Assembly (NCBI GenBank): GCA_963716175.1
Contig: OY970296.1
Location: forward strand, 3,533,684 to 3,597,683
Direction: 5' to 3'
DNA length: 64,000 bases
DNA from: an uncultured Armatimonadetes bacterium
GTDB taxonomy: Bacteria > Armatimonadota > Hebobacteria > Hebobacterales > Hebobacteraceae
Shown: positions 1 to 64,000 of the stretch, one piece after another
Numbering within the stretch: position 1 is the stretch's first letter
Layout: each line of letters begins with the position of its first letter
Notes under the pieces: model-generated
Databases searched by the model: none
What the model was told of the DNA's origin: nothing
The model's input: only the letters and a program-made list of their open reading frames with translations
Program-made: the position numbers and the translations under genes

Positions 1-240
1 CACTTCCCCCTGATGCGCTTTGGGGTGGCTACCGCACGGCGCGGCTGGCTAGAGCCTGCGGATGTGCTCAACACCTTGCCTCTCTCCCAACTTAAGGTGC
101 GGCTTCGGCGCGGGCGGGGGCACTAGGCAACAGGCAGGCCGTCAGCAGCTTTCTGCTCTCACGGGAAGGAGAGTCTGCCGGAGGGTGGAACAGGTCTGCG
201 CCGCCCGCCTCAGGCGGGCTGTCGGCGACTGCTCCGGGAG

Positions 241-549
241 GTGAGTGGCTTGACCAAGGCAGAGCTGATCGACGCGGTGGCAGAGAGAACGCGTCTCAAG
301 AAGAAAGACTTGGACCCGATCCTCGACGCGGTGCTGGCGGTGATTGCGGGCACTCTCAGGAAGCACGAGAAGGTGCAGATCAGCGGGTTCGGCACTTTCG
401 AGGCCCGCCGCCGCAAAGCGCGCACCGCGCGCAATCCCCGTACCCAGGAAACCATCAAGGTTGGCCCGAGCTGGTCCCTCGGTTTTCGTCCCGGCAAACA
501 GCTCAGGGAGCTAGTCAGCGGGAGGCCCGGCTCCGCCGGCCTCCGCTGA
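241..549 (+). CDS. hup: HU/IHF-family histone-like DNA-binding protein
   Basis: 102 aa; GFGTFE...R.ARNP.T motif typical of HU; GTG start with GGGAGG SD at 234-239. Confidence 0.85.
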   Translation: MSGLTKAELIDAVAERTRLKKKDLDPILDAVLAVIAGTLRKHEKVQISGFGTFEARRRKARTARNPRTQETIKVGPSWSLGFRPGKQLRELVSGRPGSAGLR

Positions 550-559
550 GATGATGCCG

Positions 560-590
560 GCGGCGAGGCCGGCGCCGCCGGCCTCGCCGC
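560..590 (+). terminator. Perfect 15-bp GC palindrome (GCGGCGAGGCCGGCG / CGCCGGCCTCGCCGC) directly after hup stop
   Basis: inverted repeat read from sequence; no T-tract (common in high-GC genomes). Confidence 0.5.
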
Positions 591-591
591 G

Positions 592-619
592 TTGACACAG
601 CTCTGCCCCATGCTATAAT
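592..619 (+). promoter_or_regulatory. sigma70-type promoter TTGACA-N16-TATAAT for tRNA-Pro
   Basis: TTGACA 592-597, TATAAT 614-619, tRNA 5' end 11 nt downstream. Confidence 0.6.
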
Positions 620-629
620 GGCCAGGCCA

Positions 630-706
630 CGGGGCGTGGCGCAATTTGGTAGCGCACCGGAATGGGGTTCCGGTGGTTGTCGGTTCGAGTCCGGCCGCCC
701 CGACCA
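630..706 (+). tRNA. tRNA-Pro (anticodon GGG), CCA encoded
   Basis: cloverleaf folded by hand: acceptor CGGGGCG/CGCCCCG, D stem GCGC, anticodon stem CCGGA/TCCGG loop AUGGGGU, T loop TTCGAGT, discriminator A + CCA. Confidence 0.85.
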
Positions 707-1077
707 GCTTCCTGCCGCTGTCTCTCGAGCCCCCGCCCGGACGAGTCGCGATTCCCTTTGGGCCGACTCCCACGAGCTGGCCGCGGCGCGCCTGGAGATC
801 CCGGTTCTGGGGTCTCCCTCGCACATTGCTCATTGCATTCCCAGCCAGGATGTGCTAGTATCTGAGTAGACAAGTTAGCCCTGCGGTGTACGTGATTGTC
901 TCGGAAGTTTTGAGCCAACACTTACGTCTTGGGAGCCAGAGTCTAGCTGCCAAGTGGTAGCCCGCCTTCGGCGGGATTCACGCGGTATGCAGCGCGGTTC
1001 CCACCTGCTTAGGCAGGTTCAAAAACTCATGAGGCACACGGCATGCGCGGGGCTTGCTGTGGATGCGCCAAGGTAAA

Positions 1078-1106
1078 GCGGGCCTGCACGGCAGGCCCGC
1101 TTTCGC
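1078..1106 (+). terminator. GC hairpin GCGGGCCTGC-ACG-GCAGGCCCGC followed by TTTCGCG; ends the unexplained 707-1105 non-coding stretch
   Basis: 10-bp stem, 3-nt loop, T-containing tail. Confidence 0.45.
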
Positions 1107-1126
1107 GTGCGTGCTCGCGGGCCTGG

Positions 1127-1156
1127 TTGCGCTGACCCGGCTGCACCCACTATAAT
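1127..1156 (+). promoter_or_regulatory. putative promoter TTGCGC-N18-TATAAT upstream of glycosyltransferase gene
   Basis: TATAAT 1151-1156; weak -35. Confidence 0.35.
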
Positions 1157-1191
1157 AGCCGCCGGTCGTCATCGCACACGCGGGGGGAAAC

Positions 1192-2388
1192 GTGGAAGCT
1201 GTCGCTCGTGGCCTGGAAGCAGGAGCTGTGCCTCAAACCGCGCGGATCCTGCTGGTGGCGCCACCCGCGCGTGGCGGGCTTGCCCGGCACGTGATCTCCC
1301 TGCTCGCGGCGCTTCACCAGGAAGGCTACGAGCTGGGTGTTGCCTCCGACCCGGAGGGGCCCATTGCCGAGGCGGCGAGAGAGCGATCGCTTCCCTTCTA
1401 TGGCGTTTCGGTCTCCGGGGTGAATCCCTCGCGCGCGGCGGTGGGAGCGCTCCAGATCGCGGGAGCGATCTCCGGCCTCCAGGCCCAGATCATCCACTCC
1501 CATTCCTTCAGCGCCAGCCTGATCAGCGCCCTCGCCGCTCCCTTGGCCCGCTCAGCGCGACTGGTGGCTACCATTCACAACTACCCTCCAGATGCCACCG
1601 GTATGCGCGCCGCCCGCGCTCAGCATCGGTGGGCGCTGCGCCAGGTGGTCCGCCGAGCGGCTCGCCTGATCACAGTCTCCGATGCGCTGCGCAGCGACTT
1701 GCTCGCGCTCTACCCGGGCGTCGCCGACAAGGCGATCACGATCCCTAACGGCATCGAGATCCGTGCCAGGACGGCCCGTGATCCAGCAGCAGCGAGGTCG
1801 GCCCTGGGGCTTCCGGGCGATGCCGCGCTGGTGGGCATGGTGGCGCGGTTGGCCCCGCAGAAGGGCATCCCCGAGTTCATCCGCGCCTGCCGGCTGGTGG
1901 CGGACCGCTGGCCTGAGGTGCAGTTCGTGCTGGCCGGCGAGGGTCCGCTCAGAGAAGAGGCCGTTTCATTGCAGGACGAGCTGGCGCTAGGTGAGAGGCT
2001 GCATCTGGTGGGAGCGGTGAACTCGACCGGTGACCTGATCGCCGCCCTGGACTTGCTGGTGGTTGCCTCCACCTCCGAGGGCTCCTCGCTGGTAGCGATG
2101 GAGGCGATGGCTAGGGAGAAACCGGTGGTGGCCACCCGCGTTGGCGGGGTTCCCGAGGTGGTCGCTGACGGCAACACCGGCGTCCTGGTGCAGCCAGGCG
2201 ATCCGGCCGCGCTGGCGGAGGGGATTGAAGCGCTGCTGCGGGATCCGGAGCGCGCCCAGCGGATGGGTGAACGGGGGCGACGCCGAGTGGCGGAGAGATT
2301 CGACCTCCACCAGATGCTCGAACGCACCAAACAGGTCTACGCCGATCTTCTCAGGGAGCAGATCAAGACCAAAGGCGGCGCCACGTGA
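1192..2388 (+). CDS. GT4-family (GT-B) glycosyltransferase
   Basis: 398 aa; C-terminal EGSSLVAMEAMA..KPVVAT..GG.PEVV motif of group-1 glycosyltransferases; GTG start. Confidence 0.85.
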   Translation: MEAVARGLEAGAVPQTARILLVAPPARGGLARHVISLLAALHQEGYELGVASDPEGPIAEAARERSLPFYGVSVSGVNPSRAAVGALQIAGAISGLQAQIIHSHSFSASLISALAAPLARSARLVATIHNYPPDATGMRAARAQHRWALRQVVRRAARLITVSDALRSDLLALYPGVADKAITIPNGIEIRARTARDPAAARSALGLPGDAALVGMVARLAPQKGIPEFIRACRLVADRWPEVQFVLAGEGPLREEAVSLQDELALGERLHLVGAVNSTGDLIAALDLLVVASTSEGSSLVAMEAMAREKPVVATRVGGVPEVVADGNTGVLVQPGDPAALAEGIEALLRDPERAQRMGERGRRRVAERFDLHQMLERTKQVYADLLREQIKTKGGAT

Positions 2389-4577
2389 GGCCCGCCCTGG
2401 TAGCAATACTGGCGGTCGCCTGCATGGCGACCGGGCTGTCCGGCAGTGCTCTGGCTGGCGGGCGGAAGCTCGTCCTCGGCATCGTTGACCAGGTGACGTG
2501 GAGCGACCTGCTGAGCGACGAGGTCCAGGCGCCAACGCTGAAGGGATTGGCCAGGAACAGCGGCGCCGGCCTGATGTGCGTGCGCACCGGGCGGGCTTCG
2601 GGTGGCGGCTATCTCACCATCGGGGCCGGCGCCCGCGCCAGCGCCTCCCAGCCCCAATCCCAGCCCGGCCCTGAGGGAAGAGCCTTCCTGAGGAACGAGA
2701 TCGTGGGCGGCGAGGCCGCTGGTCGCGCATACGCTGCCTACACTGGGTGGCCGGTGGGCGCGAATGGCATCGTCCACCTGGGGATTGGCAACCTGGTGCG
2801 CCAGAATCAGCCCACTACGTATCCCATCACCCTCGGCCTGCTGGGAAGCGCTCTGCACCGGTCGGGCCTGCACGTCGCCTGTGTCGGCAACGCCGACCTT
2901 CCGGACTCACCGCATCGGGAGCTGGCGGCCGTGGCCATGGATGAGCGGGGCCGGGTGGAGTTCGGCGACATCGGCGCCGGGCTGCTGGAGCGTGATCCCA
3001 GGCTGCCTTACCTGCTCACCACCCGCGGTGACCGCCTGCTCTCGGCCTTTCGGCGCGCGTTGGCCGTGGCCGATCTGATCGTGGTTGACTTCGGCGAGAC
3101 CTCGCGGGTGGGAGAGTACGCCGATGCGATGCCTCCTGCCGCCGCCCAGGCTGCGCGGCGCCGCGCTGTCGAGCGGGTGGATAGCCTGCTCGCAGGTGTG
3201 CTGAGAGAACTCCCGCCGACTGGCTGGGGGCTGATGCTGCTGGCGCCCACCGCGCGCGCCGCAGATCCCGAGGAGCAGTTCGCCAATCTGACCCCGGTCA
3301 TCTTCTATCTGCCCGGGGCCGAGCCGGGTCTTCTGACTTCACCCTCAACTCGCCGTCCCGGGCTGGTAGTGAACACGGATGTCGCTCCCACCATTCTCGG
3401 CTACTTCAGCCTCCAGACCCCCCCGGCCGCGGTCGGGCGGCCGATGCGGGTTGAGCCGACCAGGGGCGACTTGCTGGCCCGGGTGAAGAGCGACGAGGCT
3501 CGCCAGGCTGGGGTTGAGGTGGCGAGGCGCTATGCCTTCCGCTGGCTGGCCGTGCTGGCTGCCATTGCCCTCTGGGCGGCCGCGGGGATGTTCGCGCTGG
3601 GAGAGGGGGCGGCGCGCTGGGCGCGCGTGCTGGTGCGAGGATTGCTGCTAGCCCTGTTGGCCGCGCCGCCGGCGCTGCTCCTGGTGGGCCTGCGCCCCAT
3701 GTCGGCGGCGCAGATGCTGGCGGGCGCGGTGGCGATCTCGCTGGTGATCGCGTTCCTCGGCGCGGCGGCGACTCGCTGGAGGGCCGGGCATGCCCCGCCG
3801 GCGCTGCTCCTGGTGGCCTTGCTCGTCTACGACCTGGTGAAGGGGCAGACTATGCTCCAGTGGTCGCCGTTGAGCTACTCCGCGGCCGCTGGCGCTCGCT
3901 TCTACGGCCTCGGCAACGAGTACGGGGGAGCGCTCCTGGGCGGCGCGCTGGTGAGCGTAGCGAGTCTGCTACCAGCGCGTGAACGCGGGGGCGCCGTCGG
4001 GCGCTTGCTGGTCGGTGTGGTGCTGCTGGGCATCGCAGGCCTGGCAGGCTATCCCCGATTCGGCGCGAATCTGGGGATGGCTCTCGCCTGCGCCATCGGG
4101 TTTGCGGCCTTCATCGTCTACCTGTGGAGCGAGCGGCCCACCTGGGCCGATGCCGTCGCGGCGCTGCTGGTGGCGCTGCTGGTGGCCGGGGCGGCCATGG
4201 CAGTAGATGTGTTCCGCCACGGAGCCGAGGCCTCGCACCTTGGCCTGTTCGCCGCCTCTCTCCGGTCTCAGGGATGGGGTGCGCTGGGCCAAGTAGCGAT
4301 CCGCAAATGGACCCTGAACTGGTTGCTGGTGCGCACCTCGCTGTGGACGGATGCCGCGCTGGCCGGGTTTGGGGTGGTGGGTGTGCTGCTGCTGGCACGG
4401 CCTCGCCGTGGCGTTGCTGCCATGGCAGAGCGCCCGTGGCTGGCGCCGGCTCTCACCGCCTGCGTGGTCGGGGCCATCGCCTCCTGGGCTCTCAACGACT
4501 CCGGCATCGTCGCTGCCGCGCTGGTGCTGCTGTATGGCGCCGGCTCCTTCGCCTACCTGGGGCTGGGCGAGGCCTGA
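2385..4577 (+). CDS. membrane protein: N-terminal signal peptide + alkaline-phosphatase-superfamily-like ectodomain (LGIVDQVTWSDL ... NTDVAPTILGY) fused to C-terminal ~10-12 TM domain
   Basis: 730 aa; GTGA overlap with upstream GT4 gene (translational coupling); hydrophobic C-terminal half. Confidence 0.65.
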   Translation: MRPALVAILAVACMATGLSGSALAGGRKLVLGIVDQVTWSDLLSDEVQAPTLKGLARNSGAGLMCVRTGRASGGGYLTIGAGARASASQPQSQPGPEGRAFLRNEIVGGEAAGRAYAAYTGWPVGANGIVHLGIGNLVRQNQPTTYPITLGLLGSALHRSGLHVACVGNADLPDSPHRELAAVAMDERGRVEFGDIGAGLLERDPRLPYLLTTRGDRLLSAFRRALAVADLIVVDFGETSRVGEYADAMPPAAAQAARRRAVERVDSLLAGVLRELPPTGWGLMLLAPTARAADPEEQFANLTPVIFYLPGAEPGLLTSPSTRRPGLVVNTDVAPTILGYFSLQTPPAAVGRPMRVEPTRGDLLARVKSDEARQAGVEVARRYAFRWLAVLAAIALWAAAGMFALGEGAARWARVLVRGLLLALLAAPPALLLVGLRPMSAAQMLAGAVAISLVIAFLGAAATRWRAGHAPPALLLVALLVYDLVKGQTMLQWSPLSYSAAAGARFYGLGNEYGGALLGGALVSVASLLPARERGGAVGRLLVGVVLLGIAGLAGYPRFGANLGMALACAIGFAAFIVYLWSERPTWADAVAALLVALLVAGAAMAVDVFRHGAEASHLGLFAASLRSQGWGALGQVAIRKWTLNWLLVRTSLWTDAALAGFGVVGVLLLARPRRGVAAMAERPWLAPALTACVVGAIASWALNDSGIVAAALVLLYGAGSFAYLGLGEA

Positions 4578-4667
4578 GCCGTTCTCAGCACAAACCGAGC
4601 AGCGCCAGCAGGCTCGCCTCCTTGCCCTGCTGCCAGCCGGACGGTAAAATCGCCGTGGGGTACGGCT

Positions 4668-5675
4668 ATGGGTGACGCGGGGCTGAAAGAGGCGCTGTAC
4701 TGGGAGGCGGCAGAAGGCGGACGGGTGCACTGCCTGCTCTGCCCGCATGGCTGCCGCATCGGGGAAGGGCAGGTGGGGCTGTGCCGGGTGCGGCGCAACG
4801 TCGGCGGAGTGCTGCGAAGCCTCAACTACGGCCGCGTCTCGGCCGTCAACTGGGACCCCATCGAGAAGAAGCCGCTATTCCACTTCCACCCCGGCTCGAT
4901 CATTCTCTCCCTGGGCAGCATCGGCTGCAATCTCGCCTGCTCCTTCTGCCAGAACTGGTCCATCTCCCAGGAAGAGGCCGGGACGCGCCGGCTGTCGCCA
5001 GAGCAAGCCGTGGCCATGGCGCGAGGCGATAGGGCCAACTTAGGCCTAGCCTATACCTACAACGAGCCGTTTGTCTGGTACGAGTTTGTGCTCGAGACCG
5101 CGCAGCTGGCAAGAGCGGCCGGGCTGAAGAACGTGCTGGTGACCAATGGCTATATCCGAGAGGAGCCCCTGCGCCAGCTCCTTCCTTTCGTTGATGCCAT
5201 GAATGTTGACATCAAAGCGATGAGCGACAGCTTCTACCGGGAGCTGTGCCAGGGCCGCGCCGAGCCGCCTCGCCGCACGGTCGAGATCGCCAAGGAGCAG
5301 GGCTGCCTGGTGGAGGTGACCAACCTGGTGATTCCGAACTGGAACGACTCCGAGGAAGCTATCGCCGGCTTCATCGCATGGACGGCCAGCGTAGACCCGG
5401 AGATGCCGGTCCACTTCTCGCGCTATCACCCGGATTATCAGCTCTCGGAGCCGCCCACGCCGCCCGAGACCCTGGCGCGGGCCCGGGAGATGGCACGCCA
5501 GAAGCTGCGCTATGTCTATGTGGGCAACCTATGGGGCGGAGAGGGAGAGGACACCGTCTGCCCAGGTTGTGACAAGGTGGTGGTGGAACGCCGCGGGTTC
5601 GCGGTGTCTCGGGTGTCCGTGCGCGGCGGACGCTGCGAGTTCTGCGGGGCCGAGATCAAGATTCTGGGCACGTGA
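4668..5675 (+). CDS. AmmeMemoRadiSam-system radical SAM enzyme (PflA-like)
   Basis: 335 aa; N-terminal HCLLCPHGC...GLCRVR, DPIEKKPLFHF, CNLACSFCQNW (CX3CX2C) match this family closely. Confidence 0.8.
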   Translation: MGDAGLKEALYWEAAEGGRVHCLLCPHGCRIGEGQVGLCRVRRNVGGVLRSLNYGRVSAVNWDPIEKKPLFHFHPGSIILSLGSIGCNLACSFCQNWSISQEEAGTRRLSPEQAVAMARGDRANLGLAYTYNEPFVWYEFVLETAQLARAAGLKNVLVTNGYIREEPLRQLLPFVDAMNVDIKAMSDSFYRELCQGRAEPPRRTVEIAKEQGCLVEVTNLVIPNWNDSEEAIAGFIAWTASVDPEMPVHFSRYHPDYQLSEPPTPPETLARAREMARQKLRYVYVGNLWGGEGEDTVCPGCDKVVVERRGFAVSRVSVRGGRCEFCGAEIKILGT

Positions 5676-5710
5676 TGGAGCGTGCCTGAGTGAAAGGAGA
5701 CATTTGAGCC

Positions 5711-6076
5711 ATGCCAGAACAGCCGAAGACAGTGTCGTGGCGGGATCTGTTTGAGAAGACGGTTGACCTTGGACTAGGGGCAGCCTTGCTGACCAAGGAA
5801 GCAGCCTCCAAGCTGGTGGAGGATGTGGTGAAGCGCGGCTCCATGAGCAAGGAGGAGGGCCAGAAACTGATCTCCGATATGCTGGAGAAGGGCAAGCAGC
5901 AGAAGGATAAGATGGAAGCCCTGATTCGGCGGACCATCGAGCGCATGCTGGCGCAATCGGACCTCGCCCGGCAGTCCACGGTAGAGAAGCTGGAGCGGCG
6001 TGTGTTCGAGCTGGAGGAGGAGCTGAGGCGGAGGCGAGAGCAAAGTGAGGCTCCCGCCGACCCGGACTGTCTATGA
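5711..6076 (+). CDS. phasin-family (PHA granule-associated) protein
   Basis: 121 aa, coiled-coil, LLTKEAASKLVEDVVKRGSMSKEEGQKLI pattern. Confidence 0.65.
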   Translation: MPEQPKTVSWRDLFEKTVDLGLGAALLTKEAASKLVEDVVKRGSMSKEEGQKLISDMLEKGKQQKDKMEALIRRTIERMLAQSDLARQSTVEKLERRVFELEEELRRRREQSEAPADPDCL

Positions 6077-7728
6077 ACCTGCCCATCGGTCTGCCCAACC
6101 TGGGGCGAGTGCGACAGATCCTTTCGGTTCTGGTTCTCGACTATGGGTTTGGCTTCTTCTTCGACCAGCTTGGCCTCGGCAGTCTGCTGCCGGTGGGCCG
6201 GCGGCGCGGCGTAGCACGACAATACGCCCGGCTCTCGGGCCCCGCTCGGCTTCGCCTGGCGCTGGCCGAGCTGGGGCCCACTTTCATCAAGCTCGGCCAG
6301 GTGCTGAGCGCGCGCGCCGACCTGCTCCCGGCCGCGGTGGTGGCGGAACTCCGGCACCTGCAGGACGAGGCGCCGGCCGTCCCCTTCGACCAGATCAGGG
6401 GCCGGATCGAGACCGAACTGGGCCGGCCGGTGGAGAGGTGCTTCGCCCGGCTCGATGCCGCGCCGCTTTCCGCCGCTTCTCTGGGCCAGGTGCATGCCGC
6501 GGCGCTGCCGGACGGGCGCGAGGTGACAGTGAAGGTGCTCCGCCCCGGCGCCCGCCACATGGTGGAGGCCGATCTCCAGATTCTGTCGGAGGTAGCGCGG
6601 CTGCTGCATCGGCAGGTGCCAGCCCTCCAGGTGTACGATCTGCCGGGGCTCATGCGGCAGTTCTCCAACCAGATGCAGGATGAGCTGATCTATACCCTGG
6701 AGGCGCACAACGCCGACCGCCTCCGGCAGATCCTCGGAGACGCGGGCATTCAAGTGCGCATTCCAGAGGTGATATGGGAGCTGACGACGCGCCGCGTCCT
6801 GACCACAGCGCGGGTCTATGGGCGGCGCGTAGACCGCCTCTCTGGGGTGGCTTTCGACCGGGCGGCGGCGGCGCGCGCCCTGGGCCAGGGCCTGCTCCAC
6901 CAGATGTTTGTGGACGGCTTCTTCCACGGCGACCCGCACCAGGGCAATGTGCTCTTCGGCGACCAGGGCGAGATCGTGATGCTCGATTTCGGCATCATGG
7001 GCTACCTCGACCCTCGGGATCGCGTCTTGCTCGGCCAGATCATGCGCCACCTGTACCGGCAGGATGTGGATGGGGTGATGGACGCCATGTTCGAACTGGG
7101 GAGTGTGGGTCCCGAGACCGATCCCGTGGCCCTGCGCAGCGAGCTCACCGGCATCGTCAGCCGATTCGTCACCCTCCCCCGCCGAGACTTCCCGCTGGGC
7201 GAGATGCTCACCCGCATGCTGCGTGTGCTCTGGCTCAACCAGGTGCGAGTCTCTCCGGAGCTGTCGCTGTCGGTCAAGGCCGTGCTCATGACCGAAGCGA
7301 TATGCAGCGAGCTGGATCCCGATTTCGACTTCCGGGAGCTGGTGCAGCCGGTGGTGGAGGAGGCGCGGGCGCAGCAGCTCAGCGCACACGCCATCTACGA
7401 CCGGGTGGCGCGGGCGGCAGAGGCCACCGGCCACCATCTCGGCAAGCTGCCGGGGCAGATAGACCGTCTTCTCTCTCTCGCCGGCCGCGGCGGCCTGCGG
7501 CTGCGGCTGGATGATCCGGGCGCCGAGGCGCGTTGGGCCGGCCTGGGGCGAGCGCTCAACCGCCTCTCCCTCAGTCTACTGGCAGCCGTGCTGTTCTTGA
7601 GCAGCGCCATCTACCTCTCCGGCGCCCGGCATCCCGCCCATGTGGGCCTGGGCGTGGCGGCGGTGGCGGCAGGCGTGGTCCTGGGCCTGGTCGTGGTCTT
7701 CTCTCTGCTTCGCCCCGGTCGCTTGTAG
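6073..7728 (+). CDS. ubiB: UbiB/ABC1/AarF atypical kinase
   Basis: 551 aa; LAELGPTFIKLGQVLS, AASLGQVHAA..G..V.VKV motifs; ATGA overlap with phasin gene; C-terminal TM. Confidence 0.85.
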   Translation: MNLPIGLPNLGRVRQILSVLVLDYGFGFFFDQLGLGSLLPVGRRRGVARQYARLSGPARLRLALAELGPTFIKLGQVLSARADLLPAAVVAELRHLQDEAPAVPFDQIRGRIETELGRPVERCFARLDAAPLSAASLGQVHAAALPDGREVTVKVLRPGARHMVEADLQILSEVARLLHRQVPALQVYDLPGLMRQFSNQMQDELIYTLEAHNADRLRQILGDAGIQVRIPEVIWELTTRRVLTTARVYGRRVDRLSGVAFDRAAAARALGQGLLHQMFVDGFFHGDPHQGNVLFGDQGEIVMLDFGIMGYLDPRDRVLLGQIMRHLYRQDVDGVMDAMFELGSVGPETDPVALRSELTGIVSRFVTLPRRDFPLGEMLTRMLRVLWLNQVRVSPELSLSVKAVLMTEAICSELDPDFDFRELVQPVVEEARAQQLSAHAIYDRVARAAEATGHHLGKLPGQIDRLLSLAGRGGLRLRLDDPGAEARWAGLGRALNRLSLSLLAAVLFLSSAIYLSGARHPAHVGLGVAAVAAGVVLGLVVVFSLLRPGRL

Positions 7729-7729
7729 T

Positions 7730-8332
7730 GTGCCATTCGGCTCGCTTGGAGCGCGCGACTTGCTGATCCTCGCCTCCCGATCACCTCGCCGCCAGAGCCT
7801 GCTGCGGTCGGCGGGGATTGACTTCCGGGTAGTGGCGCCCCCAATGGAGGACGCTACCTCGCGCCGCGTTCGCGGCAGCTACGCGGTGTGGGTGCGGCGG
7901 GCGGCTCTGCAGAAGGCGCTGGCGGTGGCCGCCCACGCGCGCGGCGTGGTGCTGGGCGCGGATACCATCGTGGTGTGCGAGGGCGAGGTGCTGGGCAAGC
8001 CCTCCGGCCCCAGTGATGCGCGCCGCATGCTCCGAAAGCTAAGCGGGAAGTGGCACCGAGTGTACACTGGCGTGGCGCTGGTATGTGGGAGGCAGCGTCT
8101 CCTGGACTACGAGCGAACGGAGGTGGCCTTTCGGCGGCTGTCGAAGCGGGAGGTTGATTGGTATGTCGAGACCGGGGAGCCCATGGACAAGGCCGGCGCC
8201 TATGCTATCCAGGAACAGGGTGCAGGCCTGGTGCAGGCGGTGCGAGGCTGCTATACCAATGTGATCGGGCTGCCGCTGCCCACGGTGCTCAAAATGCTGG
8301 CTCAGTTCCGGCCTGAAGATCGAGCCCGATGA
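7730..8332 (+). CDS. maf: Maf-like nucleoside triphosphate pyrophosphatase
   Basis: LILAS.SPRR, GADT.V, G.AYAIQ motifs; GTG start 2 nt after ubiB stop. Confidence 0.85.
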   Translation: MPFGSLGARDLLILASRSPRRQSLLRSAGIDFRVVAPPMEDATSRRVRGSYAVWVRRAALQKALAVAAHARGVVLGADTIVVCEGEVLGKPSGPSDARRMLRKLSGKWHRVYTGVALVCGRQRLLDYERTEVAFRRLSKREVDWYVETGEPMDKAGAYAIQEQGAGLVQAVRGCYTNVIGLPLPTVLKMLAQFRPEDRAR

Positions 8333-8415
8333 CGGGACCCAGGCTGCGGCCGGTGAGCGCGAACCGCCGAGGCGCGGCTCGTGCTACGTAGCGAAGCTAC
8401 TACGCAGAGTAGCAT

Positions 8416-9255
8416 ATGATCATCCAGCTTCGGAAGCAGTGGAGCCGCTCCCTGTTGCTGCTGGGCATCCTCTGTCTGGCCGCGCTCGGGCTGGAGGGCT
8501 GGCAGCGGGCGGCCCAGCGAGCTGGCGGCGCCATGTGGCTCGATCAGCTGGTCTGCACGGCCGCGTCCCCTGTTCAGCGCGCGCTGCTCCGCGCCTCCCG
8601 GGGTGCGGAAGGGGCCTGGCTGACGCTGGCGGGATCGCGTCGCCTGGCGCGAGAGAACGCTCGCCTGTCGCAGGAGGTGGCCGCTCTCCGCGCCAGACTC
8701 GACCGCCTGCAAGAGCGGTCGGCCGTACTCCGCCGGGAGAACGTCCTGCGCGCCGCCTATCCGACCGCGAATCGCCCCGAGCGGATCGCCCACATCATCG
8801 GGATCACGGCCGATGGGTGGGAGTCTTACCTGGTGCTGGATCGGGGAAGCTCGCAGGGGGTCCGGGTGCGCGATGTGGCGGTAGCGAGAGACGGCCTGGT
8901 GGGCCAGGTCTATGCCGTCGCCGCCCACAGCGCGCGGGTGCTGCCCATCACCGATCCCGCCAGCGGCGTGGCAGTGCGAGTGCAGAGGTCGCGGGAGGCG
9001 GGCATCGTCAAGGGCGCGGGCGAATGGCGCTGCGAGCTGCGCTACCTGGGGCCGCAGGCGCAAGTGCGCGCCGGGGATACGCTCCTGAGCGCCGGGACTG
9101 GAGGCGTGTTCCCGAAAGGGCTGCGGGTAGGCACCGTGGTCTCGGTGAGTTCGGACGCGAGCACCTCCGGAAAGATGGCCGTGGTGGCGCCCGCGGTCAG
9201 AATGCAGGAGGTGGAAGAGGTGCTGCTGCTGCCCCGGTCCGGGCCCAGTGGATGA
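8416..9255 (+). CDS. mreC: rod shape-determining protein MreC
   Basis: 279 aa; N-terminal TM, coiled coil, C-terminal beta domains (GLVGQVYAV...RVLPITDP.S.V). Confidence 0.8.
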   Translation: MIIQLRKQWSRSLLLLGILCLAALGLEGWQRAAQRAGGAMWLDQLVCTAASPVQRALLRASRGAEGAWLTLAGSRRLARENARLSQEVAALRARLDRLQERSAVLRRENVLRAAYPTANRPERIAHIIGITADGWESYLVLDRGSSQGVRVRDVAVARDGLVGQVYAVAAHSARVLPITDPASGVAVRVQRSREAGIVKGAGEWRCELRYLGPQAQVRAGDTLLSAGTGGVFPKGLRVGTVVSVSSDASTSGKMAVVAPAVRMQEVEEVLLLPRSGPSG

Positions 9256-10493
9256 GCGTTGGATTCGCCGCAACCGCGAGCAGCGCCGGTCGAGGAGATG
9301 ATGGCATGTTCCATACCGCCAGTGACAGTGACATCAAGCAGGGCCGGGTGAGCGATGTCTACTTCCAGCACGCGGTCGAGGTGCTGCGGGCGAAGGGCAT
9401 CAAGCGCCAGGTGCTGGCTGAGGTACGCGCCTCCTCCCTGCCGGATCGATACCGATGGGGGGTGCTCGCCGGGGTGGAGGAGGTAGCGCAGCTGGCAGCC
9501 GGGCTGCCTGCCACCGTGCGGTGCATGCCCGAGGGGAGCGTGTTCGAGGCGAATGAGCCCGTGCTCTCGATTGAGGGGGAGTACACGGAGTGGGGAGTCT
9601 ACGAGACGGCGCTGCTGGGCCTGCTCTGCCAGGCCTCAGGGGTGGCGACCAAAGCGGCGCGCTGCCGGCTCGCCGCGGGCAATCGGGCGTTGATCAGCTT
9701 CGGCGCCAAGCGCATGCACCCCGCGCTCGCTCCTATGATCGAGCGGAACGCCTACCTGGGCGGCTGTGATGGAGTGGCCGTGATCGCCAGCGCCGACCTG
9801 CTGGGGATACCGGCCTCCGGCACCATGCCGCACGCACTGATCTTGGTGGTGGGGGATGCAGTGAAGGCCTTCGAGATGTTCGACCAGGTCTTGCCCGCGA
9901 GCGTCCCACGCATCTGCCTGGTGGATACCCTGTGTGATGAGAAGAGGGAGGCGGTGGCCGCGGCCGAGGCCCTGGGGCCGGCGCTGGAGGCGGTGCGTCT
10001 GGACACGCCCGGCTCCCGCCGCGGTGACATGGCCGCCATCCTGCGGGAGGTGCGGTGGGAGCTGGACCTGCGCGGCCACCGTCAGGTCAAGCTGATGGTC
10101 TCTGGCGGCCTCGACGAGCAGTCTATCGTGGACCTGAATCCCTATGCCGATGGCTACGGCGTAGGCACCGCGATCAGCAACGCGGCCGTGGTGAACTTCG
10201 CGCTGGACATCGTGGAGATTGAGCGGAAGCCATTCACCAAGCGCGGCAAGACCTCCGGCCGCAAGGAAGTGCTGCGCTGCCCGGCCTGCGGCCAGCGGCG
10301 CATCGTGCCCGCGGGCGCACCCGCCCAGGCGGACCAAGCCCAGCAGGTGGCGGATCGCAAGTGCCTGTGCGGGGCCGAGATGGAGCAGTTGCTCCAGCCC
10401 TTGACCAAGGAGGGCAAGGCGGTCCGCGAGCTCAGGCCGGTGAAGGAGCTGCGGAGCTATGTGCTGGAGCAGACCGCGGGCCTGGGGCTGTGA
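9252..10493 (+). CDS. nicotinate phosphoribosyltransferase (NAPRTase family) with C-terminal Cys4 zinc-ribbon
   Basis: ATGA overlap with mreC stop (alternative ATG 9306); GAKRMHP, GTMPHALIL motifs; CPACG...CLCG ribbon. Confidence 0.75.
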   Translation: MSVGFAATASSAGRGDDGMFHTASDSDIKQGRVSDVYFQHAVEVLRAKGIKRQVLAEVRASSLPDRYRWGVLAGVEEVAQLAAGLPATVRCMPEGSVFEANEPVLSIEGEYTEWGVYETALLGLLCQASGVATKAARCRLAAGNRALISFGAKRMHPALAPMIERNAYLGGCDGVAVIASADLLGIPASGTMPHALILVVGDAVKAFEMFDQVLPASVPRICLVDTLCDEKREAVAAAEALGPALEAVRLDTPGSRRGDMAAILREVRWELDLRGHRQVKLMVSGGLDEQSIVDLNPYADGYGVGTAISNAAVVNFALDIVEIERKPFTKRGKTSGRKEVLRCPACGQRRIVPAGAPAQADQAQQVADRKCLCGAEMEQLLQPLTKEGKAVRELRPVKELRSYVLEQTAGLGL

Positions 10494-10505
10494 CGTTCAC
10501 AGCCC
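10485..10505. terminator. shared palindromic bidirectional terminator GGGCTGTGA-cgt-TCACAGCCC embedding both convergent stop codons
   Basis: perfect 9-bp inverted repeat containing TGA (10491-93) and TCA (10497-99). Confidence 0.5.
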
Positions 10506-11102
10506 AGCCACGATCACATACCCGACCTGGGGGTCGCCCGAGTAGGTGACGATGGCGTCTCCCGCGCGGGGCGTGCCGCTGCGCAGGTAGAGCTCGTAGC
10601 TCACGCGGACATCGGAGGAATCAGGCAGCTCTTCCGGCTCTCCGATCTTGGCCAACCGCACCGGGGGATTGCTGCCGAACTGCTCTTTCAACCGCTCCCC
10701 GGCCTGCTTGCGACTGCCGTACTTGTCTACCATCGCCGGGCAGTAGAACGCGGCCGCCTCATACTTGCCGGCGATCATCGCGCGCCAGAAACCGCTGACT
10801 GCCTCCCGCGCCGAGGCCGCCGGAGGGGGCGGCGGCTCTGGGCGGGTGAACGCAAAGAGCGCGCCGATCGCGGCCACCGCGACCAGCGCGACCGCGCCCC
10901 AGGTGAGCCAGGCCGGCCGCCGCGGGCGCGGCTTCTTCGCCGCCGCCGCTACCTTCTGCTGCTCGGCGAGCTCCCGTACCGCCTCTTCCACCTCGGCGGC
11001 CGGCTGCTCGGCAGTGGGTTTGCGGGGCCGTTGGAGCTGGCGAAGCGCCTCCTCCAGGTCATCCTGCGACCCGTCGCCGCCCAGATCAATGCGCCTTCGC
11101 AT
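10497..11102 (-). CDS. hypothetical membrane-anchored protein (single TM, C-terminal beta-rich domain)
   Basis: start trimmed to Met71 of the 271-aa ORF because the longer ORF overlaps tRNA-Arg; TM WLTWGAVALVAVAAIGALFAF. Confidence 0.5.
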   Translation of the reverse strand: MRRRIDLGGDGSQDDLEEALRQLQRPRKPTAEQPAAEVEEAVRELAEQQKVAAAAKKPRPRRPAWLTWGAVALVAVAAIGALFAFTRPEPPPPPAASAREAVSGFWRAMIAGKYEAAAFYCPAMVDKYGSRKQAGERLKEQFGSNPPVRLAKIGEPEELPDSSDVRVSYELYLRSGTPRAGDAIVTYSGDPQVGYVIVAGL

Positions 11103-11163
11103 GCTTATCCGCACTTCCCCTACAGGTTCGTTTCCGGCGAGGCGACTCGCTTTCCTGCTCGGC

Positions 11164-11192
11164 TTGACGTGCACGAACCGGGCTGTTAGACT
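11164..11192 (+). promoter_or_regulatory. putative promoter TTGACG-N17-TAGACT for tRNA-Arg
   Basis: tRNA 5' end 8 nt downstream of -10. Confidence 0.4.
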
Positions 11193-11200
11193 CGATCTAC

Positions 11201-11277
11201 GCCCCCGTAGCTCAGGCGGATAGAGCAGGGCTCTCCTAAGGCCCGTGTCGCGCGTTCGAGTCGCGCCGGGGGCTCCA
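11201..11277 (+). tRNA. tRNA-Arg (anticodon CCT), CCA encoded
   Basis: acceptor GCCCCCG/CGGGGGC, D stem GCTC/GAGC, anticodon loop CUCCUAA, T stem GCGCG/CGCGC loop TTCGAGT. Confidence 0.85.
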
Positions 11278-11535
11278 CTCAGCCAGCTGCGAGGCCGAAC
11301 GCGGCGCCGCATGGAGCCCAGGCCTCAGTGCAGTCCCGGCCAGCCTGGTGCGTGCAGGCTCTTGTTCCACACCGACATGGTTCTTTCCAAGACCGGCTTC
11401 TCGGCCTTGGGGCAGCCTGTGCCGCGCGCATCAGTCCCGCCGGGCTATAGCAAGCCAGCCTCGCTGTGAGGTAGGAGAAAGCGCGGGCAGCGGGAATGGT
11501 ACGGCGGCACTTCCCGCGGGGATGGTCGCGCTGCT

Positions 11536-12777
11536 ATGGGAAAGGGCGGAACTCGCGACTGGCGTCGGCTTCTCATCACCCTCGGCGTGGTGCTGGCGCT
11601 GGCCCAACTGTTCCGCGCTTTCCACGGAGCACAGACCCGGTTCATCGCCAATGACGGCGACTGGTACTACGCTCACCTTGCCTCCCTGTACTTCGACCAC
11701 GATCTCGATCTGAGCAATCAGATGGCGACCTGGCAGAAGACGGTGGGGGGGCCGCCGCTCGCGGTGGCGACCGGGCGCCCGACGCCCACCGCGTTCACGG
11801 TGGGACCGGCGGTGCTGTGGCTCCCCGCGTTCGCGCTGGCCGATGCTGTGGTGTGGGTGGCTGATAAGGTCCGGCCTCTGATACCCCGCAACGGCTGCAG
11901 CATGCCGTATCAGCTTGCAGTGGCCTGGGCCACGCTGCTCTACGGCCTGATCGGCGTGTGGTTCTCCTTCCAGGCCGCGCTCTGGTGGTGTGGAAGCGAG
12001 ATGAGGCGGTGGCGAGACGGCCCGGCGCTGGCGATTGCTGCCTCCCTCCTGGCCAGCCCCGCGCTCTACTATCTGTTCTTCGAGCCCACCATGGCCCATG
12101 GCCTCAGCATCTTCACGGCCTCGCTTCTGGTCTGGCTGTGGCTGAGGACGGGTCATTCCGGCCGCTGGTGGCGATGGGCCCTGGTCGGTCTCGCCGGGGG
12201 GCTGTGCGCGCTGATCCGGCCCCAGGATGGCATCTTGCTGCTGCTGCCCGCGAGCACCATCTTGCTGTTCCGGTCGTCCGGCCTGCTGGTGCGAGCAAGC
12301 GCCCTGGTCGCGGGCGCCGCCATTGCCTTCCTACCCCAGGCCCTGGTCTGGCAGGCCACCTTCGGGCGGCCTGTGGCCCTGCCTCAGGGACCTGACTTTC
12401 TGGTCTGGATCAGGCCGGCCCTGCTCCAGGTCTGGTTCTCGCCTCACCATGGGCTGTTCACTTGGACCCCGATCTGGCTCGCCGGATTGGTGGGCCTGCG
12501 CTTCGTCCCGCCGGAGAGGCGGCGAGACAGCGTCGCCCTGCTCCTGGTCTTTCTGCTGGAATCTTATGTGAACGCTGCCGCCCGCGACTGGTGGGCCGGC
12601 GACGCGTTCGGTGCCCGGCGTTTCCTCGGCCTTTTCCCTGTCTTCGCCCTCGGGCTCAGCTCACTCGCGTGCTGCCTGAGTCGGCGATCTTACGCCTACG
12701 CGGCGGCGGGCATCACCATCGCCGCCAATCTTGCTCTCATGGCGGCCTATGTGACCGGGCGCATTCCGCACGGGTGA
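11536..12777 (+). CDS. polytopic membrane protein, possibly GT-C-type glycosyltransferase
   Basis: 413 aa, ~10 TM, periplasmic acidic DxD-like loop (YFDHDLDLS); function uncertain. Confidence 0.6.
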   Translation: MGKGGTRDWRRLLITLGVVLALAQLFRAFHGAQTRFIANDGDWYYAHLASLYFDHDLDLSNQMATWQKTVGGPPLAVATGRPTPTAFTVGPAVLWLPAFALADAVVWVADKVRPLIPRNGCSMPYQLAVAWATLLYGLIGVWFSFQAALWWCGSEMRRWRDGPALAIAASLLASPALYYLFFEPTMAHGLSIFTASLLVWLWLRTGHSGRWWRWALVGLAGGLCALIRPQDGILLLLPASTILLFRSSGLLVRASALVAGAAIAFLPQALVWQATFGRPVALPQGPDFLVWIRPALLQVWFSPHHGLFTWTPIWLAGLVGLRFVPPERRRDSVALLLVFLLESYVNAAARDWWAGDAFGARRFLGLFPVFALGLSSLACCLSRRSYAYAAAGITIAANLALMAAYVTGRIPHG

Positions 12778-12830
12778 GGGTGATCGCCGGCCGCGAGGAG
12801 GAACCTCCGCCGCTGCCGAAGCCTGGTGGC

Positions 12831-13391
12831 GTGAAGATCGCCGTCGGCCTGGGCAACCCGGGAATCACCTACCGCAGAACCCGGCACAATATCGGTTACC
12901 TGGTGCTGAACGCGCTGGCCCGGCAGCGCGACATCCGCATTCGTCGCGGCCGGTTCCGATGCAGCCAGGGCGAAGGCGAGATCGGCAAGGAGCAGGTAGT
13001 GCTGGCGCGGCCTCTAACCTTCATGAACGAGAGCGGGGCCTGCGTCGCCGGCCTGGTGCGGCACTTCGACTGCGCCCTCGGCGACCTGCTGGTGGTCTGC
13101 GATGATGTCAATCTCGATCTCGGGAAGATGCGCCTGCGGCGAGCCGGGAGCGCGGGAGGCCACAAAGGCCTGATCTCCATCATCCAGCACCTGCACAGCG
13201 AGGAGTTCCCGCGGCTGCGCATCGGTATCAACCGCCCGCCCGAGGGGATGGACATGATGAGTTATGTGTTGGGGCCCTTCCGCCGGGGCGAGTGGCCGAC
13301 GGTGAACGAGACCATCGCCCGGGCGGCGCAAGCCGTCGAGACCTGGGTCTATCACGGGATCGAAGAGGCGATGAACCGGTTCAACGCCTAG
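12831..13391 (+). CDS. pth: peptidyl-tRNA hydrolase
   Basis: GLGNPG..Y..TRHN.G, HNG motifs; start GTG 12831 (alt. 12780). Confidence 0.85.
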   Translation: MKIAVGLGNPGITYRRTRHNIGYLVLNALARQRDIRIRRGRFRCSQGEGEIGKEQVVLARPLTFMNESGACVAGLVRHFDCALGDLLVVCDDVNLDLGKMRLRRAGSAGGHKGLISIIQHLHSEEFPRLRIGINRPPEGMDMMSYVLGPFRRGEWPTVNETIARAAQAVETWVYHGIEEAMNRFNA

Positions 13392-13393
13392 AA

Positions 13394-13432
13394 GCTGTTT
13401 CATAACCTTCCCAGGGAAGGTTATGAAACAGC
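13394..13432 (+). terminator. perfect 19-nt palindrome GCTGTTTCATAACCTTCCC-a-GGGAAGGTTATGAAACAGC after pth
   Basis: read directly; unusually AT-rich for this genome. Confidence 0.6.
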
Positions 13433-13581
13433 ACCGCACAACCTCAGGCCGTGGTAGGCGCATTTCATGCGAGGGCGCGGTGCGGCCAGCCAGCAGATAG
13501 GTTACGAAATGCGCTCTAGGCCCGCCTGCGGCGGGCCGGCGCGGCGGTGCGGACCGAGCACCTAGCCACTGAGAGGTGAGC

Positions 13582-14355
13582 ATGAAGAGTATCAGGCAGC
13601 GGGTGTTGAGTGGTGAACTCATGGTCGGGACCTGGCTCAATCTCGGCTCCAGCCTCACCGCCGAGATTGCGGGCAGGGCAGGATTCGACTGGGTGCTGGT
13701 TGACCTGGAGCACGGCGCGGGGGATCACGAGAGCCTGGTGCACCAGTTGCAGGCAGTGGAAGGCACGCCGGCGGCGGCGCTGGTGCGCATCGCTTGGAAC
13801 GAGCCCGCGCGCTTCAAGCGGGTGCTCGACCTGGGGGCTTCCGGCATCGTGGTGCCCTGGGTGACCACGGCAGCGGAGGCCGCGCAGGCGGTGGCCGCCA
13901 TGCGCTATCCGCCGCAGGGGATCAGAGGCGTGGCCAAGCTGAACCGCGCCAACGCCTTCGGCGAGGGCTTCGAGCATTACCTGGCCACCGCCAATGAGGA
14001 GCTTCTCACCGTGGTGCAGATCGAGACCGAACCGACGCTTGAGCGCGTGGGCGAGATCGCGGCCGTGGATGGAGTGGATGTGCTCTTCGTGGGCCCCCTC
14101 GACCTGAGCGTCAGCCTGGGCATCCCCCAGCAGTTCGACCATCCCAGCTTTCGCGTCGCCCTGGCGAAGGTGGTCTCGGCCGCACGGGCGGCCGGCAAGG
14201 CCGCGGGTATCTTGCTGGCCCGACCCGAGCAGGTGGCGCAGACCGTGGCCGATGGCTTCACCTTCGTGGGCCTGGGCTCGGACGGCGGCCTGATGGCCGA
14301 GGGCATGAAGCGGCTGGCCGCCGCTCTGCTCAGCCACAAACAGAGCCCAGCGTGA
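13582..14355 (+). CDS. HpcH/HpaI-family 2-keto-3-deoxy-acid aldolase
   Basis: GTW...S...E..AGFDWV..D.EHG, RYPP.G.RG motifs; GAGAGG SD 5 nt upstream. Confidence 0.85.
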   Translation: MKSIRQRVLSGELMVGTWLNLGSSLTAEIAGRAGFDWVLVDLEHGAGDHESLVHQLQAVEGTPAAALVRIAWNEPARFKRVLDLGASGIVVPWVTTAAEAAQAVAAMRYPPQGIRGVAKLNRANAFGEGFEHYLATANEELLTVVQIETEPTLERVGEIAAVDGVDVLFVGPLDLSVSLGIPQQFDHPSFRVALAKVVSAARAAGKAAGILLARPEQVAQTVADGFTFVGLGSDGGLMAEGMKRLAAALLSHKQSPA

Positions 14356-15317
14356 ACCGGGCCAGAATCGCGGCGACAGGCCCGGTGGATCCGATCGCGG
14401 CCGAGATTCTGGCGCCCTTCGGCGAGATCGTGACTGCGGCCAACACTAGCATGCAGTCACTGCTTCCACTCCTGAAAGGCGCGGTGGCCCTGATCGTCCG
14501 CGGCGATGGCCTGGCGAATGCGAGCATCATCGAGGCCGCTACGGATCTGAAGGTGATCGGGCGTACCGGCGTCGGCCACGACAATGTGGACATTGCCGCC
14601 GCTACCCGCCGGGGGATACCAGTGGTCTTCACACCGGGAGCGTCCGATAGGGCCGTCGCCGAGGGAGCGTTGGCGCTGATGCTGGCCCTGTGCAAGAACC
14701 TGTCCTACTGGGATCGGCAACTCAAGCAGGGGAACTGGCAGAGCCGGCACCAGTCCCGGCCCAGGGACCTGGATGGAGCGACCCTGGGCATCATCGGATT
14801 CGGCCGCATCGGGCAGATGCTGGCCGCGCTGGTGCGGCCGTTCAACATGACTACCGTGGCCTACGATCCCTATGTCCCCGCGGAGAAGGCGGAAGCGGTC
14901 GGGGCCAAGCTGGCTGATCTCGATGTGCTGCTCAGAAGCTCTGACTTCATCTCCCTCCACGCTGCCCTCACGGACGAAACGCGGGGCCTGATCAACCGCG
15001 AGCGGGTGGCCCTGGTGAAGCCCGGCGCCTATCTCATCAACCTGGCGCGGGGTGGGATCGTCGCCAGCCTGGACGTCCTCTATCAGGCCTTGCAGGAGGG
15101 CCGGCTGGCCGGAGTCGGGCTGGACGTGTTCGACCCCGAGCCGCCCGATGTGAGCCATCCCATCTTCAAGCTGCCCAACTGCCTCGCCTCGCCGCATGCC
15201 CTGGCCATGTCCGAGGGAGCCATGAAACGAATCTTCAGCTCCATGGCCGAGGACATGGCCGCGGTGCTGCGAGGTGAGCGCCCGCGCTTCGTAGTGAACC
15301 CGGAGGTGCTCGGGTAG
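14352..15317 (+). CDS. D-isomer-specific 2-hydroxyacid dehydrogenase (glyoxylate/hydroxypyruvate reductase-like)
   Basis: GxGxxG Rossmann (LGIIGFGRIGQ), catalytic R/E/H region; GTGA overlap with aldolase. Confidence 0.85.
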   Translation: MNRARIAATGPVDPIAAEILAPFGEIVTAANTSMQSLLPLLKGAVALIVRGDGLANASIIEAATDLKVIGRTGVGHDNVDIAAATRRGIPVVFTPGASDRAVAEGALALMLALCKNLSYWDRQLKQGNWQSRHQSRPRDLDGATLGIIGFGRIGQMLAALVRPFNMTTVAYDPYVPAEKAEAVGAKLADLDVLLRSSDFISLHAALTDETRGLINRERVALVKPGAYLINLARGGIVASLDVLYQALQEGRLAGVGLDVFDPEPPDVSHPIFKLPNCLASPHALAMSEGAMKRIFSSMAEDMAAVLRGERPRFVVNPEVLG

Positions 15318-15533
15318 TCTGCGGCGGGTGTCATCGGCTTCTCGGGCTCTACCGCAGACGCCTCCGGTGTCAGGCTGAGTCCGCCAGAGGCGGACGAAGC
15401 ATCACGCCGCGCGGAAGAGCCGAACGGCGGGATTCTTCGCTTCCTCCTTCTCCGAGGCTTCGCAGCACGAGCCGCTCAGAATGACAGCTGACGCGGGCCT
15501 GGCTCCTGCGATCACGTCCCGGCGGCCTCAACA

Positions 15534-15563
15534 TTGACAACCTCCTCCGCCTTCGGGCATAAT
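15534..15563 (+). promoter_or_regulatory. promoter TTGACA-N18-CATAAT followed by short GC hairpin leader
   Basis: TTGACA 15534-39, CATAAT 15558-63; hairpin GCGCCGC-gcgg-GGCGGCGC 15568-88. Confidence 0.5.
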
Positions 15564-15611
15564 CCGGGTGCGCCGCGCGGGGCGGCGCATATCCTTCTGG
15601 GAGGATTCAGC

Positions 15612-16760
15612 GTGGAAGAGAAGCAGCTCTTGATGATCCCTGGCCCGACGCCGGTGCCGCAGTCCATCTTGCTGGCCGGGGCCAAACCGATGATCAACCA
15701 CCGCGGCCCGGAGTTCAAGGCCGCCTTGGAGGAGTGCACCCAGGGCCTGAAGCGAGTCTTCCAAACCTCACATGAGGTCTATATCCTGACCGCCTCCGGC
15801 ACCGGGGGCCTGGAGGCGGCCGTGGTGAACACGCTCTCGCCCGGCGATCCGGTGCTGTCCGTCAGCATCGGGGTGTTCGGCGATCGCTTCGCCACCATTG
15901 CCTCCACCTACGGCGCGAAGGTCGAGAAGCTGGACTTCGAGATGGGCACGGCCGCCGATCCGGCCAAGATTCGGGAGCGCCTCGCGGCCGACAAGAAGAA
16001 GGAGATCAAGGCTGTCCTGGTCACCCAGAACGAGACTTCCACTGGCGTGACCAATGACCTCAAGACCATCGGCAGCGTGGTGCACGAGCATGGTGCCCTC
16101 CTCTTGGTGGATGGCATCAGCTCTGTGGTGGCGATGGACTGCCAGATGGACGCGTGGCACGTGGATGTGCTGGTCGCGGGCTCTCAGAAAGCCTTTATGA
16201 TCCCGCCCGGGCTCTGCTTCATCGCCGTCAACGACCGCGCCCAGGCAGCGATGCAGCAGGCGAAGATGCCGCGGTTCTACTTCGACTTGGGCCAGGCGAA
16301 GCGGTACCTGGCCGAAGGGCAGACTCCGTGGACACCAGCCGTGCCCCAGGTGCTGCAGCTGCGGGAGGCCTTGAAGCTGCTGGAGAAGGAGGGGCTAAGG
16401 AACTGCATCGCCCGCCACGCCAGGCTGGCAAGGGCTACTCGCGAGGGGGTGAAAGCCCTGGGCCTGAAGCTGCTCGCCGACGAGTCCTGCGCCAGCAATG
16501 CCGTCACCTCCGTGCGCAACCCGGAGGGAGTGGATGGCGCGGCCCTGCGCAAGGTGATGCGAGAGAAGTACGGCGTGGTGCTGGCCGGCGGACAGGGCGC
16601 CCTGCGCAATGATATCTTCCGCATCGGGCATCTCGGGTTGGTCAGCGAGACCGATATCATCGCGGTGCTGGGGACACTGGGCCTGGCGCTCAAAGAGCTG
16701 GGTGCAGAGGTGGATCCGGGGGCTGGAGTGACTGCCGCAGTGGCCGTGTTCGGGGGCTGA
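15612..16760 (+). CDS. class-V aminotransferase (serine-glyoxylate / serine-pyruvate aminotransferase; possibly acts as phosphoserine aminotransferase)
   Basis: 382 aa from GTG with GGGAGGA SD; LMIPGPT N-term, PLP-lysine region SQKAFM. Confidence 0.85.
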   Translation: MEEKQLLMIPGPTPVPQSILLAGAKPMINHRGPEFKAALEECTQGLKRVFQTSHEVYILTASGTGGLEAAVVNTLSPGDPVLSVSIGVFGDRFATIASTYGAKVEKLDFEMGTAADPAKIRERLAADKKKEIKAVLVTQNETSTGVTNDLKTIGSVVHEHGALLLVDGISSVVAMDCQMDAWHVDVLVAGSQKAFMIPPGLCFIAVNDRAQAAMQQAKMPRFYFDLGQAKRYLAEGQTPWTPAVPQVLQLREALKLLEKEGLRNCIARHARLARATREGVKALGLKLLADESCASNAVTSVRNPEGVDGAALRKVMREKYGVVLAGGQGALRNDIFRIGHLGLVSETDIIAVLGTLGLALKELGAEVDPGAGVTAAVAVFGG

Positions 16761-16763
16761 GGG

Positions 16764-18362
16764 ATGGCACGGACGTGGCGGGTTCTGGTCAGCGACCAGC
16801 TCTCCGAGGAAGGGCTTGCCGCCCTACGGGGCGATAACCAGGTCGAGGTGGTGGTGAAGACCGGCCTGGCGCCCGAGGAGCTGAAGCAGGAGATCGCCGA
16901 GGCCCATGCGCTGCTGGTGCGGAGCGCGACCAAGGTTACGGCAGAGGTGATCGCGGCCGGGGCAAAGCTGATGGTGATCGGGCGCGCCGGGGTGGGAGTG
17001 GACAACATTGACGTGCCGGCCGCCACCCGCCGCGGCATCGTGGTCTGCAACTCCCCCGAGGGCAACACCGTGGCCGCCGCCGAGCACACCTGGGCCCTCA
17101 TCCTGGCGCTCGCCCGCAGCATTCCCGCGGCCAGCGCCTCGGTGGCCGCGGGTGAGTGGAAGCGCAGCGCCTTCATGGGTGTGGAGCTGTTCAACAAGAC
17201 CCTGGGGGTCATCGGGCTGGGCAAGATCGGAAGAGAAGTCGCCCTGCGCGCCGCCGCCTTCGGCATGAGGGTCGTAGCTGACGATCCCTTCGTCTCTGCC
17301 GACCAGGCCGCTCGCCTGGGGACGGAGATCGTGGCGCTCCCGGAACTGCTGGCACGCTCCGATTTCATCACCATCCACGTGCCCCTCAATCGCGATACGC
17401 GGCATCTCCTGGATGCGGCTGCGCTGGCTCAGGTCAAGCCCGGGGTGCGCATTATCAACTGCGCGCGAGGAGGCATTGTGGACGAGGCCGCCCTGGCGCG
17501 GGCCATCAAGGAGGGGCGAGTGGCCGGGGCGGGCCTGGATGTGTTCGAGAAGGAGCCGCCGGCCGATAGCTCGCTGCTAGGCCTGAGCAATGTGGTGCTC
17601 ACCCCGCACTTGGGCGCCTCCACCGAGGAAGCGCAGCTCAAGGTGGCGGTGGACGTGGCGCAGCAGGTGCTGGACGTGCTGCATGGGAGGCCGGCGCGGA
17701 GCGCGGTCAACGTGCTGCCTGTCAGCGCCGAGTCCATGCGCACGCTGGAGCCCTACCTCCCGCTCGCCGAGAAGATGGGGCGGCTTCAGGGCCAGCTCGC
17801 GGAGGGTCCGCTCACTGTGGTGGAGCTGATCTATGCGGGCCAGTTAGCGGAAGAGGACTCCCGGCTGCTCACTCCGGCATTTCTGAAGGGGATGCTGGAG
17901 CCCGTCCTGGATGAGCCGGTCAACCTGGTGAACGCGGCCCTGGTGGCTCAGGCGCGAGGCATCAGGGTAGTCGAGTCTCGCAGCCGCGAGGCGGAGGACT
18001 TCGTCAGTTTGATCACCTCGCGAGCCAGTACGGAGGAGGCGGAGCGAGTGATCGCCGGGACTCTGTTCGGGCGGAGCGAACCCCGCATCGTGCTGATGGA
18101 CCGCTACCGCGTGGACTTTGTTCCCTCCGGCTATATGCTGGTCTCGATGCACATTGATAAGCCCGGCATCATCGGCAAGGTCGGCACGCTGCTGGGCCAG
18201 CATAGCATCAACATCGCCGGCATGCAGGTAGGCCGGGGCCAGCCCAAACCTGGCGGGCTGTCGGTGATGGTGTTGGCCCTGGACAACCCGGTGCCGCCCG
18301 AGGTCCTGGCCCAGTTGCGTCAGGTGGATGGGATCACCACCGCGGCACTGGTAGAGCTCTGA
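16764..18362 (+). CDS. serA: D-3-phosphoglycerate dehydrogenase (long form with ASB and ACT domains)
   Basis: 532 aa; GxGxxG, catalytic domain, C-terminal ACT (ISMHIDKPGIIGKVGTLLG). Confidence 0.9.
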   Translation: MARTWRVLVSDQLSEEGLAALRGDNQVEVVVKTGLAPEELKQEIAEAHALLVRSATKVTAEVIAAGAKLMVIGRAGVGVDNIDVPAATRRGIVVCNSPEGNTVAAAEHTWALILALARSIPAASASVAAGEWKRSAFMGVELFNKTLGVIGLGKIGREVALRAAAFGMRVVADDPFVSADQAARLGTEIVALPELLARSDFITIHVPLNRDTRHLLDAAALAQVKPGVRIINCARGGIVDEAALARAIKEGRVAGAGLDVFEKEPPADSSLLGLSNVVLTPHLGASTEEAQLKVAVDVAQQVLDVLHGRPARSAVNVLPVSAESMRTLEPYLPLAEKMGRLQGQLAEGPLTVVELIYAGQLAEEDSRLLTPAFLKGMLEPVLDEPVNLVNAALVAQARGIRVVESRSREAEDFVSLITSRASTEEAERVIAGTLFGRSEPRIVLMDRYRVDFVPSGYMLVSMHIDKPGIIGKVGTLLGQHSINIAGMQVGRGQPKPGGLSVMVLALDNPVPPEVLAQLRQVDGITTAALVEL

Positions 18363-18433
18363 CTGCGACTTCCCGACTCGTCTCTGCGCTGGCGGGGGAA
18401 CATGAGGGGTGCCATCCGTGCTGGGATGCTCAG

Positions 18434-19201
18434 ATGAAGATCCTGATCACCAACGACGACGGCATCGTCGCCCCCGGGCTGCTCGCGCTCCGTGCGGCCC
18501 TGCTGGAGATGGGAGAGGTCATCGCCATCGCCCCCGATCGTCCCCGCAGCGCCTGCGGTCACGCCGTCACCCTGCACAAGCCCCTGCGGCTGAACCGGGT
18601 GGAGCTGCCGGATGGCGGCGAGGGCTTCGCCTGCAATGGCACGCCCTCCGACTGCATCGCGCTGGGGGTGAGCGAGGACCTCGGCGGCCCGCCCGACCTG
18701 GTGGTCTCGGGGATCAACGGCGGCCCCAACCTGGGGTGGGACCTGACCTACTCCGGCACGGTGGCGGCGGCGATGGAGGGGGTGATCTGCGGAGTACCCA
18801 GTATCGCGATCAGCGTGGCGTCCCACACGGTCAGCGATTTTGGCCCCGCCGCTCGGTTCGCGCGCTACCTCAGCGAGGAGGTGGTCAGGCACGGCCTTCC
18901 CCAGGAGGTTTTCCTCAATGTGAACGTGCCGCCGGTGCGGGCCGAAGAGATCCAGGGCGTGGCCATCACCCATCAGGGACGGCTGATCTACGAGAACCGC
19001 ATCGAGCGGCGCACCGATCCCCGGGGCCGGGATTACTTCTGGTTCACCGGCGACCGGGTCGAGCACCGGGGCCAGCCCGGCAGCGATATCGAGGCCGTGG
19101 CCCGGAATCGCATCTCCATCACGCCCCTCCGCCTTGACCTCACCGACCACACCAGGCTGGCGCACCTGCGAGCCTGGGAACTGGAGTGGCCCCCAGGGTA
19201 G
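18434..19201 (+). CDS. surE: 5'/3'-nucleotidase SurE
   Basis: MKILITNDDGI N-terminal motif. Confidence 0.9.
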   Translation: MKILITNDDGIVAPGLLALRAALLEMGEVIAIAPDRPRSACGHAVTLHKPLRLNRVELPDGGEGFACNGTPSDCIALGVSEDLGGPPDLVVSGINGGPNLGWDLTYSGTVAAAMEGVICGVPSIAISVASHTVSDFGPAARFARYLSEEVVRHGLPQEVFLNVNVPPVRAEEIQGVAITHQGRLIYENRIERRTDPRGRDYFWFTGDRVEHRGQPGSDIEAVARNRISITPLRLDLTDHTRLAHLRAWELEWPPG

Positions 19202-19255
19202 AATGAGTGAGATCGGCGCTCGTTTCCCGCCGCACCATGGCCGGAAAGCTCCGAC

Positions 19256-20176
19256 GTGCCCAACTTCGAGCCTGCTTACCTGTCCTTGGACCCGGAAGCC
19301 CTGGCCGCACGCGTGCGCGAACTGCGGGAGCTGATGGGCGACTGTCAGCTCTGCCCGCGGCGGTGCGGGGCCGACCGGCTGGCCGGGCAGGTCGGCGCCT
19401 GCGGTGTGGGCGCAGAGCCGGTGGTCTCCAGCTACGGGCCCCACTTCGGCGAAGAGGCCCCTCTGGTGGGGCGGGCCGGCTCTGGCACGATCTTCCTCAC
19501 GCGCTGCAACCTGGGCTGCATCTTCTGCCAGAACTACGACATCTCACAGCTTGGCCATGGCCGCACCGTAACTTGCCAGGCCCTGGCCGAGATGATGCTG
19601 GAGCTGCAAGCGCGGGGCTGCCACAACATCAACTGGGTCACCCCCACCCATCAGGCCCCGATGCTGGTGCAGGCGCTGCAGATCGCTCGGGACAGGGGTC
19701 TGCGGGTCCCGATCGTCTACAACTGCGGGGGGTATGAATCGCTGAGCGCGCTCCGCCTGCTCGACGGCATCGTTGACATTTACATGCCAGACGCGAAGTA
19801 CGGAGACAACGCGGCGGGAAAGCAGTTGTCAGGTGTGCCGGGCTACTGGGACCGCAACCGGGAAGCGCTGGCCGAGATGCACCGCCAGGTGGGTGACCTG
19901 CAGACCGACCGTCTCGGCATCGCCACCCGCGGGCTGCTGGTGCGCCATCTCGTGTTGCCCGACAACCTGGCCGGAACCGCGGCGGTGATGGAGTTCCTGG
20001 CCGGCTTGAGCCGTGACAGCTATGTGAATGTGATGGCCCAATATCGCCCGCAATACCGGGCGCGGGAGGTAACCGCGATGGCGCGGCCCATCGCCTCGGG
20101 GGAGTTCCGCGAGGCGGTGCAGGCGGCGCTCGCGGCGGGCCTGCATCGCCTGGATGAGCGGTGGGCGCTGCGGTGA
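19256..20176 (+). CDS. radical SAM protein, PflX/COG1313-like (PFL-activase homolog)
   Basis: CQLCPRRCG..R..G..G.CG, CNLGCIFCQNY CX3CX2C. Confidence 0.8.
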   Translation: MPNFEPAYLSLDPEALAARVRELRELMGDCQLCPRRCGADRLAGQVGACGVGAEPVVSSYGPHFGEEAPLVGRAGSGTIFLTRCNLGCIFCQNYDISQLGHGRTVTCQALAEMMLELQARGCHNINWVTPTHQAPMLVQALQIARDRGLRVPIVYNCGGYESLSALRLLDGIVDIYMPDAKYGDNAAGKQLSGVPGYWDRNREALAEMHRQVGDLQTDRLGIATRGLLVRHLVLPDNLAGTAAVMEFLAGLSRDSYVNVMAQYRPQYRAREVTAMARPIASGEFREAVQAALAAGLHRLDERWALR

Positions 20177-21351
20177 CGACCTCTCCGCCCACCAACCCGC
20201 AGCTCTCGGGTCCTTCGACCGTCGCCTATCTCATCTTCCTGCTCTGGCTCGAGCTGGGATACGCGGTCGCTCTCGCGATTCTCCCGGGCCTTTCCTGGCG
20301 GGCCGCGCTCTGGCAGGGGGCAGTGTGCGTGGCGGCGATCATCCCGTTGCTGCTGGCGGTGGTGGAGGTCGTCGCTATTCCCAAGAGGCTGGGCCGGGTA
20401 CCAGCCGCGGTGATGAGAGCGATCTGGACCCTCGGGGGCCTGGCCGAGCTGATGCTGCCGTGGCTGGGGTGGGCGGCTGTGTTGTGGCTGATCAACCGCG
20501 GCGCGCTTTCCTGGCCAGTCGCATTCCGGTCTGGCGCAGGCATTGCCATGTTCTCCTATCTGACCGGTGCTGGGTTGGTCTTGTGGTTCCGGCCCCGGCC
20601 CGAGCAGGTACAGCTCTCATCCCTCGAGATCCCGATCCCAGGGCTGCCTCCGGAGTTCGAGGGATACCGCATCCTCCACCTCTCCGACCTCCATATCGGC
20701 AGTTCGGCTGCTGTGGCCGACTTGGGCCGCCGCCTGGCCAAGGCGGCCTCACTGCGCCCAGACCTGACAGCCTTCACCGGGGATCTGGCCGAGACGCCCA
20801 GCTTGGCTGACCGGGCGGCCGAGGTACTGTCTGCACTCGCCGCGCCCGATGGGGTGGTGGCGGTGCTGGGCAACCACGACATCTGGGCCGGGGAGAAGCG
20901 CGTCCGCGGCGCCCTCGAAGGGCGAGGGGTGAGGGTGCTGGTGAACCAGCACACTGCGATCTCCCGCGGTGGCGCCAGCATCTACCTCGCGGGCGTCAAC
21001 GATGCCTCCTACACGGGTCGCGACGATCTGGACGCCGCCCTGGCGGGGATTCCGGCAGGCGCGCCTGTGATTCTGCTCAGTCACGCCCCGGTCATCATCC
21101 GGCACCCCGCGATTGACCGTGTCGCTCTGGTGCTCTCGGGCCACACTCATGGCGGCCAACTCGTGCTTCCCTGGATCGGCGCCCTGTATGTCCCGTCGCG
21201 GCTCGGGCGGCGTTACGCCTCCGGGCTGCATCGGATCCCGAGCGGATGGCTGTTCATCACTCGTGGGCTGGGCGAAGTCTTTCCACCCATGCGCATCGCC
21301 TGTCCGCCCGAGATCGCACTGCTCACCTTGCGGTCAGCGCCTTCGGATTGA
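20161..21351 (+). CDS. membrane-anchored metallophosphoesterase (calcineurin-like)
   Basis: N-terminal 4-5 TM; HLSDLHIG, GDL, GNHD, GHTHGGQ motifs. Confidence 0.8.
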   Translation: MGAAVTTSPPTNPQLSGPSTVAYLIFLLWLELGYAVALAILPGLSWRAALWQGAVCVAAIIPLLLAVVEVVAIPKRLGRVPAAVMRAIWTLGGLAELMLPWLGWAAVLWLINRGALSWPVAFRSGAGIAMFSYLTGAGLVLWFRPRPEQVQLSSLEIPIPGLPPEFEGYRILHLSDLHIGSSAAVADLGRRLAKAASLRPDLTAFTGDLAETPSLADRAAEVLSALAAPDGVVAVLGNHDIWAGEKRVRGALEGRGVRVLVNQHTAISRGGASIYLAGVNDASYTGRDDLDAALAGIPAGAPVILLSHAPVIIRHPAIDRVALVLSGHTHGGQLVLPWIGALYVPSRLGRRYASGLHRIPSGWLFITRGLGEVFPPMRIACPPEIALLTLRSAPSD

Positions 21352-21377
21352 CACTCGGAAGCCGGACCCGATATACT
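21348..21377 (+). promoter_or_regulatory. promoter TTGACA-N18-TATACT for tRNA-Ser (-35 overlaps upstream stop codon)
   Basis: tRNA starts 6 nt after -10. Confidence 0.5.
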
Positions 21378-21383
21378 TCAAAC

Positions 21384-21469
21384 GGAGAGATGGCCGAGTT
21401 GGTCGAAGGCGCACGACTCGAAATCGTGTAACCCGTAAGGGTTCGGGGGTTCGAATCCCTCTCTCTCCG
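21384..21469 (+). tRNA. tRNA-Ser (anticodon CGA), long variable arm, no encoded CCA
   Basis: acceptor GGAGAGA/TCTCTCC, anticodon loop CUCGAAA, variable arm ~16 nt, T loop TTCGAAT. Confidence 0.85.
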
Positions 21470-21514
21470 CGGTGTTCTCATTCGGCGAGCTTCGCCCGCA
21501 GGAGGAGGTGCAAG

Positions 21515-21790
21515 ATGGTGCAGGTTGATTTCGACATGCTCGTTTTCCGTGAAGGCGAGTCCTACGTCGCCTACTGCCCTGAGTTGGATGTATCCTCCTG
21601 CGGCCACGATGTGGACGAAGCGCGCGCCAATCTGAAGACTGCAGTGCGGCTGCTTGTCGAGGAAGCAAACAGACTCGGCACTCTGGATCAGGTGCTGCAG
21701 GAGGCGGGGTACATCGCGGATGGCAAAGGTGGGTATTCATCTCCTCGCCTGGTGGCGACTGAAAGCGCGTCGGTCGCGGTCGGAGGGTGA
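21515..21790 (+). CDS. hicB: HicB-family antitoxin (UPF0150 fold)
   Basis: YVAYCPELDV.S.G.DVDEA..NLK.A..L pattern; [10 protein letters not shown]. Confidence 0.7.
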   Translation: MVQVDFDMLVFREGESYVAYCPELDVSSCGHDVDEARANLKTAVRLLVEEANRLGTLDQVLQEAGYIADGKGGYSSPRLVATESASVAVGG

Positions 21791-22023
21791 CATTGCCGCG
21801 GCTGTCGCCGATTCCGGGCCGGCGTCTGCGCCGGGTCTTCGAGCTGGCTGGATTCGTCTGCGTGCGGACAGAGGGCGATCACTTCGTGCTCACGAAACTG
21901 GGGCTGCCTCGGCCGCTAGTTATCCCGGACTACGATGCAGTGCCTGTCTTCGTGATTCGAAACAACCTCCGAACAGCAGGCCTTTCCCGCGAGGAGTACT
22001 TCCGCCTGCTCGAAAGCACATGA
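21787..22023 (+). CDS. hicA: HicA-family mRNA-interferase toxin
   Basis: 78 aa; L...GF..VR..G.H..L.K pattern; GTGA overlap with hicB. Confidence 0.7.
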   Translation: MTLPRLSPIPGRRLRRVFELAGFVCVRTEGDHFVLTKLGLPRPLVIPDYDAVPVFVIRNNLRTAGLSREEYFRLLEST

Positions 22024-22118
22024 CCCGGCGCGATGCCGAGCTGGCGCAGGCGGATGTGGTGGCGAAGCACCGGCAATTCCCGCCCGGCGACAGGTTCCTC
22101 CCGCAGGTGCAGGAGGCC

Positions 22119-22139
22119 GGAGGGAGGAAGCGGCTGCGG
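22119..22139 (+). repeat. 21-nt direct repeat GGAGGGAGGAAGCGGCTGCGG (copy 1)
   Basis: exact match to 24481-24501. Confidence 0.9.
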
Positions 22140-22412
22140 CCGAGTCAGGGGCGCAGCAGTACAGGGCACCGGGGAAGCTCGGAGGGGTCGCGAGGCGGAA
22201 AGAGAGGGCCCGGTCCCAGTATCCGTTGAGCTAGAGGGGGTAAAGCTCAAGGACGTGCCCGGGCCGGGCCCCGCATGCCTGTGCGCCGGCCTCATGCTGT
22301 ACTCGGGAAGGTGCTCAACGTGGTGCGCACAAGCGGGGTCAGTGTACCACACACATCGCGTCAGCGAACCATCGTTTCGCTATGAGAAAAACCGCCGCAG
22401 CCTGGGCCCAGG

Positions 22413-24164
22413 TCACGGCAAGCCGTCGGCGATGCGCTCCTGCCAGCCGGGCACCAGGAGGCGGGAGATGGCACCGGCTGCCGAGCGAAGCAGCGGGAGC
22501 CAGCGACGGATGTTCACCTCCGTGAAATCCTGTATCACCGCCGTCAGCGCTACTGCGCCAACTACCGCATTGTCGGGAGTGCTAAGAGGCACGGCCACGG
22601 CGCCTATGCCAAGGTCGGACTCTTCCAGGTTCAGCGCGTACCCTCGCTCCCGCACCAGGGCAAGCTCACGTCGAAGCTGCTGCGGAGACTTGATAGTCTT
22701 TGGAGTCCGCGACGACAAACCGTCCTGTAGGTAGCTTTCTATGCTTGCCCTGGACTGGGCCGCCAGGCAGCACTTCCCACCTGCCGTGGCGTGCAGAGGC
22801 GGGAAGGTCTCCTCGTCAGCGCTCAGCCGCACCGGACCGCTCGGATGGACAACCTGCAGGTCCATGGGCCACCGCCCAGTTGCGTCTGCGACGGTAATCC
22901 TGGCGACTGCCCCGGTCGCGTCGACCAGCTCCTGCAAGACGGCGCGAGTCAGCTCACTCAGGACGGCGGCGGAGCGGAGGAAACGGGCAATGGGCAGGAA
23001 ACCCAGCGGGTCCGGCCGGTAGCCTCTTCCGGGCGCATCCCGCGCCACGATACCCTCCTGCTCCAGGGTTCGCAACAGCCGCCGCGCGGCCGGCTCAGGG
23101 AGAGCGCGTATGCGCGCGGCCTCGCCCGCGGTGAGGCCTTCCGGCACCACGAGCAGCAGTTCGATGAGGCGCATCGCGCGGGCAACCGAACGAACTGCCG
23201 GCAAGGGACCGTCGCCGAACCCCGGGTCAGGGGTATCCGGGAGTGGTATCCCCTTCGGCCTGCGCCAAGCGGAAGCCCTCACTCGGGACAGCCACCACTC
23301 GTAGCTGAGGAGGGCCGAAATGGCGTCCGCCGACTGCTGCAAGTGCGCCACCAGTTGTGAGGTGTCAGCGCGTGGAGGGAAGACATCTGCGTAGGCCAGG
23401 GCCAGCGCTCCCTTCACCTCTCCTGACGCTGCGCGCAGGGGAACGGCCACGCCGGCGGACTGCATGGTGGCCTCCTTGTTGTTGAGGGCATAGCCTTGCT
23501 CTCGGATCCGCCGGAGTTCCTTCCTCAGTCTGGAGGGTGAAGTGATGGTGCGAGGGGTCATGCTCTCAAGACCAGGCCTGATGTAGTCCTCCAGTTGCTG
23601 CTCAGACAGGTGGGCGAGGTAGCACTTGCCGGAGGCTAGCGCATGTAGGGGTTCCGGGGGCCGCTCGGAGAGGTCCAATCGAACAGCAGTGTGGGGCAGA
23701 GACATCATGGTTGCAGTGCAGGTGCGGCTGGTGCGGTCAGGACAGAACAGGGCAGCTGTAGCGCCTGTGCGCGCAGCTAGCTCGTCCAGTATGCCCTTTG
23801 CTGCATCGGCGAAGTCGAGCAAGGGAGAAGCGAACGCCGCGAGGCGGACCATGCCGGCCGGATTCCTGGCATAGCGCTTCGTATCGACATCCTGGACGAC
23901 CACGCCCTCAGTCATGAGCGTGCGGAGCAGCCGCACGAGTGTCGGCTTGTGCAGCCCGAGCTCCAATGACAGCTGGGCGAGCGACTGCGGCTGCCGATGG
24001 CTCGTGAGCACGCGCAGGATGCGCATCGCACGAGCGGCAGACTGGACAGTACCGTCTCGTGCGCTCTTGGGGCTGTCTTGCGGCCGCTCTGATGATGTGC
24101 GTGACGTGGCAGGCACCTCACGTGGACCCAAACGGTGCTGTTCGCATCTGTTCGCCGATGCCAA
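22413..24164 (-). CDS. tandem-duplicated IclR-family transcriptional regulator (two HTH + effector modules)
   Basis: 583 aa; two copies of MRIL..L (HTH) followed by IclR effector domains with G..(A/C)(L/V)A.P motif. Confidence 0.8.
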   Translation of the reverse strand: MASANRCEQHRLGPREVPATSRTSSERPQDSPKSARDGTVQSAARAMRILRVLTSHRQPQSLAQLSLELGLHKPTLVRLLRTLMTEGVVVQDVDTKRYARNPAGMVRLAAFASPLLDFADAAKGILDELAARTGATAALFCPDRTSRTCTATMMSLPHTAVRLDLSERPPEPLHALASGKCYLAHLSEQQLEDYIRPGLESMTPRTITSPSRLRKELRRIREQGYALNNKEATMQSAGVAVPLRAASGEVKGALALAYADVFPPRADTSQLVAHLQQSADAISALLSYEWWLSRVRASAWRRPKGIPLPDTPDPGFGDGPLPAVRSVARAMRLIELLLVVPEGLTAGEAARIRALPEPAARRLLRTLEQEGIVARDAPGRGYRPDPLGFLPIARFLRSAAVLSELTRAVLQELVDATGAVARITVADATGRWPMDLQVVHPSGPVRLSADEETFPPLHATAGGKCCLAAQSRASIESYLQDGLSSRTPKTIKSPQQLRRELALVRERGYALNLEESDLGIGAVAVPLSTPDNAVVGAVALTAVIQDFTEVNIRRWLPLLRSAAGAISRLLVPGWQERIADGLP

Positions 24165-24211
24165 ACATACCTCCTAGTCACACTCGCGAGAGGCCTTGGG
24201 GGGCGCGGGCA

Positions 24212-24230
24212 GCAGGAGGGAGGAAACGGC
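24212..24230 (+). repeat. near-copy GCAGGAGGGAGGAAaCGGC of the repeat, in IclR promoter region
   Basis: 18/19 match to 24478-24496. Confidence 0.7.
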
Positions 24231-24480
24231 CGGGCTGATTGGTGGTGTCAGGAACAGAGAGCCAGGCCCCCGCCTCCGCCGCTCCGCTAGCTGAGGCTGA
24301 TGGCAGGCCTGGCTCTCAAAACGTGTCACATCCCGAAATGGCGATGAGGGCGCGGTCGCGGGCGCCCTCATGGCAGCTTTACTCCGCTGTCTGCGCGGCT
24401 ATTCCTGCAGCAATGCGGGCAGAGGGAAGCTCTGCACGCGTTCCCACGGCCGCAGGTCCATGGGGACGGCGAGGACGGCA

Positions 24481-24501
24481 GGAGGGAGGAAGCGGCTGCG
24501 G
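24481..24501 (+). repeat. 21-nt direct repeat GGAGGGAGGAAGCGGCTGCGG (copy 2)
   Basis: exact match to 22119-22139. Confidence 0.9.
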
Positions 24502-24560
24502 TAATGAGACGGTTGGCAGGTCGGCGCACAAACGGCGGCGCGATAGAGGGAAGACGGGGG

Positions 24561-25550
24561 ATGGCCGAGTCCGGGTGGTCTAGCGAGGACATGAGACACG
24601 CAATCAACCTCGGAGGCTACTACCTGGAAGCCGGTCTACGGGACTTCGGCGAATGGTCGGAGCAGATGGTGGAGGACGCGGGTGAGGAGATACGGCCCTA
24701 CTTGCGGCTGGTATGGACGGAAGCCAGCAGGCAGGTAGAGGAAGCGTATAGCGCACAAGGGGCGTCGGCCAGTGGTGCAGCGCAGGATAGGGTGGCTTTC
24801 TGCGTGATATGCGGGCGGCCTTGCGGTGAGGGGATGGAGGTCTGCCCCGACTGCGGCAACAGGACAAACCTCAGCGCGGGAGAAGGGGAGTTGCCTAACG
24901 GCGGCGAGGCGACCGCGACAGAGACGACTGAGACGGGGCCTAGCCGCGAGGCGTGGGAGCTCGTCCTTCGCGAGGCGCGACGGCACAAGAAGCCGTGGCT
25001 GGCGTTCGTCCTGGCGCTTTGTCTCGGTCCTCTGGGCGTCTTCTACATAGGCGCCAATTTCGGCTTGAGCGCAGTTGTTGTGTGGGGCATACTGGCTGCC
25101 CCCGCCGCCATGTGGGCTCCTTCATGGCATTGGATGGTCTGGGTCGCCAATCTTCTCTTGGCCATTCACGCAGCCGACCTCGCGCAGAAGCGGAATGCGC
25201 TACTCTCGGCCTCGCTGCTGATAATGGCTGAAGCCCCGACCAGCGAGGAACTCGCAGGCGTCTTCAACTTCTGGTCGGGACCGTATGCAATCACGACGCT
25301 TGCAAACGAGTTCCTACCCTCTGCTGCCTTCTGGATGACTCTCGTCGAGATGGTTCGCCAGGGCATAGGGCTGTTCCGCGAACATGCTGTGGGAGCGGGA
25401 GTATTCGTACTGGTGCTATCCCCAATTGTCGCCCTGGTCGCCACCTGGTTCTACGGCCTTATCGGCGGCATCGTTGCTCTCCTGGGCACCGGGATTCACT
25501 GGCTCGCCGCCAAGCTGAGTCGGCAACCGTTGTGGTTCCCGGACGCGTGA
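24561..25550 (+). CDS. hypothetical protein: cytoplasmic N-domain, Cys4 zinc ribbon (CVICG...CPDCG), C-terminal TM region
   Basis: start chosen at MAESGW (GGGGGA SD); longer ORF from 24504 possible. Confidence 0.5.
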   Translation: MAESGWSSEDMRHAINLGGYYLEAGLRDFGEWSEQMVEDAGEEIRPYLRLVWTEASRQVEEAYSAQGASASGAAQDRVAFCVICGRPCGEGMEVCPDCGNRTNLSAGEGELPNGGEATATETTETGPSREAWELVLREARRHKKPWLAFVLALCLGPLGVFYIGANFGLSAVVVWGILAAPAAMWAPSWHWMVWVANLLLAIHAADLAQKRNALLSASLLIMAEAPTSEELAGVFNFWSGPYAITTLANEFLPSAAFWMTLVEMVRQGIGLFREHAVGAGVFVLVLSPIVALVATWFYGLIGGIVALLGTGIHWLAAKLSRQPLWFPDA

Positions 25551-25568
25551 CAGGAATGGCCTAGGCGT

Positions 25569-26519
25569 TCAGAGACTGCCCCGTCGGACTTCCGCTCGGA
25601 CGAAGGCATTGTAGGAGGAGTAGCCCGCAGACCGCTCTTCTATGACAGCCGCGCCGCACTTCTCTCTGTATCTGTCCACGCGGCCACGGAGCTCGTGGGG
25701 GAGGGGCCTATCGTCGCCCTGTGTGTTGGTCGTGTCTGTAGGGTCGCCATACATTGGGAACTCTCTTCGGACCTGCCGCATCGCTTCGTCTTGCGAGAGC
25801 CCTGTCTCCCGCAGGCTCTTGAAGACGGAATAGCGAAACACTTGCTCCGACCAAATCACCATCCGTCGCTGGAGGTCGTGCAGGTTCCACCACTCGGCGA
25901 TGTCCTCGTCGGTGGCACCCTCGTTCCAGGCTTTGCTTACGACGCCGAGCGCAACGGAATGCCCAGCCCGCGCGTCAAGGAGAACGAGGTCGCCGAATCC
26001 CGGTGCCAGGGCGGCCGTGCCTTCCTTCTCACCTTGTTTCTTGCACATCTTGAGGGCGCGCAGAACCTCCTTGTGGGCGGCATACTCGGACATGCCACAG
26101 TTGAGTGATAGCATCTCCGTGTAGAGCCGCGCCAGTTCGTTTTCGACATGTGGAGTGGAGCGCATAGCGCGCACCAAGGGTAGTGCCCCTCCCCAAACCG
26201 GTGCCGCGGCGAGAAGGAGCGCAACGCGAAGGGGGACTTCGCGCTGAGGCGACAGCCACAACGCAATGAGTGAAACAAGCACCTGGGCCAGGAACGCGCA
26301 CCAGGTCACAAAGCGCTTTCGATTGGGTGCCCACCAGTGAACGAATGCGACGAACGTATAGCCATGCACGGTTTGCGCGAGCACGAGGGCTGATGTGAAC
26401 TGCCGCAGAATCGCATGGGTCATCCAGAATGTGAGAGTGTGGGCGGCAAGCGTAGACAACAGCGCGAGGGGAAGGAGAAGCGTCCAGCGCACAAAGCTCC
26501 CTGCCCTCACGGCCTGCAC
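25569..26519 (-). CDS. hypothetical membrane protein (N-terminal ~4 TM, C-terminal ~190 aa soluble domain); lower GC
   Basis: 316-aa ORF, no recognisable family. Confidence 0.5.
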   Translation of the reverse strand: MQAVRAGSFVRWTLLLPLALLSTLAAHTLTFWMTHAILRQFTSALVLAQTVHGYTFVAFVHWWAPNRKRFVTWCAFLAQVLVSLIALWLSPQREVPLRVALLLAAAPVWGGALPLVRAMRSTPHVENELARLYTEMLSLNCGMSEYAAHKEVLRALKMCKKQGEKEGTAALAPGFGDLVLLDARAGHSVALGVVSKAWNEGATDEDIAEWWNLHDLQRRMVIWSEQVFRYSVFKSLRETGLSQDEAMRQVRREFPMYGDPTDTTNTQGDDRPLPHELRGRVDRYREKCGAAVIEERSAGYSSYNAFVRAEVRRGSL

Positions 26520-26794
26520 ACCTTACACGGAGTCAGTCCGCGCGCTTCGGCTTCGGCGCGCGTCATGGGAATATCGGACTTCGAGAGCGAAGGGCAGCTG
26601 GCACGATGATACCGCTTCCCGGTAGCAGTGGCGTGGACTATGTCGGAAGCTGCCCCAGCGGGTGCCCGGGCGGACGAGGACGAGAGAGACGCCTTGGTCG
26701 CGGGGCTGTGCCGGGCGCCACGGCCGGCGGCGAACGCAAGAACCGCCACCACAACCACAACGGCGACAACCAAGGCCCAATGCTTCGACCTCAT
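26507..26794 (-). CDS. small protein with N-terminal hydrophobic anchor and Ada-type zinc-binding domain (YHR.SCP...CK.CRP)
   Basis: 95 aa; KRYHRASCPS...GLTPCKVCRP matches Ada metal-binding domain pattern. Confidence 0.5.
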   Translation of the reverse strand: MRSKHWALVVAVVVVVAVLAFAAGRGARHSPATKASLSSSSARAPAGAASDIVHATATGKRYHRASCPSLSKSDIPMTRAEAEARGLTPCKVCRP

Positions 26795-27037
26795 GCTATC
26801 CCTTCCTTACGCGACGCAACTGCAGTAAGCGGCTCAGCGTGGTGGCTCAGGAAGGGCCTTTGGGCGGTCGTTCGCCGCTGCCGGCGGACGGTCCTGCTGA
26901 TGTTCGCGCTCGCGCGCCCGGTGCGGCCAGCGCTATCTTTCCGGGGGCTTGTCAGGAGCGGTGACAGGAACCGGCCGGCAAGAGCAGGAACCGCCTTCTT
27001 GGCATAGACCTGGCATTACCCTGGGAGGGAATCAGCC

Positions 27038-27949
27038 ATGTTGACACGCGTTAGCGGCATCCTCGTGGGCTTCCTGGCGTTAGCAATGGTGACTGGCTGC
27101 TACCGAGGCCGGCCGGCCCCCAGCGCGGGCCGCAGGGAAGCGCAAGGGCCGGCCGGGCGGCAGACCATCCACCAGACCGGATCCACCACGATGCTGCCCA
27201 TGGCAGAGAAGTGGCACACGGCCTTCAACATCGAGCACCCGGAGATCGAGATCGTGGTTTCCGGCGGCGGTACCGAAGCCGGCCTAAAGGCCTTGATCTC
27301 GGAAACGGCCGAGATCGCTGATTCCTCCCGCGAGCTCGAGCCCGCAGAGATCCAACAGGCGAAGGCGGCCCAGGTGTACCTGCTGGCCACAAAGGTGGCC
27401 AGGGATGGTGTCGTGGTCATCGTCAACCCAGCCAACCCGATGCGCGCAATCACTCTGGAGCTGCTGTCCGACATTTACTCGGGGAAGGTCAAGGACTGGG
27501 GCCAGGCCGGAGTGTCCGGCCTCGGCGCCATCGAGCTAGTGAGCCGGGACCCCGCCTCCGGCACCCGGAAACTGTTCAAGGATGTGGCGGTCACTCTCAA
27601 GGGTCGGGACAAGGGCCGCGACTATGCCCCGAAGGCGCTGGAGCAAACCTCGAGCGAGGCCGTGCTCACCCTGGTCAGCCAGAGCAAGAACGCCATCGGC
27701 TACGTGGGGCTGGGGTATGTGAACAAGACCGTGCGGCCGCTCGACATCATCGTGGAGGAGGGACAGGAACCGATTCCTGCGTCGCCGGGCACGGTGCGCG
27801 ATGGCACCTACCCTCTGGCCCGGGACCTTTACTGCGTCACCAATGGAGAGCCGACGGGCGCAGTGAGAACCTACCTGGACTGGGTTCAGGGGCCACGAGG
27901 CCAGGTGATTGTGGAGCAGACCGGCTACGTTCCCCTGATCGCGCCATGA
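27038..27949 (+). CDS. PstS-family phosphate-binding lipoprotein (orphan, no pstCAB adjacent)
   Basis: lipobox LAMVTGC; GSTT, GGGT..G motifs of PstS fold. Confidence 0.75.
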   Translation: MLTRVSGILVGFLALAMVTGCYRGRPAPSAGRREAQGPAGRQTIHQTGSTTMLPMAEKWHTAFNIEHPEIEIVVSGGGTEAGLKALISETAEIADSSRELEPAEIQQAKAAQVYLLATKVARDGVVVIVNPANPMRAITLELLSDIYSGKVKDWGQAGVSGLGAIELVSRDPASGTRKLFKDVAVTLKGRDKGRDYAPKALEQTSSEAVLTLVSQSKNAIGYVGLGYVNKTVRPLDIIVEEGQEPIPASPGTVRDGTYPLARDLYCVTNGEPTGAVRTYLDWVQGPRGQVIVEQTGYVPLIAP

Positions 27950-28174
27950 GCGCGAGGCCATCTTAGCCTCACGCGGCCGCGGGTCGCCCGAGCGCTCTCC
28001 AGCCAAGCGCGCGTCGTCTCCCACCTACGGCCGCGGTCGGCAGCAGGCCTCCGGCCGCCGTTTGCCGACCGCGCGCACTGCCGGACCAGTCGAAGGGTTC
28101 GCGCGAGTGGCGATGAAAGGGGAAACAAGAGTCAGCGCGCGGTACCGCGCGCAGCCCAAGGAGGCAGTGGCAGC

Positions 28175-29488
28175 ATGACATCACAGCAAGATTCGGTCCC
28201 CTGCGGATTGCTGGAGGCGCGTTTCGTAGATATCTTCGGCCGGGTGAAGGCGATGGCCATTCCCCTGCAGCAGCCGTCGGCCGATCTGGCGCAAGTGGCG
28301 CGCGATCCTGCCGTGCTCAGAGGTATCAGCGTAGATGGATCCAGCGTCGCTGGCTACACTCAGGTGGAGGACTCGGACCTCCACCTGGCCCCGGATGTCA
28401 GCACCATCTTCCGAGTGCCGTATGACGGAAGGCGGGCCGCCGCCTATTGCGACATCTACCAGCGCGGGGAAGGGCCGCAGGGCGCGCCCGTTGCCGCCGA
28501 TCCCCGGGGCCGCCTGAAGGCGGTGCTGACCGAGTGCCTGACGCCTCAGCAGCGAGTCGAGATCAAGCCCGAGTTGGAGTTCTTCCTGTTGCGCGGGGAG
28601 GCGCCGGCCGATGGCGGAGGATACCTGGACATCTACCCGAATGACGAGCTGGCCGAGCGCCTGAACGAGATCTTCTTCTCCTTACAGCAGATGGGCATCC
28701 CCCTGGAGCGAGTGCACCACGAATGCGCGCCGGGGCAGGTTGAGGTGGAGGTGGACTACGCGCCCGTCGTCTCCCAGGCCGATCGGCTGGTGTCAGCGAA
28801 AGTCGCCATCCGGGCCCTTGCCCACCGCGCCGGATTGCGCGCCAACTTCATGCCCAAGCCGATGGCCGGCATCGCCGGCAGCGGGATGCACATTCACTTC
28901 CGCCTGCTCCAGGGCAACCGGAACCTGTTGGGCGCGGAGGGTGGCCGGCTTTCCGATACTGGCCGCCACTTCGTCGCCGGATTGCTGCGGCATGCACCCG
29001 CGCTCACCGCGGTGTGCAATCCCTCGGTGAACTCCTACAAGCGACTGGTGCCAGGCCACGAGGCCCCGGTGTATATCTGCTGGGGATACCGCAACCGCTC
29101 TGCCCTGGTCCGCGTCCCTCTGGCCACCAGCCCCGAGAAGGTCGCGGTCGAGCTCCGCTCTCCCGATGCCACGGCCAACTTCTACTTCGCCATTGCCGCC
29201 ATTCTCGCTGCCGGCATGGAGGGCGTGCGCCGCCAGCTTGAGCCGCCCGACGAGCGCCCGGAGAACGTCTATCAGCTGACGGCCGCGCAGCTCAGGCGCC
29301 TGGGCGTGAAGCCTCTGCCCGCCACCCTGGGAGAAGCGCTCGCCGCGCTGGAACGAGACCCGGTGGTGCTGGAGGCGCTGGGGGCCGAGGTGGCGCCGCG
29401 CTTCCTCGCGCTTCACCGGCAGACCTGGGACCAGTACCTGCACGGGGTCGTGACCGACTGGGAGCGGCAGACCTACGCTGATTACTGA
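28175..29488 (+). CDS. glutamine synthetase family protein (type I-like / gamma-glutamyl-amine ligase)
   Basis: 437 aa, GS catalytic domain motifs (HIHF, NPSVNSYKRL). Confidence 0.8.
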   Translation: MTSQQDSVPCGLLEARFVDIFGRVKAMAIPLQQPSADLAQVARDPAVLRGISVDGSSVAGYTQVEDSDLHLAPDVSTIFRVPYDGRRAAAYCDIYQRGEGPQGAPVAADPRGRLKAVLTECLTPQQRVEIKPELEFFLLRGEAPADGGGYLDIYPNDELAERLNEIFFSLQQMGIPLERVHHECAPGQVEVEVDYAPVVSQADRLVSAKVAIRALAHRAGLRANFMPKPMAGIAGSGMHIHFRLLQGNRNLLGAEGGRLSDTGRHFVAGLLRHAPALTAVCNPSVNSYKRLVPGHEAPVYICWGYRNRSALVRVPLATSPEKVAVELRSPDATANFYFAIAAILAAGMEGVRRQLEPPDERPENVYQLTAAQLRRLGVKPLPATLGEALAALERDPVVLEALGAEVAPRFLALHRQTWDQYLHGVVTDWERQTYADY

Positions 29489-29497
29489 TGTAGACAG

Positions 29498-29519
29498 TGG
29501 GAGCCCGCAGAGAGGCTCC
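29498..29519 (+). terminator. hairpin GGGAGCC-cgcagaga-GGCTCCC after GS gene
   Basis: 7-bp GC stem. Confidence 0.4.
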
Positions 29520-29799
29520 CCTACGAACTGCATTCAGATGTTGGGCAGGAGCTTCAGTCGCCTCTGGTGACTTGCCTCCTGCCCTTTCTGTGTCGCATGC
29601 TAGTCCGCAGAGGGGCTCGCCTGTGGGGTTCTGGGGCGGAGCGGCCGGCCGCTCGTAGGGGCGACTCTCAGCGGTCGCCCGACGGTGTCCTCACCCCTCA
29701 GACCGCCAGGCGATAAATGCTCTGCGGGAGGAGATGCAGGCTCCCGGAACGAAGCAAGGGCCGGCGGAAGTGGATGCTGGGTGGGAGGAGGCTGCTGGC

Positions 29800-32476
29800 A
29801 TGAGTGCATTGTCTCAGACCCCGCTCTTGCTGACCGCGGTTCTCCTGGTGCTGGCCGCAGGTGGAGCTTCTCTGATCCTGCTGCCCGGTCGGGGTGCGCG
29901 CAGAAGACGGCTCCGGGACCTGGTGACACTGCTCCGCGCCGCCGACCCGAGCGTGCGCGTCCAAGCCCTGGAGAGAGCCCATTCCCTGGCGGCCAGGGAC
30001 CGCCTCCTGCTCGGCGGCCTGCTCCGGCGCAATCTCGCTAGCTCCTCCAGGACCTCTGACCCAACGCAGCCCATGACCGTCTGGTTCATACGCCAGATCC
30101 TCGCCTTGCTCGTGGACGCGCGAACCGCGGTCAGGAGCGATGCCGCCCGCGCGCTGCGCGCGATCATGCAGAGTGATAGCTCACAGCTGATGGACAGGGA
30201 TGACCCGGCTGTGCTCTCCCCGGCAGTCGCGGGAGTGCTGGAGCTGGCCGGGGGCCGCGTGCTGGCCGCCAGCCGGGAGAGGCCTGACCAGACCCGGGTG
30301 CTCGCTTTCGCGGGAGATGCTGGAGGCCGGCCTGCGGCCTCTCGCGCTCGGCCTGCGGGATGGCATCAAGACGGAGACGCTGGAACCCTTGACTGCGGCC
30401 CTGCGGGATCGCAGCCCCCGCGTGCGGCGCAGCCTCTATGAGGTGCTGGCGGCCTTGGGTGGAGAGAAGTCCACTGAGCTGCTGGTGATGGCGCTCCAGG
30501 ACCCCAGTCCGGACCTCCGGGCCCAGGCCGCTCGTTCCCTGGGCAAGGCCAAGGCCGGATCAGCCGTGCCTCAGCTCACGCCTCTGCTGCGCGATCCGAT
30601 TGGCGAGGTGCGGGCGGCCGCCGCCTCGGCGCTGGCCGAGGTCGGCCTGGCCAGCGCCTGCGCGTCCGTGATCGAGGCCCTCGCCGAGGAGTGCCGGAGA
30701 GGGGATAGTGCGGAGGCTGCTCGTGCCGCCATGACCGATGCCATCGCGCGGCTGGCGGATGGGGGCCGCCCCGAGCTAACGCAAGCGCTGACCAGCCTAC
30801 CCAGGCCGGTGGCCTCCCGGCTGGCAGCCGCGCTGGAGCGGAACGGAGTAATAGAGCGCTGGCTCGCCGGCCGGGAAGCGAAGGAGCAAAGCGAGCTGCT
30901 TGCCGGCGCCGCCGAACTGGGAGTCTCCCGGCCCTTCCTGGAGGCGCTCGACTCTGCCGAGCAATCAGTTCGCCTGCAGTCTGCCGCCGCCCTGGGGCAT
31001 AGCCATGATCCTGCGGCACTGACCGCGGTGGCGGCCCTGCTCGCCGATTCGGATGCCAAGGTGAGAGGAGAGGTGGTGAACTCGCTGGCGAGGTTAAGCG
31101 GGCCGCTGAGCCTGGGCCCGCTGGCCCGGGGGGCGTCGGACCCGGACTCCGGGGTGCGTCTGGCGGCGGTCGGGGGCCTGGGGCACGTGCTCTCCGAGCA
31201 GTCGGCCTGGAGAAGCGATTCCCTGCCCGGCGATTTCGATCTGGCAGCCGCGCTCTCCCACTCGCAGCAATCGTTGCTGCTGGCAGCCAGAGATCCCGGG
31301 GAGGGGGTACGGGTGCAGGCGGCGCAGGCGCTTGCGGTCTTCAGTTCCGGGGAAGCGGCCTCGGCGCTGGTAGGATTGGCTTTGGGCGATGCCAGCCAGA
31401 TGGTTCGCGAGACCGCGACGCAGGCGGTGGCGCGGTGCGGATTCGCCCACATCCGACACCTGCTGGCCGCTGCGCTCGAGGATCAGGAGGAAAGCCAGCG
31501 AGTGCGCGCCATGGGAGTGCTGGGGGCGCTGGGAGGACCCGAGGCGGGACGGTATCTGGTTGAGGCCCTGCGTGATCCCGCAGCCCAGGTGAGGGAGGCG
31601 GCCCTTTCCGCCCTCTCCCACCATCCAGTGGACGCTCTTGCCGACCGGCTGGCACCGGAACTGAGGAACTCGGATCCGCGGGTGCGAGCCGGAGTAGCGG
31701 CCCTGCTGGGGGAGGCTGGCTCCGCTCAGTACGTTGATGCCCTGGCCCAGGCGCTCGCCGATCCGGACCAGGAGGTCCGAGTGAGCGCCCTGACTGCGCT
31801 GGCCCAGTTGGGGCGGCCAGTGCGCAGGTACGAGAGCGCGTTCAGCGCCAGGCTCAGCGATCCCAGCCCGCGGGTGCGGGAAACCGCGGCGGCCGCGCTG
31901 GAGGCGCTGCGGGAAGCCTGGACCGCCGCGCCCGAGGCCGCCGACTGGCTGCGGGCAGGCCCGCTATCGGCGGCGGGGGCGGCCGCGCTGGTGGAGGACG
32001 CGGTTGGCGGCGAGCTGGAGCCGCTCTTGCGAGCGCTGGACAATGCCCAGTCGGCCCGTTCCCTGGCCCTCTACCTTGCCGGCCTGGGCCGGGGAAAGCT
32101 AAACTCGCTGCTCTCCTCGCTGCGCCGGGCCGAAGGTCCGGCGCAGATGCGCGCGGTGGCTGCGCTCTCCCAGGCGCTTCGGCAGGCCGGAGCGGCTGAT
32201 GGCTATCTGGCCGAACTGAAAGCGATAGACTCCGAGGTCCGGCTGATGGCAGTCGAGATGGCAGGCCTGCTGGCCACGCCGGAGGCGATTGGCGCGCTGC
32301 TGGAGGTATTGGAGCGGGATCCACTGCCGGAGGTGAGGAGCCGCGCGGCCTCCATGCTTGCCGAGACGCCGGGCGGAAGCGTTGAGGCGGCCCTGCTGCG
32401 CGCCCAGGCGGAGGATCCCAACGAAGTGGTCCGCCTGGTCGCAGCCCGAGTCCTGGGCCGGCTGCCCCAGGCCTGA
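29800..32476 (+). CDS. membrane-anchored HEAT-repeat (PBS-lyase-type) protein, ~890 aa, interrupted by +1 frameshift near 30300-30315
   Basis: N-part (TM + HEAT-like) in frame 1 to ~30310, continues in frame 2 (EMLEAGLRPL...); ~20 HEAT repeats (DP..VR..A..AL). Confidence 0.65.
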
Positions 32477-32540
32477 AGCGCTCCTCTCCCACCGTGATTG
32501 ACCTCCGGGGCCGGCTCGGCCCCGAACTGCGAGGCAGCCC

Positions 32541-32954
32541 ATGAGATTCGCCACCGACTATCTCTGGTTCAACACCAGCAAGCCCCGTGAGTATGTCAAC
32601 ATCACCGAGCAGGTCGCGCGGGTGGTGGAGGAGAGCGGGATTCGAGAAGGGATGGTGTTGGTCTCCGCCATGCACATCACCGCCGGGGTATACGTGAATG
32701 ATGCGGAATCCGGGATCATCCGCGATATTGACGAGTGGGCCAATCGCCTCGCGCCCAAGGGGCCCGATTACCACCACCACCGAACCGGTGAGGGCAACGG
32801 GGACGCACACCTGAAGAGCCTCCTGGTTCACCATCAGGTGGTCGTGCCCATCACCGCCGGCCGGCTCGACCTGGGCCCCTGGCAGCGGATCTACTACGCC
32901 GAGTTCGACGGTCAGCGGCGCAAGCGGGTCATCATCAAGGCCATGGGCGAGTGA
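32541..32954 (+). CDS. YjbQ/UPF0047 family (secondary thiamine-phosphate synthase)
   Basis: 137 aa; HITAG...NDAESG, GD.H.K motifs. Confidence 0.85.
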
Positions 32955-32984
32955 GGCGCAGCCGCGGGCGGCGAACGTATCGGC

Positions 32985-33749
32985 TCAGGCTGACGCAGCT
33001 CCGCCGGGCAGCAGACGGCCGCTCTGCACCACATAGGGGTGGGTGGCCTCGGCCGACTGCCACTGCTGGCTTCCCCCGGCGCCAGGGTCGTAGGCACACA
33101 TCGCCATCACGCCGAGTGCCTGAAGCAGTCCAGTCGCCCGCCTCTCATATTCCCACCAGGCACCTGGCGGCATCTGTCGCACCAGCGCCCTGCGCGGCCA
33201 GCTGAAGGTCCGTGCCTTTCCCCCGGAGTGAGGGCGAATGGCCTGCTCGGTGCGTCTGAGCTGGCCGTCGGCCGTGAACTCGCCGGGCGGAAGGTAGCAC
33301 TCGGAGGGGGAGATGAAGACCAGACTCGCTTGCACCAGCGCCCGATCGGGGCCGGGATCCAGTCGGGCGATAGCTCGGCGCAGCTGAGCTGACCAGCTTG
33401 GGGCAGCGATGCACTGGCAATGCTCACCGGCCTGGAGCCCGGCCGCGAGGAACCGCGCTGCCACTGCCAACGCTTCCTGGCTCGTCTCCGGGAGCAGACA
33501 GAGATGGCTTCCCTCGGGAACTTGGTCGGCGGAGAACCCCAAGTCCACCATCTTCGCCCACGCATCGGCCGGGTGAGCGCCGGATGCGGCAGGCGCAAGC
33601 TGCCAGTGCGCGTAGTAGCCGGTGCGGCCGTCCGGGAAGCTCACCGCCAGGAAGAGGCGGCCCACCTCTTTGACTGTGCCAGTAGCGCCGACAGGTATAC
33701 CTGGCAGGGCCACCACCGTTCGCGCTCTATCGCCTACGCGCATCGCCAC
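32985..33749 (-). CDS. MEDS-domain-like protein with N-terminal small beta domain
   Basis: HLCLL.ETSQEALAVAARFLAAGLQAGE.C, C.YD pattern reminiscent of MEDS sensory domain; no HTH/kinase fused. Confidence 0.5.
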   Translation of the reverse strand: MAMRVGDRARTVVALPGIPVGATGTVKEVGRLFLAVSFPDGRTGYYAHWQLAPAASGAHPADAWAKMVDLGFSADQVPEGSHLCLLPETSQEALAVAARFLAAGLQAGEHCQCIAAPSWSAQLRRAIARLDPGPDRALVQASLVFISPSECYLPPGEFTADGQLRRTEQAIRPHSGGKARTFSWPRRALVRQMPPGAWWEYERRATGLLQALGVMAMCAYDPGAGGSQQWQSAEATHPYVVQSGRLLPGGAASA

Positions 33750-33939
33750 TCCACTGCCGCCTGCTCGGATGCCGTCCCCCTACCTAGTTACTTCCACTTG
33801 TAGGTTCGCTGTGTCGCTGCAAGACCTTCACATGTTTGTTCACGGCTCGCGCCATTGCTCACAGTTCCCGATGTAAGCGCTAACGCGGCTCGATGGTGAT
33901 TGCAGGGTCAAACGGCCGCCTGCCGAAACCCGCGGCACT

Positions 33940-34923
33940 GTGGCCGAATATCACTACTGCACCCATGCCGAGGTCCCCGACTGGGAGGCGCTGATCCGCG
34001 AGCTCTCGGCGTTAGAGGGACTGACTTTCTCCCACTATGATGGTGTCGTCCACGCCACGCCCAGCTTCCTGCAGTGGTACACCGCCCGGCCTGGCCTGAA
34101 GCCAGGCCTCTGCCAGGCCGCCTTTGCTGGGAACAAGCTGGTCTCCAACGTGTTCGTCACCCTGGCCCGGATGAGGCTGGGGGGCGGCCCCGTGATCTGT
34201 GGGCTGGTTGATACCGTGATGACTCACCCCGATCACCGCCGCAGAGGCCTCGCCACTGCGCTGCTCGAGCGCGCGCTGAGGGCGATGGAGTCGGAGGGCG
34301 CGGACCTCAGCCTGCTCTACACGGCGCGCGCGGAGGCAGTGCTTCCGCCCGAGCGGCTCTACCAGCGGCTGGGGTACGCGCCGCGAGAACTCGTGACCCG
34401 TCTGCTGAGGCCGGCCCGCCCGGCGGAAGGATCGCCCTCCGTGCTGATGCCTCCGGATGCAAGCGCCCGCCAAGTATTCGATCAGTCGCTGTCCGGGCAC
34501 GACGGCTGGCTTCTGCTCGACGATGATCTCTGGAGGTGGCGCCGCCAGCAGCGGCCCCGCGAGTATCCGGTGGCATTGCTCAGGACTGCCTCCGGCGGCG
34601 CAGCTGCGCTCTGTACGGGTGAGCTGATCATGTCTGGCGCGCCACTTCCGGTAAGCGTGATCAGCGATCTCGTGCTGCCCGCGGGTGCTGCCGCTCGCGG
34701 CGCGTTGGATGCTCTGCTCGCCTGCGCGCCCGCGGAGGCGGCGATCACTGTGCTCTGCCCGCAATCTGAGGTGCAGAGAGAACGGCTTCTGCTGGAGGCC
34801 GGCTTTGCGCCCTCCGGTGTGGAGGTGGCCATGCTGCGGCCCATTAGCGAGCGGGGCCGGGCCGCGCTCCGCGCACCAGCCGCTCCCTGGTACGTGGCTG
34901 TCGAGTCCGTGATCGGGGTCTGA
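33940..34923 (+). CDS. GNAT-family N-acetyltransferase
   Basis: HRRRGLATALLE acetyl-CoA binding motif. Confidence 0.75.
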   Translation: MAEYHYCTHAEVPDWEALIRELSALEGLTFSHYDGVVHATPSFLQWYTARPGLKPGLCQAAFAGNKLVSNVFVTLARMRLGGGPVICGLVDTVMTHPDHRRRGLATALLERALRAMESEGADLSLLYTARAEAVLPPERLYQRLGYAPRELVTRLLRPARPAEGSPSVLMPPDASARQVFDQSLSGHDGWLLLDDDLWRWRRQQRPREYPVALLRTASGGAAALCTGELIMSGAPLPVSVISDLVLPAGAAARGALDALLACAPAEAAITVLCPQSEVQRERLLLEAGFAPSGVEVAMLRPISERGRAALRAPAAPWYVAVESVIGV

Positions 34924-36024
34924 GCCGCAGTCCCCCAGAACGCCTTACCTGTCGTCAACCTCCCCGCCAGATCCTGGCCGTCTCCGCCCTGTCATAATCT
35001 GCCTCCCAAAGCTCGCCCCCCTTAGCTCCTGCCGCTAAAGTCTCTCCCGGCATCTGGCGATATCTAGTGTGGTGGGCTCAAGCGTACCGGACAGACAGCA
35101 GAGGGCGTGCGCTTGCCCCCCTTCACCATGACCAGAACCTGCGCTGCGCTGACTACGCTTGCCGCGTTGCCGGAAGGGCTAGGGGCCCAGAGCCCTGGCC
35201 GCCTTCGCAGAGAACATGCCCGCCCTGAGTTGGACGCTCGCTACCGCAGCGCCCCAGGGCGTCCGCTCGGGCGGGCACCAGCAGCGCTGGCGAGCTCAGT
35301 GGGCTCGCAAATCCGGCTTTTCGCAGCTCCGCCCTCTGGCCCGCATTCGACCCCGGTCGCTCCCGCACGGCCGGGCAGGATCGGGCCGCTTTTGCCTCCG
35401 CCCGCCCGGACCGGGAGCGCAAAGCTCCCGGTCCGGGCACTCCTTCTGCCTGATGGCCGCTTGCGATGAAGCGGTTCCAGGGAACGGACAGGGAGGCGAG
35501 TGGCTCTGAGCGCGCGAGCTGGGATAGGTTCGTGGAGGAGGTGCGCTTGGCCCTGGACGCGGCGCGGGCAGCGGGGGATCGGAGCCGACCGAGGCTCGGG
35601 CGGCTGGCGAGCCGGGTCACGGCAGGGCACTACTGGGTTTCGGGTCTGGCCATTGCTGAGGCTGTGGTGCAGGAGCATCAGGGAGTGGGGGAGCCATTCG
35701 CGTCCTTTCGCCGGGACGTCAGATCTACGTGCTGCCAATCTCATCCCCCTGGATCGGTGGTGTGCCTCGCGGAAGAGGGTGGGCAATGGTAGCACCCCTG
35801 GGGTTCCTCCATTGCCACTCCGCCCACCATCTGGTGGGTCTGGAGTGACTGACCCGCCGCCGGCCGGCGCCCGTCCCCCCGGTCGCGTCCGGTCGGCGGC
35901 CCGCGGGGCGCTCGACGGACCCCCGGTCCGCAGATTCCCGGGATTCCGCACACCGATGCGCAATCCCATCGCGAGCGCAAACGAGGGACTTCGGGGCGGC
36001 GAGTGCGTGGCCTTCTTGCGGTCG

Positions 36025-36828
36025 CTAGGGAACGCCTGCGAGCAGGGGCTGAAGCTGAGCGCGCAGCCGGAGCATGGCCTTGCCGTGAATCTGACAGACC
36101 CGGGATTCAGTCACCCCCAGCACACGGCCAATCTCCTTCAAGGTCAGCCCCTCATGATAGTAGAGGCTGACCGCCATCCGCTCGGCCTCCGGCAGCGCGT
36201 CGATCGCCTTCGCCAGCTCGTCTCGCTCTGCCCAGCGCTCCACTTGCTCCTCCGGGGAGAGGGCGCGGCGATCCGCCACCGTGTCACCCAGGGTGTCTTC
36301 GTCCCAACCCTCCCCGCGGCCGCCTGAGATCGCTTCATCCAGGGATTGGACGGCCTGCAGCGCCACCTCTTGGGCGATCTCACTCAGCTCCTCGACCGAG
36401 ACCTCCAGCGCCGCCGCCAGCTCCTCGTCAGAGGGAGGCCGGCCCAGCCTATCCTGCAGCCTGGCGCAGGCCGAGGTCACCTCCGACTCGCGCTGGCGAA
36501 CCGAGCGCGGCAGCCAGTCCATGTCCCGCAGCATATCCATCACTGCGCCCCGGATGCGGTGATAAGCATAGGTCTCGAACTTGACTCCTCGCCCGGGGTC
36601 GAACCGGTCAATGGCGTCTATCAGGCCCACCACCGCCTGGCTCAGCAGGTCCTCATAGCCCAGCGCCGACGCCGGCCTGAGGTTCATGCGCTCCACGACA
36701 TAGCGCGCCAGCGGGGCATAGCCCTCGATGAGCTGGCGCCGCAGCTCGGCCGCAGGCTCGGAATCGGCGCGGCTCGCCGCGTACTTCCCCCATACCCACT
36801 CTGAATCTTCCACCAGCCCCACCTCCAC
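36025..36828 (-). CDS. RNA polymerase sigma factor, FliA/WhiG (sigma-28) family
   Basis: regions 2 and 4 (YAYHRIRGA, LTLKEIG..LGVTESRVCQIH). Confidence 0.85.
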   Translation of the reverse strand: MEVGLVEDSEWVWGKYAASRADSEPAAELRRQLIEGYAPLARYVVERMNLRPASALGYEDLLSQAVVGLIDAIDRFDPGRGVKFETYAYHRIRGAVMDMLRDMDWLPRSVRQRESEVTSACARLQDRLGRPPSDEELAAALEVSVEELSEIAQEVALQAVQSLDEAISGGRGEGWDEDTLGDTVADRRALSPEEQVERWAERDELAKAIDALPEAERMAVSLYYHEGLTLKEIGRVLGVTESRVCQIHGKAMLRLRAQLQPLLAGVP

Positions 36829-36843
36829 CTGGCCCGGTCCGCG

Positions 36844-37149
36844 TCAGCGGACGGCGTGCTCGTGGCTCTCACCGCCGACCGCAGTCCCGACGGGACCGCC
36901 GCCGGCATCGTCAGCGAGTGATCCAGGTCTGGGCTGCGCCACCTCGTCCTCGCGGGGAGGCGGCCGCAGCCAGCCGAGGGCGTTCGCCGCCCAGCGTGCC
37001 AGCCAGATCACGGCCAGGAAGACCACGATGCTCGCCACCACGGCGTAGAAGGGCCCCATCCCCGCCCACAGCGCCAACTTCCCGGTAAGCGTGAGGGCCG
37101 CCATCCCCAGGCCCAGGGTCGCCCCACACACCAGGTCACACATCTTCAT
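36844..37149 (-). CDS. small 2-TM membrane protein immediately upstream of sigma factor (possible cotranscribed partner)
   Basis: 101 aa, two hydrophobic helices. Confidence 0.45.
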   Translation of the reverse strand: MKMCDLVCGATLGLGMAALTLTGKLALWAGMGPFYAVVASIVVFLAVIWLARWAANALGWLRPPPREDEVAQPRPGSLADDAGGGPVGTAVGGESHEHAVR

Positions 37150-37490
37150 CGGGGCTCTCCCCTGGGCCAGGAACCAGCGCGGGGATTAGGCAAGAGGCGG
37201 GTAGAGGGGATCCAACCGGTTGGCCAGGAGCCACGAGCGGCCTGGCGGCCACTAAGCGGCGCGACGTACGGCAAAACCGCCCGCCGGCCGCCTGAGCGGT
37301 TTCGGGCCTTCAGGCCCGGAATCGCGGCGGCCGCACGCGCGCCGTTCTGATCGCGCCGTCGTCCAAACCCCACGGTCCACGCCTCTGCTGGACTTCCTGG
37401 CTTCCTGCTGGTCCTGCGGCTCGCTCACGCGAGCCGCCAGAAAGCCACGTGGGGTCTATTCCATAGGGGTTCAGGGGTTTTGAGATCAGG

Positions 37491-38180
37491 CTAGGGCAGC
37501 CGATGTTCACCAGACCGCGCTGCCCCGAGTGCCTTGAGGCCTGATTGGGCGGCGGCATTGGCTGGGTCCAAGGCCAGCGCACGCCGGAATGCGCGCTCCG
37601 CCCCCGGCGCGTCGTCTGCCTTCCAGAGCGCGAAGCCAAGGAGCGCCTGTATTCGCGGCGCCTGGGGCACCAGCCTCGCGGCCTCTTCCGCGGACCGCCG
37701 CGCCTGGGCCGCCTGTCCCAGGCTCAGTAGCTGGTACGCTAACATGGCATGGGCTATGCCCTCGCGCGGGTCCAGCTCAATGGACCTGCGCAGCGACTGC
37801 ACCGCGCCTCGACTATCGCCCATCGCTCCCAGCACATCGCCCAGTTCGAGCGCGGCGCCGGGATCATCGGGTTTCGTCTCCGCCACCGCTCTCAGCTCGC
37901 GCGCCGCGGCCGATGTATTGCTTTCCGCGAGCAGGTGCATCGCCAGTTCCCGCCGCGCGCGGGGGTTGTCGGGGGACAGGGAGAGCGCTTGCTCGACTTT
38001 CGCGCGAGCGGCAGCACCTTCGGCTTTTGCGCCCAGCTTCTGCGCCTCATCCACTAACCGGTCGGATTGCGCCAGGCCCCGGACGCGCGGAAGCTCTGCC
38101 AGCGCCAGTCCCAGGGCCAGCACCGCGCCGAGGCTCGCCAGTACGATGAGTATGCGGAGAGTGGTATTCCGCGCTTCCAT
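37491..38180 (-). CDS. membrane-anchored TPR-repeat protein
   Basis: N-terminal TM then ~5 TPR repeats. Confidence 0.75.
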   Translation of the reverse strand: MEARNTTLRILIVLASLGAVLALGLALAELPRVRGLAQSDRLVDEAQKLGAKAEGAAARAKVEQALSLSPDNPRARRELAMHLLAESNTSAAARELRAVAETKPDDPGAALELGDVLGAMGDSRGAVQSLRRSIELDPREGIAHAMLAYQLLSLGQAAQARRSAEEAARLVPQAPRIQALLGFALWKADDAPGAERAFRRALALDPANAAAQSGLKALGAARSGEHRLP

Positions 38181-38184
38181 GTCT

Positions 38185-39933
38185 CTACCCGGCCGCCCGG
38201 CGAGCCCTGCCCGAGCGGACTACCTTGAAGGTTCCGGACGTCTTCTGCCATGCCACCAGGTAGTCGCCTGGGAGCAGCACCGACCAGGCCATTTCCCGGG
38301 GCGAGATGTCTCCATCTTGCCGCACCACACGCACCGGAACCGGCCGGCCCCTCCGCAGTGCCACTGCTTGTTCGAGGCTATTGCGGAAGACTTGTGCTCC
38401 CAGGTGGGTCTCTGGCAGATCCTGTACGTACAGGGCCAGATGGCCGCTTGGCCCTTGCAGCCGGTCTGCCAGATCAGCGCTGGCAGTAACGATCCGGGCC
38501 GCGGTTCGTCTCGCTTCCCTCCAGGGCAAGATGTACCAGGAGGTCAGACCAGCGGCGACGAGGAGGACGACCGCGATCCCAGCTCCGCGCTGCCAGCCCA
38601 TCTGGCGCGCACTGCACAGATCGCCGAAGAGCCACACCAGGCCAATCGTTGGCAAGTAAGCGAACCGGCTGTGTTCCAAGTCTGGCGCGGCTGCCGCCAG
38701 CGTCCACGCTGGCACCAGCATGAACAGGAAGAAGCCCGACCACAGCATGAGCCGACGACCGGGCACTCCTCCGAGTTGGCGCATCATCCACAGCAGGCCC
38801 AGTGCCATCAGCACCACAGTGACGGGCAGCCAGGGTCCACCCGCGAGCCGGAACAGGTCCTGATGAACCGGGAAGAAGAAGGCGACGATATGCCGAAAGG
38901 GCGTCCATGGCAAGACGGTGTCGTGGGCAGTCAGGTGGAGAGGGTATCCGCCCAGTCCGCCCCTGACGTGAATGCGCCACGCCAGATACCCGCAGAGCAC
39001 GATCGAGTAGCATCCCCCGACCATCACTGTGCGCCGCCAGCGGCCTTCCGGCTGCCCCAGAGCGGCCCAGAGCAGGGCCGCCGCTGGCAGCGCCAGGGCC
39101 GCCTCCTTGCTCAACAGGGCAAGCAGGAAGCTGCCCAGCGCGGCGGCCATGGCGAGCCACTGCCAGGCCCGCGCGGAGGAGGTGAGATAGGCCTGCAGGC
39201 TGAGCAGGGACAGGAGACAGAAGCAGGTGCACAGCAGGTCGGCGCTGCAGGAGGCCCAGACCACGGTTTCCACGTGAAGCGGATGCAACGCGAACAGCAT
39301 TCCCGCCAGGCCCGCCCCCAGTCTGCTGCCGGTCACACGACTCGCCAGCAGGTAGACCAGGACCGAGTTGGCCGCGTGCAGAGAGACGCTGGCGAGATGA
39401 TAGCCCATGGGCGCCCCTGCCCAGGCCTTCACGCCGATCCACCATAGCAGCATGGACACCGGCCGAGAGAAGTACTCCAGCACCTGACTGGTTGCTGCTT
39501 CGCGTAGGCCTCCGGCGGACTGCGCCACCCAGAGCAACCCGAAGTCGTCCGAGAGGAGGCCGACCTTCAGGCTTGGGAGATACACCAGGATGGCGGCCGC
39601 TATCACGGCAGTGGCAGGAGCCAGGCTCCTGCCCAATATGGCAGGCGCCGCCCGCGTCTCCGGCGTCTTGCTCGCGGCCGCAGGCGAGAAACCCAAGAGC
39701 CCGCGCCCGGCCACGGCCACCACTACCAGGCAGAGGGCGGCGACATTCGCGCTCCATTCCGCTGTCGGGAGGGCCGGCAGAAACCACCACCGCCACGCCA
39801 GGGCGGCCACCGCGATGCCGGCCGCCGCATTCACCAGGCGACGATCTCGCCTCCCGGCGGCCGCGGCGAGCCGGCCGGTCTTGCTCGTCCTCTTCCCGCG
39901 GGCGCGAGGTGGGCGCTTGAGGCCGTGGTGCAC
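38185..39933 (-). CDS. GT-C-fold membrane glycosyltransferase, TMTC/PMT-like (DUF1736-like YHL.N..LH motif)
   Basis: start trimmed to GTG just after the flavoprotein stop; YHLASVSLHAANSVLVYLL, HPLHVETV motifs; TPR partner encoded separately downstream. Confidence 0.65.
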   Translation of the reverse strand: MHHGLKRPPRARGKRTSKTGRLAAAAGRRDRRLVNAAAGIAVAALAWRWWFLPALPTAEWSANVAALCLVVVAVAGRGLLGFSPAAASKTPETRAAPAILGRSLAPATAVIAAAILVYLPSLKVGLLSDDFGLLWVAQSAGGLREAATSQVLEYFSRPVSMLLWWIGVKAWAGAPMGYHLASVSLHAANSVLVYLLASRVTGSRLGAGLAGMLFALHPLHVETVVWASCSADLLCTCFCLLSLLSLQAYLTSSARAWQWLAMAAALGSFLLALLSKEAALALPAAALLWAALGQPEGRWRRTVMVGGCYSIVLCGYLAWRIHVRGGLGGYPLHLTAHDTVLPWTPFRHIVAFFFPVHQDLFRLAGGPWLPVTVVLMALGLLWMMRQLGGVPGRRLMLWSGFFLFMLVPAWTLAAAAPDLEHSRFAYLPTIGLVWLFGDLCSARQMGWQRGAGIAVVLLVAAGLTSWYILPWREARRTAARIVTASADLADRLQGPSGHLALYVQDLPETHLGAQVFRNSLEQAVALRRGRPVPVRVVRQDGDISPREMAWSVLLPGDYLVAWQKTSGTFKVVRSGRARRAAG

Positions 39934-39935
39934 TT

Positions 39936-40523
39936 TCAGTCCCCCAGGCTGAGCTGCGCCAACCGCCGCCCCAGATCGCGCGCGGCCTCTAGCGCTCGCG
40001 CGTCTTGCAGAACATCGCCCGGGTCGCGTCCCACCGCACATACCTGCCAGCCCGCGTCGGAGGGGGAACCGGCCAGCATCATCCCGTGGTTGAGGGCGCA
40101 GGCGAGAACATGCGTGGCCGCCACCTCCTGGCCGCCCCAACGTGCGGCCCCGACCGTCACCACGGCGATCACCTTGCCCGACAGCTTGCGTCCCATCCAC
40201 CACAGCGGCCGCATGCGGTCGAAGACCGCTTTCAACTGCGCTGTCATGCTGTTGAGATAGACTGGCGTGCCGAACACGATGGCATCGGCCCAACCGAGCA
40301 GGGGATAGAGCTCCGTCATGTCATCCTGTTGGACGCAGCGGCCGGAGGGATCGCGCACACAAGAGGCGCAGGCGGTGCAGGGCATGATGGTTCTTCCCGC
40401 GACCGTGAACAGGGTGGCGGCCGCGCCCTCCTCCCGCGCCGCCTCCAGCACCCGCTCCATCAACAGCTCCGTATTCCCGCCCTTCCGCGGGCTGCCGACG
40501 AGGCCGAGGATATGCTGCATCAT
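39936..40523 (-). CDS. iron-sulfur flavoprotein (Isf) / NADPH-dependent FMN reductase family
   Basis: SPRKGGNT flavodoxin-like N-term and compact CX2CX2CX7C cluster motif. Confidence 0.8.
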   Translation of the reverse strand: MMQHILGLVGSPRKGGNTELLMERVLEAAREEGAAATLFTVAGRTIMPCTACASCVRDPSGRCVQQDDMTELYPLLGWADAIVFGTPVYLNSMTAQLKAVFDRMRPLWWMGRKLSGKVIAVVTVGAARWGGQEVAATHVLACALNHGMMLAGSPSDAGWQVCAVGRDPGDVLQDARALEAARDLGRRLAQLSLGD

Positions 40524-40672
40524 TGCCTCTCTCAGTTGGGCTGCGTTTATCCACGGGGCCGGCTGGGTCCTGCTATTCAGCCGGGTGCTGGAAAGACTGA
40601 GCCGTCTGGGTTATAGTTGGGTGCGTCAGCCGGGGTGGGTGCCTGCCTCTGGCCCGGGTCTGGACGCGACCA

Positions 40673-42253
40673 ATGGCGAATCGGCTAACGAACAACATGC
40701 TTCGCCGCCTCGCCTCCGAGATCGGCGTCGTCCGCAAGGACCACGGCGGCCGGCTCCGCGTCTGCCTGGTCTACCCGAACACCTACTTCGTGGGCATGTC
40801 CAGCCTGGGCTTGCAGGCCGTCTACCATCTCTTCAACGCCCGCCCCAATGTGGTCTGCGAGCGGGCCTTCTTGCCTGACCCCGCGGACTTGGCCGACCTG
40901 GTCCGCACCGGCGCCCCGCTAGTCTCCTATGAGTCACAGACTCCTCTCCAGCAGTTCGATGCCATCGCCTTCTCCATCTCCTATGAACTCGATTACATGA
41001 ATCTCGCGCGGGTGCTGCGGCTAGCGAAGCTGCCAGTGATGGCCCACGAACGGGACGACCGCCATCCCCTGGTTGTGGCCGGAGGCGCGGCCGTTTCCAT
41101 CAACCCGGAGCCGCTCGCCGACCTGGTGGATTTGTTCGTGGTAGGAGAGGCGGAGCCGGTTTGCGATCGGTTGCTGGCGGCGCTCGCCGGCCGCCTGTCG
41201 AGAGAAGAGCTGCTGGCAGGGCTGCCGGACCTGCCAGGGGTACACGTTCCGGCCCGAGGAAGCTTGCATGAGGGCTTGGCGAGGAGAGCCGTCCAACGCC
41301 AATATGCCCGGCCTTTGGATGCCTGGCCGACTCACTCGCGCCTCCTCACGCCGGACACGGAGTTCGGCAACCTATTCCTGGTTGAGGCCGCCCGCGGCTG
41401 CGGGCGGGGCTGCAAGTTCTGCGTGACGCCGGCCTGCTACTGGCCGTTGCGGTGGCGCTCGGCGGGGAAGATCATGGAATCAGTGGAGGCCGGTCTGGCC
41501 CACCGCGATGCGGTGGGCCTGGTCGGTGCTGCTGTCTCCGACCACCCCGAGATCGAGGAGATCGCGCGCCGCATCCGAGGGGCGGGCGCCAGACTGTCGG
41601 TCTCCTCCTTGCGCGCGGACACGGTGTCTCCAGCGCTCATCGGAGTTCTGGCCGGGAGCGGCGCCCGCAGCATCACCGTGGCGCCGGAGGCGGGGAGCGA
41701 CCGGCTGCGCGCGGCAATCGGCAAGGGTATCTCGGAGCAGGAGATCATCAAGGCGCTGCGCACGGCCGCCGACGGCGGCATCAGGGAGGCAAAGCTCTAT
41801 TTCATGGTGGGCTTGCCCGGGGAAGGGGAGGAGGACGTCGCCGCCATACCCGCCCTGGTCCGTAAGTGCCTCACGGCCGCCCACCTCGGCGCGCTGACCG
41901 TCGCCGTCGGTGCATTCGTGCCCAAACCCCACACCCCGTACGAACGTGAGCCCATGCTGTGGGTCGCCGAGCTCTGGCGCCGGCTGCGCGCCGTCCGCGA
42001 GGAGCTGCGGGGCGAACCGCGGGTCAAGTTGGCGCTGGAGAGCGCCAACTGGTCCTACCTGGAGGGGGCGCTCAGTCGGGGTGACAGGCGCCTGGGGCCG
42101 GTTATCGCTGCCGCGGAAGCGAGGGGAGGCAACCTGGCGGCCTGGCGCACCGCCTTCCGAGAGGCCGGCCTGAGCGCCGAGCAGTTCGCCGGTCGCGCCC
42201 CTGAAGGTGAGCTGCCCTGGGGGTTCATCCTCCCAGACGGGAGCAGTTTCTGA
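40673..42253 (+). CDS. B12-binding-domain radical SAM protein (TIGR03960-like uncharacterised family)
   Basis: LVYPNTYFVGMSSLGLQ N-term, CGRGCKFC, 526 aa. Confidence 0.75.
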   Translation: MANRLTNNMLRRLASEIGVVRKDHGGRLRVCLVYPNTYFVGMSSLGLQAVYHLFNARPNVVCERAFLPDPADLADLVRTGAPLVSYESQTPLQQFDAIAFSISYELDYMNLARVLRLAKLPVMAHERDDRHPLVVAGGAAVSINPEPLADLVDLFVVGEAEPVCDRLLAALAGRLSREELLAGLPDLPGVHVPARGSLHEGLARRAVQRQYARPLDAWPTHSRLLTPDTEFGNLFLVEAARGCGRGCKFCVTPACYWPLRWRSAGKIMESVEAGLAHRDAVGLVGAAVSDHPEIEEIARRIRGAGARLSVSSLRADTVSPALIGVLAGSGARSITVAPEAGSDRLRAAIGKGISEQEIIKALRTAADGGIREAKLYFMVGLPGEGEEDVAAIPALVRKCLTAAHLGALTVAVGAFVPKPHTPYEREPMLWVAELWRRLRAVREELRGEPRVKLALESANWSYLEGALSRGDRRLGPVIAAAEARGGNLAAWRTAFREAGLSAEQFAGRAPEGELPWGFILPDGSSF

Positions 42254-42394
42254 CGCGAGGGGCGCCGGCCGCTCGCGAGCCCCTGCGGGAACGAGGAAAT
42301 GACAGGCCGGCCCGAGTTGAGGCTAGGCCCAGATGGCAGGTAGTGTCATCTGGGTCGCCGAAAGATAGGCTGTAGGGTGCAGATGTAGTGCAGA

Positions 42395-42423
42395 TTGACT
42401 TGACCTGGCCGCCGTGCTAGCAT
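42395..42423 (+). promoter_or_regulatory. putative promoter TTGACT-N17-TAGCAT upstream of giant gene
   Basis: hexamers read from sequence. Confidence 0.4.
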
Positions 42424-42432
42424 GGCGCTCGG

Positions 42433-42522
42433 ATGAGGACTTGGCCGGCGGCGGAGAGAACGCGGCCGGCGAGGGTTTTGGACTGGCCCTCCGCCGGCAA
42501 AGCAGGAGGCGACTCGACATGA
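42433..42522 (+). other. 29-codon upstream ORF (MRTWPAAERTRPARVLDWPSAGKAGGDST) ending in ATGA overlap with main start
   Basis: in-frame ATG..TGA; stop overlaps main ATG 42519; could be coincidental. Confidence 0.25.
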
Positions 42523-45500
42523 ACGCAGCGCTCCGGTTCGGCATGCGGCGGGGGTTGATCTTTGGGCTCAGTGGTCTGCTCCTTGCCGTTCTCTGGGCCT
42601 CTTCCCCGGCGCTCGCGGCGCTGGGGAAGAAAGAGCCGACCCCGGAGCAGAAGAAGTGGTGGAAGACCTTCTCGAATGAGGTCAAGTCGGCCAATATCGA
42701 GCGCCACGTCGTCAACCTGAGCAACTCAGGTCCTCGCCTGGCTGGCTATCCCGGGGCCGAGGTGGCGGCCGAGTATATCGCGAAGGAAGTGCAGGCCCTG
42801 GGCCTGAAGGATGCCAGCCACGGCGGCCTCGATCCCAAGCTCCCCTACCGCGAAGCTTACTGGGTGACCGTTCCCTGGGTCTGGGGGCAGCCCACGGTGG
42901 AGGTGCTGGTCGGCGGCAAAGCCGTGGCGAGCTATCCGGTCTATCCCCTCTGGCCGAACCTGGTCCGGACCTCCCAATTGCCGGAAGGGGGCAAGACCTA
43001 CCGCTTGATAGCTGGCGGTGATGGAAGTCTGGCCGAGTTCAGCGGGAAAGACGTCGAGGACACGGCCGTTCTGCTGCAGTTCTCCGGTGGCACCACGTGG
43101 CTGAACGCCCCTCGCCTGGGCGCCCGCGCGGTGATCTTCATCGAGCCGGAGGCGCTCGAGCGGGGCGAGGCCGAGGCCAAGTTCCTGCGCATCCCCATCA
43201 ACATCCCTCGCTACTGGATCTCCCGCAGCGATGCCAACCGCTTGATCGCCAGGCTGAAGTCCCAGCCGGAGGTGATGATCCGGATTCAGTGCCACATGAC
43301 CTGGGAGAGAAAGCAGGCCTGGAATATCGTGGCCGAGATCCCGGGCACCGACAAAGAGCTGAAGAAGCAGGCGGTCTATCTCACCGCCTACTACGACACC
43401 ATGTCCATGGTGCCCCAGCTCTCGCCAGGGGCCGAGAGCACCGCGGGGGCGGCCAGCCTGCTCGAGCTGACCAGGATTCTGGCCAGGTATCCCCCCAAAC
43501 GCACGGTGCGGGTGATCTTCAACGGGGCCCATTTCCTGGGTCTGGCTGGGGTTCGCAACTACGTCGCCACGCACCTGAAGGAGCTGACCGACGGCCTGCC
43601 GGTGAGGGAGCGGACGCGCTTCTTGGGGTTGATCCCCTACACCCACACCGTGATGAAGAAGATGCCGATCAACCTCTTCCTGGCTTTCGACCTGTCCACT
43701 CACCACAGCCGGGTTGGCCTCTTCTACAAGGGGTTCTTCTACGACCAGCGCGAGGATATGGATATCAGCCGCCAGTTCTCTGATTTCGCCCGCACCCTGA
43801 GAGAGAATGCGGGGCTGATGGCGGATTGGGAGACGACCAAGGGCTTCACTGACGCCGAGGCCGGGTTCGCGGATGGCGTGAACCCGATCTACGGCAAGCC
43901 CTGGCGCACCTTCATCTTCGGGAAGATCGCGCTGGACAATGAGCCCATCACTCTGGGTGGGGGACGGGGAGCAGGCTTCGTCACCACCGATGACTCCCGG
44001 CCCCTGTTGGACACCCCCTTCGACACCGTTGACCAGGTGAACTTCAAGAACCTGTACACGCAGAGCTGCTTCCTTGCCGCCACCCTGTGGGACGTCGTGA
44101 ACGACCCCAAGATGCCGGTGGACAAGGACCCCAAGTTCGCGCGGATGACGCTCTCCGGCGGCTTCGCCGAGCTGACGGCGAAGGCCCTGGCCTTCGATCC
44201 CACCAGGAGCGTGGTGGCCGACAAAGTGGTGTCAGGCACCATGGTGGTGGCTCGCATGTCGGACTCCACCCTGATGGGCACGCGCGGTGACCTGGTGGAG
44301 ATCGTTGACGACCGGGGCCGCAGCCACTTCTGGGGTTACCCCACCATCAACGCTTACGGCTGGCGCAAGCCCAGCTACATCGAGGCCTACCACACCAACC
44401 CGCAGACCGGCGACATTGACTACGCTCCCGACTGGGGCCCCATGGTCAGCCGCAGCAACCCCGATCCCACCCAGTTCTTCATCACCTCCGGCAAGAAAGA
44501 ATGCACCATCGTCATCTTCGACTGCGTCCCCATTGCCCTCTATGACCTGGTTGACCCGCAGAGCCTGACCACGCTCCGCTATATCAAGGTCTACGACGGC
44601 CAGACCGATGCCGAGCCCAGACGCTACGGGCTGACCGTTCCCCATCCCGAGCCGCTGCGCGGCCATGTGGAGGACGTGGCCCTGGTGTTTGCGGACAAGG
44701 GCCAGCGGGTGAAGGTGATGATGGGCCTGGGGGGCGGCTCGATCCGCATGCTGTTGCTGAACGCGGCGACCATCAGCCCCAAGTACGAGAGCGGGCTGGG
44801 GTATCTCGCGGACAAGCCCTTCGCGCTCTCCCACACCCCGCTGCGGGTGACACAGGACATGTGGAAGCTGGACGACCTGCGGATGAAGAAGCTGGAGGGC
44901 TTCCGCATCGTGAATGAGGTGGTGCGATCCCTGCACACCACCGCCGGGACGCTGCTGGCGAAAGCGCAGAAGGCGCTGGACCGCAAAGACTACGAGCTGG
45001 CCGATGCCGAGGCGCGAGCGGCCTGGGGCTATGAGGCGCGGGCCTATCCCGCCGTGCTCTCCACTATGAACGACGTGGTGAAGGGCGTGCTCTTCTACCT
45101 CGCGCTGATGCTGCCGTTCGCCTTTTTCGTGGAGCGCCTGGTGTTCGCTTTCCCCAACCTGCGCACCCAGATCTTCGGCATCGTCATCATCTTCGCGGTG
45201 ATCTGCCTGATCTTCAGCTTCATCCATCCCGCCTTCGAGATCACCAAGAACCCCTGGATCGTGCCGCTGGCCTTCATTATGGTGGCCCTCAGCGTGTTGG
45301 TGATCACGCTGGTGACGATGAAGTTCGAGACTCAGCTCAAGATGCTCCAGATGAAAGTCTCCGGGGTGCACCGCGCCGACATCGGGCGCATGAGCGTGGC
45401 CGCCGCGGCCTTCGCCCTGGGGATCAGCAACATGCGCAAGCGCCGCGCCCGCACCGTGTTCACCTGCCTCACCCTGATCCTGCTCACCTTCACCGTGCTC

Positions 45501-47156
45501 TCCTTCACCTCGGTGAAGACCGCCACTCGCTACAACGAGCGCCGCGCCAAGGGCAAGCCCACCTACCAGGGCCTGCTGGTGCGCAACGCCATGTGGGAGC
45601 CGCTGGAGGAGTCAGCCTATCGGGTGCTGGATGACGAGTTCGGCCGCAGCCGGGCGGTGGCGCCTCGCGCCTGGTTCTTCACCTCCAAGACCGAGGAGCA
45701 GTCCTTCCTGCTCGTGAAGAGCCCGGCCACCGGGACCACCTACGACGCCCGCGCAGTCACCGGGCTGACCCCGGCCGAAACCGAGGTCACCGGCCTCAAC
45801 CACGCCCTGCTACCTGGCGGGCGCTGGTTCCGGCCCGGCGACGTGCATGCCGCCATCATCTCCGCCCGCATGGCGGACGCCTTCCACCTTCTGCCGAGCG
45901 ATGCGGGGAAGGTGAAGATTGACCTGGGCGGCGTGCCGTATGACCTGATCGGCATCCTCGACGCCAGCAAGGCGAAGCGCATCCTGGATCTGGACCAGGA
46001 ACCGCTCACCCCGGTGGACTGGATTCAGATGCAGCGCATGGCGCGGCAGGGCGGCGGCCAGCAGCAGCAGGGCCAGAAGTCAGGGTTCCAGGAGTACCTG
46101 CACCTCTCGCCCGACCAGGTGGTGTTCGTGCCCTTCAACACCGCCATCAACCTGGGGGCGGAGGTCGAGTCCGTGGCGGTGAGCTTCATCACCCCGCAGG
46201 AGGTGAAGCAGACCCTCCGCGCCCTCATGCCCAGGCTCGGCTTCAACCTCTACGCCGGCACCGGCACTGAGATCCGCAAGTGGAGCGCCATCGGGCGCAC
46301 CTCCATCTCCGGGATGAGCGATATCCTCATCCCCATCCTGATCGCGGCCCTGATCGTGCTCAACACCATGCTGGGCGCGGTCTACGAGCGGGTGCGAGAG
46401 ATTCACATCTTCAGCTCCATCGGGCTCGCCCCCAGCCACATCGCCACCCTGTTCATGGCCGAGTCCTTCGTCTACGCCATCCTGGGCGCCATCTTCGGCT
46501 ACCTCATCGGCCAGGGTATGGCCAAGATCATCACCGCCCTGCACCTTCTGCCCGGCCTCTACCTCAACTACTCGTCCGTGTCGGCGGTGGCCTCCACCAC
46601 CGTGGTCATCGGCGTGGTGCTGCTGTCCACGGTGTATCCGGCTCGCAAGGCCTCCGAGGTAGCCACGCCAGCGCTCGATCGCCGGTGGCAGGTGCCGGAG
46701 CCAGTTGGCGATTCCTGGGACATCCCCCTGCCCTTCGCGGTCACTGGCGAACAGGCCAACGCGCTCATCCGGTTCATGGTGGAGTGGTTCGAGGCCTATG
46801 AGGAGTATTCCATCGGGGATTTCGTCACCCAGGATGTCACCAACTTCGAGGAGAAGGCGGATTACGGCACTGCCTACGTGATTCAGCTCATGGCCTGGGT
46901 GGCGCCCTTCGACCTGGGCGTCAGCCAGAAGGTGCAGCTGCGGACCGTGCCCACCGACATGGAGGACGTGTTCGAGATCATGCTCCACCTGGAGCGTGTG
47001 AGCGGAGACGTCTCATCCTGGCGGCGGGTGAATCGCCGCTTCCTCAACACCTTGCGCAAGCAATTCCTGATCTGGCGGACGCTGCGAGCGGAAGAGCGAG
47101 ACCGCTATCTGGGCCTGACCCCGGCCGCCGGCGCCGCCGCGGAGGCCGCCTCCTGA
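42519..47156 (+). CDS. giant (~1545 aa) envelope protein: signal peptide, M28/PA-domain peptidase-like ectodomain with substituted metal ligands, central unknown region, C-terminal FtsX/MacB-type 4-TM permease module
   Basis: AGGAGG SD 6 nt upstream; M28-like blocks (NIVAEIPG, AYYDTM, GAESTAGAAS); FtsX signature region ...ERVREIHIFSSIGLAPS... Confidence 0.75.
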   Translation: MNAALRFGMRRGLIFGLSGLLLAVLWASSPALAALGKKEPTPEQKKWWKTFSNEVKSANIERHVVNLSNSGPRLAGYPGAEVAAEYIAKEVQALGLKDASHGGLDPKLPYREAYWVTVPWVWGQPTVEVLVGGKAVASYPVYPLWPNLVRTSQLPEGGKTYRLIAGGDGSLAEFSGKDVEDTAVLLQFSGGTTWLNAPRLGARAVIFIEPEALERGEAEAKFLRIPINIPRYWISRSDANRLIARLKSQPEVMIRIQCHMTWERKQAWNIVAEIPGTDKELKKQAVYLTAYYDTMSMVPQLSPGAESTAGAASLLELTRILARYPPKRTVRVIFNGAHFLGLAGVRNYVATHLKELTDGLPVRERTRFLGLIPYTHTVMKKMPINLFLAFDLSTHHSRVGLFYKGFFYDQREDMDISRQFSDFARTLRENAGLMADWETTKGFTDAEAGFADGVNPIYGKPWRTFIFGKIALDNEPITLGGGRGAGFVTTDDSRPLLDTPFDTVDQVNFKNLYTQSCFLAATLWDVVNDPKMPVDKDPKFARMTLSGGFAELTAKALAFDPTRSVVADKVVSGTMVVARMSDSTLMGTRGDLVEIVDDRGRSHFWGYPTINAYGWRKPSYIEAYHTNPQTGDIDYAPDWGPMVSRSNPDPTQFFITSGKKECTIVIFDCVPIALYDLVDPQSLTTLRYIKVYDGQTDAEPRRYGLTVPHPEPLRGHVEDVALVFADKGQRVKVMMGLGGGSIRMLLLNAATISPKYESGLGYLADKPFALSHTPLRVTQDMWKLDDLRMKKLEGFRIVNEVVRSLHTTAGTLLAKAQKALDRKDYELADAEARAAWGYEARAYPAVLSTMNDVVKGVLFYLALMLPFAFFVERLVFAFPNLRTQIFGIVIIFAVICLIFSFIHPAFEITKNPWIVPLAFIMVALSVLVITLVTMKFETQLKMLQMKVSGVHRADIGRMSVAAAAFALGISNMRKRRARTVFTCLTLILLTFTVLSFTSVKTATRYNERRAKGKPTYQGLLVRNAMWEPLEESAYRVLDDEFGRSRAVAPRAWFFTSKTEEQSFLLVKSPATGTTYDARAVTGLTPAETEVTGLNHALLPGGRWFRPGDVHAAIISARMADAFHLLPSDAGKVKIDLGGVPYDLIGILDASKAKRILDLDQEPLTPVDWIQMQRMARQGGGQQQQGQKSGFQEYLHLSPDQVVFVPFNTAINLGAEVESVAVSFITPQEVKQTLRALMPRLGFNLYAGTGTEIRKWSAIGRTSISGMSDILIPILIAALIVLNTMLGAVYERVREIHIFSSIGLAPSHIATLFMAESFVYAILGAIFGYLIGQGMAKIITALHLLPGLYLNYSSVSAVASTTVVIGVVLLSTVYPARKASEVATPALDRRWQVPEPVGDSWDIPLPFAVTGEQANALIRFMVEWFEAYEEYSIGDFVTQDVTNFEEKADYGTAYVIQLMAWVAPFDLGVSQKVQLRTVPTDMEDVFEIMLHLERVSGDVSSWRRVNRRFLNTLRKQFLIWRTLRAEERDRYLGLTPAAGAAAEAAS

Positions 47157-47197
47157 GGGGGGCTGGAGAGCAAGTGGTTCCATTCTACACAGGATAG

Positions 47198-49261
47198 GTG
47201 ACCAGGTTGGCTGAGGAACTGGAGGAGAAACCGGAAGCCGCGCCATCGGGAGCAGACGAGGGCGAGTATTACATGGAGCGCCGGCCGGAGCTGGAACCGA
47301 CAGAGTTCCGCGAAGGCTTCACCATGAAGACGTTCCTGGGCGCTCTCTTCATCGGGGTCATCATGATGCCGGGAGCCATCTACCTGGCGCTCATGATGGG
47401 CCAGAGCATGGGGTCCGCGGGCCAGTGGACCACCATCATCCTGATCACCGAGGTTGCCCGCCGCTCCTTCACCAAGGTGTCCCGCCAGGAGCTGTACATG
47501 ATCTACTACATGGCGGGCAGCCTGCTGTCCGCCGGCGGGACGCTGGCCGGAGGCGCCTTCGCCTATTTCGTGTGGAACGCCTACCTGATCAACTCCACCG
47601 CGGCGCAGAACTTCGGCATTGCCAAGCTCATCCCGCGCTGGGTGGCGCCGCCGCTGGGGTCTTCCGCCTACATCCAGCGCACCTTCCTGCACCATGACTG
47701 GACCATTCCCATCGTGCTGACCGTGCTGGGGAGTATCTTCGGGCGGGCGCAGTGGATCGGCATGGGCTACTTCCTGTTCCGCACCACCTCCGATGTGGAG
47801 CGACTGCCATTCCCCATGGCGCCCATCGCCGCTCAGGGGGCCACGGCGCTGGCCGAGGTCTCGGAGGAGAAGGAGTCCTGGCGCTGGCCGGTGTTCAGCG
47901 TGGCCACCATGATCGGGCTGGTATACGGCTTCTTCTACGTCGCCATCCCCGTGATCACCGGCGGCTTCCTCGCCGACCCGCTGAAGCTCATCCCCATCCC
48001 CTTCATTGACTTCGTGCAGAACGCAGAAGATGCGCTGCCCACCAACCGGATCGCGATCGCCACCGATCTGGGGCCCATCTTCTGGGGATTCGTGCTGCCC
48101 TTCCCCATCGTCGTCGGCGGCTTCATCACCTCCATGTTCACCAACTTCCTGTTCTCGCCCCTGCTCTACCATTTCACCTACAGCCCCGTCCTGGGCAAGT
48201 CCACCCTGTTCCCGCAGTGGTCCAAGGGCATGAACCTGATCCAGAGCCAGATGATCCTCGGCTTCGATTTCTACATGAGCTTCGGCATCGGGATCTCGCT
48301 TGCCATCGCCGCCATCGGCCTCTACTCGGTCCTCAGCACCCTGTTGAAAGCCCGGGTGGCTCGCGCCCAGGGCGCGGCCACCAGAGGCTACCGCGATGTC
48401 CCAGCCGGCAGAGGCGACTTCCCCATCTGGCTGGCGCTGGTGGCCTGGGCCTTGCCCGCGGTCTACTACGTGATCCTGGGGCACTATCTGGTGCCCAGGT
48501 TCCCCGTGTATTGGCTAATCTTCTTCGCTTTCGTGTGGACCCCGGTGATCTCCTATGTATCGGCGCGCATGAATGGCCTCCGGGGGTGGGGCATTGACAT
48601 CCCCTACGTGCGGCCTGCGGTGTTCATCCTCAGCGGGTACAAGGGGGTGGACATCTGGTTCGCGCCCATCAACCAGGACGACCACGGTTGGGCTGCTTCC
48701 CAGTTCCGCGAGGTGGAGCTGACCGGCACCAGGATGGTCAGCGTGGTGAAGGCGGAGGCCTTCCTGCTGGTGCTGATGCTGTTCTGCAGCTTCGTCTACT
48801 GGTCATTCTTCTGGAAGACCAGCCAGATCCCATCCTCCCAGTACCCGTACGCCCAGATGTTCTGGCCCCTCAACGCCTTCTGGCAATGCCTCTGGGCCAC
48901 CGCCACTATGCCGCACAAGGCCGGGGAGGCCACCTTCTTGCTCAAAGCCGTCAAGCCCTCGATCATCGGCTATACCGGCGCCGGCGCCATGGCCCTCTAC
49001 TGGATCATGAGCGCCTTCCGGGTGCCCACCCTGTGGTATTACGGGCTGATCGGAGGCTTCAGCGACACCACCTGGGCCATCCCCAGCTTCATCGGCGCCA
49101 TGCTGGGGCGTTATTACTTCGCCCGCCGCTTCGGCAAGAACCGCTGGCGCCAGTACACGCCGGTGCTGGCCGCCGGCTATGCCTGCGGAGTGGGCCTGAT
49201 CGGGATGGTGTCCATCGGCCTGACCATTATCTTCAAGGCGGTGCGGTCGCTGCCGTTCTGA
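47198..49261 (+). CDS. polytopic membrane protein, distant OPT-family (oligopeptide transporter)-like
   Basis: 687 aa, ~16 TM; N-terminal ...FTMKTFLGALFIGVIMMPGAIYLALMMG resembles OPT N-terminus; assignment tentative. Confidence 0.55.
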   Translation: MTRLAEELEEKPEAAPSGADEGEYYMERRPELEPTEFREGFTMKTFLGALFIGVIMMPGAIYLALMMGQSMGSAGQWTTIILITEVARRSFTKVSRQELYMIYYMAGSLLSAGGTLAGGAFAYFVWNAYLINSTAAQNFGIAKLIPRWVAPPLGSSAYIQRTFLHHDWTIPIVLTVLGSIFGRAQWIGMGYFLFRTTSDVERLPFPMAPIAAQGATALAEVSEEKESWRWPVFSVATMIGLVYGFFYVAIPVITGGFLADPLKLIPIPFIDFVQNAEDALPTNRIAIATDLGPIFWGFVLPFPIVVGGFITSMFTNFLFSPLLYHFTYSPVLGKSTLFPQWSKGMNLIQSQMILGFDFYMSFGIGISLAIAAIGLYSVLSTLLKARVARAQGAATRGYRDVPAGRGDFPIWLALVAWALPAVYYVILGHYLVPRFPVYWLIFFAFVWTPVISYVSARMNGLRGWGIDIPYVRPAVFILSGYKGVDIWFAPINQDDHGWAASQFREVELTGTRMVSVVKAEAFLLVLMLFCSFVYWSFFWKTSQIPSSQYPYAQMFWPLNAFWQCLWATATMPHKAGEATFLLKAVKPSIIGYTGAGAMALYWIMSAFRVPTLWYYGLIGGFSDTTWAIPSFIGAMLGRYYFARRFGKNRWRQYTPVLAAGYACGVGLIGMVSIGLTIIFKAVRSLPF

Positions 49262-49276
49262 CGCAGTTCGCGCCTG

Positions 49277-50245
49277 TTGCGTCAGACGGTCAATGGTGGA
49301 GGCGGTTTGACAGTACAAGTAGATTACGATACGACAGCCATCGGATGGCACGGAGTCTCGGTCCGGGTTCCGGCGGACTGGACTCTGGGTGCGGTAGGGG
49401 GTGATCGCAAGTCCGGCTACCTGCGGGTAGATGACGAGCGCATGCCGCGGCTCCAGCTGAAATGGTCGCAGGGCCACATCAACCTGGAGAAGAAGCGAAG
49501 CGAATACGCCAACCGGCTGACCACGGGCAAACGCAAGCGGCCCACCGGGCTCACCGTGGACCTGGAGGCCCGGGTAATCAGCGGGCGCTCGAAGCCGAAG
49601 AAGGAGCTGGCCACCTTCGCCTGGCGGGGCCCGCAGTGCGGGATGGGGGTGCTGTGGAACTGCCAGGTATGCAACCGGGCCCTCATCGCGCAGGTGAGCT
49701 GGCAGCAGCCGGAGCGCCTGCACGAGGTGGCCCAGCAGGTGCTGGGGTCGCTGGAAGATCACGCCATCGGCGGCTGGCAGTTGTGGGGCGTAGATAGCTT
49801 CGCCTTCCTCGCGCCAGAGGGTTATGACCTGGCGAAGTGGAAGCGAATGACGCGCTATCTCGAGCTGACCTTGACGACCAAGAGGGAGGCCACCCTCCGC
49901 GCGGTGCGGTGGGGAATGGTGGCGCTGGTGCTGGGCGGGCGGACGCTGATGGAGTGGTACCAGGACGAGAACAGGCGGCGGCGCGATGTGCGGTGGCAGG
50001 CGCAGGAGATGGAGGTGAAGGGCCACCAGGCGGTGGCAGCCTGGGGTGAGCGCAGACGATTCGCAGGGAGCGTGAGAAAGGGCCTGGCCAAGCTGCTGGG
50101 GCGCAAGCCGGCGGTGGATTTCGCCGCTTGCGCCTGGCACTGCCCGGACTCGAACCGGATCTACCTGGCGGAGACGATTTACGCCGAAGGGCAGGATGTG
50201 CTGAAAGGAGTGGTGGACTCCATCCTCTGCCATGAGGAGGCGTGA
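49277..50245 (+). CDS. hypothetical protein with Cys-rich motifs (C.x7.C.x2.C ; C.x3.C)
   Basis: 322 aa; alternative TTG start 49307 with GGTGGAGG SD. Confidence 0.55.
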   Translation: MRQTVNGGGGLTVQVDYDTTAIGWHGVSVRVPADWTLGAVGGDRKSGYLRVDDERMPRLQLKWSQGHINLEKKRSEYANRLTTGKRKRPTGLTVDLEARVISGRSKPKKELATFAWRGPQCGMGVLWNCQVCNRALIAQVSWQQPERLHEVAQQVLGSLEDHAIGGWQLWGVDSFAFLAPEGYDLAKWKRMTRYLELTLTTKREATLRAVRWGMVALVLGGRTLMEWYQDENRRRRDVRWQAQEMEVKGHQAVAAWGERRRFAGSVRKGLAKLLGRKPAVDFAACAWHCPDSNRIYLAETIYAEGQDVLKGVVDSILCHEEA

Positions 50246-50640
50246 GCATGCGCCGGCGGCGCAGGCCACGGCTCACGGCCGAGCAGGTGCTGCAGTCCCG
50301 GCCTCTGCGGAACCCGAGGCTGAGGACCGAGAAGATCGAGGGGGGAGGCCTGCGCCTCCACGTGCCCCGGCGCAGCGAATGGTGGGCCCGGGTGCTGGCG
50401 GTGATCTTTCCGATTCCGAAGGAGCGCAGGCTAGAGCTAGATGCGGCGGGGGAGGAGGTGTGGGAGATGTGCGACGGCGAGCACACCCTGCGCCAGATGA
50501 TTGCGCTCTTTCAGGAGCGACATAAGCTGACCCGGGCGGAAGCGGAATGGTCGCTGCGGACTTATCTCCGCGATCTGGGTAAGAGGAACTTGGTGGCCTT
50601 CGCCATCGAGAAGCAGCCGGAGAAGAGGCAGCAGGGCTGA
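50242..50640 (+). CDS. PqqD-family protein (RiPP-recognition-element-like fold)
   Basis: VWEMCDG.HTL..MI..F....L....EW.L..YL..L....L pattern; overlaps upstream stop. Confidence 0.6.
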   Translation: MSMRRRRRPRLTAEQVLQSRPLRNPRLRTEKIEGGGLRLHVPRRSEWWARVLAVIFPIPKERRLELDAAGEEVWEMCDGEHTLRQMIALFQERHKLTRAEAEWSLRTYLRDLGKRNLVAFAIEKQPEKRQQG

Positions 50641-50654
50641 TCAGGAGAGACGGC

Positions 50655-51353
50655 ATGGCAAACGCAGGGCAAGTGGTTCCAGGGGGCCGCATTCAGATCG
50701 AGAGTCAGATCGTCCTTCCCTGGTCGCGCACTCTCCAAATGACCAGGGAGAATATCTTCGTCCGGTTCGGCCGGTCTGTGATCACCGCCTCCGGCATCTT
50801 CCTCGGCATTGCCTTCATGAGCGCGGTGCTGTTCGGCGCCGCTGCCGGCCGGGTGCAGCAGCAGCTGGCCACCTCGCAGTTGGGCTTGCTGGGCACTGAG
50901 AGCACCAGCGGCGAGACGCAGGCCAGGACGATCTGGCTGGTGGGCATGTCCCTGCTGGTGGCCACCGTCGGGATCGTCAACTCCATGCTGATGTCGGTCA
51001 CCGAGCGCTACAAGGAAATCGGCACCATGAAGTGCCTGGGGGCGCTGGACCGCTTCATCGTGCGCCTCTTCATCCTGGAGGCGGCGCTGCTGGGCGTCCT
51101 GGGATCTATCGTCGGGGCGCTGGTGGGCACCGGCGCCATGACCTTGGTCTACACCTATCGCATGGGCTGGGGCCACGCCCTCTCGAGCTGGCACGAGACC
51201 GCGCTGCGGCTCGGTGGTTGGTCCATACCGCTCTGGTTGGCGATTGTCCTCGGCATCGTCGTCGGTGGGCTGCTGTCCGTCTGCGCCGCTCTCTATCCCG
51301 CCTGGCGGGCCGCCAAGATGCCCCCGGCCGCGGCGCTGCGCTCGGAGTTCTGA
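50655..51353 (+). CDS. FtsX-like ABC permease, minimal 4-TM form without large extracytoplasmic loop
   Basis: 232 aa; ...SVTERYKEIGTMKCLGA... FtsX-type core. Confidence 0.7.
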   Translation: MANAGQVVPGGRIQIESQIVLPWSRTLQMTRENIFVRFGRSVITASGIFLGIAFMSAVLFGAAAGRVQQQLATSQLGLLGTESTSGETQARTIWLVGMSLLVATVGIVNSMLMSVTERYKEIGTMKCLGALDRFIVRLFILEAALLGVLGSIVGALVGTGAMTLVYTYRMGWGHALSSWHETALRLGGWSIPLWLAIVLGIVVGGLLSVCAALYPAWRAAKMPPAAALRSEF

Positions 51354-51500
51354 TGGGTCTCGCCAGACGAAGCAGTGGCGCAGACCATCGGGGCGCCTGC
51401 GAGGGCGCAGAGATGCTCGGCGTCCATTGCTGTGATGGGCGAGGGTGGTCAGTGCACGAGTCCATCTTGTGGTTAGCTTGAGAAGCCAGGGAGGCTGCGC

Positions 51501-52244
51501 ATGTCTGTCTACGAGTATATTGTGCGTACCAAGGACCTGATGAAGGTCTACACGATGGGGGATACGGAGGTGCGCGCGGTGGATGGCGTTGCCCTCGACA
51601 TCAGGCGGGGCGAGTATATCTCCATCATGGGGCCTTCGGGATCGGGGAAATCCACGCTCTTCAACATGATCGGAGGGCTGGACAAGCCCAGCGGCGGCAC
51701 GGTCTTCATTGACGAGACGGATATGGCGCAGCTCACCGCCTCCGAGCTCGCCTACCTGCGCTGCCGCAAGATCGGCTATATCTTCCAGACCTTCAACCTG
51801 ATCCCGGTGATGACCGCGCTGGAGAACGTCACCCTGCCCATGATCTTCGCCGGCCTCTCCACCGACAATGCTCTGGACAAGGGAGTCGAGCTGCTCAAGA
51901 CTGTGGGCCTGGGCGATCGGCGAGATCATAAGCCCACGGAGCTTTCCGGCGGGCAGCAGCAGCGGGTGGCCATCGCCCGCGCCCTGGCCAACGACCCCGC
52001 CATCATCCTGGCGGACGAGCCCACGGGCAACCTCGACCTGCGCACCGGCAAAGAGATCATCGCCCTGCTCAAGCAGATGAACGAGGCGAAGAAGGTCACC
52101 GTCATCTCTGCGACCCACGATCTGAAGATGATTGACGTCTCGGACCGGGTGGTGTGGATTCGGGACGGCAAGATCGAGCGCATTCAGGAGCGCGCCGACA
52201 TTGACGTGAAGGTCGGCGTGATGGAAGGCGAAGAGGTAGGATAG
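51501..52244 (+). CDS. ABC transporter ATP-binding protein (MacB/LolD/FtsE-like)
   Basis: Walker [10 protein letters not shown], signature [15 protein letters not shown], Walker [12 protein letters not shown]. Confidence 0.9.
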
Positions 52245-52281
52245 AGAGGGCGAACGGGATGGATACGGCGGGATTCTCCGT

Positions 52282-52317
52282 GCGGCTTCGCCTCCGCATC
52301 CCGCGGAGGCGAAGCCG
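52282..52317 (+). terminator. rho-independent-like terminator GCGGCTTCGCCTCCGC-atccc-GCGGAGGCGAAGCCG + T-rich tail
   Basis: 15-bp stem followed by TTCCGGTTTGC. Confidence 0.6.
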
Positions 52318-52385
52318 TTCCGGTTTGCACGCGGACGCAGCGGCAGGCCACTGCGGCGCGGCGCACACCCTGGATGGCGCTTTCC

Positions 52386-52414
52386 TTGACACCGGAAAAG
52401 GAAACTCTTATGAT
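52386..52414 (+). promoter_or_regulatory. promoter TTGACA-N17-TATGAT; predicted TSS coincides with first ATG (leaderless)
   Basis: TTGACA 52386-91, TATGAT 52409-14, ATG at 52422. Confidence 0.5.
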
Positions 52415-52421
52415 CTCCTGG

Positions 52422-53066
52422 ATGGGCATGAGAGGAATGGATAGCCGCCGCGGTTACAGCAGCTTCCCCACCACCTTTCTCATCTTCTCCCTCCTCCTGC
52501 TGGTGCTGGCTGGCGGATTCGCGGTGGGCCGGCTCGTGGTTGGGCGGGCCTACGTGAAGTCGGCCGGGCAGTTCGAGAAGTGGCCCGGGCCTAAGGCCGA
52601 GGAAGCGACCGCTGCTCCTGCGGAGGGAGAGCTCCCGTCAGGGCAGGGCTATGTCCCGGCACCGTCTCGGCAGGCCGCGGAGTCCCAGTCGCCGGGGAAA
52701 CCGGAGGCGGCTCCGGGTGAGCAGACCGAGCAGGCCAAGCCGGAGGCGCCGGCGGCGGCCAGCGCACCCGCGCCCTCACCCGCGCCCCAGGCCTTGCCGG
52801 CGCCCGCGGAGAGCCCGCAGCCGGCGGAGGAGAAGGAGAGAAGGTACGCCATCCAGGTGGGAGTGTTCGAGGGGGAGGAGGGGGCGCAGAAGGTGGCGGA
52901 TGATCTGGCGCGGGCCGGCTATCCTGCCCAAGTGGAGAGCACCCGAGGCGAGCAGGGCAATGTCTATCGGGTACTCACTGGGCGCTACCGCACGGAGTAC
53001 GCCGCCCGCAAGGCTATGGATCAGCTCAGGCAGGAGGGGTTCTCGGGGTTCCTGGTCGAGCGCTGA
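52422..53066 (+). CDS. SPOR-domain (peptidoglycan-binding, division-site) membrane protein
   Basis: N-terminal TM, Pro/Ala/Glu-rich linker, C-terminal SPOR (YAIQVGVF...A..V...L...G....V). Confidence 0.7.
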   Translation: MGMRGMDSRRGYSSFPTTFLIFSLLLLVLAGGFAVGRLVVGRAYVKSAGQFEKWPGPKAEEATAAPAEGELPSGQGYVPAPSRQAAESQSPGKPEAAPGEQTEQAKPEAPAAASAPAPSPAPQALPAPAESPQPAEEKERRYAIQVGVFEGEEGAQKVADDLARAGYPAQVESTRGEQGNVYRVLTGRYRTEYAARKAMDQLRQEGFSGFLVER

Positions 53067-53095
53067 GGACGGACCTCGGTTCGGGAGAAGGTACG

Positions 53096-53710
53096 GTGAA
53101 GGAAGGCTCAGAGGATAATCGGACTGAAGATCAGGAGGGGGAGGCGGAGGAACCGGAGTTGCTGCCGGCGGAGGAACTGGTCTCGACCGAAGAAGAGGAG
53201 AGCAGAGGATCCGAAGTCGAGGTGCTGCAGAAAGAGCTGGCGCTGCTGGAGGGCCAGCTTCAGGACCTGCGGGACCGATACTTGCGAGCGGTGGCCAATC
53301 TGGATAATTCGCGCAAGCGGGCCCGGCGGGAGATGAGAGAGGTGCAGCAGCGGGCCGCGGCCAGCGTGCTGCTGGATCTGCTCACGGTGGTGGACAGCTT
53401 CGAGCGCGCCTTGGGGACGGCGAGAGACTTGGGGGCGGTCCCTGCCGAGACCAGGGCTGTGTACGATGGCCTCACCTTGATCTACCGGCAGTTAGTGGAT
53501 CTGCTGGGCCGGCGAGGGGTCAGACCCATCTCCGCGGTGGGCGCGCGATTCGACCCCAGCTTTCACGAGGCGGTTGCCCAGGTCCCAGCAGGCCCCGAGC
53601 AGGAGGAGGGGCTGGTGGCGCTGGAGGTGCAAAAGGGCTACCTGTATGGCGATCAGGTGCTGCGGCCCAGCAAGGTCGGGGTGACGGTGCACACCGCGTC
53701 CAGGAGCTAG
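53096..53710 (+). CDS. grpE: nucleotide exchange factor GrpE
   Basis: coiled-coil N-term, RKRA..E motif, C-terminal beta domain. Confidence 0.85.
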
Positions 53711-53919
53711 CATCGTGGTCGGTCTGGCAAGAGGGATGGGGTGAGGGATGTCGAAAGGACCGAGGCCGGGAGCGAGGTAAGGCCGTGCCAGGGCCGAGAC
53801 GCAGACGAAGAGGCAGCGATATACCCGAAGCCGCGGCGCAGCCGCCCGGCGCGGAATCTACTCAGGCCGGGGAGCCCGAGGTGGCCGAGGCTCTGCCGGC
53901 GGGAGGGGAAGAGAATCCC

Positions 53920-54974
53920 ATGTCTAGCAGCCAGCGTCCAGGTGCTGCCGTTATCCGGGTGATAGGCGTAGGCGGGGCGGGGGCCAACGCGGTAGACCGG
54001 ATGATCGCCGTGGGCCTCCAGGGCGTGGACTTCGTGGCCGCCAACACTGATCTCCAGGCGCTGTCACGATCTCAGGCCAAGTCCAAGCTTCAGCTCGGCG
54101 TCGCGGTCACCAATGGGCTGGGGGCCGGGGGCGATCCGGAGGTGGGGCGCGGGCGGCCGAGGAGAGCCGCGCTGAGATCAAAGGCCAGCTGGACGGGGCC
54201 GACATGGTGTTCATCACCGCCGGCATGGGCGGGGGCACGGGCACCGGCGGGGCGCCGATCGTGGCCGAGATCAGCCGGGAGGTGGGAGCGCTCACCGTCG
54301 CCGTGGTGACCAAGCCCTTCGGCTTCGAGCGAGGCCGCCGCCAGAGCATCGCCGAGGAGGGACTGGATAACCTGCGAACCAAGGTGGACACCCTGATCAC
54401 GGTCCCGAACGACCGCTTGCTCGGTGTGGTGCAGAAGAAGGTGACGCTGCTGGAGGCATTCCGCCTGGCCGATGAAGTGCTGCGGGAAGGCGTGCAGGGC
54501 ATCTCCGACCTCATCACCATCCCCGGGCTGATCAATCTCGATTTCGCCGACGTCAGAACCGTGATGGCTGATGCCGGGACCGCGCTGATGGGGATCGGCG
54601 TCGGGACCGGCGAGACCCGGGCCACCGATGCCGCCCAGGCCGCCATCTCCAGCCCCCTCCTGGAGACCTCCATTGACGGCGCCACCCGCATCCTCTTCAA
54701 TGTCACCGGCGGCAGCGATGTTTCGCTCTCCGAAGTGGAGGAGGCGGCCCAGGTCATCCGCTCGGCCTCGGAGTCTCCGGACACCAATGTGCTCTTCGGC
54801 GTAGTGGTAGGGGAGGAGCCCGAGGACGAGATTCGCATCACCGTTCTCGCCACCGGCTTCGATCGCAGCCGCCGCGCCAGCAGGCCGGCCGAGCACGCGC
54901 AGGCCAATCTGCCGGCCGTGGCGCCGGTTCCCGACGCCGACCTGGAGGTCCCCACCTTCCTACGGAATCGCTGA
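53920..54974 (+). CDS. ftsZ: cell division protein FtsZ, reading frame broken by 1-nt deletion at ~54150 (G/C run)
   Basis: N-part in frame 1 (…[14 protein letters not shown]…[12 protein letters not shown]), continues in frame 0 ([33 protein letters not shown]…). Confidence 0.8.
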
Positions 54975-54995
54975 GCGGCCGAGGACAAATGACAG

Positions 54996-55024
54996 CGAGG
55001 ATTCGGCCACCGGCCGAATCCTCG
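54996..55024. terminator. bidirectional hairpin CGAGGATTCGGCC-acc-GGCCGAATCCTCG between convergent ftsZ and mht
   Basis: 13-bp perfect stem. Confidence 0.55.
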
Positions 55025-55070
55025 CCGCATTGTGGGGCGGGCATGTCTCTGCATGCCCGCCGCTGTTGTC

Positions 55071-55961
55071 TCAGTCGGGCCGCCGCAGCCGCGCCACGAC
55101 CGCCCGGATATGCTCCGGCTTACTGCCGCAGCATCCGCCGATGATAGTCGCGCCCAGCTCGCGGAACTGCGGCGCAGCATCGGCGAACGTCTCGGGGGGC
55201 TCTGGAAACACCGTGCCGGTCTCGGTCCGCTGAGGCCGGCCGGCATTGGGCTGCGCGATCAGGGGCAGCGGCGTCGCCTCCCGGAACTGTCTGATGATGC
55301 CCACCATTTCGGCCGGCGAGATGGTACCGCAGTTCGCCCCGACCACCAGCGCGCCGGCGCTTGCCAGCTCTTCTGCCGCTCGCTGGGGCGAGACGCCGAA
55401 GATTGTGTGACCATTGGGGTCGAAGGCCATCGAGGCGGCCACCGGCCTCCGGGTGGCTACTACGGCGCGGATTGCCAGCGCGACCTCCTCTATCGCCGTG
55501 AACGTCTCGACGATGAAGAAGTCCACTCCCGCCTCCGCCAGCGCCTGGGCTTGCTCCTCGAAAGCGGCCGCCGCCGCGGCCTGCTCGAACTCGCCATAGG
55601 GTTCCAGGATCTTGCCGGTGGGCCCAATGCTCCCGGCCACGAAGGCCCGATCTCCCGTCACCTCCCGCGCCAGCGCCGCGGCCGCCGCGTTCAGCTCGAC
55701 GGTCCGTTCGCCCAGCCCGTAGCGCTCCAAAGCAACGCGGCTGCCCTGGAAGGTGTTAGTCTCCAGCACCTCCGCGCCGGCCTCCAGGAAGGCGCGATGC
55801 ACCGCTCGTACCAGCTCCGGCTGTTCGACATTGAGCAGCTCCAGAGACTGGCCCGAGGAGTGCCCGGCCGCGCTCAGGTTGGTGCCCATGGCCCCATCGC
55901 AGATCAGCAAGCCCTGGCGCAGCCTGGCTATCAGCTCCTGTGCTCGTTTCGCATCGCTCAT
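55071..55961 (-). CDS. homocysteine S-methyltransferase (Hcy-binding domain family)
   Basis: DGAMGT, GGCCG motifs. Confidence 0.85.
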   Translation of the reverse strand: MSDAKRAQELIARLRQGLLICDGAMGTNLSAAGHSSGQSLELLNVEQPELVRAVHRAFLEAGAEVLETNTFQGSRVALERYGLGERTVELNAAAAALAREVTGDRAFVAGSIGPTGKILEPYGEFEQAAAAAAFEEQAQALAEAGVDFFIVETFTAIEEVALAIRAVVATRRPVAASMAFDPNGHTIFGVSPQRAAEELASAGALVVGANCGTISPAEMVGIIRQFREATPLPLIAQPNAGRPQRTETGTVFPEPPETFADAAPQFRELGATIIGGCCGSKPEHIRAVVARLRRPD

Positions 55962-56070
55962 GGCAGGGCGATTCTAGCCCGCGGTCGGGGCGGTGTCAAC
56001 CACGGCGCAAGAGCAGGGGCCCTGCCTCAAGCGCTGAATCAGTCTGATGATCTGAATCCAGGAGCACAGC

Positions 56071-56829
56071 ATGGACTTCGGGATCATCGGCGGGACGGGC
56101 TTCTACAGCTTGGAGGGGCAGGGCGAGGCGGCGGTGGTGACGACGCCTTATGGACCGGTGGAAGTCAGCCGTACGCGCCTGGGGGGAACCGAGATCGCTT
56201 TCATCGCGCGCCACGGCGGGGAGCACAGTGTGCCTCCCCACCGCGTCAACTACCGCGCCAACATCAGTGCCCTGAAGCAGTTGGGGGTGACGAACATCCT
56301 CGCCTCGGCGAGTGTGGGCTCCATGTCCAGCACCATGCCTCCCGGCTCGCTGGTGATACTCACCCAGTTCCTGGATTTCACAAAGGCGCGGGCGAGCACT
56401 TTCTTCGACGGGGAGGGCGGCGAGGTCGTCCACACGGACATGACCGACCCCTACTGCCCGCACCTGCGCGAGGAGCTGCAGGCGGCGGCCGCCGCGCTCG
56501 GCGAGGGACTGCGCGCGACTGGCACCTATGTCTGCGCCGAGGGTCCTCGCTTCGAGACCCGGGCGGAGATCGAGATGTTCCGCCGCCTCGGGGGCGAGCT
56601 GGTGGGCATGACCAATGTCCCGGAGGTGACGCTGGCGCGGGAGGCGGGAATCTGCTACGCCGCGGTCGCAGCCGTCACCAACTGGGCCGCGGGCATCGCG
56701 GCCGAGCCGCTGAAGCACGAGGAAGTAAGTGACTTCATGTCAACTCAGACTCCCAGGCTGCGGGCGCTGTTCGCCCGCGTGGTACAGGACCATCGGGAGC
56801 TGGACTGCGCGTGCCGGGCGCGGGCGTGA
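56071..56829 (+). CDS. mtnP: S-methyl-5'-thioadenosine phosphorylase / purine nucleoside phosphorylase
   Basis: IGGTGFY, ARHG..H..PP..VNYRAN motifs. Confidence 0.85.
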   Translation: MDFGIIGGTGFYSLEGQGEAAVVTTPYGPVEVSRTRLGGTEIAFIARHGGEHSVPPHRVNYRANISALKQLGVTNILASASVGSMSSTMPPGSLVILTQFLDFTKARASTFFDGEGGEVVHTDMTDPYCPHLREELQAAAAALGEGLRATGTYVCAEGPRFETRAEIEMFRRLGGELVGMTNVPEVTLAREAGICYAAVAAVTNWAAGIAAEPLKHEEVSDFMSTQTPRLRALFARVVQDHRELDCACRARA

Positions 56830-57761
56830 GCGGCGATCGGGGCAGGGGAGGAGACCGGCTCTGGTGGGCCGCGCTCAGCCAGGTGGAAGGGCTGGGCGCT
56901 GCCGGACTGCTGCGCCTGGCACGGGCCTTCGGATCGCCGGAGGCCGCGCTCCAGGCTTCGCCGCAGGAGCTGGTGACTCGCGGGCGTCTCACAGTCCAGC
57001 AGGCGCAGGAAGTGAAGCTCGCCGCCGCATCGCTGCCCGCGGTGGAGCAGCGCATCGCCGCCTGGGCGCGCGCGGGGATCGAGCTGATCGCGGCGGGCGA
57101 GCCGGGCTATCCACTGGGCCTGACGGATCTGAAGGCTCCGCCGCCCCTGTTATATCTGAGAGGTGAGCTCAGGCCGGAGGACCGCCGCGCAGTGGCGGTG
57201 GTGGGGACACGAGAGCCTACCCGCGAGGGCGAGCTGATCGCCGAGCGCCTGGCCCAGGGGCTGGCCGAGCGGGGCCTGACCATTGTCAGCGGACTGGCGC
57301 GAGGGATTGACACCGCTGGGCACCGGGGCGCGCTGGCGGCGCAGGCCGGGCGGACCATCGCCATCCTCGGATGCGGCCTCCTCCGCATCTACCCTCCGGA
57401 GAATACTTGGCTATCCGAGGAGATCGCGCACCGCGGCTGCCTGATGGCCGAGGTTCCCCCAGAGACCGAGGTCAACCGCCGCTTTCTGCTGGCCCGCGAT
57501 CGCCTCCAGGCCGCATCGTCTCGCGCGGTGATCGTGGTGCAGGCTCACCGCGAGTGCGGCAGCATCGTCACCGCCAGCCACGCCCGCGCCTGCGGGCGGC
57601 TGCTCCTTGGGGTCCCGTGGCCGCGGCCGCCGTTCTCGGAGGGATGGGACAGGCTGCGCAAGCTGGGAGCGCAGCCAGTTGACCCTGAAGGGGACCTCGA
57701 CGCGGTCGCGGAGCAGCTTGACTCCTGGACCGGCCCGCCTGCCCAGTCGCCCCTGCTCTAG
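56811..57761 (+). CDS. dprA: DNA-processing protein DprA (Smf)
   Basis: GLARGID..AH..AL Rossmann-like DprA core. Confidence 0.85.
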   Translation: MPGAGVSGDRGRGGDRLWWAALSQVEGLGAAGLLRLARAFGSPEAALQASPQELVTRGRLTVQQAQEVKLAAASLPAVEQRIAAWARAGIELIAAGEPGYPLGLTDLKAPPPLLYLRGELRPEDRRAVAVVGTREPTREGELIAERLAQGLAERGLTIVSGLARGIDTAGHRGALAAQAGRTIAILGCGLLRIYPPENTWLSEEIAHRGCLMAEVPPETEVNRRFLLARDRLQAASSRAVIVVQAHRECGSIVTASHARACGRLLLGVPWPRPPFSEGWDRLRKLGAQPVDPEGDLDAVAEQLDSWTGPPAQSPLL

Positions 57762-59933
57762 ACGGCCCGGCGCCGGAGCCGCGGCCCTAGCCAGAGCCCC
57801 GCGCACACCGCCAGCGCCAGGAAGCTGATGACGCGGCCGATAACCAGCCCGCGGGGGTGGTAGAGGAACTCCACAGTGTGCTTGCCCTTCGGCAGCGGGG
57901 TGCCCATCAGCACGCTGTCTACGGTCACAAGCGGCGCCGCCCGGCCGTCCAGGCGGACTCGCCATCCGCGATCCCAGCGGTCATTCAGCACCAGTAGACC
58001 ATCGCGCTCGCACTCGGCCCGCACTATCACTCGTTCCGGCCGAGGCTCCTCGACGGTGAGCTTCGCGGGAGCAGACGCAGCCCCGCGCAAAGCCCCCATC
58101 TCGCCCTGCACCACTGCTGTCTGGCCCAACCTGCTGGCCCTGCTCAGCTCCACGGTGCGCCGGCGGGCCTCGTTCGCGTCTCGCGCCGGCAGTACCTCTG
58201 ACAGCACGAAGGCTCGGGGGAACGCGCCCTGGTTCCGGGTAGATGACAAAGGGTCCGACCCTCGTTGCCGGCACCCCCGGCAGGTTGGCCTGGGGAGGGA
58301 GCGCGAGATAGCGGGTCCCCACTACGGACAGCAGCCGCAGGTCTCCGGTCTGTGCTGCGGCCAAGGCCGACCGGAAGAAGCGCTCGTGCTCGGGGTCGGT
58401 GAACGTCGCGTAACCACCGATGATGCGAATCCCATAGGACTGAGGGACATCCGCGGGAAGCAGCACGCGCGCTTCCACCCAGCCGTCGGGGTTGCGCGCC
58501 CAGCCACCTGGCGGTACCCACTTGGCGTCAATGGTCGAGGCCGGCACGATCCAGGCCCGCCACCAGGTGGTGTCACTCAGCAGGGCCTCGGCGGCGGGAT
58601 TGGGTGCGGTGAGAACCATCGGGTCGCTCATCGGCGCCAATGTGCGATCGAACCAGACCAGATCACCGGCCGCGAACGCTGCCGCCACCGCTCCCAGGAC
58701 CAGCAGCCGGCGACCGCGGCCCATCGGGCGCCAGCTCGCGAGCACATCCCATCCCTGCCCAGCGAGCAACGCTGCCGCGAAGGTGAACAGGAAGATATAG
58801 CGGGCCGGCACTCGGAACTCCGAGAAGCCTGGCACGAACCGGAGCAACTGGTAGAGCGGGTTGCCCCGGGCCAGAGCCAGCGCCAGCGCGACCACGCCCA
58901 GGCCGGCGAGGGGCCAGCCGCGTCGGCGAGTAGCGCCCACCAGGGCGAGGGCGAGAGGCACCAGGCCGATGTAGAGCACGTACTCCCAATAGTAGTTCTC
59001 TCCGGTATAGCTGTTGAAGGCCGGCGTACCCTGCCAGTTCGGCCGAATCAGTCCAAACAGGTGCTTGGGAAGCAGGGAGAATGAGGTGACATAACGCAAG
59101 CTGCCCCGTTCGCCGTGGGGCGCGGCCGCCGCCAGGTCATAGGTCATCAAGAGCTGGACCGCGGCCAGCCCCAACCCGAGAGCGAGAATCGCCACCAGCA
59201 ATCCAGCCGCGCGCCGCAGCGGCCATCGCCGCTCGGCCCGGCGCGAGGCCGCCCACCGCCAGCCCACCCAGAAGAGCACGATCAGGGTGATCTGAAACAG
59301 AGTCTGTGGATGGCCGCACAGGGCGCTGGCGGCCCAGGCCGTGCCCGCCAGCGCGGCATTGGGCAGCAGGGGTCCGCGCCAGGCGCGCTCGACGAACAGG
59401 ATCACGACCGGCAGCCAGCTGGCCGCGCAGAGCAGGCTGACGTGCTGCAGATGCGCGAACAGGTAGCCACCGAAAGAGAAGGTGAGAGCGGCCAGCCAAG
59501 CCGAGAACGGCGAGAGTCCGAGCAGTCGGGCGAGCAGATACATGGAGACCGCGGCCAGCAGCAGATGCGAGATCACCAGCCAGTTGATGGCGCCGGAGGA
59601 GGGGAGGAGCCACGAGAGCAGGAGGGAAACCGGGTAGAAGACGGCGATCTGACCCTCAGCCGCGATCGGATAGCCGCAGAAGAGGTACGGCGACCACAGA
59701 GGAAGACGTCCGGCCCGCAAGCTCTCGTGCAGCAGCGACTTCGCCGGCTGGAAGAAGTAGCAGATGTCGCTCAGCAACACAAAGCCCCGCAGCACCGCCG
59801 CCCGCCACAACAGGACCATTTGCAGCGCCACCAACGAGCCGATGGCGGCGCCGTCAGTGCGCCACCGCCAAGACCTCGAGGCTGGGGCGTTGCCGGTCTG
59901 ACGAGGGCCGACTGCTCGTCTACGTCTGGGCAT
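57758..59933 (-). CDS. YfhO-family GT-C membrane protein, frame broken near 58216-58232 (C5 run)
   Basis: 650-aa N-part plus 163-aa C-part (…PKGKHTVEFLYHP) in different frames overlapping 57981-58249. Confidence 0.7.
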
Positions 59934-60124
59934 CGTAAGTCACTCTTCTGGTTGGGAAGAGGGCAAACCTACTGGAGCCGGCCTCTCAGGCTTTAGGTCC
60001 GATAATAGTTCTTATGTTACATTTCTACCCAGGACCCCGCTGGCTCTGAGGGGCGGCTTAGCTAGCCTGGAATGCCGCGAGGGGCGTTCGAGGGCAGTGC
60101 CCGCGGCCGGAGGTGGACGCCTTG

Positions 60125-60862
60125 CTACCCCCGGGCGTTGGTGGCGTGGGCCACGTAGAAGACGCGGTCGCTCATTGCGGTTGGCGGAGTGACGCGGTAG
60201 GCGTCGTAGCTGCGGGTGTCGCTGAACGCGGCCTCGAACAGTAGAAGGCGCAGTTCGGCATCGGTGTACGCGCGCTGGCGGTGGGTCAGGCTAAACTGCT
60301 CCTTCGCGGGCAGGATCTCGAAGTGCATCCGGATGCTGCTGATCCGGCTCTTCGCATCATACTTGCTCAGCCAACGGTACTTCACGTCGGCCCCCTCCTG
60401 GCTGGCCTGCGTGAATAGCTCGGCCTCGAGTGCGCGCACAGTGTTGACATCGAAGATGAGCAGACCGCCGGGCTTCAGCGCGGCGTGGCAGTTAGCAAAC
60501 GCGCGTTTGAGGTTATCCGGATCCAGAATGTAGTTGAGGCTGTCATAGAGGCAGACCGCGTGATCGAAGTTGGCTGGAAGCTGGAAGTCACAGAGATCGC
60601 GGCAGATGAACTCCACCTCCAGCCCGCGCGCGGCCGCCTTCCGCCTCGCCTCCACCAACATGGGCTGCGAGCGGTCCACCCCGGTGACCACGCAAGCGCG
60701 CGCCGCGAACTCCAGCGCCACCGATCCAGTCCCGGTGGCGAGGTCCAGCAGATGCGTCCCCGGCCGAATCAGCCGGCCCGAGAGGGCGGCCAGCTCGGAG
60801 ACGTAATCCGCCCACCGGGGGTAGGGGACTGAGGACATCGAGCGCGTCGTAGTAGGGGGCAA
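60125..60862 (-). CDS. class I SAM-dependent methyltransferase
   Basis: LDLATGTGSVA motif I. Confidence 0.8.
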   Translation of the reverse strand: MPPTTTRSMSSVPYPRWADYVSELAALSGRLIRPGTHLLDLATGTGSVALEFAARACVVTGVDRSQPMLVEARRKAAARGLEVEFICRDLCDFQLPANFDHAVCLYDSLNYILDPDNLKRAFANCHAALKPGGLLIFDVNTVRALEAELFTQASQEGADVKYRWLSKYDAKSRISSIRMHFEILPAKEQFSLTHRQRAYTDAELRLLLFEAAFSDTRSYDAYRVTPPTAMSDRVFYVAHATNARG

Positions 60863-60920
60863 GGCGGGCGAACGGATCTGGCTCCCGCCGGCCTTCCTGC
60901 TTCATCCCGCCGCCCCTCCC

Positions 60921-61955
60921 CTACTCCGGCAGTACCAGTTGCCGACCCACTGCTGCCGCCACTCGCGCCGCGGCCCGCATCAGCTCGGCGAATTTGTCCG
61001 GGCGCAGGGACTGGGGCCCATCTGACAGCGCGGCCGACGGATCTGGGTGAACCTCCACCATGATGCCGTCCGCGCCGGCGGCGATCGCGCCCAGGGCGAT
61101 GGCGGTGACATAGCGCCAGTCTCCAGCGGCGTGGCTGGGGTCAGCGATCACTGGCAGGTGGGTGAACCGCTTGATCACGGGAACTGCGTTCACGTCCATG
61201 GTGTAGCGGGTGGCGTCCTCGAAAGTGGTGATCCCCCGCTCGCACAGCACCACATTCGGGTTGCCCTCCAGCATGATGTACTCGGAGGCCATCAGCAGGT
61301 CGCGGATGCGGCAGCCGGGGTTGCGCTTCAGCACCACCGGCTTGCCTGTCCTCCCGACCTCCTGCAGCAGTCGGAAGTTCTGCATGTTGCGCGCGCCCAC
61401 CTGGATCGCGTCAGCATATTCCGCGATCATCGGCAGATCGCCGGGATGGAGCACCTCAGTCACGATCGGCAGCCCGGTGAGCCGGCGCACTTCAGCCAGA
61501 ATCTCCAGCCCCTCCACCCCCAGTCCCTGGAAGCTATAGGGCGAAGTGCGCGGTTTGAAGGCCCCGCCTCGCAGCAGGTTCGCCCCCGCCCCCTTGACGG
61601 CCCACGCCGTCTCCAGCATCTGCTGCCGGGTCTCGACGCTGCAGGGCCCCGCGATCACGGCCAGCCGCGTCGCCCCGATGGTGACAGGCCCCACCTGCAC
61701 CAGGGAAGGCTCGGGGTGAGTGCGGCGCGAGGCGAGCTTGTAAGGCTCGGAAATGAGGGTGACGCGCTCGACTCCGGGGAGGGCGGAGAAGTGATCCACC
61801 AGCTCGGCCTTCTCGGCATCCATCGCCCCCAGCAAAGCGATCACCTTCCGCTCCACTCCGGGGTTGATGAATGGGCGGAAGCCGGCCTTCTCCACCGCCC
61901 GCAGGACGGCCTCGACCTCCGCCTCCGACGCCCCCGCCTGCATGATGATCACCAT
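60921..61955 (-). CDS. aroF: 3-deoxy-7-phosphoheptulonate (DAHP) synthase, type I-beta with N-terminal ferredoxin-like regulatory domain
   Basis: AGPCSVE, KPRTSPY, GARNMQN motifs. Confidence 0.9.
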   Translation of the reverse strand: MVIIMQAGASEAEVEAVLRAVEKAGFRPFINPGVERKVIALLGAMDAEKAELVDHFSALPGVERVTLISEPYKLASRRTHPEPSLVQVGPVTIGATRLAVIAGPCSVETRQQMLETAWAVKGAGANLLRGGAFKPRTSPYSFQGLGVEGLEILAEVRRLTGLPIVTEVLHPGDLPMIAEYADAIQVGARNMQNFRLLQEVGRTGKPVVLKRNPGCRIRDLLMASEYIMLEGNPNVVLCERGITTFEDATRYTMDVNAVPVIKRFTHLPVIADPSHAAGDWRYVTAIALGAIAAGADGIMVEVHPDPSAALSDGPQSLRPDKFAELMRAAARVAAAVGRQLVLPE

Positions 61956-61970
61956 CGGTCAAGGCCTCGG

Positions 61971-62414
61971 CTAGAACGCGTCGCCACCGGCATGGCTGGC
62001 GCGGGCCAGCACTTCCTCGGTGGCATAGATAGGCGCTTCCGCGCGCAGAGCCAGGGCCACCGCATCCCCGGGACGCGCCGGGAGCGAAATCTCATCTCGC
62101 CCTGCCAGCAAGTGCAGGCTGGCGTAGAAGGTGTCCGCGCTGAGATCGTCAATCACCACTCGCTGGAGCGCGGTCGAGAGCCTCTCGATCAGACGCAGGG
62201 CGAGGTCGTGGGTGAGGGGCCGGGCCACGATATGCTGCTGGAGAGCCACGTGAATCGCTAGCCCTTCACAGGAGCCGACGGGAACCCGCAGCTCGCGGGC
62301 GTCCCCATCCCTCAGAATGAGCAAGGGGACTCGTTCCTCACCCTCGGGAGGATCCGGCTCCTGCTCGAACACACCAACGACTTCGACCTTGACCTCATCC
62401 TCACGGGTGGCCAC
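61971..62414 (-). CDS. bifunctional nuclease family protein (BFN/DUF151)
   Basis: RPLTHDL, TFYA, RP.DA.ALA motifs. Confidence 0.8.
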   Translation of the reverse strand: MATREDEVKVEVVGVFEQEPDPPEGEERVPLLILRDGDARELRVPVGSCEGLAIHVALQQHIVARPLTHDLALRLIERLSTALQRVVIDDLSADTFYASLHLLAGRDEISLPARPGDAVALALRAEAPIYATEEVLARASHAGGDAF

Positions 62415-62444
62415 ACCAGCCCTCCTGAGGCCTCCCCCGCGGCT

Positions 62445-63710
62445 TCACTTCGACTCCTTGTTCAGCTCCCGCTGCACCCACTTGAGGAACTCGGCATTAG
62501 ATGAGGTCTTGCGCAGGCCGGTCAGCAGCAGCTCCGTCGCCTGGGTAGTGTCGAGCGCGTTCAGCACCCGGCGCAGTTGGTAGACCCGCTGCAGCTCTTC
62601 TTCCGAGAACAGCAGTTCCTGGTGGCGAGTGCCGGAGCGCTGAATGTCAATCGCGGGGAAGATGCCGCGGTCCGCCATGGAGCGATCGAGCACCACCTCC
62701 CAGTTGCCAGTGGCCTTGAACTCCTCGAAGATCATGTCGTCCATGCGGCTTCCGGTCTCGACCAGAGCAGTGGCGATCACCGTCAGGCTGCCGCCTTCCT
62801 CAATGTTGCGGGCGGAAGCGAAGAAGCGCTTGGGGCGATAGAGGGCACTGGGGTCTAGGCCGCCGGATAGGGTACGGCCGCTGGGCGCCACCGTGAGGTT
62901 GGAGGCGCGGGCGAGACGGGTGAGGGAATCCAACAGCACCACCACATCCTTGCCTGCCTCTACCAGCCGCTTGGCGTGCTCCAGCACGATCTCCTGAAGC
63001 TTGAGGTGATTCTCGGGCACCTCGTCGAAAGTGGAGGCGGCCACTTCCCCATCCACCGAGCGTCGGATATCAGTCACCTCTTCCGGCCGCTCGTCAATCA
63101 GCAGCACCATCAGGTGGGCTTCGGGGTGGTTGGTGGTGATGCTGTTCGCAAGCTGCTTCAGCATCGTGGTCTTGCCGGCCTTGGGCGGGGAAACGATCAT
63201 TCCTCGTTGGCCCTTGCCCACCGGCGCCACGATGTCTATGAAGCGGCCGGTGACGGCGGTGGGCGATGTCTCCATGCGCAGCCGCTCCGAGGGATAGACG
63301 GGGATCAGCTCGTCGAAGCTCTTGCGCTGGCGCGCTGCCTCCGGCGGCAAGCCGTTCACCGCCTCCACTTTGAGCAGGCTGTAGTAGCGCTCCCCGCTCT
63401 TGGGCAGTCGCACTGCCCCCACCACCGTGTCCCCGGTCTTGAGGCCCAGGCGCTTGATCTGGGATTGGGACACGTAGACGTCTTCCTGGCTGGGCAGGTA
63501 GTTGCGCACCCGGAGAAACCCGTACCCCTCTGGCAAAATCTCCAGCACTCCCTGGGTCCAGATCAGGCCGTTCCGCTCTGCCTGGCGCCGCATGATCTCG
63601 ACCATTAGCTCTCGCTTGCGCAGCTTCTCGTACTCAGAGACCGAGAGCTCCTTGGCGATCCCTTGCAGGTCGTCCAGGCTCTTCTCTTCCAGTTCCTGTA
63701 GTTCCAGCAC
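62445..63710 (-). CDS. rho: transcription termination factor Rho
   Basis: N-terminal RNA-binding domain, Walker A GKT, Rho Q/R loops. Confidence 0.9.
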
Positions 63711-64000
63711 CTCTCCCGCCCTCTCTACGCCGCGCTGGTAAGCAGTGTCAACGACGAAGGCCGCGCGGCCTGCTATGACGATGCCGGCAAGACTCCCCCG
63801 GCCGGTTCGAGCACATCAGTGGGGATTGTTGCTTGCTTCGGAAATGTCGGGATAAAGGACCCCGCGCGCACGACCAGGATTTCTGCTCCGGGCCTAAGTC
63901 CAGACCGAGCGACGCACGCACATGCTAGGGAATTCAGTCCGGTTACACCACCGCAATTATACCACAAACCTCCCGCTAGGTACACCGACACTGTCACAAT

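Follow-up and report, generated by a model that had tools for sequence, protein, structure and literature searches.

A PqqD-like protein and its tandem PsbP/Mog1-like partner as a putative accessory pair of an FtsX-type ABC envelope system in Armatimonadota

RRE/PqqD domains serve as a class-independent marker of RiPP clusters. The leader-binding cleft of these domains has been defined between strand beta-3 and helix alpha-3, and a PqqD-like gene lying beside enzymes and transporters is the usual sign of such a cluster (PMC7470986). Discrete RREs, among them the lasso B1 proteins TbiB1 and TfuB1 as well as PqqD, are small stand-alone proteins translationally coupled to the gene of a partner, and the protein described here has the same arrangement. 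It is encoded, together with a Cys-rich partner (hereafter X), in a window of 64,000 nucleotides (the whole stretch of DNA that was analysed) from an uncultured Armatimonadetes bacterium. The original prediction, made from the sequence of the window, implied that X was a new RiPP tailoring enzyme.

The X and PqqD ORFs are both genuine, both are located on the + strand, and they belong to an operon of six genes with the order giant duplicated FtsX permease, OPT-like transporter, X, PqqD, small FtsX and LolD/MacB-like ATPase (Table 1). We read X and PqqD as putative accessory proteins, a cytoplasmic pair that would serve an ABC envelope system of the MacB/FtsX type (type VII), and not as a RiPP tailoring pair, with a probability of roughly 0.55.

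Table 1. Coordinates in the window of the operon genes, of the conserved elements of X and PqqD, and of the downstream neighbours
Feature	Position	Strand	Evidence
Giant permease, maximal ORF of 1580 aa	42414..47156	+	PF02687 FtsX 53.5 bits; PF04389 M28 37.1 bits; hydropathy
OPT-like polytopic membrane protein, 687 aa	47198..49261	+	PF03169 matches of relatives; hydropathy
X, predicted soluble protein of 312 aa with two tandem PsbP/Mog1-like domains	49307..50245	+	AF2, Foldseek, hhalign, hydropathy
C119-x2-C122 knuckle, X domain 1, strand end and next turn	49661..49672	+	Conservation, AF2 secondary structure
C279, W-x-C at strand end, X domain 2	50141..50143	+	Invariant
C308-H309, C-terminal CH motif of X	50228..50233	+	Conservation
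PqqD-family/RRE-fold protein, 130 aa	50248..50640	+	PF05402 match, AF2 model, Foldseek
RRE strand 59-64 (RRLELD)	50422..50439	+	Conservation, AF2 secondary structure
RRE helix 96-112	50533..50583	+	Conservation, AF2 secondary structure
Small FtsX-type permease, 232 aa, four transmembrane segments	50655..51353	+	PF02687 74.6 bits; hydropathy
ABC ATPase, LolD/MacB/FtsE type	51501..52244	+	PF00005 119.7 bits
SPOR-domain protein and GrpE	52374..53710	+	PF05036 SPOR 56.7 bits

The PqqD-family protein matched PF05402 with 34.6 bits (E 2.5e-8), above the Pfam gathering cut-off of 23.4, and low-complexity similarity is not the source of this match. The same domain was found in all the 120 homologues listed, of 137 found. 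The AF2 model (pLDDT 81) presents a complete RRE fold, formed by a three-strand sheet and a three-helix winged helix with the beta-3/alpha-3 cleft, and its best Foldseek matches in the PDB were TbiB1 with its leader peptide (TM by target 0.78), TfuB1 and PqqD, the RRE domains of TruD and LynD being also among the closest ones. Both the Pfam match and the model, whose nearest structures include leader-bound lasso RREs, uphold the PqqD/RRE assignment of the original prediction. With respect to the discrete RREs mentioned above, the protein differs in having about 17 additional residues at its N-terminus and a helix (residues 45-53, WWARVLAVI) inserted between strands 35-40 and 59-64. The NCBIfam model for lasso PqqD was not reached (22 bits, cut-off 80). 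The probable start codon, ATG 50248, lies 2 nt past the stop codon of X and is preceded by GAGGAGG, whereas the alternative start, GTG 50242, would give a 4-nt overlap with X; the tight translational coupling that had been proposed for both genes holds whichever start applies.

Sequence conservation was examined in 32 PqqD-family sequences. Residues R60, E63, L64 and D65 are invariant, as are E98, A99, E100, W101, S102, L103, R104, L107, D109 and L110 of helix 96-112 and also R113, placed one residue beyond the modelled helix; the conservation of helix 96-112 is the highest anywhere in the protein. According to the model, strand 59-64 may be equated with the canonical beta-3, one side of the leader-binding cleft, and helix 96-112 with the canonical alpha-3, its opposite wall. 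It is along this canonical peptide-binding cleft that the best-conserved residues are found. RREs are structurally akin to winged helix-turn-helix DNA-binding domains, and regulators with these domains are frequent false positives in RRE searches (PMC7470986). This similarity, and a cassette that has no separate regulator gene of its own, would fit a PqqD-like protein acting as a winged-helix regulator with X as its sensor partner, the pair controlling transcription of the operon. However, the top structural matches are peptide-binding RREs and not DNA-binding proteins, the Pfam score exceeds the threshold, conservation is focused on the peptide cleft and the gene stands in the middle of the operon, translationally coupled to its neighbours, all of which makes a regulatory role very improbable.

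Regarding X, its likely start codon is TTG 49307, located 7 nt downstream of GGAGG, which gives a protein of 312 aa, the length of its public database entry (P0001); the 322 aa attributed to it at first are right for the maximal ORF, from TTG 49277, and not for the likely protein. X had no match in Pfam, NCBIfam or PADLOC, in agreement with the statement that it belonged to no recognised family. Likewise, none of 33 members of its family had a relevant Pfam match, even at E<=1, and comparison of the X sequence with the PDB yielded noise only. The AF2 model of X (pLDDT 90.2, pTM 0.85) matched PsbP in the Foldseek search of the PDB, with E values from 1.3e-4 to 1e-3, TM of 0.5-0.6 normalised by target and a probability of about 1.0. 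Tsi3, DcrB and Mog1 were further matches, and the whole PsbP/Mog1/DcrB/Tsi3 set covers E values from 1.3e-4 to 5e-2, probabilities of 0.9-1.0 and TM by target of 0.44-0.61, with Foldseek as the single method behind these values. In addition, X contains an internal repeat, its two halves aligning with an hhalign probability of 84% (E 7e-6). The model of X is thus that of a soluble protein in which two PsbP/Mog1-like domains form a pseudo-dimer; a segment of this model, residues 251-270, is basic and of low confidence. Hydropathy analysis gave no transmembrane segment or signal-like region in X or in the PqqD-family protein.

Each half of X is alike in fold to PsbP, Mog1, DcrB and Tsi3 and, by analogy, to the DUF1795 Eag proteins. 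X differs from all of them in that it lacks sequence membership in any Pfam family of the fold, joins its two domains covalently in tandem, conserves a Cys3His set, has an RRE as its partner and appears to be cytoplasmic. To our knowledge, the PsbP/Mog1-like fold is known solely from non-enzymatic binding and chaperone proteins, and X, as modelled, looks like a non-enzymatic scaffold. The original prediction had admitted, as evidence against itself, that X might match a well-known non-RiPP family and that the PqqD similarity might be spurious. Such evidence was found by halves: the PqqD match is not spurious, and X has no sequence match to a well-known non-RiPP family. In a profile search with X, sequences clustered at 50% identity gave 1753 representatives with E values of 1e-3 or lower, of which 261 reached 1e-30 or lower, so that X defines a sizeable family without a Pfam model and now with a confident predicted fold. 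No PqqD domain was present in the eight longest representatives of this family, in which natural X-PqqD fusions were sought; P0095, considered as a fusion, was rejected as it consists of X plus an insertion.

The two Cys motifs originally described in X, C-x7-C-x2-C and C-x3-C, do exist, but the leading Cys of each one (C111 and C275) is not conserved. In 33 sequences only C119, C279 and C308 are invariant Cys, and C122 and H309 are conserved at 90% or more. The alignment of the internal repeat places C279 as the domain-2 counterpart of C119, and the CH motif is kept in relatives at 24-27% identity. Conservation and repeat alignment together suggest that C119, C279 and C308-H309 form a putative Cys3His zinc site joining the two domains, and X is probably zinc-binding. 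The conserved Cys and His residues are suggestive of a structural Cys3His site, not of a catalytic or Fe-S motif.

The remaining genes of the operon are alike to those of type VII (MacB/FtsX/LolCDE-type) ABC systems in their four-transmembrane FtsX-type units, with PF02687 in both permeases, and in their cognate LolD/MacB/FtsE-like ATPase, with PF00005; the large extracytoplasmic domains of the giant permease are also as in a mechanotransmission machine. Nevertheless, no equivalog cut-off of the LolCDE, MacB or FtsEX systems was reached. The ATPase obtained NCBIfam scores of 235 bits for LolD (cut-off 308), 226 for MacB and 202 for FtsE (cut-off 265), all sub-equivalog, and the small FtsX stayed below the cut-offs of all the NCBIfam lolCE and FtsX models. 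The operon also departs from these systems in its eight-transmembrane duplicated permease with a degenerate PA-M28 ectodomain, in a second permease nearly without ectodomain (its gap between the first and second transmembrane segments is only about 30 residues), and in the extra X and PqqD proteins plus an OPT-like or DUF6785 membrane partner.

The true start of the giant permease is probably ATG 42519 (MNAALRF...), and the alignments of its orthologues start between residues 31 and 83 of the maximal ORF. A promoter-like site was found at 42395-42423; the scan for promoters and terminators was otherwise uninformative. The eight transmembrane segments of the giant permease follow a 1+3+1+3 pattern in the hydropathy plot, that of a duplicated FtsX/MacB-type membrane domain, and the first ectodomain, of about 820 aa, carries a PA and an M28-like module. 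The PF04389 match spans only model positions 1-80 of 193. In the alignment of this module with YwaD (6hc6), four of the five metal ligands and the catalytic Glu could be located, and every one is substituted (H->Y, D->S, EE->HF, H->D), with the substitutions recurring in 8 orthologues. The ectodomain also matched Nicalin (E 1.4e-3). By these alignments the PA-M28 ectodomain is degenerate, its canonical metal and catalytic residues being lost. The inactive M28 proteins of the Nicalin/transferrin-receptor type likewise have a PA and M28-like ectodomain without metal and catalytic residues; the one described here differs in being bacterial, fused to an FtsX permease and distant in sequence. An hhalign comparison of X with the cytoplasmic domain at the C-terminus of the giant permease found no relation.

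The OPT-like protein has at least nine distinct transmembrane-like segments by hydropathy. In the window it gave no Pfam match (E<=0.1), and 3 of 25 aligned members of its family matched PF03169 (OPT), the best with E 7.2e-8; some homologues are labelled as peptide transporters by NCBI. The 687-aa protein may be considered distantly related to the OPT oligopeptide transporters, the window protein itself having no PF03169 match. A profile search against PDB sequences gave no match, and neither BLASTP nor hhalign linked it to DUF6785.

A gene of the B12-binding radical SAM family TIGR03960 is located directly upstream of the operon (40673-42253). Together with the genuine RRE and its conserved peptide cleft, with the 214.7 bits, below cut-off, of the ATPase against the darobactin exporter DarD, and with the usual meaning of a PqqD-like gene near enzymes and transporters (PMC7470986), this gene would fit a new RRE-dependent RiPP pathway. 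In such a pathway PqqD would bind the leader of an overlooked or distant precursor, X would be a zinc-dependent tailoring enzyme or a leader protease, and FtsX/ABC would export the product. Several results oppose it and leave it distinctly unlikely. First of all, as already noticed in the original prediction, no precursor gene was evident: ORFs of at least 15 aa were compared between the cassette gaps in the window and those in 7 related loci, and nothing was shared. No conserved tailoring enzyme (radical SAM, YcaO, lasso B2/C) accompanies the RRE, whose conserved partner X has a binding-type PsbP/Mog1-like fold without a recognisable active site. Partners of discrete RREs are radical SAM enzymes, YcaO proteins or B2 transglutaminase-like Cys proteases, and X is none of these; its PsbP-like fold argues against a split lasso B1/B2 pair, and an asparagine-synthetase-like gene (lasso cyclase) is absent from the cassette. 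The operon contains no active leader peptidase, its M28-like domain being substituted as described above. The ATPase is 88-96% identical in the Armatimonadota loci, save the degraded L017 (58%), and is accompanied by SPOR/GrpE in most of them, unlike accessory BGCs. Finally, RiPP leaders and their cognate RREs usually co-vary, whereas this cleft is almost invariant. In place of the implied tailoring enzyme there is a predicted PsbP/Mog1-like tandem in a conserved FtsX/ABC and OPT-like operon, a context that also separates this protein from the discrete RREs.

The radical SAM gene was considered as the true partner of PqqD and rejected because its adjacency is not conserved: outside the window it was found again only in L015. 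In L002, L008, L010, L012 and L016 the 2.5-3.2 kb before the giant gene do not contain it, and the upstream gene of L026 has a PALP domain. A role in anti-phage defence was also rejected, as PqqD and the OPT-like protein, like X, had no PADLOC match; the match of the small FtsX was limited to the LolE-type membrane region in two models of CARF fusions.

The accessory-pair reading is carried by gene order. The six genes were matched in order in nine Armatimonadota/Hebobacteria loci and in L002; all Armatimonadota/Hebobacteria loci of sufficient length share the order, and no truncated locus conflicts with it. SPOR synteny was found in 10 loci and that of GrpE in 9, both being missing downstream in L002, L024, L025 and L026; they are syntenic neighbours, probably outside the FtsX/ABC machine. 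X and PqqD genes are side by side or overlapping in nearly all sampled lineages, and PqqD lies at most two genes from X in 8 of 9 lineages (less than 50% identical in X), a co-occurrence above chance. In relatives at 24-27% identity both stay with FtsX/ABC, with a different gene order, and the ATPase is still 64-79% identical in distant lineages. The minimal module X-PqqD-FtsX-ABC was found at 26% X identity (L001, L024), the order is ABC-X-DUF6785-PqqD in L019, and giant-OPT-like-DUF6785-ABC-FtsX-ABC-X-PqqD in L025. In Armatimonadota the module is enlarged by the OPT-like transporter and the giant duplicated FtsX permease. X-PqqD remain associated with an FtsX permease and an ATPase of the LolD/MacB-like type despite shuffled gene order, with two exceptions that speak against the accessory-pair reading: in the L021/L022 lineage X-PqqD adjoins PilN/PilO and FtsX/ABC are absent within 10 kb, and in the L023 lineage PqqD is absent within 17 kb of X, and the gene that follows X encodes a protein with HExxH. 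Also against it, we know of no need of MacB-type systems for cytoplasmic peptide-binding partners.

DUF1795 Eag chaperones, of the same fold class as X, are homodimers that bind transmembrane helices of T6SS effectors, and X holds two PsbP/Mog1-like domains within its single chain. X could be an Eag-like assembly chaperone whose tandem pseudo-dimer shields hydrophobic helices while the RRE grips an adjoining extended segment, X-PqqD acting transiently in biogenesis or loading and not as a stable subunit with a regulatory function; nascent FtsX, the OPT-like or DUF6785 membrane subunit, or a hydrophobic cargo would be possible clients. Large polytopic membrane proteins of several families travel with X, and contacts with client or membrane could be made by its basic segment and by the hydrophobic helix inserted in PqqD. 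However, the analogy is one of fold class alone, no Eag structure appeared among the 50 Foldseek matches listed, the T6SS context is absent, and L021 and L023 have no large membrane-protein gene adjoining X. We regard this chaperone as unlikely.

In the accessory-pair reading, the RRE would clamp an extended peptide segment, itself conserved, for which the candidates are a peptide brought by the OPT-like transporter and a loop or tail belonging to one of the partner subunits. Zinc would staple the two domains of X, and X, as docking scaffold or chaperone, would present the peptide-bound complex to the ATPase/permease. Peptide binding in the cytoplasm could thereby be linked to the conformational work that ATP drives in the FtsX ectodomains, with envelope maintenance, nutrient capture or cargo handling as possible physiological outputs. 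The N-terminal tail of the small FtsX, with a conserved motif (QI-x-LPW-x-KA), was considered as the RRE ligand and rejected; its binding remains speculative because the motif resembles the usual elbow helix before the first transmembrane segment and not a free tail. The more specific proposal that the discrete RRE and its hitherto undescribed, zinc-stapled tandem PsbP-like partner serve a housekeeping envelope machine, an ABC system of the FtsX type, as its conserved peptide-sensing or clamping subunit is tentative, and we place it somewhat short of an even chance. The library of papers that was searched yielded no mention of the X-PqqD/FtsX operon, nor of PqqD with FtsX or PsbP, RRE with MacB, DUF6785, or FtsX in Armatimonadota.

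If this peptide-sensing or clamping proposal is true, X-PqqD would be the first pair of cytoplasmic accessory proteins described in a type VII ABC system, and the RRE fold would have a physiological job beyond RiPP and PQQ biosynthesis, that is, a leader-binding fold recruited to a housekeeping task. As RREs are used as a class-independent RiPP marker, a widespread RRE with strong conservation would matter if it forms part of a membrane ABC machine, and would constitute a systematic false positive for genome miners. Armatimonadota is a phylum with few cultured members, and the six-gene system appears to be conserved core equipment in its sampled MAGs; the pair would provide an entry point to an uncharacterised six-gene envelope system.

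Six genes stand in a row on the plus strand between 42.4 and 52.2 kb of the window and encode, in this order, a giant permease, an OPT-like protein, a Cys-rich protein (X), a PqqD/RRE-family protein (PqqD), a small FtsX and an ABC ATPase. The X and PqqD genes are real ORFs and, as originally predicted, tightly coupled, by a gap of 2 nt from the likeliest PqqD start or by a 4-nt overlap from the alternative one. Database entry P0220 has the 130 aa given by the former. The partner had been described as a 322-aa protein, which holds for the maximal ORF; the internal TTG behind GGAGG and database entry P0001 (312 aa) point to 312 aa instead, and homologue alignments start at about residue 8 of this shorter version.

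Positions of the features in the window and in related loci of other genomes (L numbers)
Sequence	Feature	Position	Strand	Remarks
Window	Long ORF	37534-39447	+	637 aa
Window	Long ORF	38185-40293	-	702 aa
Window	TIGR03960-family B12-binding radical SAM protein	40673-42253	+	328 bits; Radical_SAM_N2 plus Radical_SAM
Window	Sigma-70-like promoter match	42395-42423		TTGACT, 17 nt spacer, TAGCAT, TG extension
Window	Giant permease	42414-47156	+	FtsX and M28 Pfam domains
Window	PA plus M28-like ectodomain	~43300-44100	+	Giant protein residues ~300-560
Window	OPT-like protein	47198-49261	+	687 aa, polytopic
Window	X, maximal ORF	start TTG 49277	+	322 aa
Window	X, alternative start	TTG 49307	+	7 nt behind GGAGG; 312 aa
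Window	X, stop codon	50243-50245	+	ORF
Window	PqqD, alternative start	GTG 50242	+	
Window	PqqD, likeliest start	ATG 50248	+	Behind GAGGAGG; 130 aa
Window	Small FtsX	50655-51353	+	Almost without ectodomain
Window	ATPase	51501-52244	+	LolD/MacB/FtsE-like
Window	FtsZ	53785-54974		Split over two reading frames
L001	Lone FtsX	11620-12690		
L024	Lone FtsX	4333-5514		
L019	NPCBM plus C-type-lectin protein	2-3126		Large
L019	DUF6785 plus DUF6784 membrane protein	4874-6973		~690 aa
L025	DUF6785 plus DUF6784 membrane protein	2795-4870		~690 aa
L023	Gene 3' of X	8969-10579		536 aa; N-terminal hydrophobic segment, HEYSH (HExxH)

PqqD is a genuine RRE, as its family assignment had anticipated: it scored 34.6 bits against PF05402 (cut-off 23.4) and its structural neighbours are solved RREs. 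The AlphaFold2 model, from an alignment of 32 homologues (pLDDT 81), contains strands at 18-21, 26-29, 35-40 and 59-64, helices at 66-74, 81-92 and 96-112, and an extra helix at 45-53 (WWARVLAVI) between two strands. Among solved structures it matched best TbiB1 in complex with its leader peptide (target-normalised TM 0.78), TfuB1, PqqD from M. extorquens, and RRE domains from TruD/LynD, TigE and ThcOx. The leader-peptide site of RREs is the cleft between beta-3 and alpha-3 (PMC7470986), to which strand 59-64 and helix 96-112 would correspond as mapped here. The residues invariant in the 32 homologues gather there, on the strand (R60, E63, L64, D65) and the helix (E98-R104, L107, D109, L110), and R113, just beyond the helix end, is also invariant. 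That the cleft hardly varies suggests that its ligand is conserved as well; together with the structural matches, the conservation of the cleft makes a regulator role for PqqD and X very unlikely. Hydropathy analysis found no TM-like or signal-like segment in either protein.

X gave no match in Pfam, NCBIfam or PADLOC, in agreement with its earlier description as belonging to no recognised family, and none of the 99 homologues retrieved by a word-indexed search has a name; the few of these with an organism given come from Armatimonadota. Its model, built on 33 homologues (pLDDT 90.2, pTM 0.85), consists of two alike sheet-plus-helix modules. A Foldseek search of the PDB matched X to PsbP from numerous species (probability 1.0, E 1.3e-4 to 1e-3, TM 0.5-0.6 by target) as well as to Tsi3, DcrB and Mog1, all proteins of the PsbP/Mog1-like fold. 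To our knowledge, this fold serves binding or chaperone functions and no catalytic ones. Judging by the model, X is not enzyme-like, and the Foldseek matches do not bear out the hinted RiPP tailoring enzyme. When residues 1-152 (N half) were compared with residues 153-312 (C half) by hhalign, an internal duplication emerged (probability 84%, E 7e-6, 133 columns); the alignment pairs W-N-C119 with W-H-C279 and D151-H152 with C308-H309. Across 33 sequences with identity down to 25%, C119, C279 and C308 are invariant, and C122, H152 and H309 are kept at 90% or more. The previously noted motifs C-x7-C-x2-C and C-x3-C were thus upheld in C119 and C279 and not in their first cysteines, C111 and C275, which vary. 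The most distant member, P0099, has lost C122 and H152 and keeps C119, C279, C308 and H309. From the Cys/His conservation, the repeat alignment and these losses we infer a single putative Cys3His zinc site, which would tie both domains to the C-terminus.

A profile search with X recovered 1753, 906 and 261 cluster representatives at E<=1e-3, 1e-10 and 1e-30, respectively. All six genes occur in the same order in nine Armatimonadota/"Hebobacteria" MAG loci and in the more distant L002, and truncated loci keep this order as far as their sequence extends. The ATPases of the Armatimonadota loci are 88-96% identical to that of the window, save in the degraded L017. In most of these loci SPOR and GrpE genes come next; in the window they are followed by FtsZ, in which one reading frame runs off near 54150-54170 and the adjacent frame carries on. 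A 1-nt indel within a G/C-rich run apparently causes this split, either through an error of sequencing or assembly or as a true frameshift.

Lineages with 24-42% X identity keep parts of the cassette, often in a different arrangement: the full cassette (L002, L026), X-PqqD-FtsX-ABC only (L001, L024), ABC-X-DUF6785/DUF6784 membrane protein-PqqD (L019), giant-OPT-like-DUF6785-ABC-FtsX-ABC-X-PqqD (L025), PilN-PilO-lipoprotein-like gene-X-PqqD with no ABC found nearby (L021), and X followed by an HExxH protein with no PqqD within 17 kb (L023). PqqD accompanies X in 8 of the 9 lineages; 7 have the ABC ATPase and 6 an intact FtsX gene. The family members checked included no fusion of X with PqqD.

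Several further features of the distant loci were recorded. The HEYSH protein of L023 had no Pfam match. The only FtsX fragment kept by L019 is a 31-aa ORF, the C-terminal end of the permease (…YPALIAARMRPVEALRVEE), which begins exactly at the end of the NPCBM plus C-type-lectin protein. A frameshift or a remnant would account for this, as would an FtsX that had exchanged its ectodomain for carbohydrate-binding modules. DUF6785 plus DUF6784 proteins join X, PqqD and ABC in L019 and L025, in the latter next to an OPT-like paralogue. The OPT-like and DUF6785 families showed no detectable relationship in sequence. The lone FtsX of the four-gene module carries an acidic, coiled-coil-like TM1-TM2 insert, read from the sequence in L001 (~190 residues) and inferred from protein length in L024, whereas the small FtsX of the window has ~30 residues there.

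The giant protein is a permease of the MacB/FtsX type in duplicated form: hydropathy analysis gave eight TM segments, arranged 1+3+1+3, and its ectodomain measures ~820 residues. The promoter match overlaps the start of its maximal ORF, which suggests the downstream ATG 42519 (MNAALRF) as true start; orthologue matches begin in line with it. Compared with Bacillus aminopeptidase YwaD, all metal and catalytic residues located in the M28 domain are substituted: Y stands for H, S for D, HF for the EE pair and D for the last H. Since eight orthologues keep these substitutions, the domain is very probably a binding module and not a peptidase. It weakly matches Nicalin, an inactive M28-like protein of eukaryotes, and the arrangement resembles an FtsX permease into which a bacterial pseudo-peptidase has been fused. 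The OPT-like protein itself had no Pfam match; 3 of 25 close relatives matched OPT (best E 7.2e-8), and some homologues are named "peptide transporter" at NCBI. None of the cassette proteins reached an NCBIfam equivalog cut-off.

That X and PqqD form an RRE-dependent RiPP pair, as the RRE had hinted, is improbable. No conserved short ORF was found in the cassette gaps of the window and 7 related loci, where the original prediction had likewise seen no precursor, and no tailoring enzyme is kept beside X-PqqD. In addition, the M28 domain is degenerate, and the high conservation and housekeeping neighbourhood of the cassette are unlike those of accessory BGCs.

The radical SAM gene directly upstream of the cassette was a tempting PqqD partner and was rejected, its adjacency being shared only with L015. 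In L002, L008, L010, L012 and L016 the 2.5-3.2 kb of available sequence 5' of the giant gene do not contain it, and L026 has a PALP-domain gene in its place. In the window, the promoter-like site lies between it and the cassette. Further upstream in the window, the two long ORFs that overlap on opposite strands had no Pfam match at E<=1e-5.

Our preferred reading, with a probability of about 0.55, assigns X and PqqD to an FtsX-type ABC envelope machine as an accessory pair in the cytoplasm; this reading draws on the fold, conservation and genomic linkage described here. PqqD would clamp a conserved extended peptide segment, and X, as a zinc-stapled tandem PsbP-like scaffold, would dock the RRE-peptide complex onto the ATPase/permease, with a possible coupling to ATPase-driven ectodomain movement. 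A close variant, an Eag-like chaperone for hydrophobic segments of membrane subunits or of cargo, has a small but appreciable chance of being correct.

Our literature search found no paper joining PqqD or RRE with FtsX, MacB or PsbP, nor any mentioning DUF6785, and the RRE surveys consulted (PMC7470986 included) do not describe an FtsX/ABC operon context. The RRE itself is of a known kind; the partner fold and the operon context are new. The family, both large and conserved, has a bearing on the interpretation of RRE-based genome mining.
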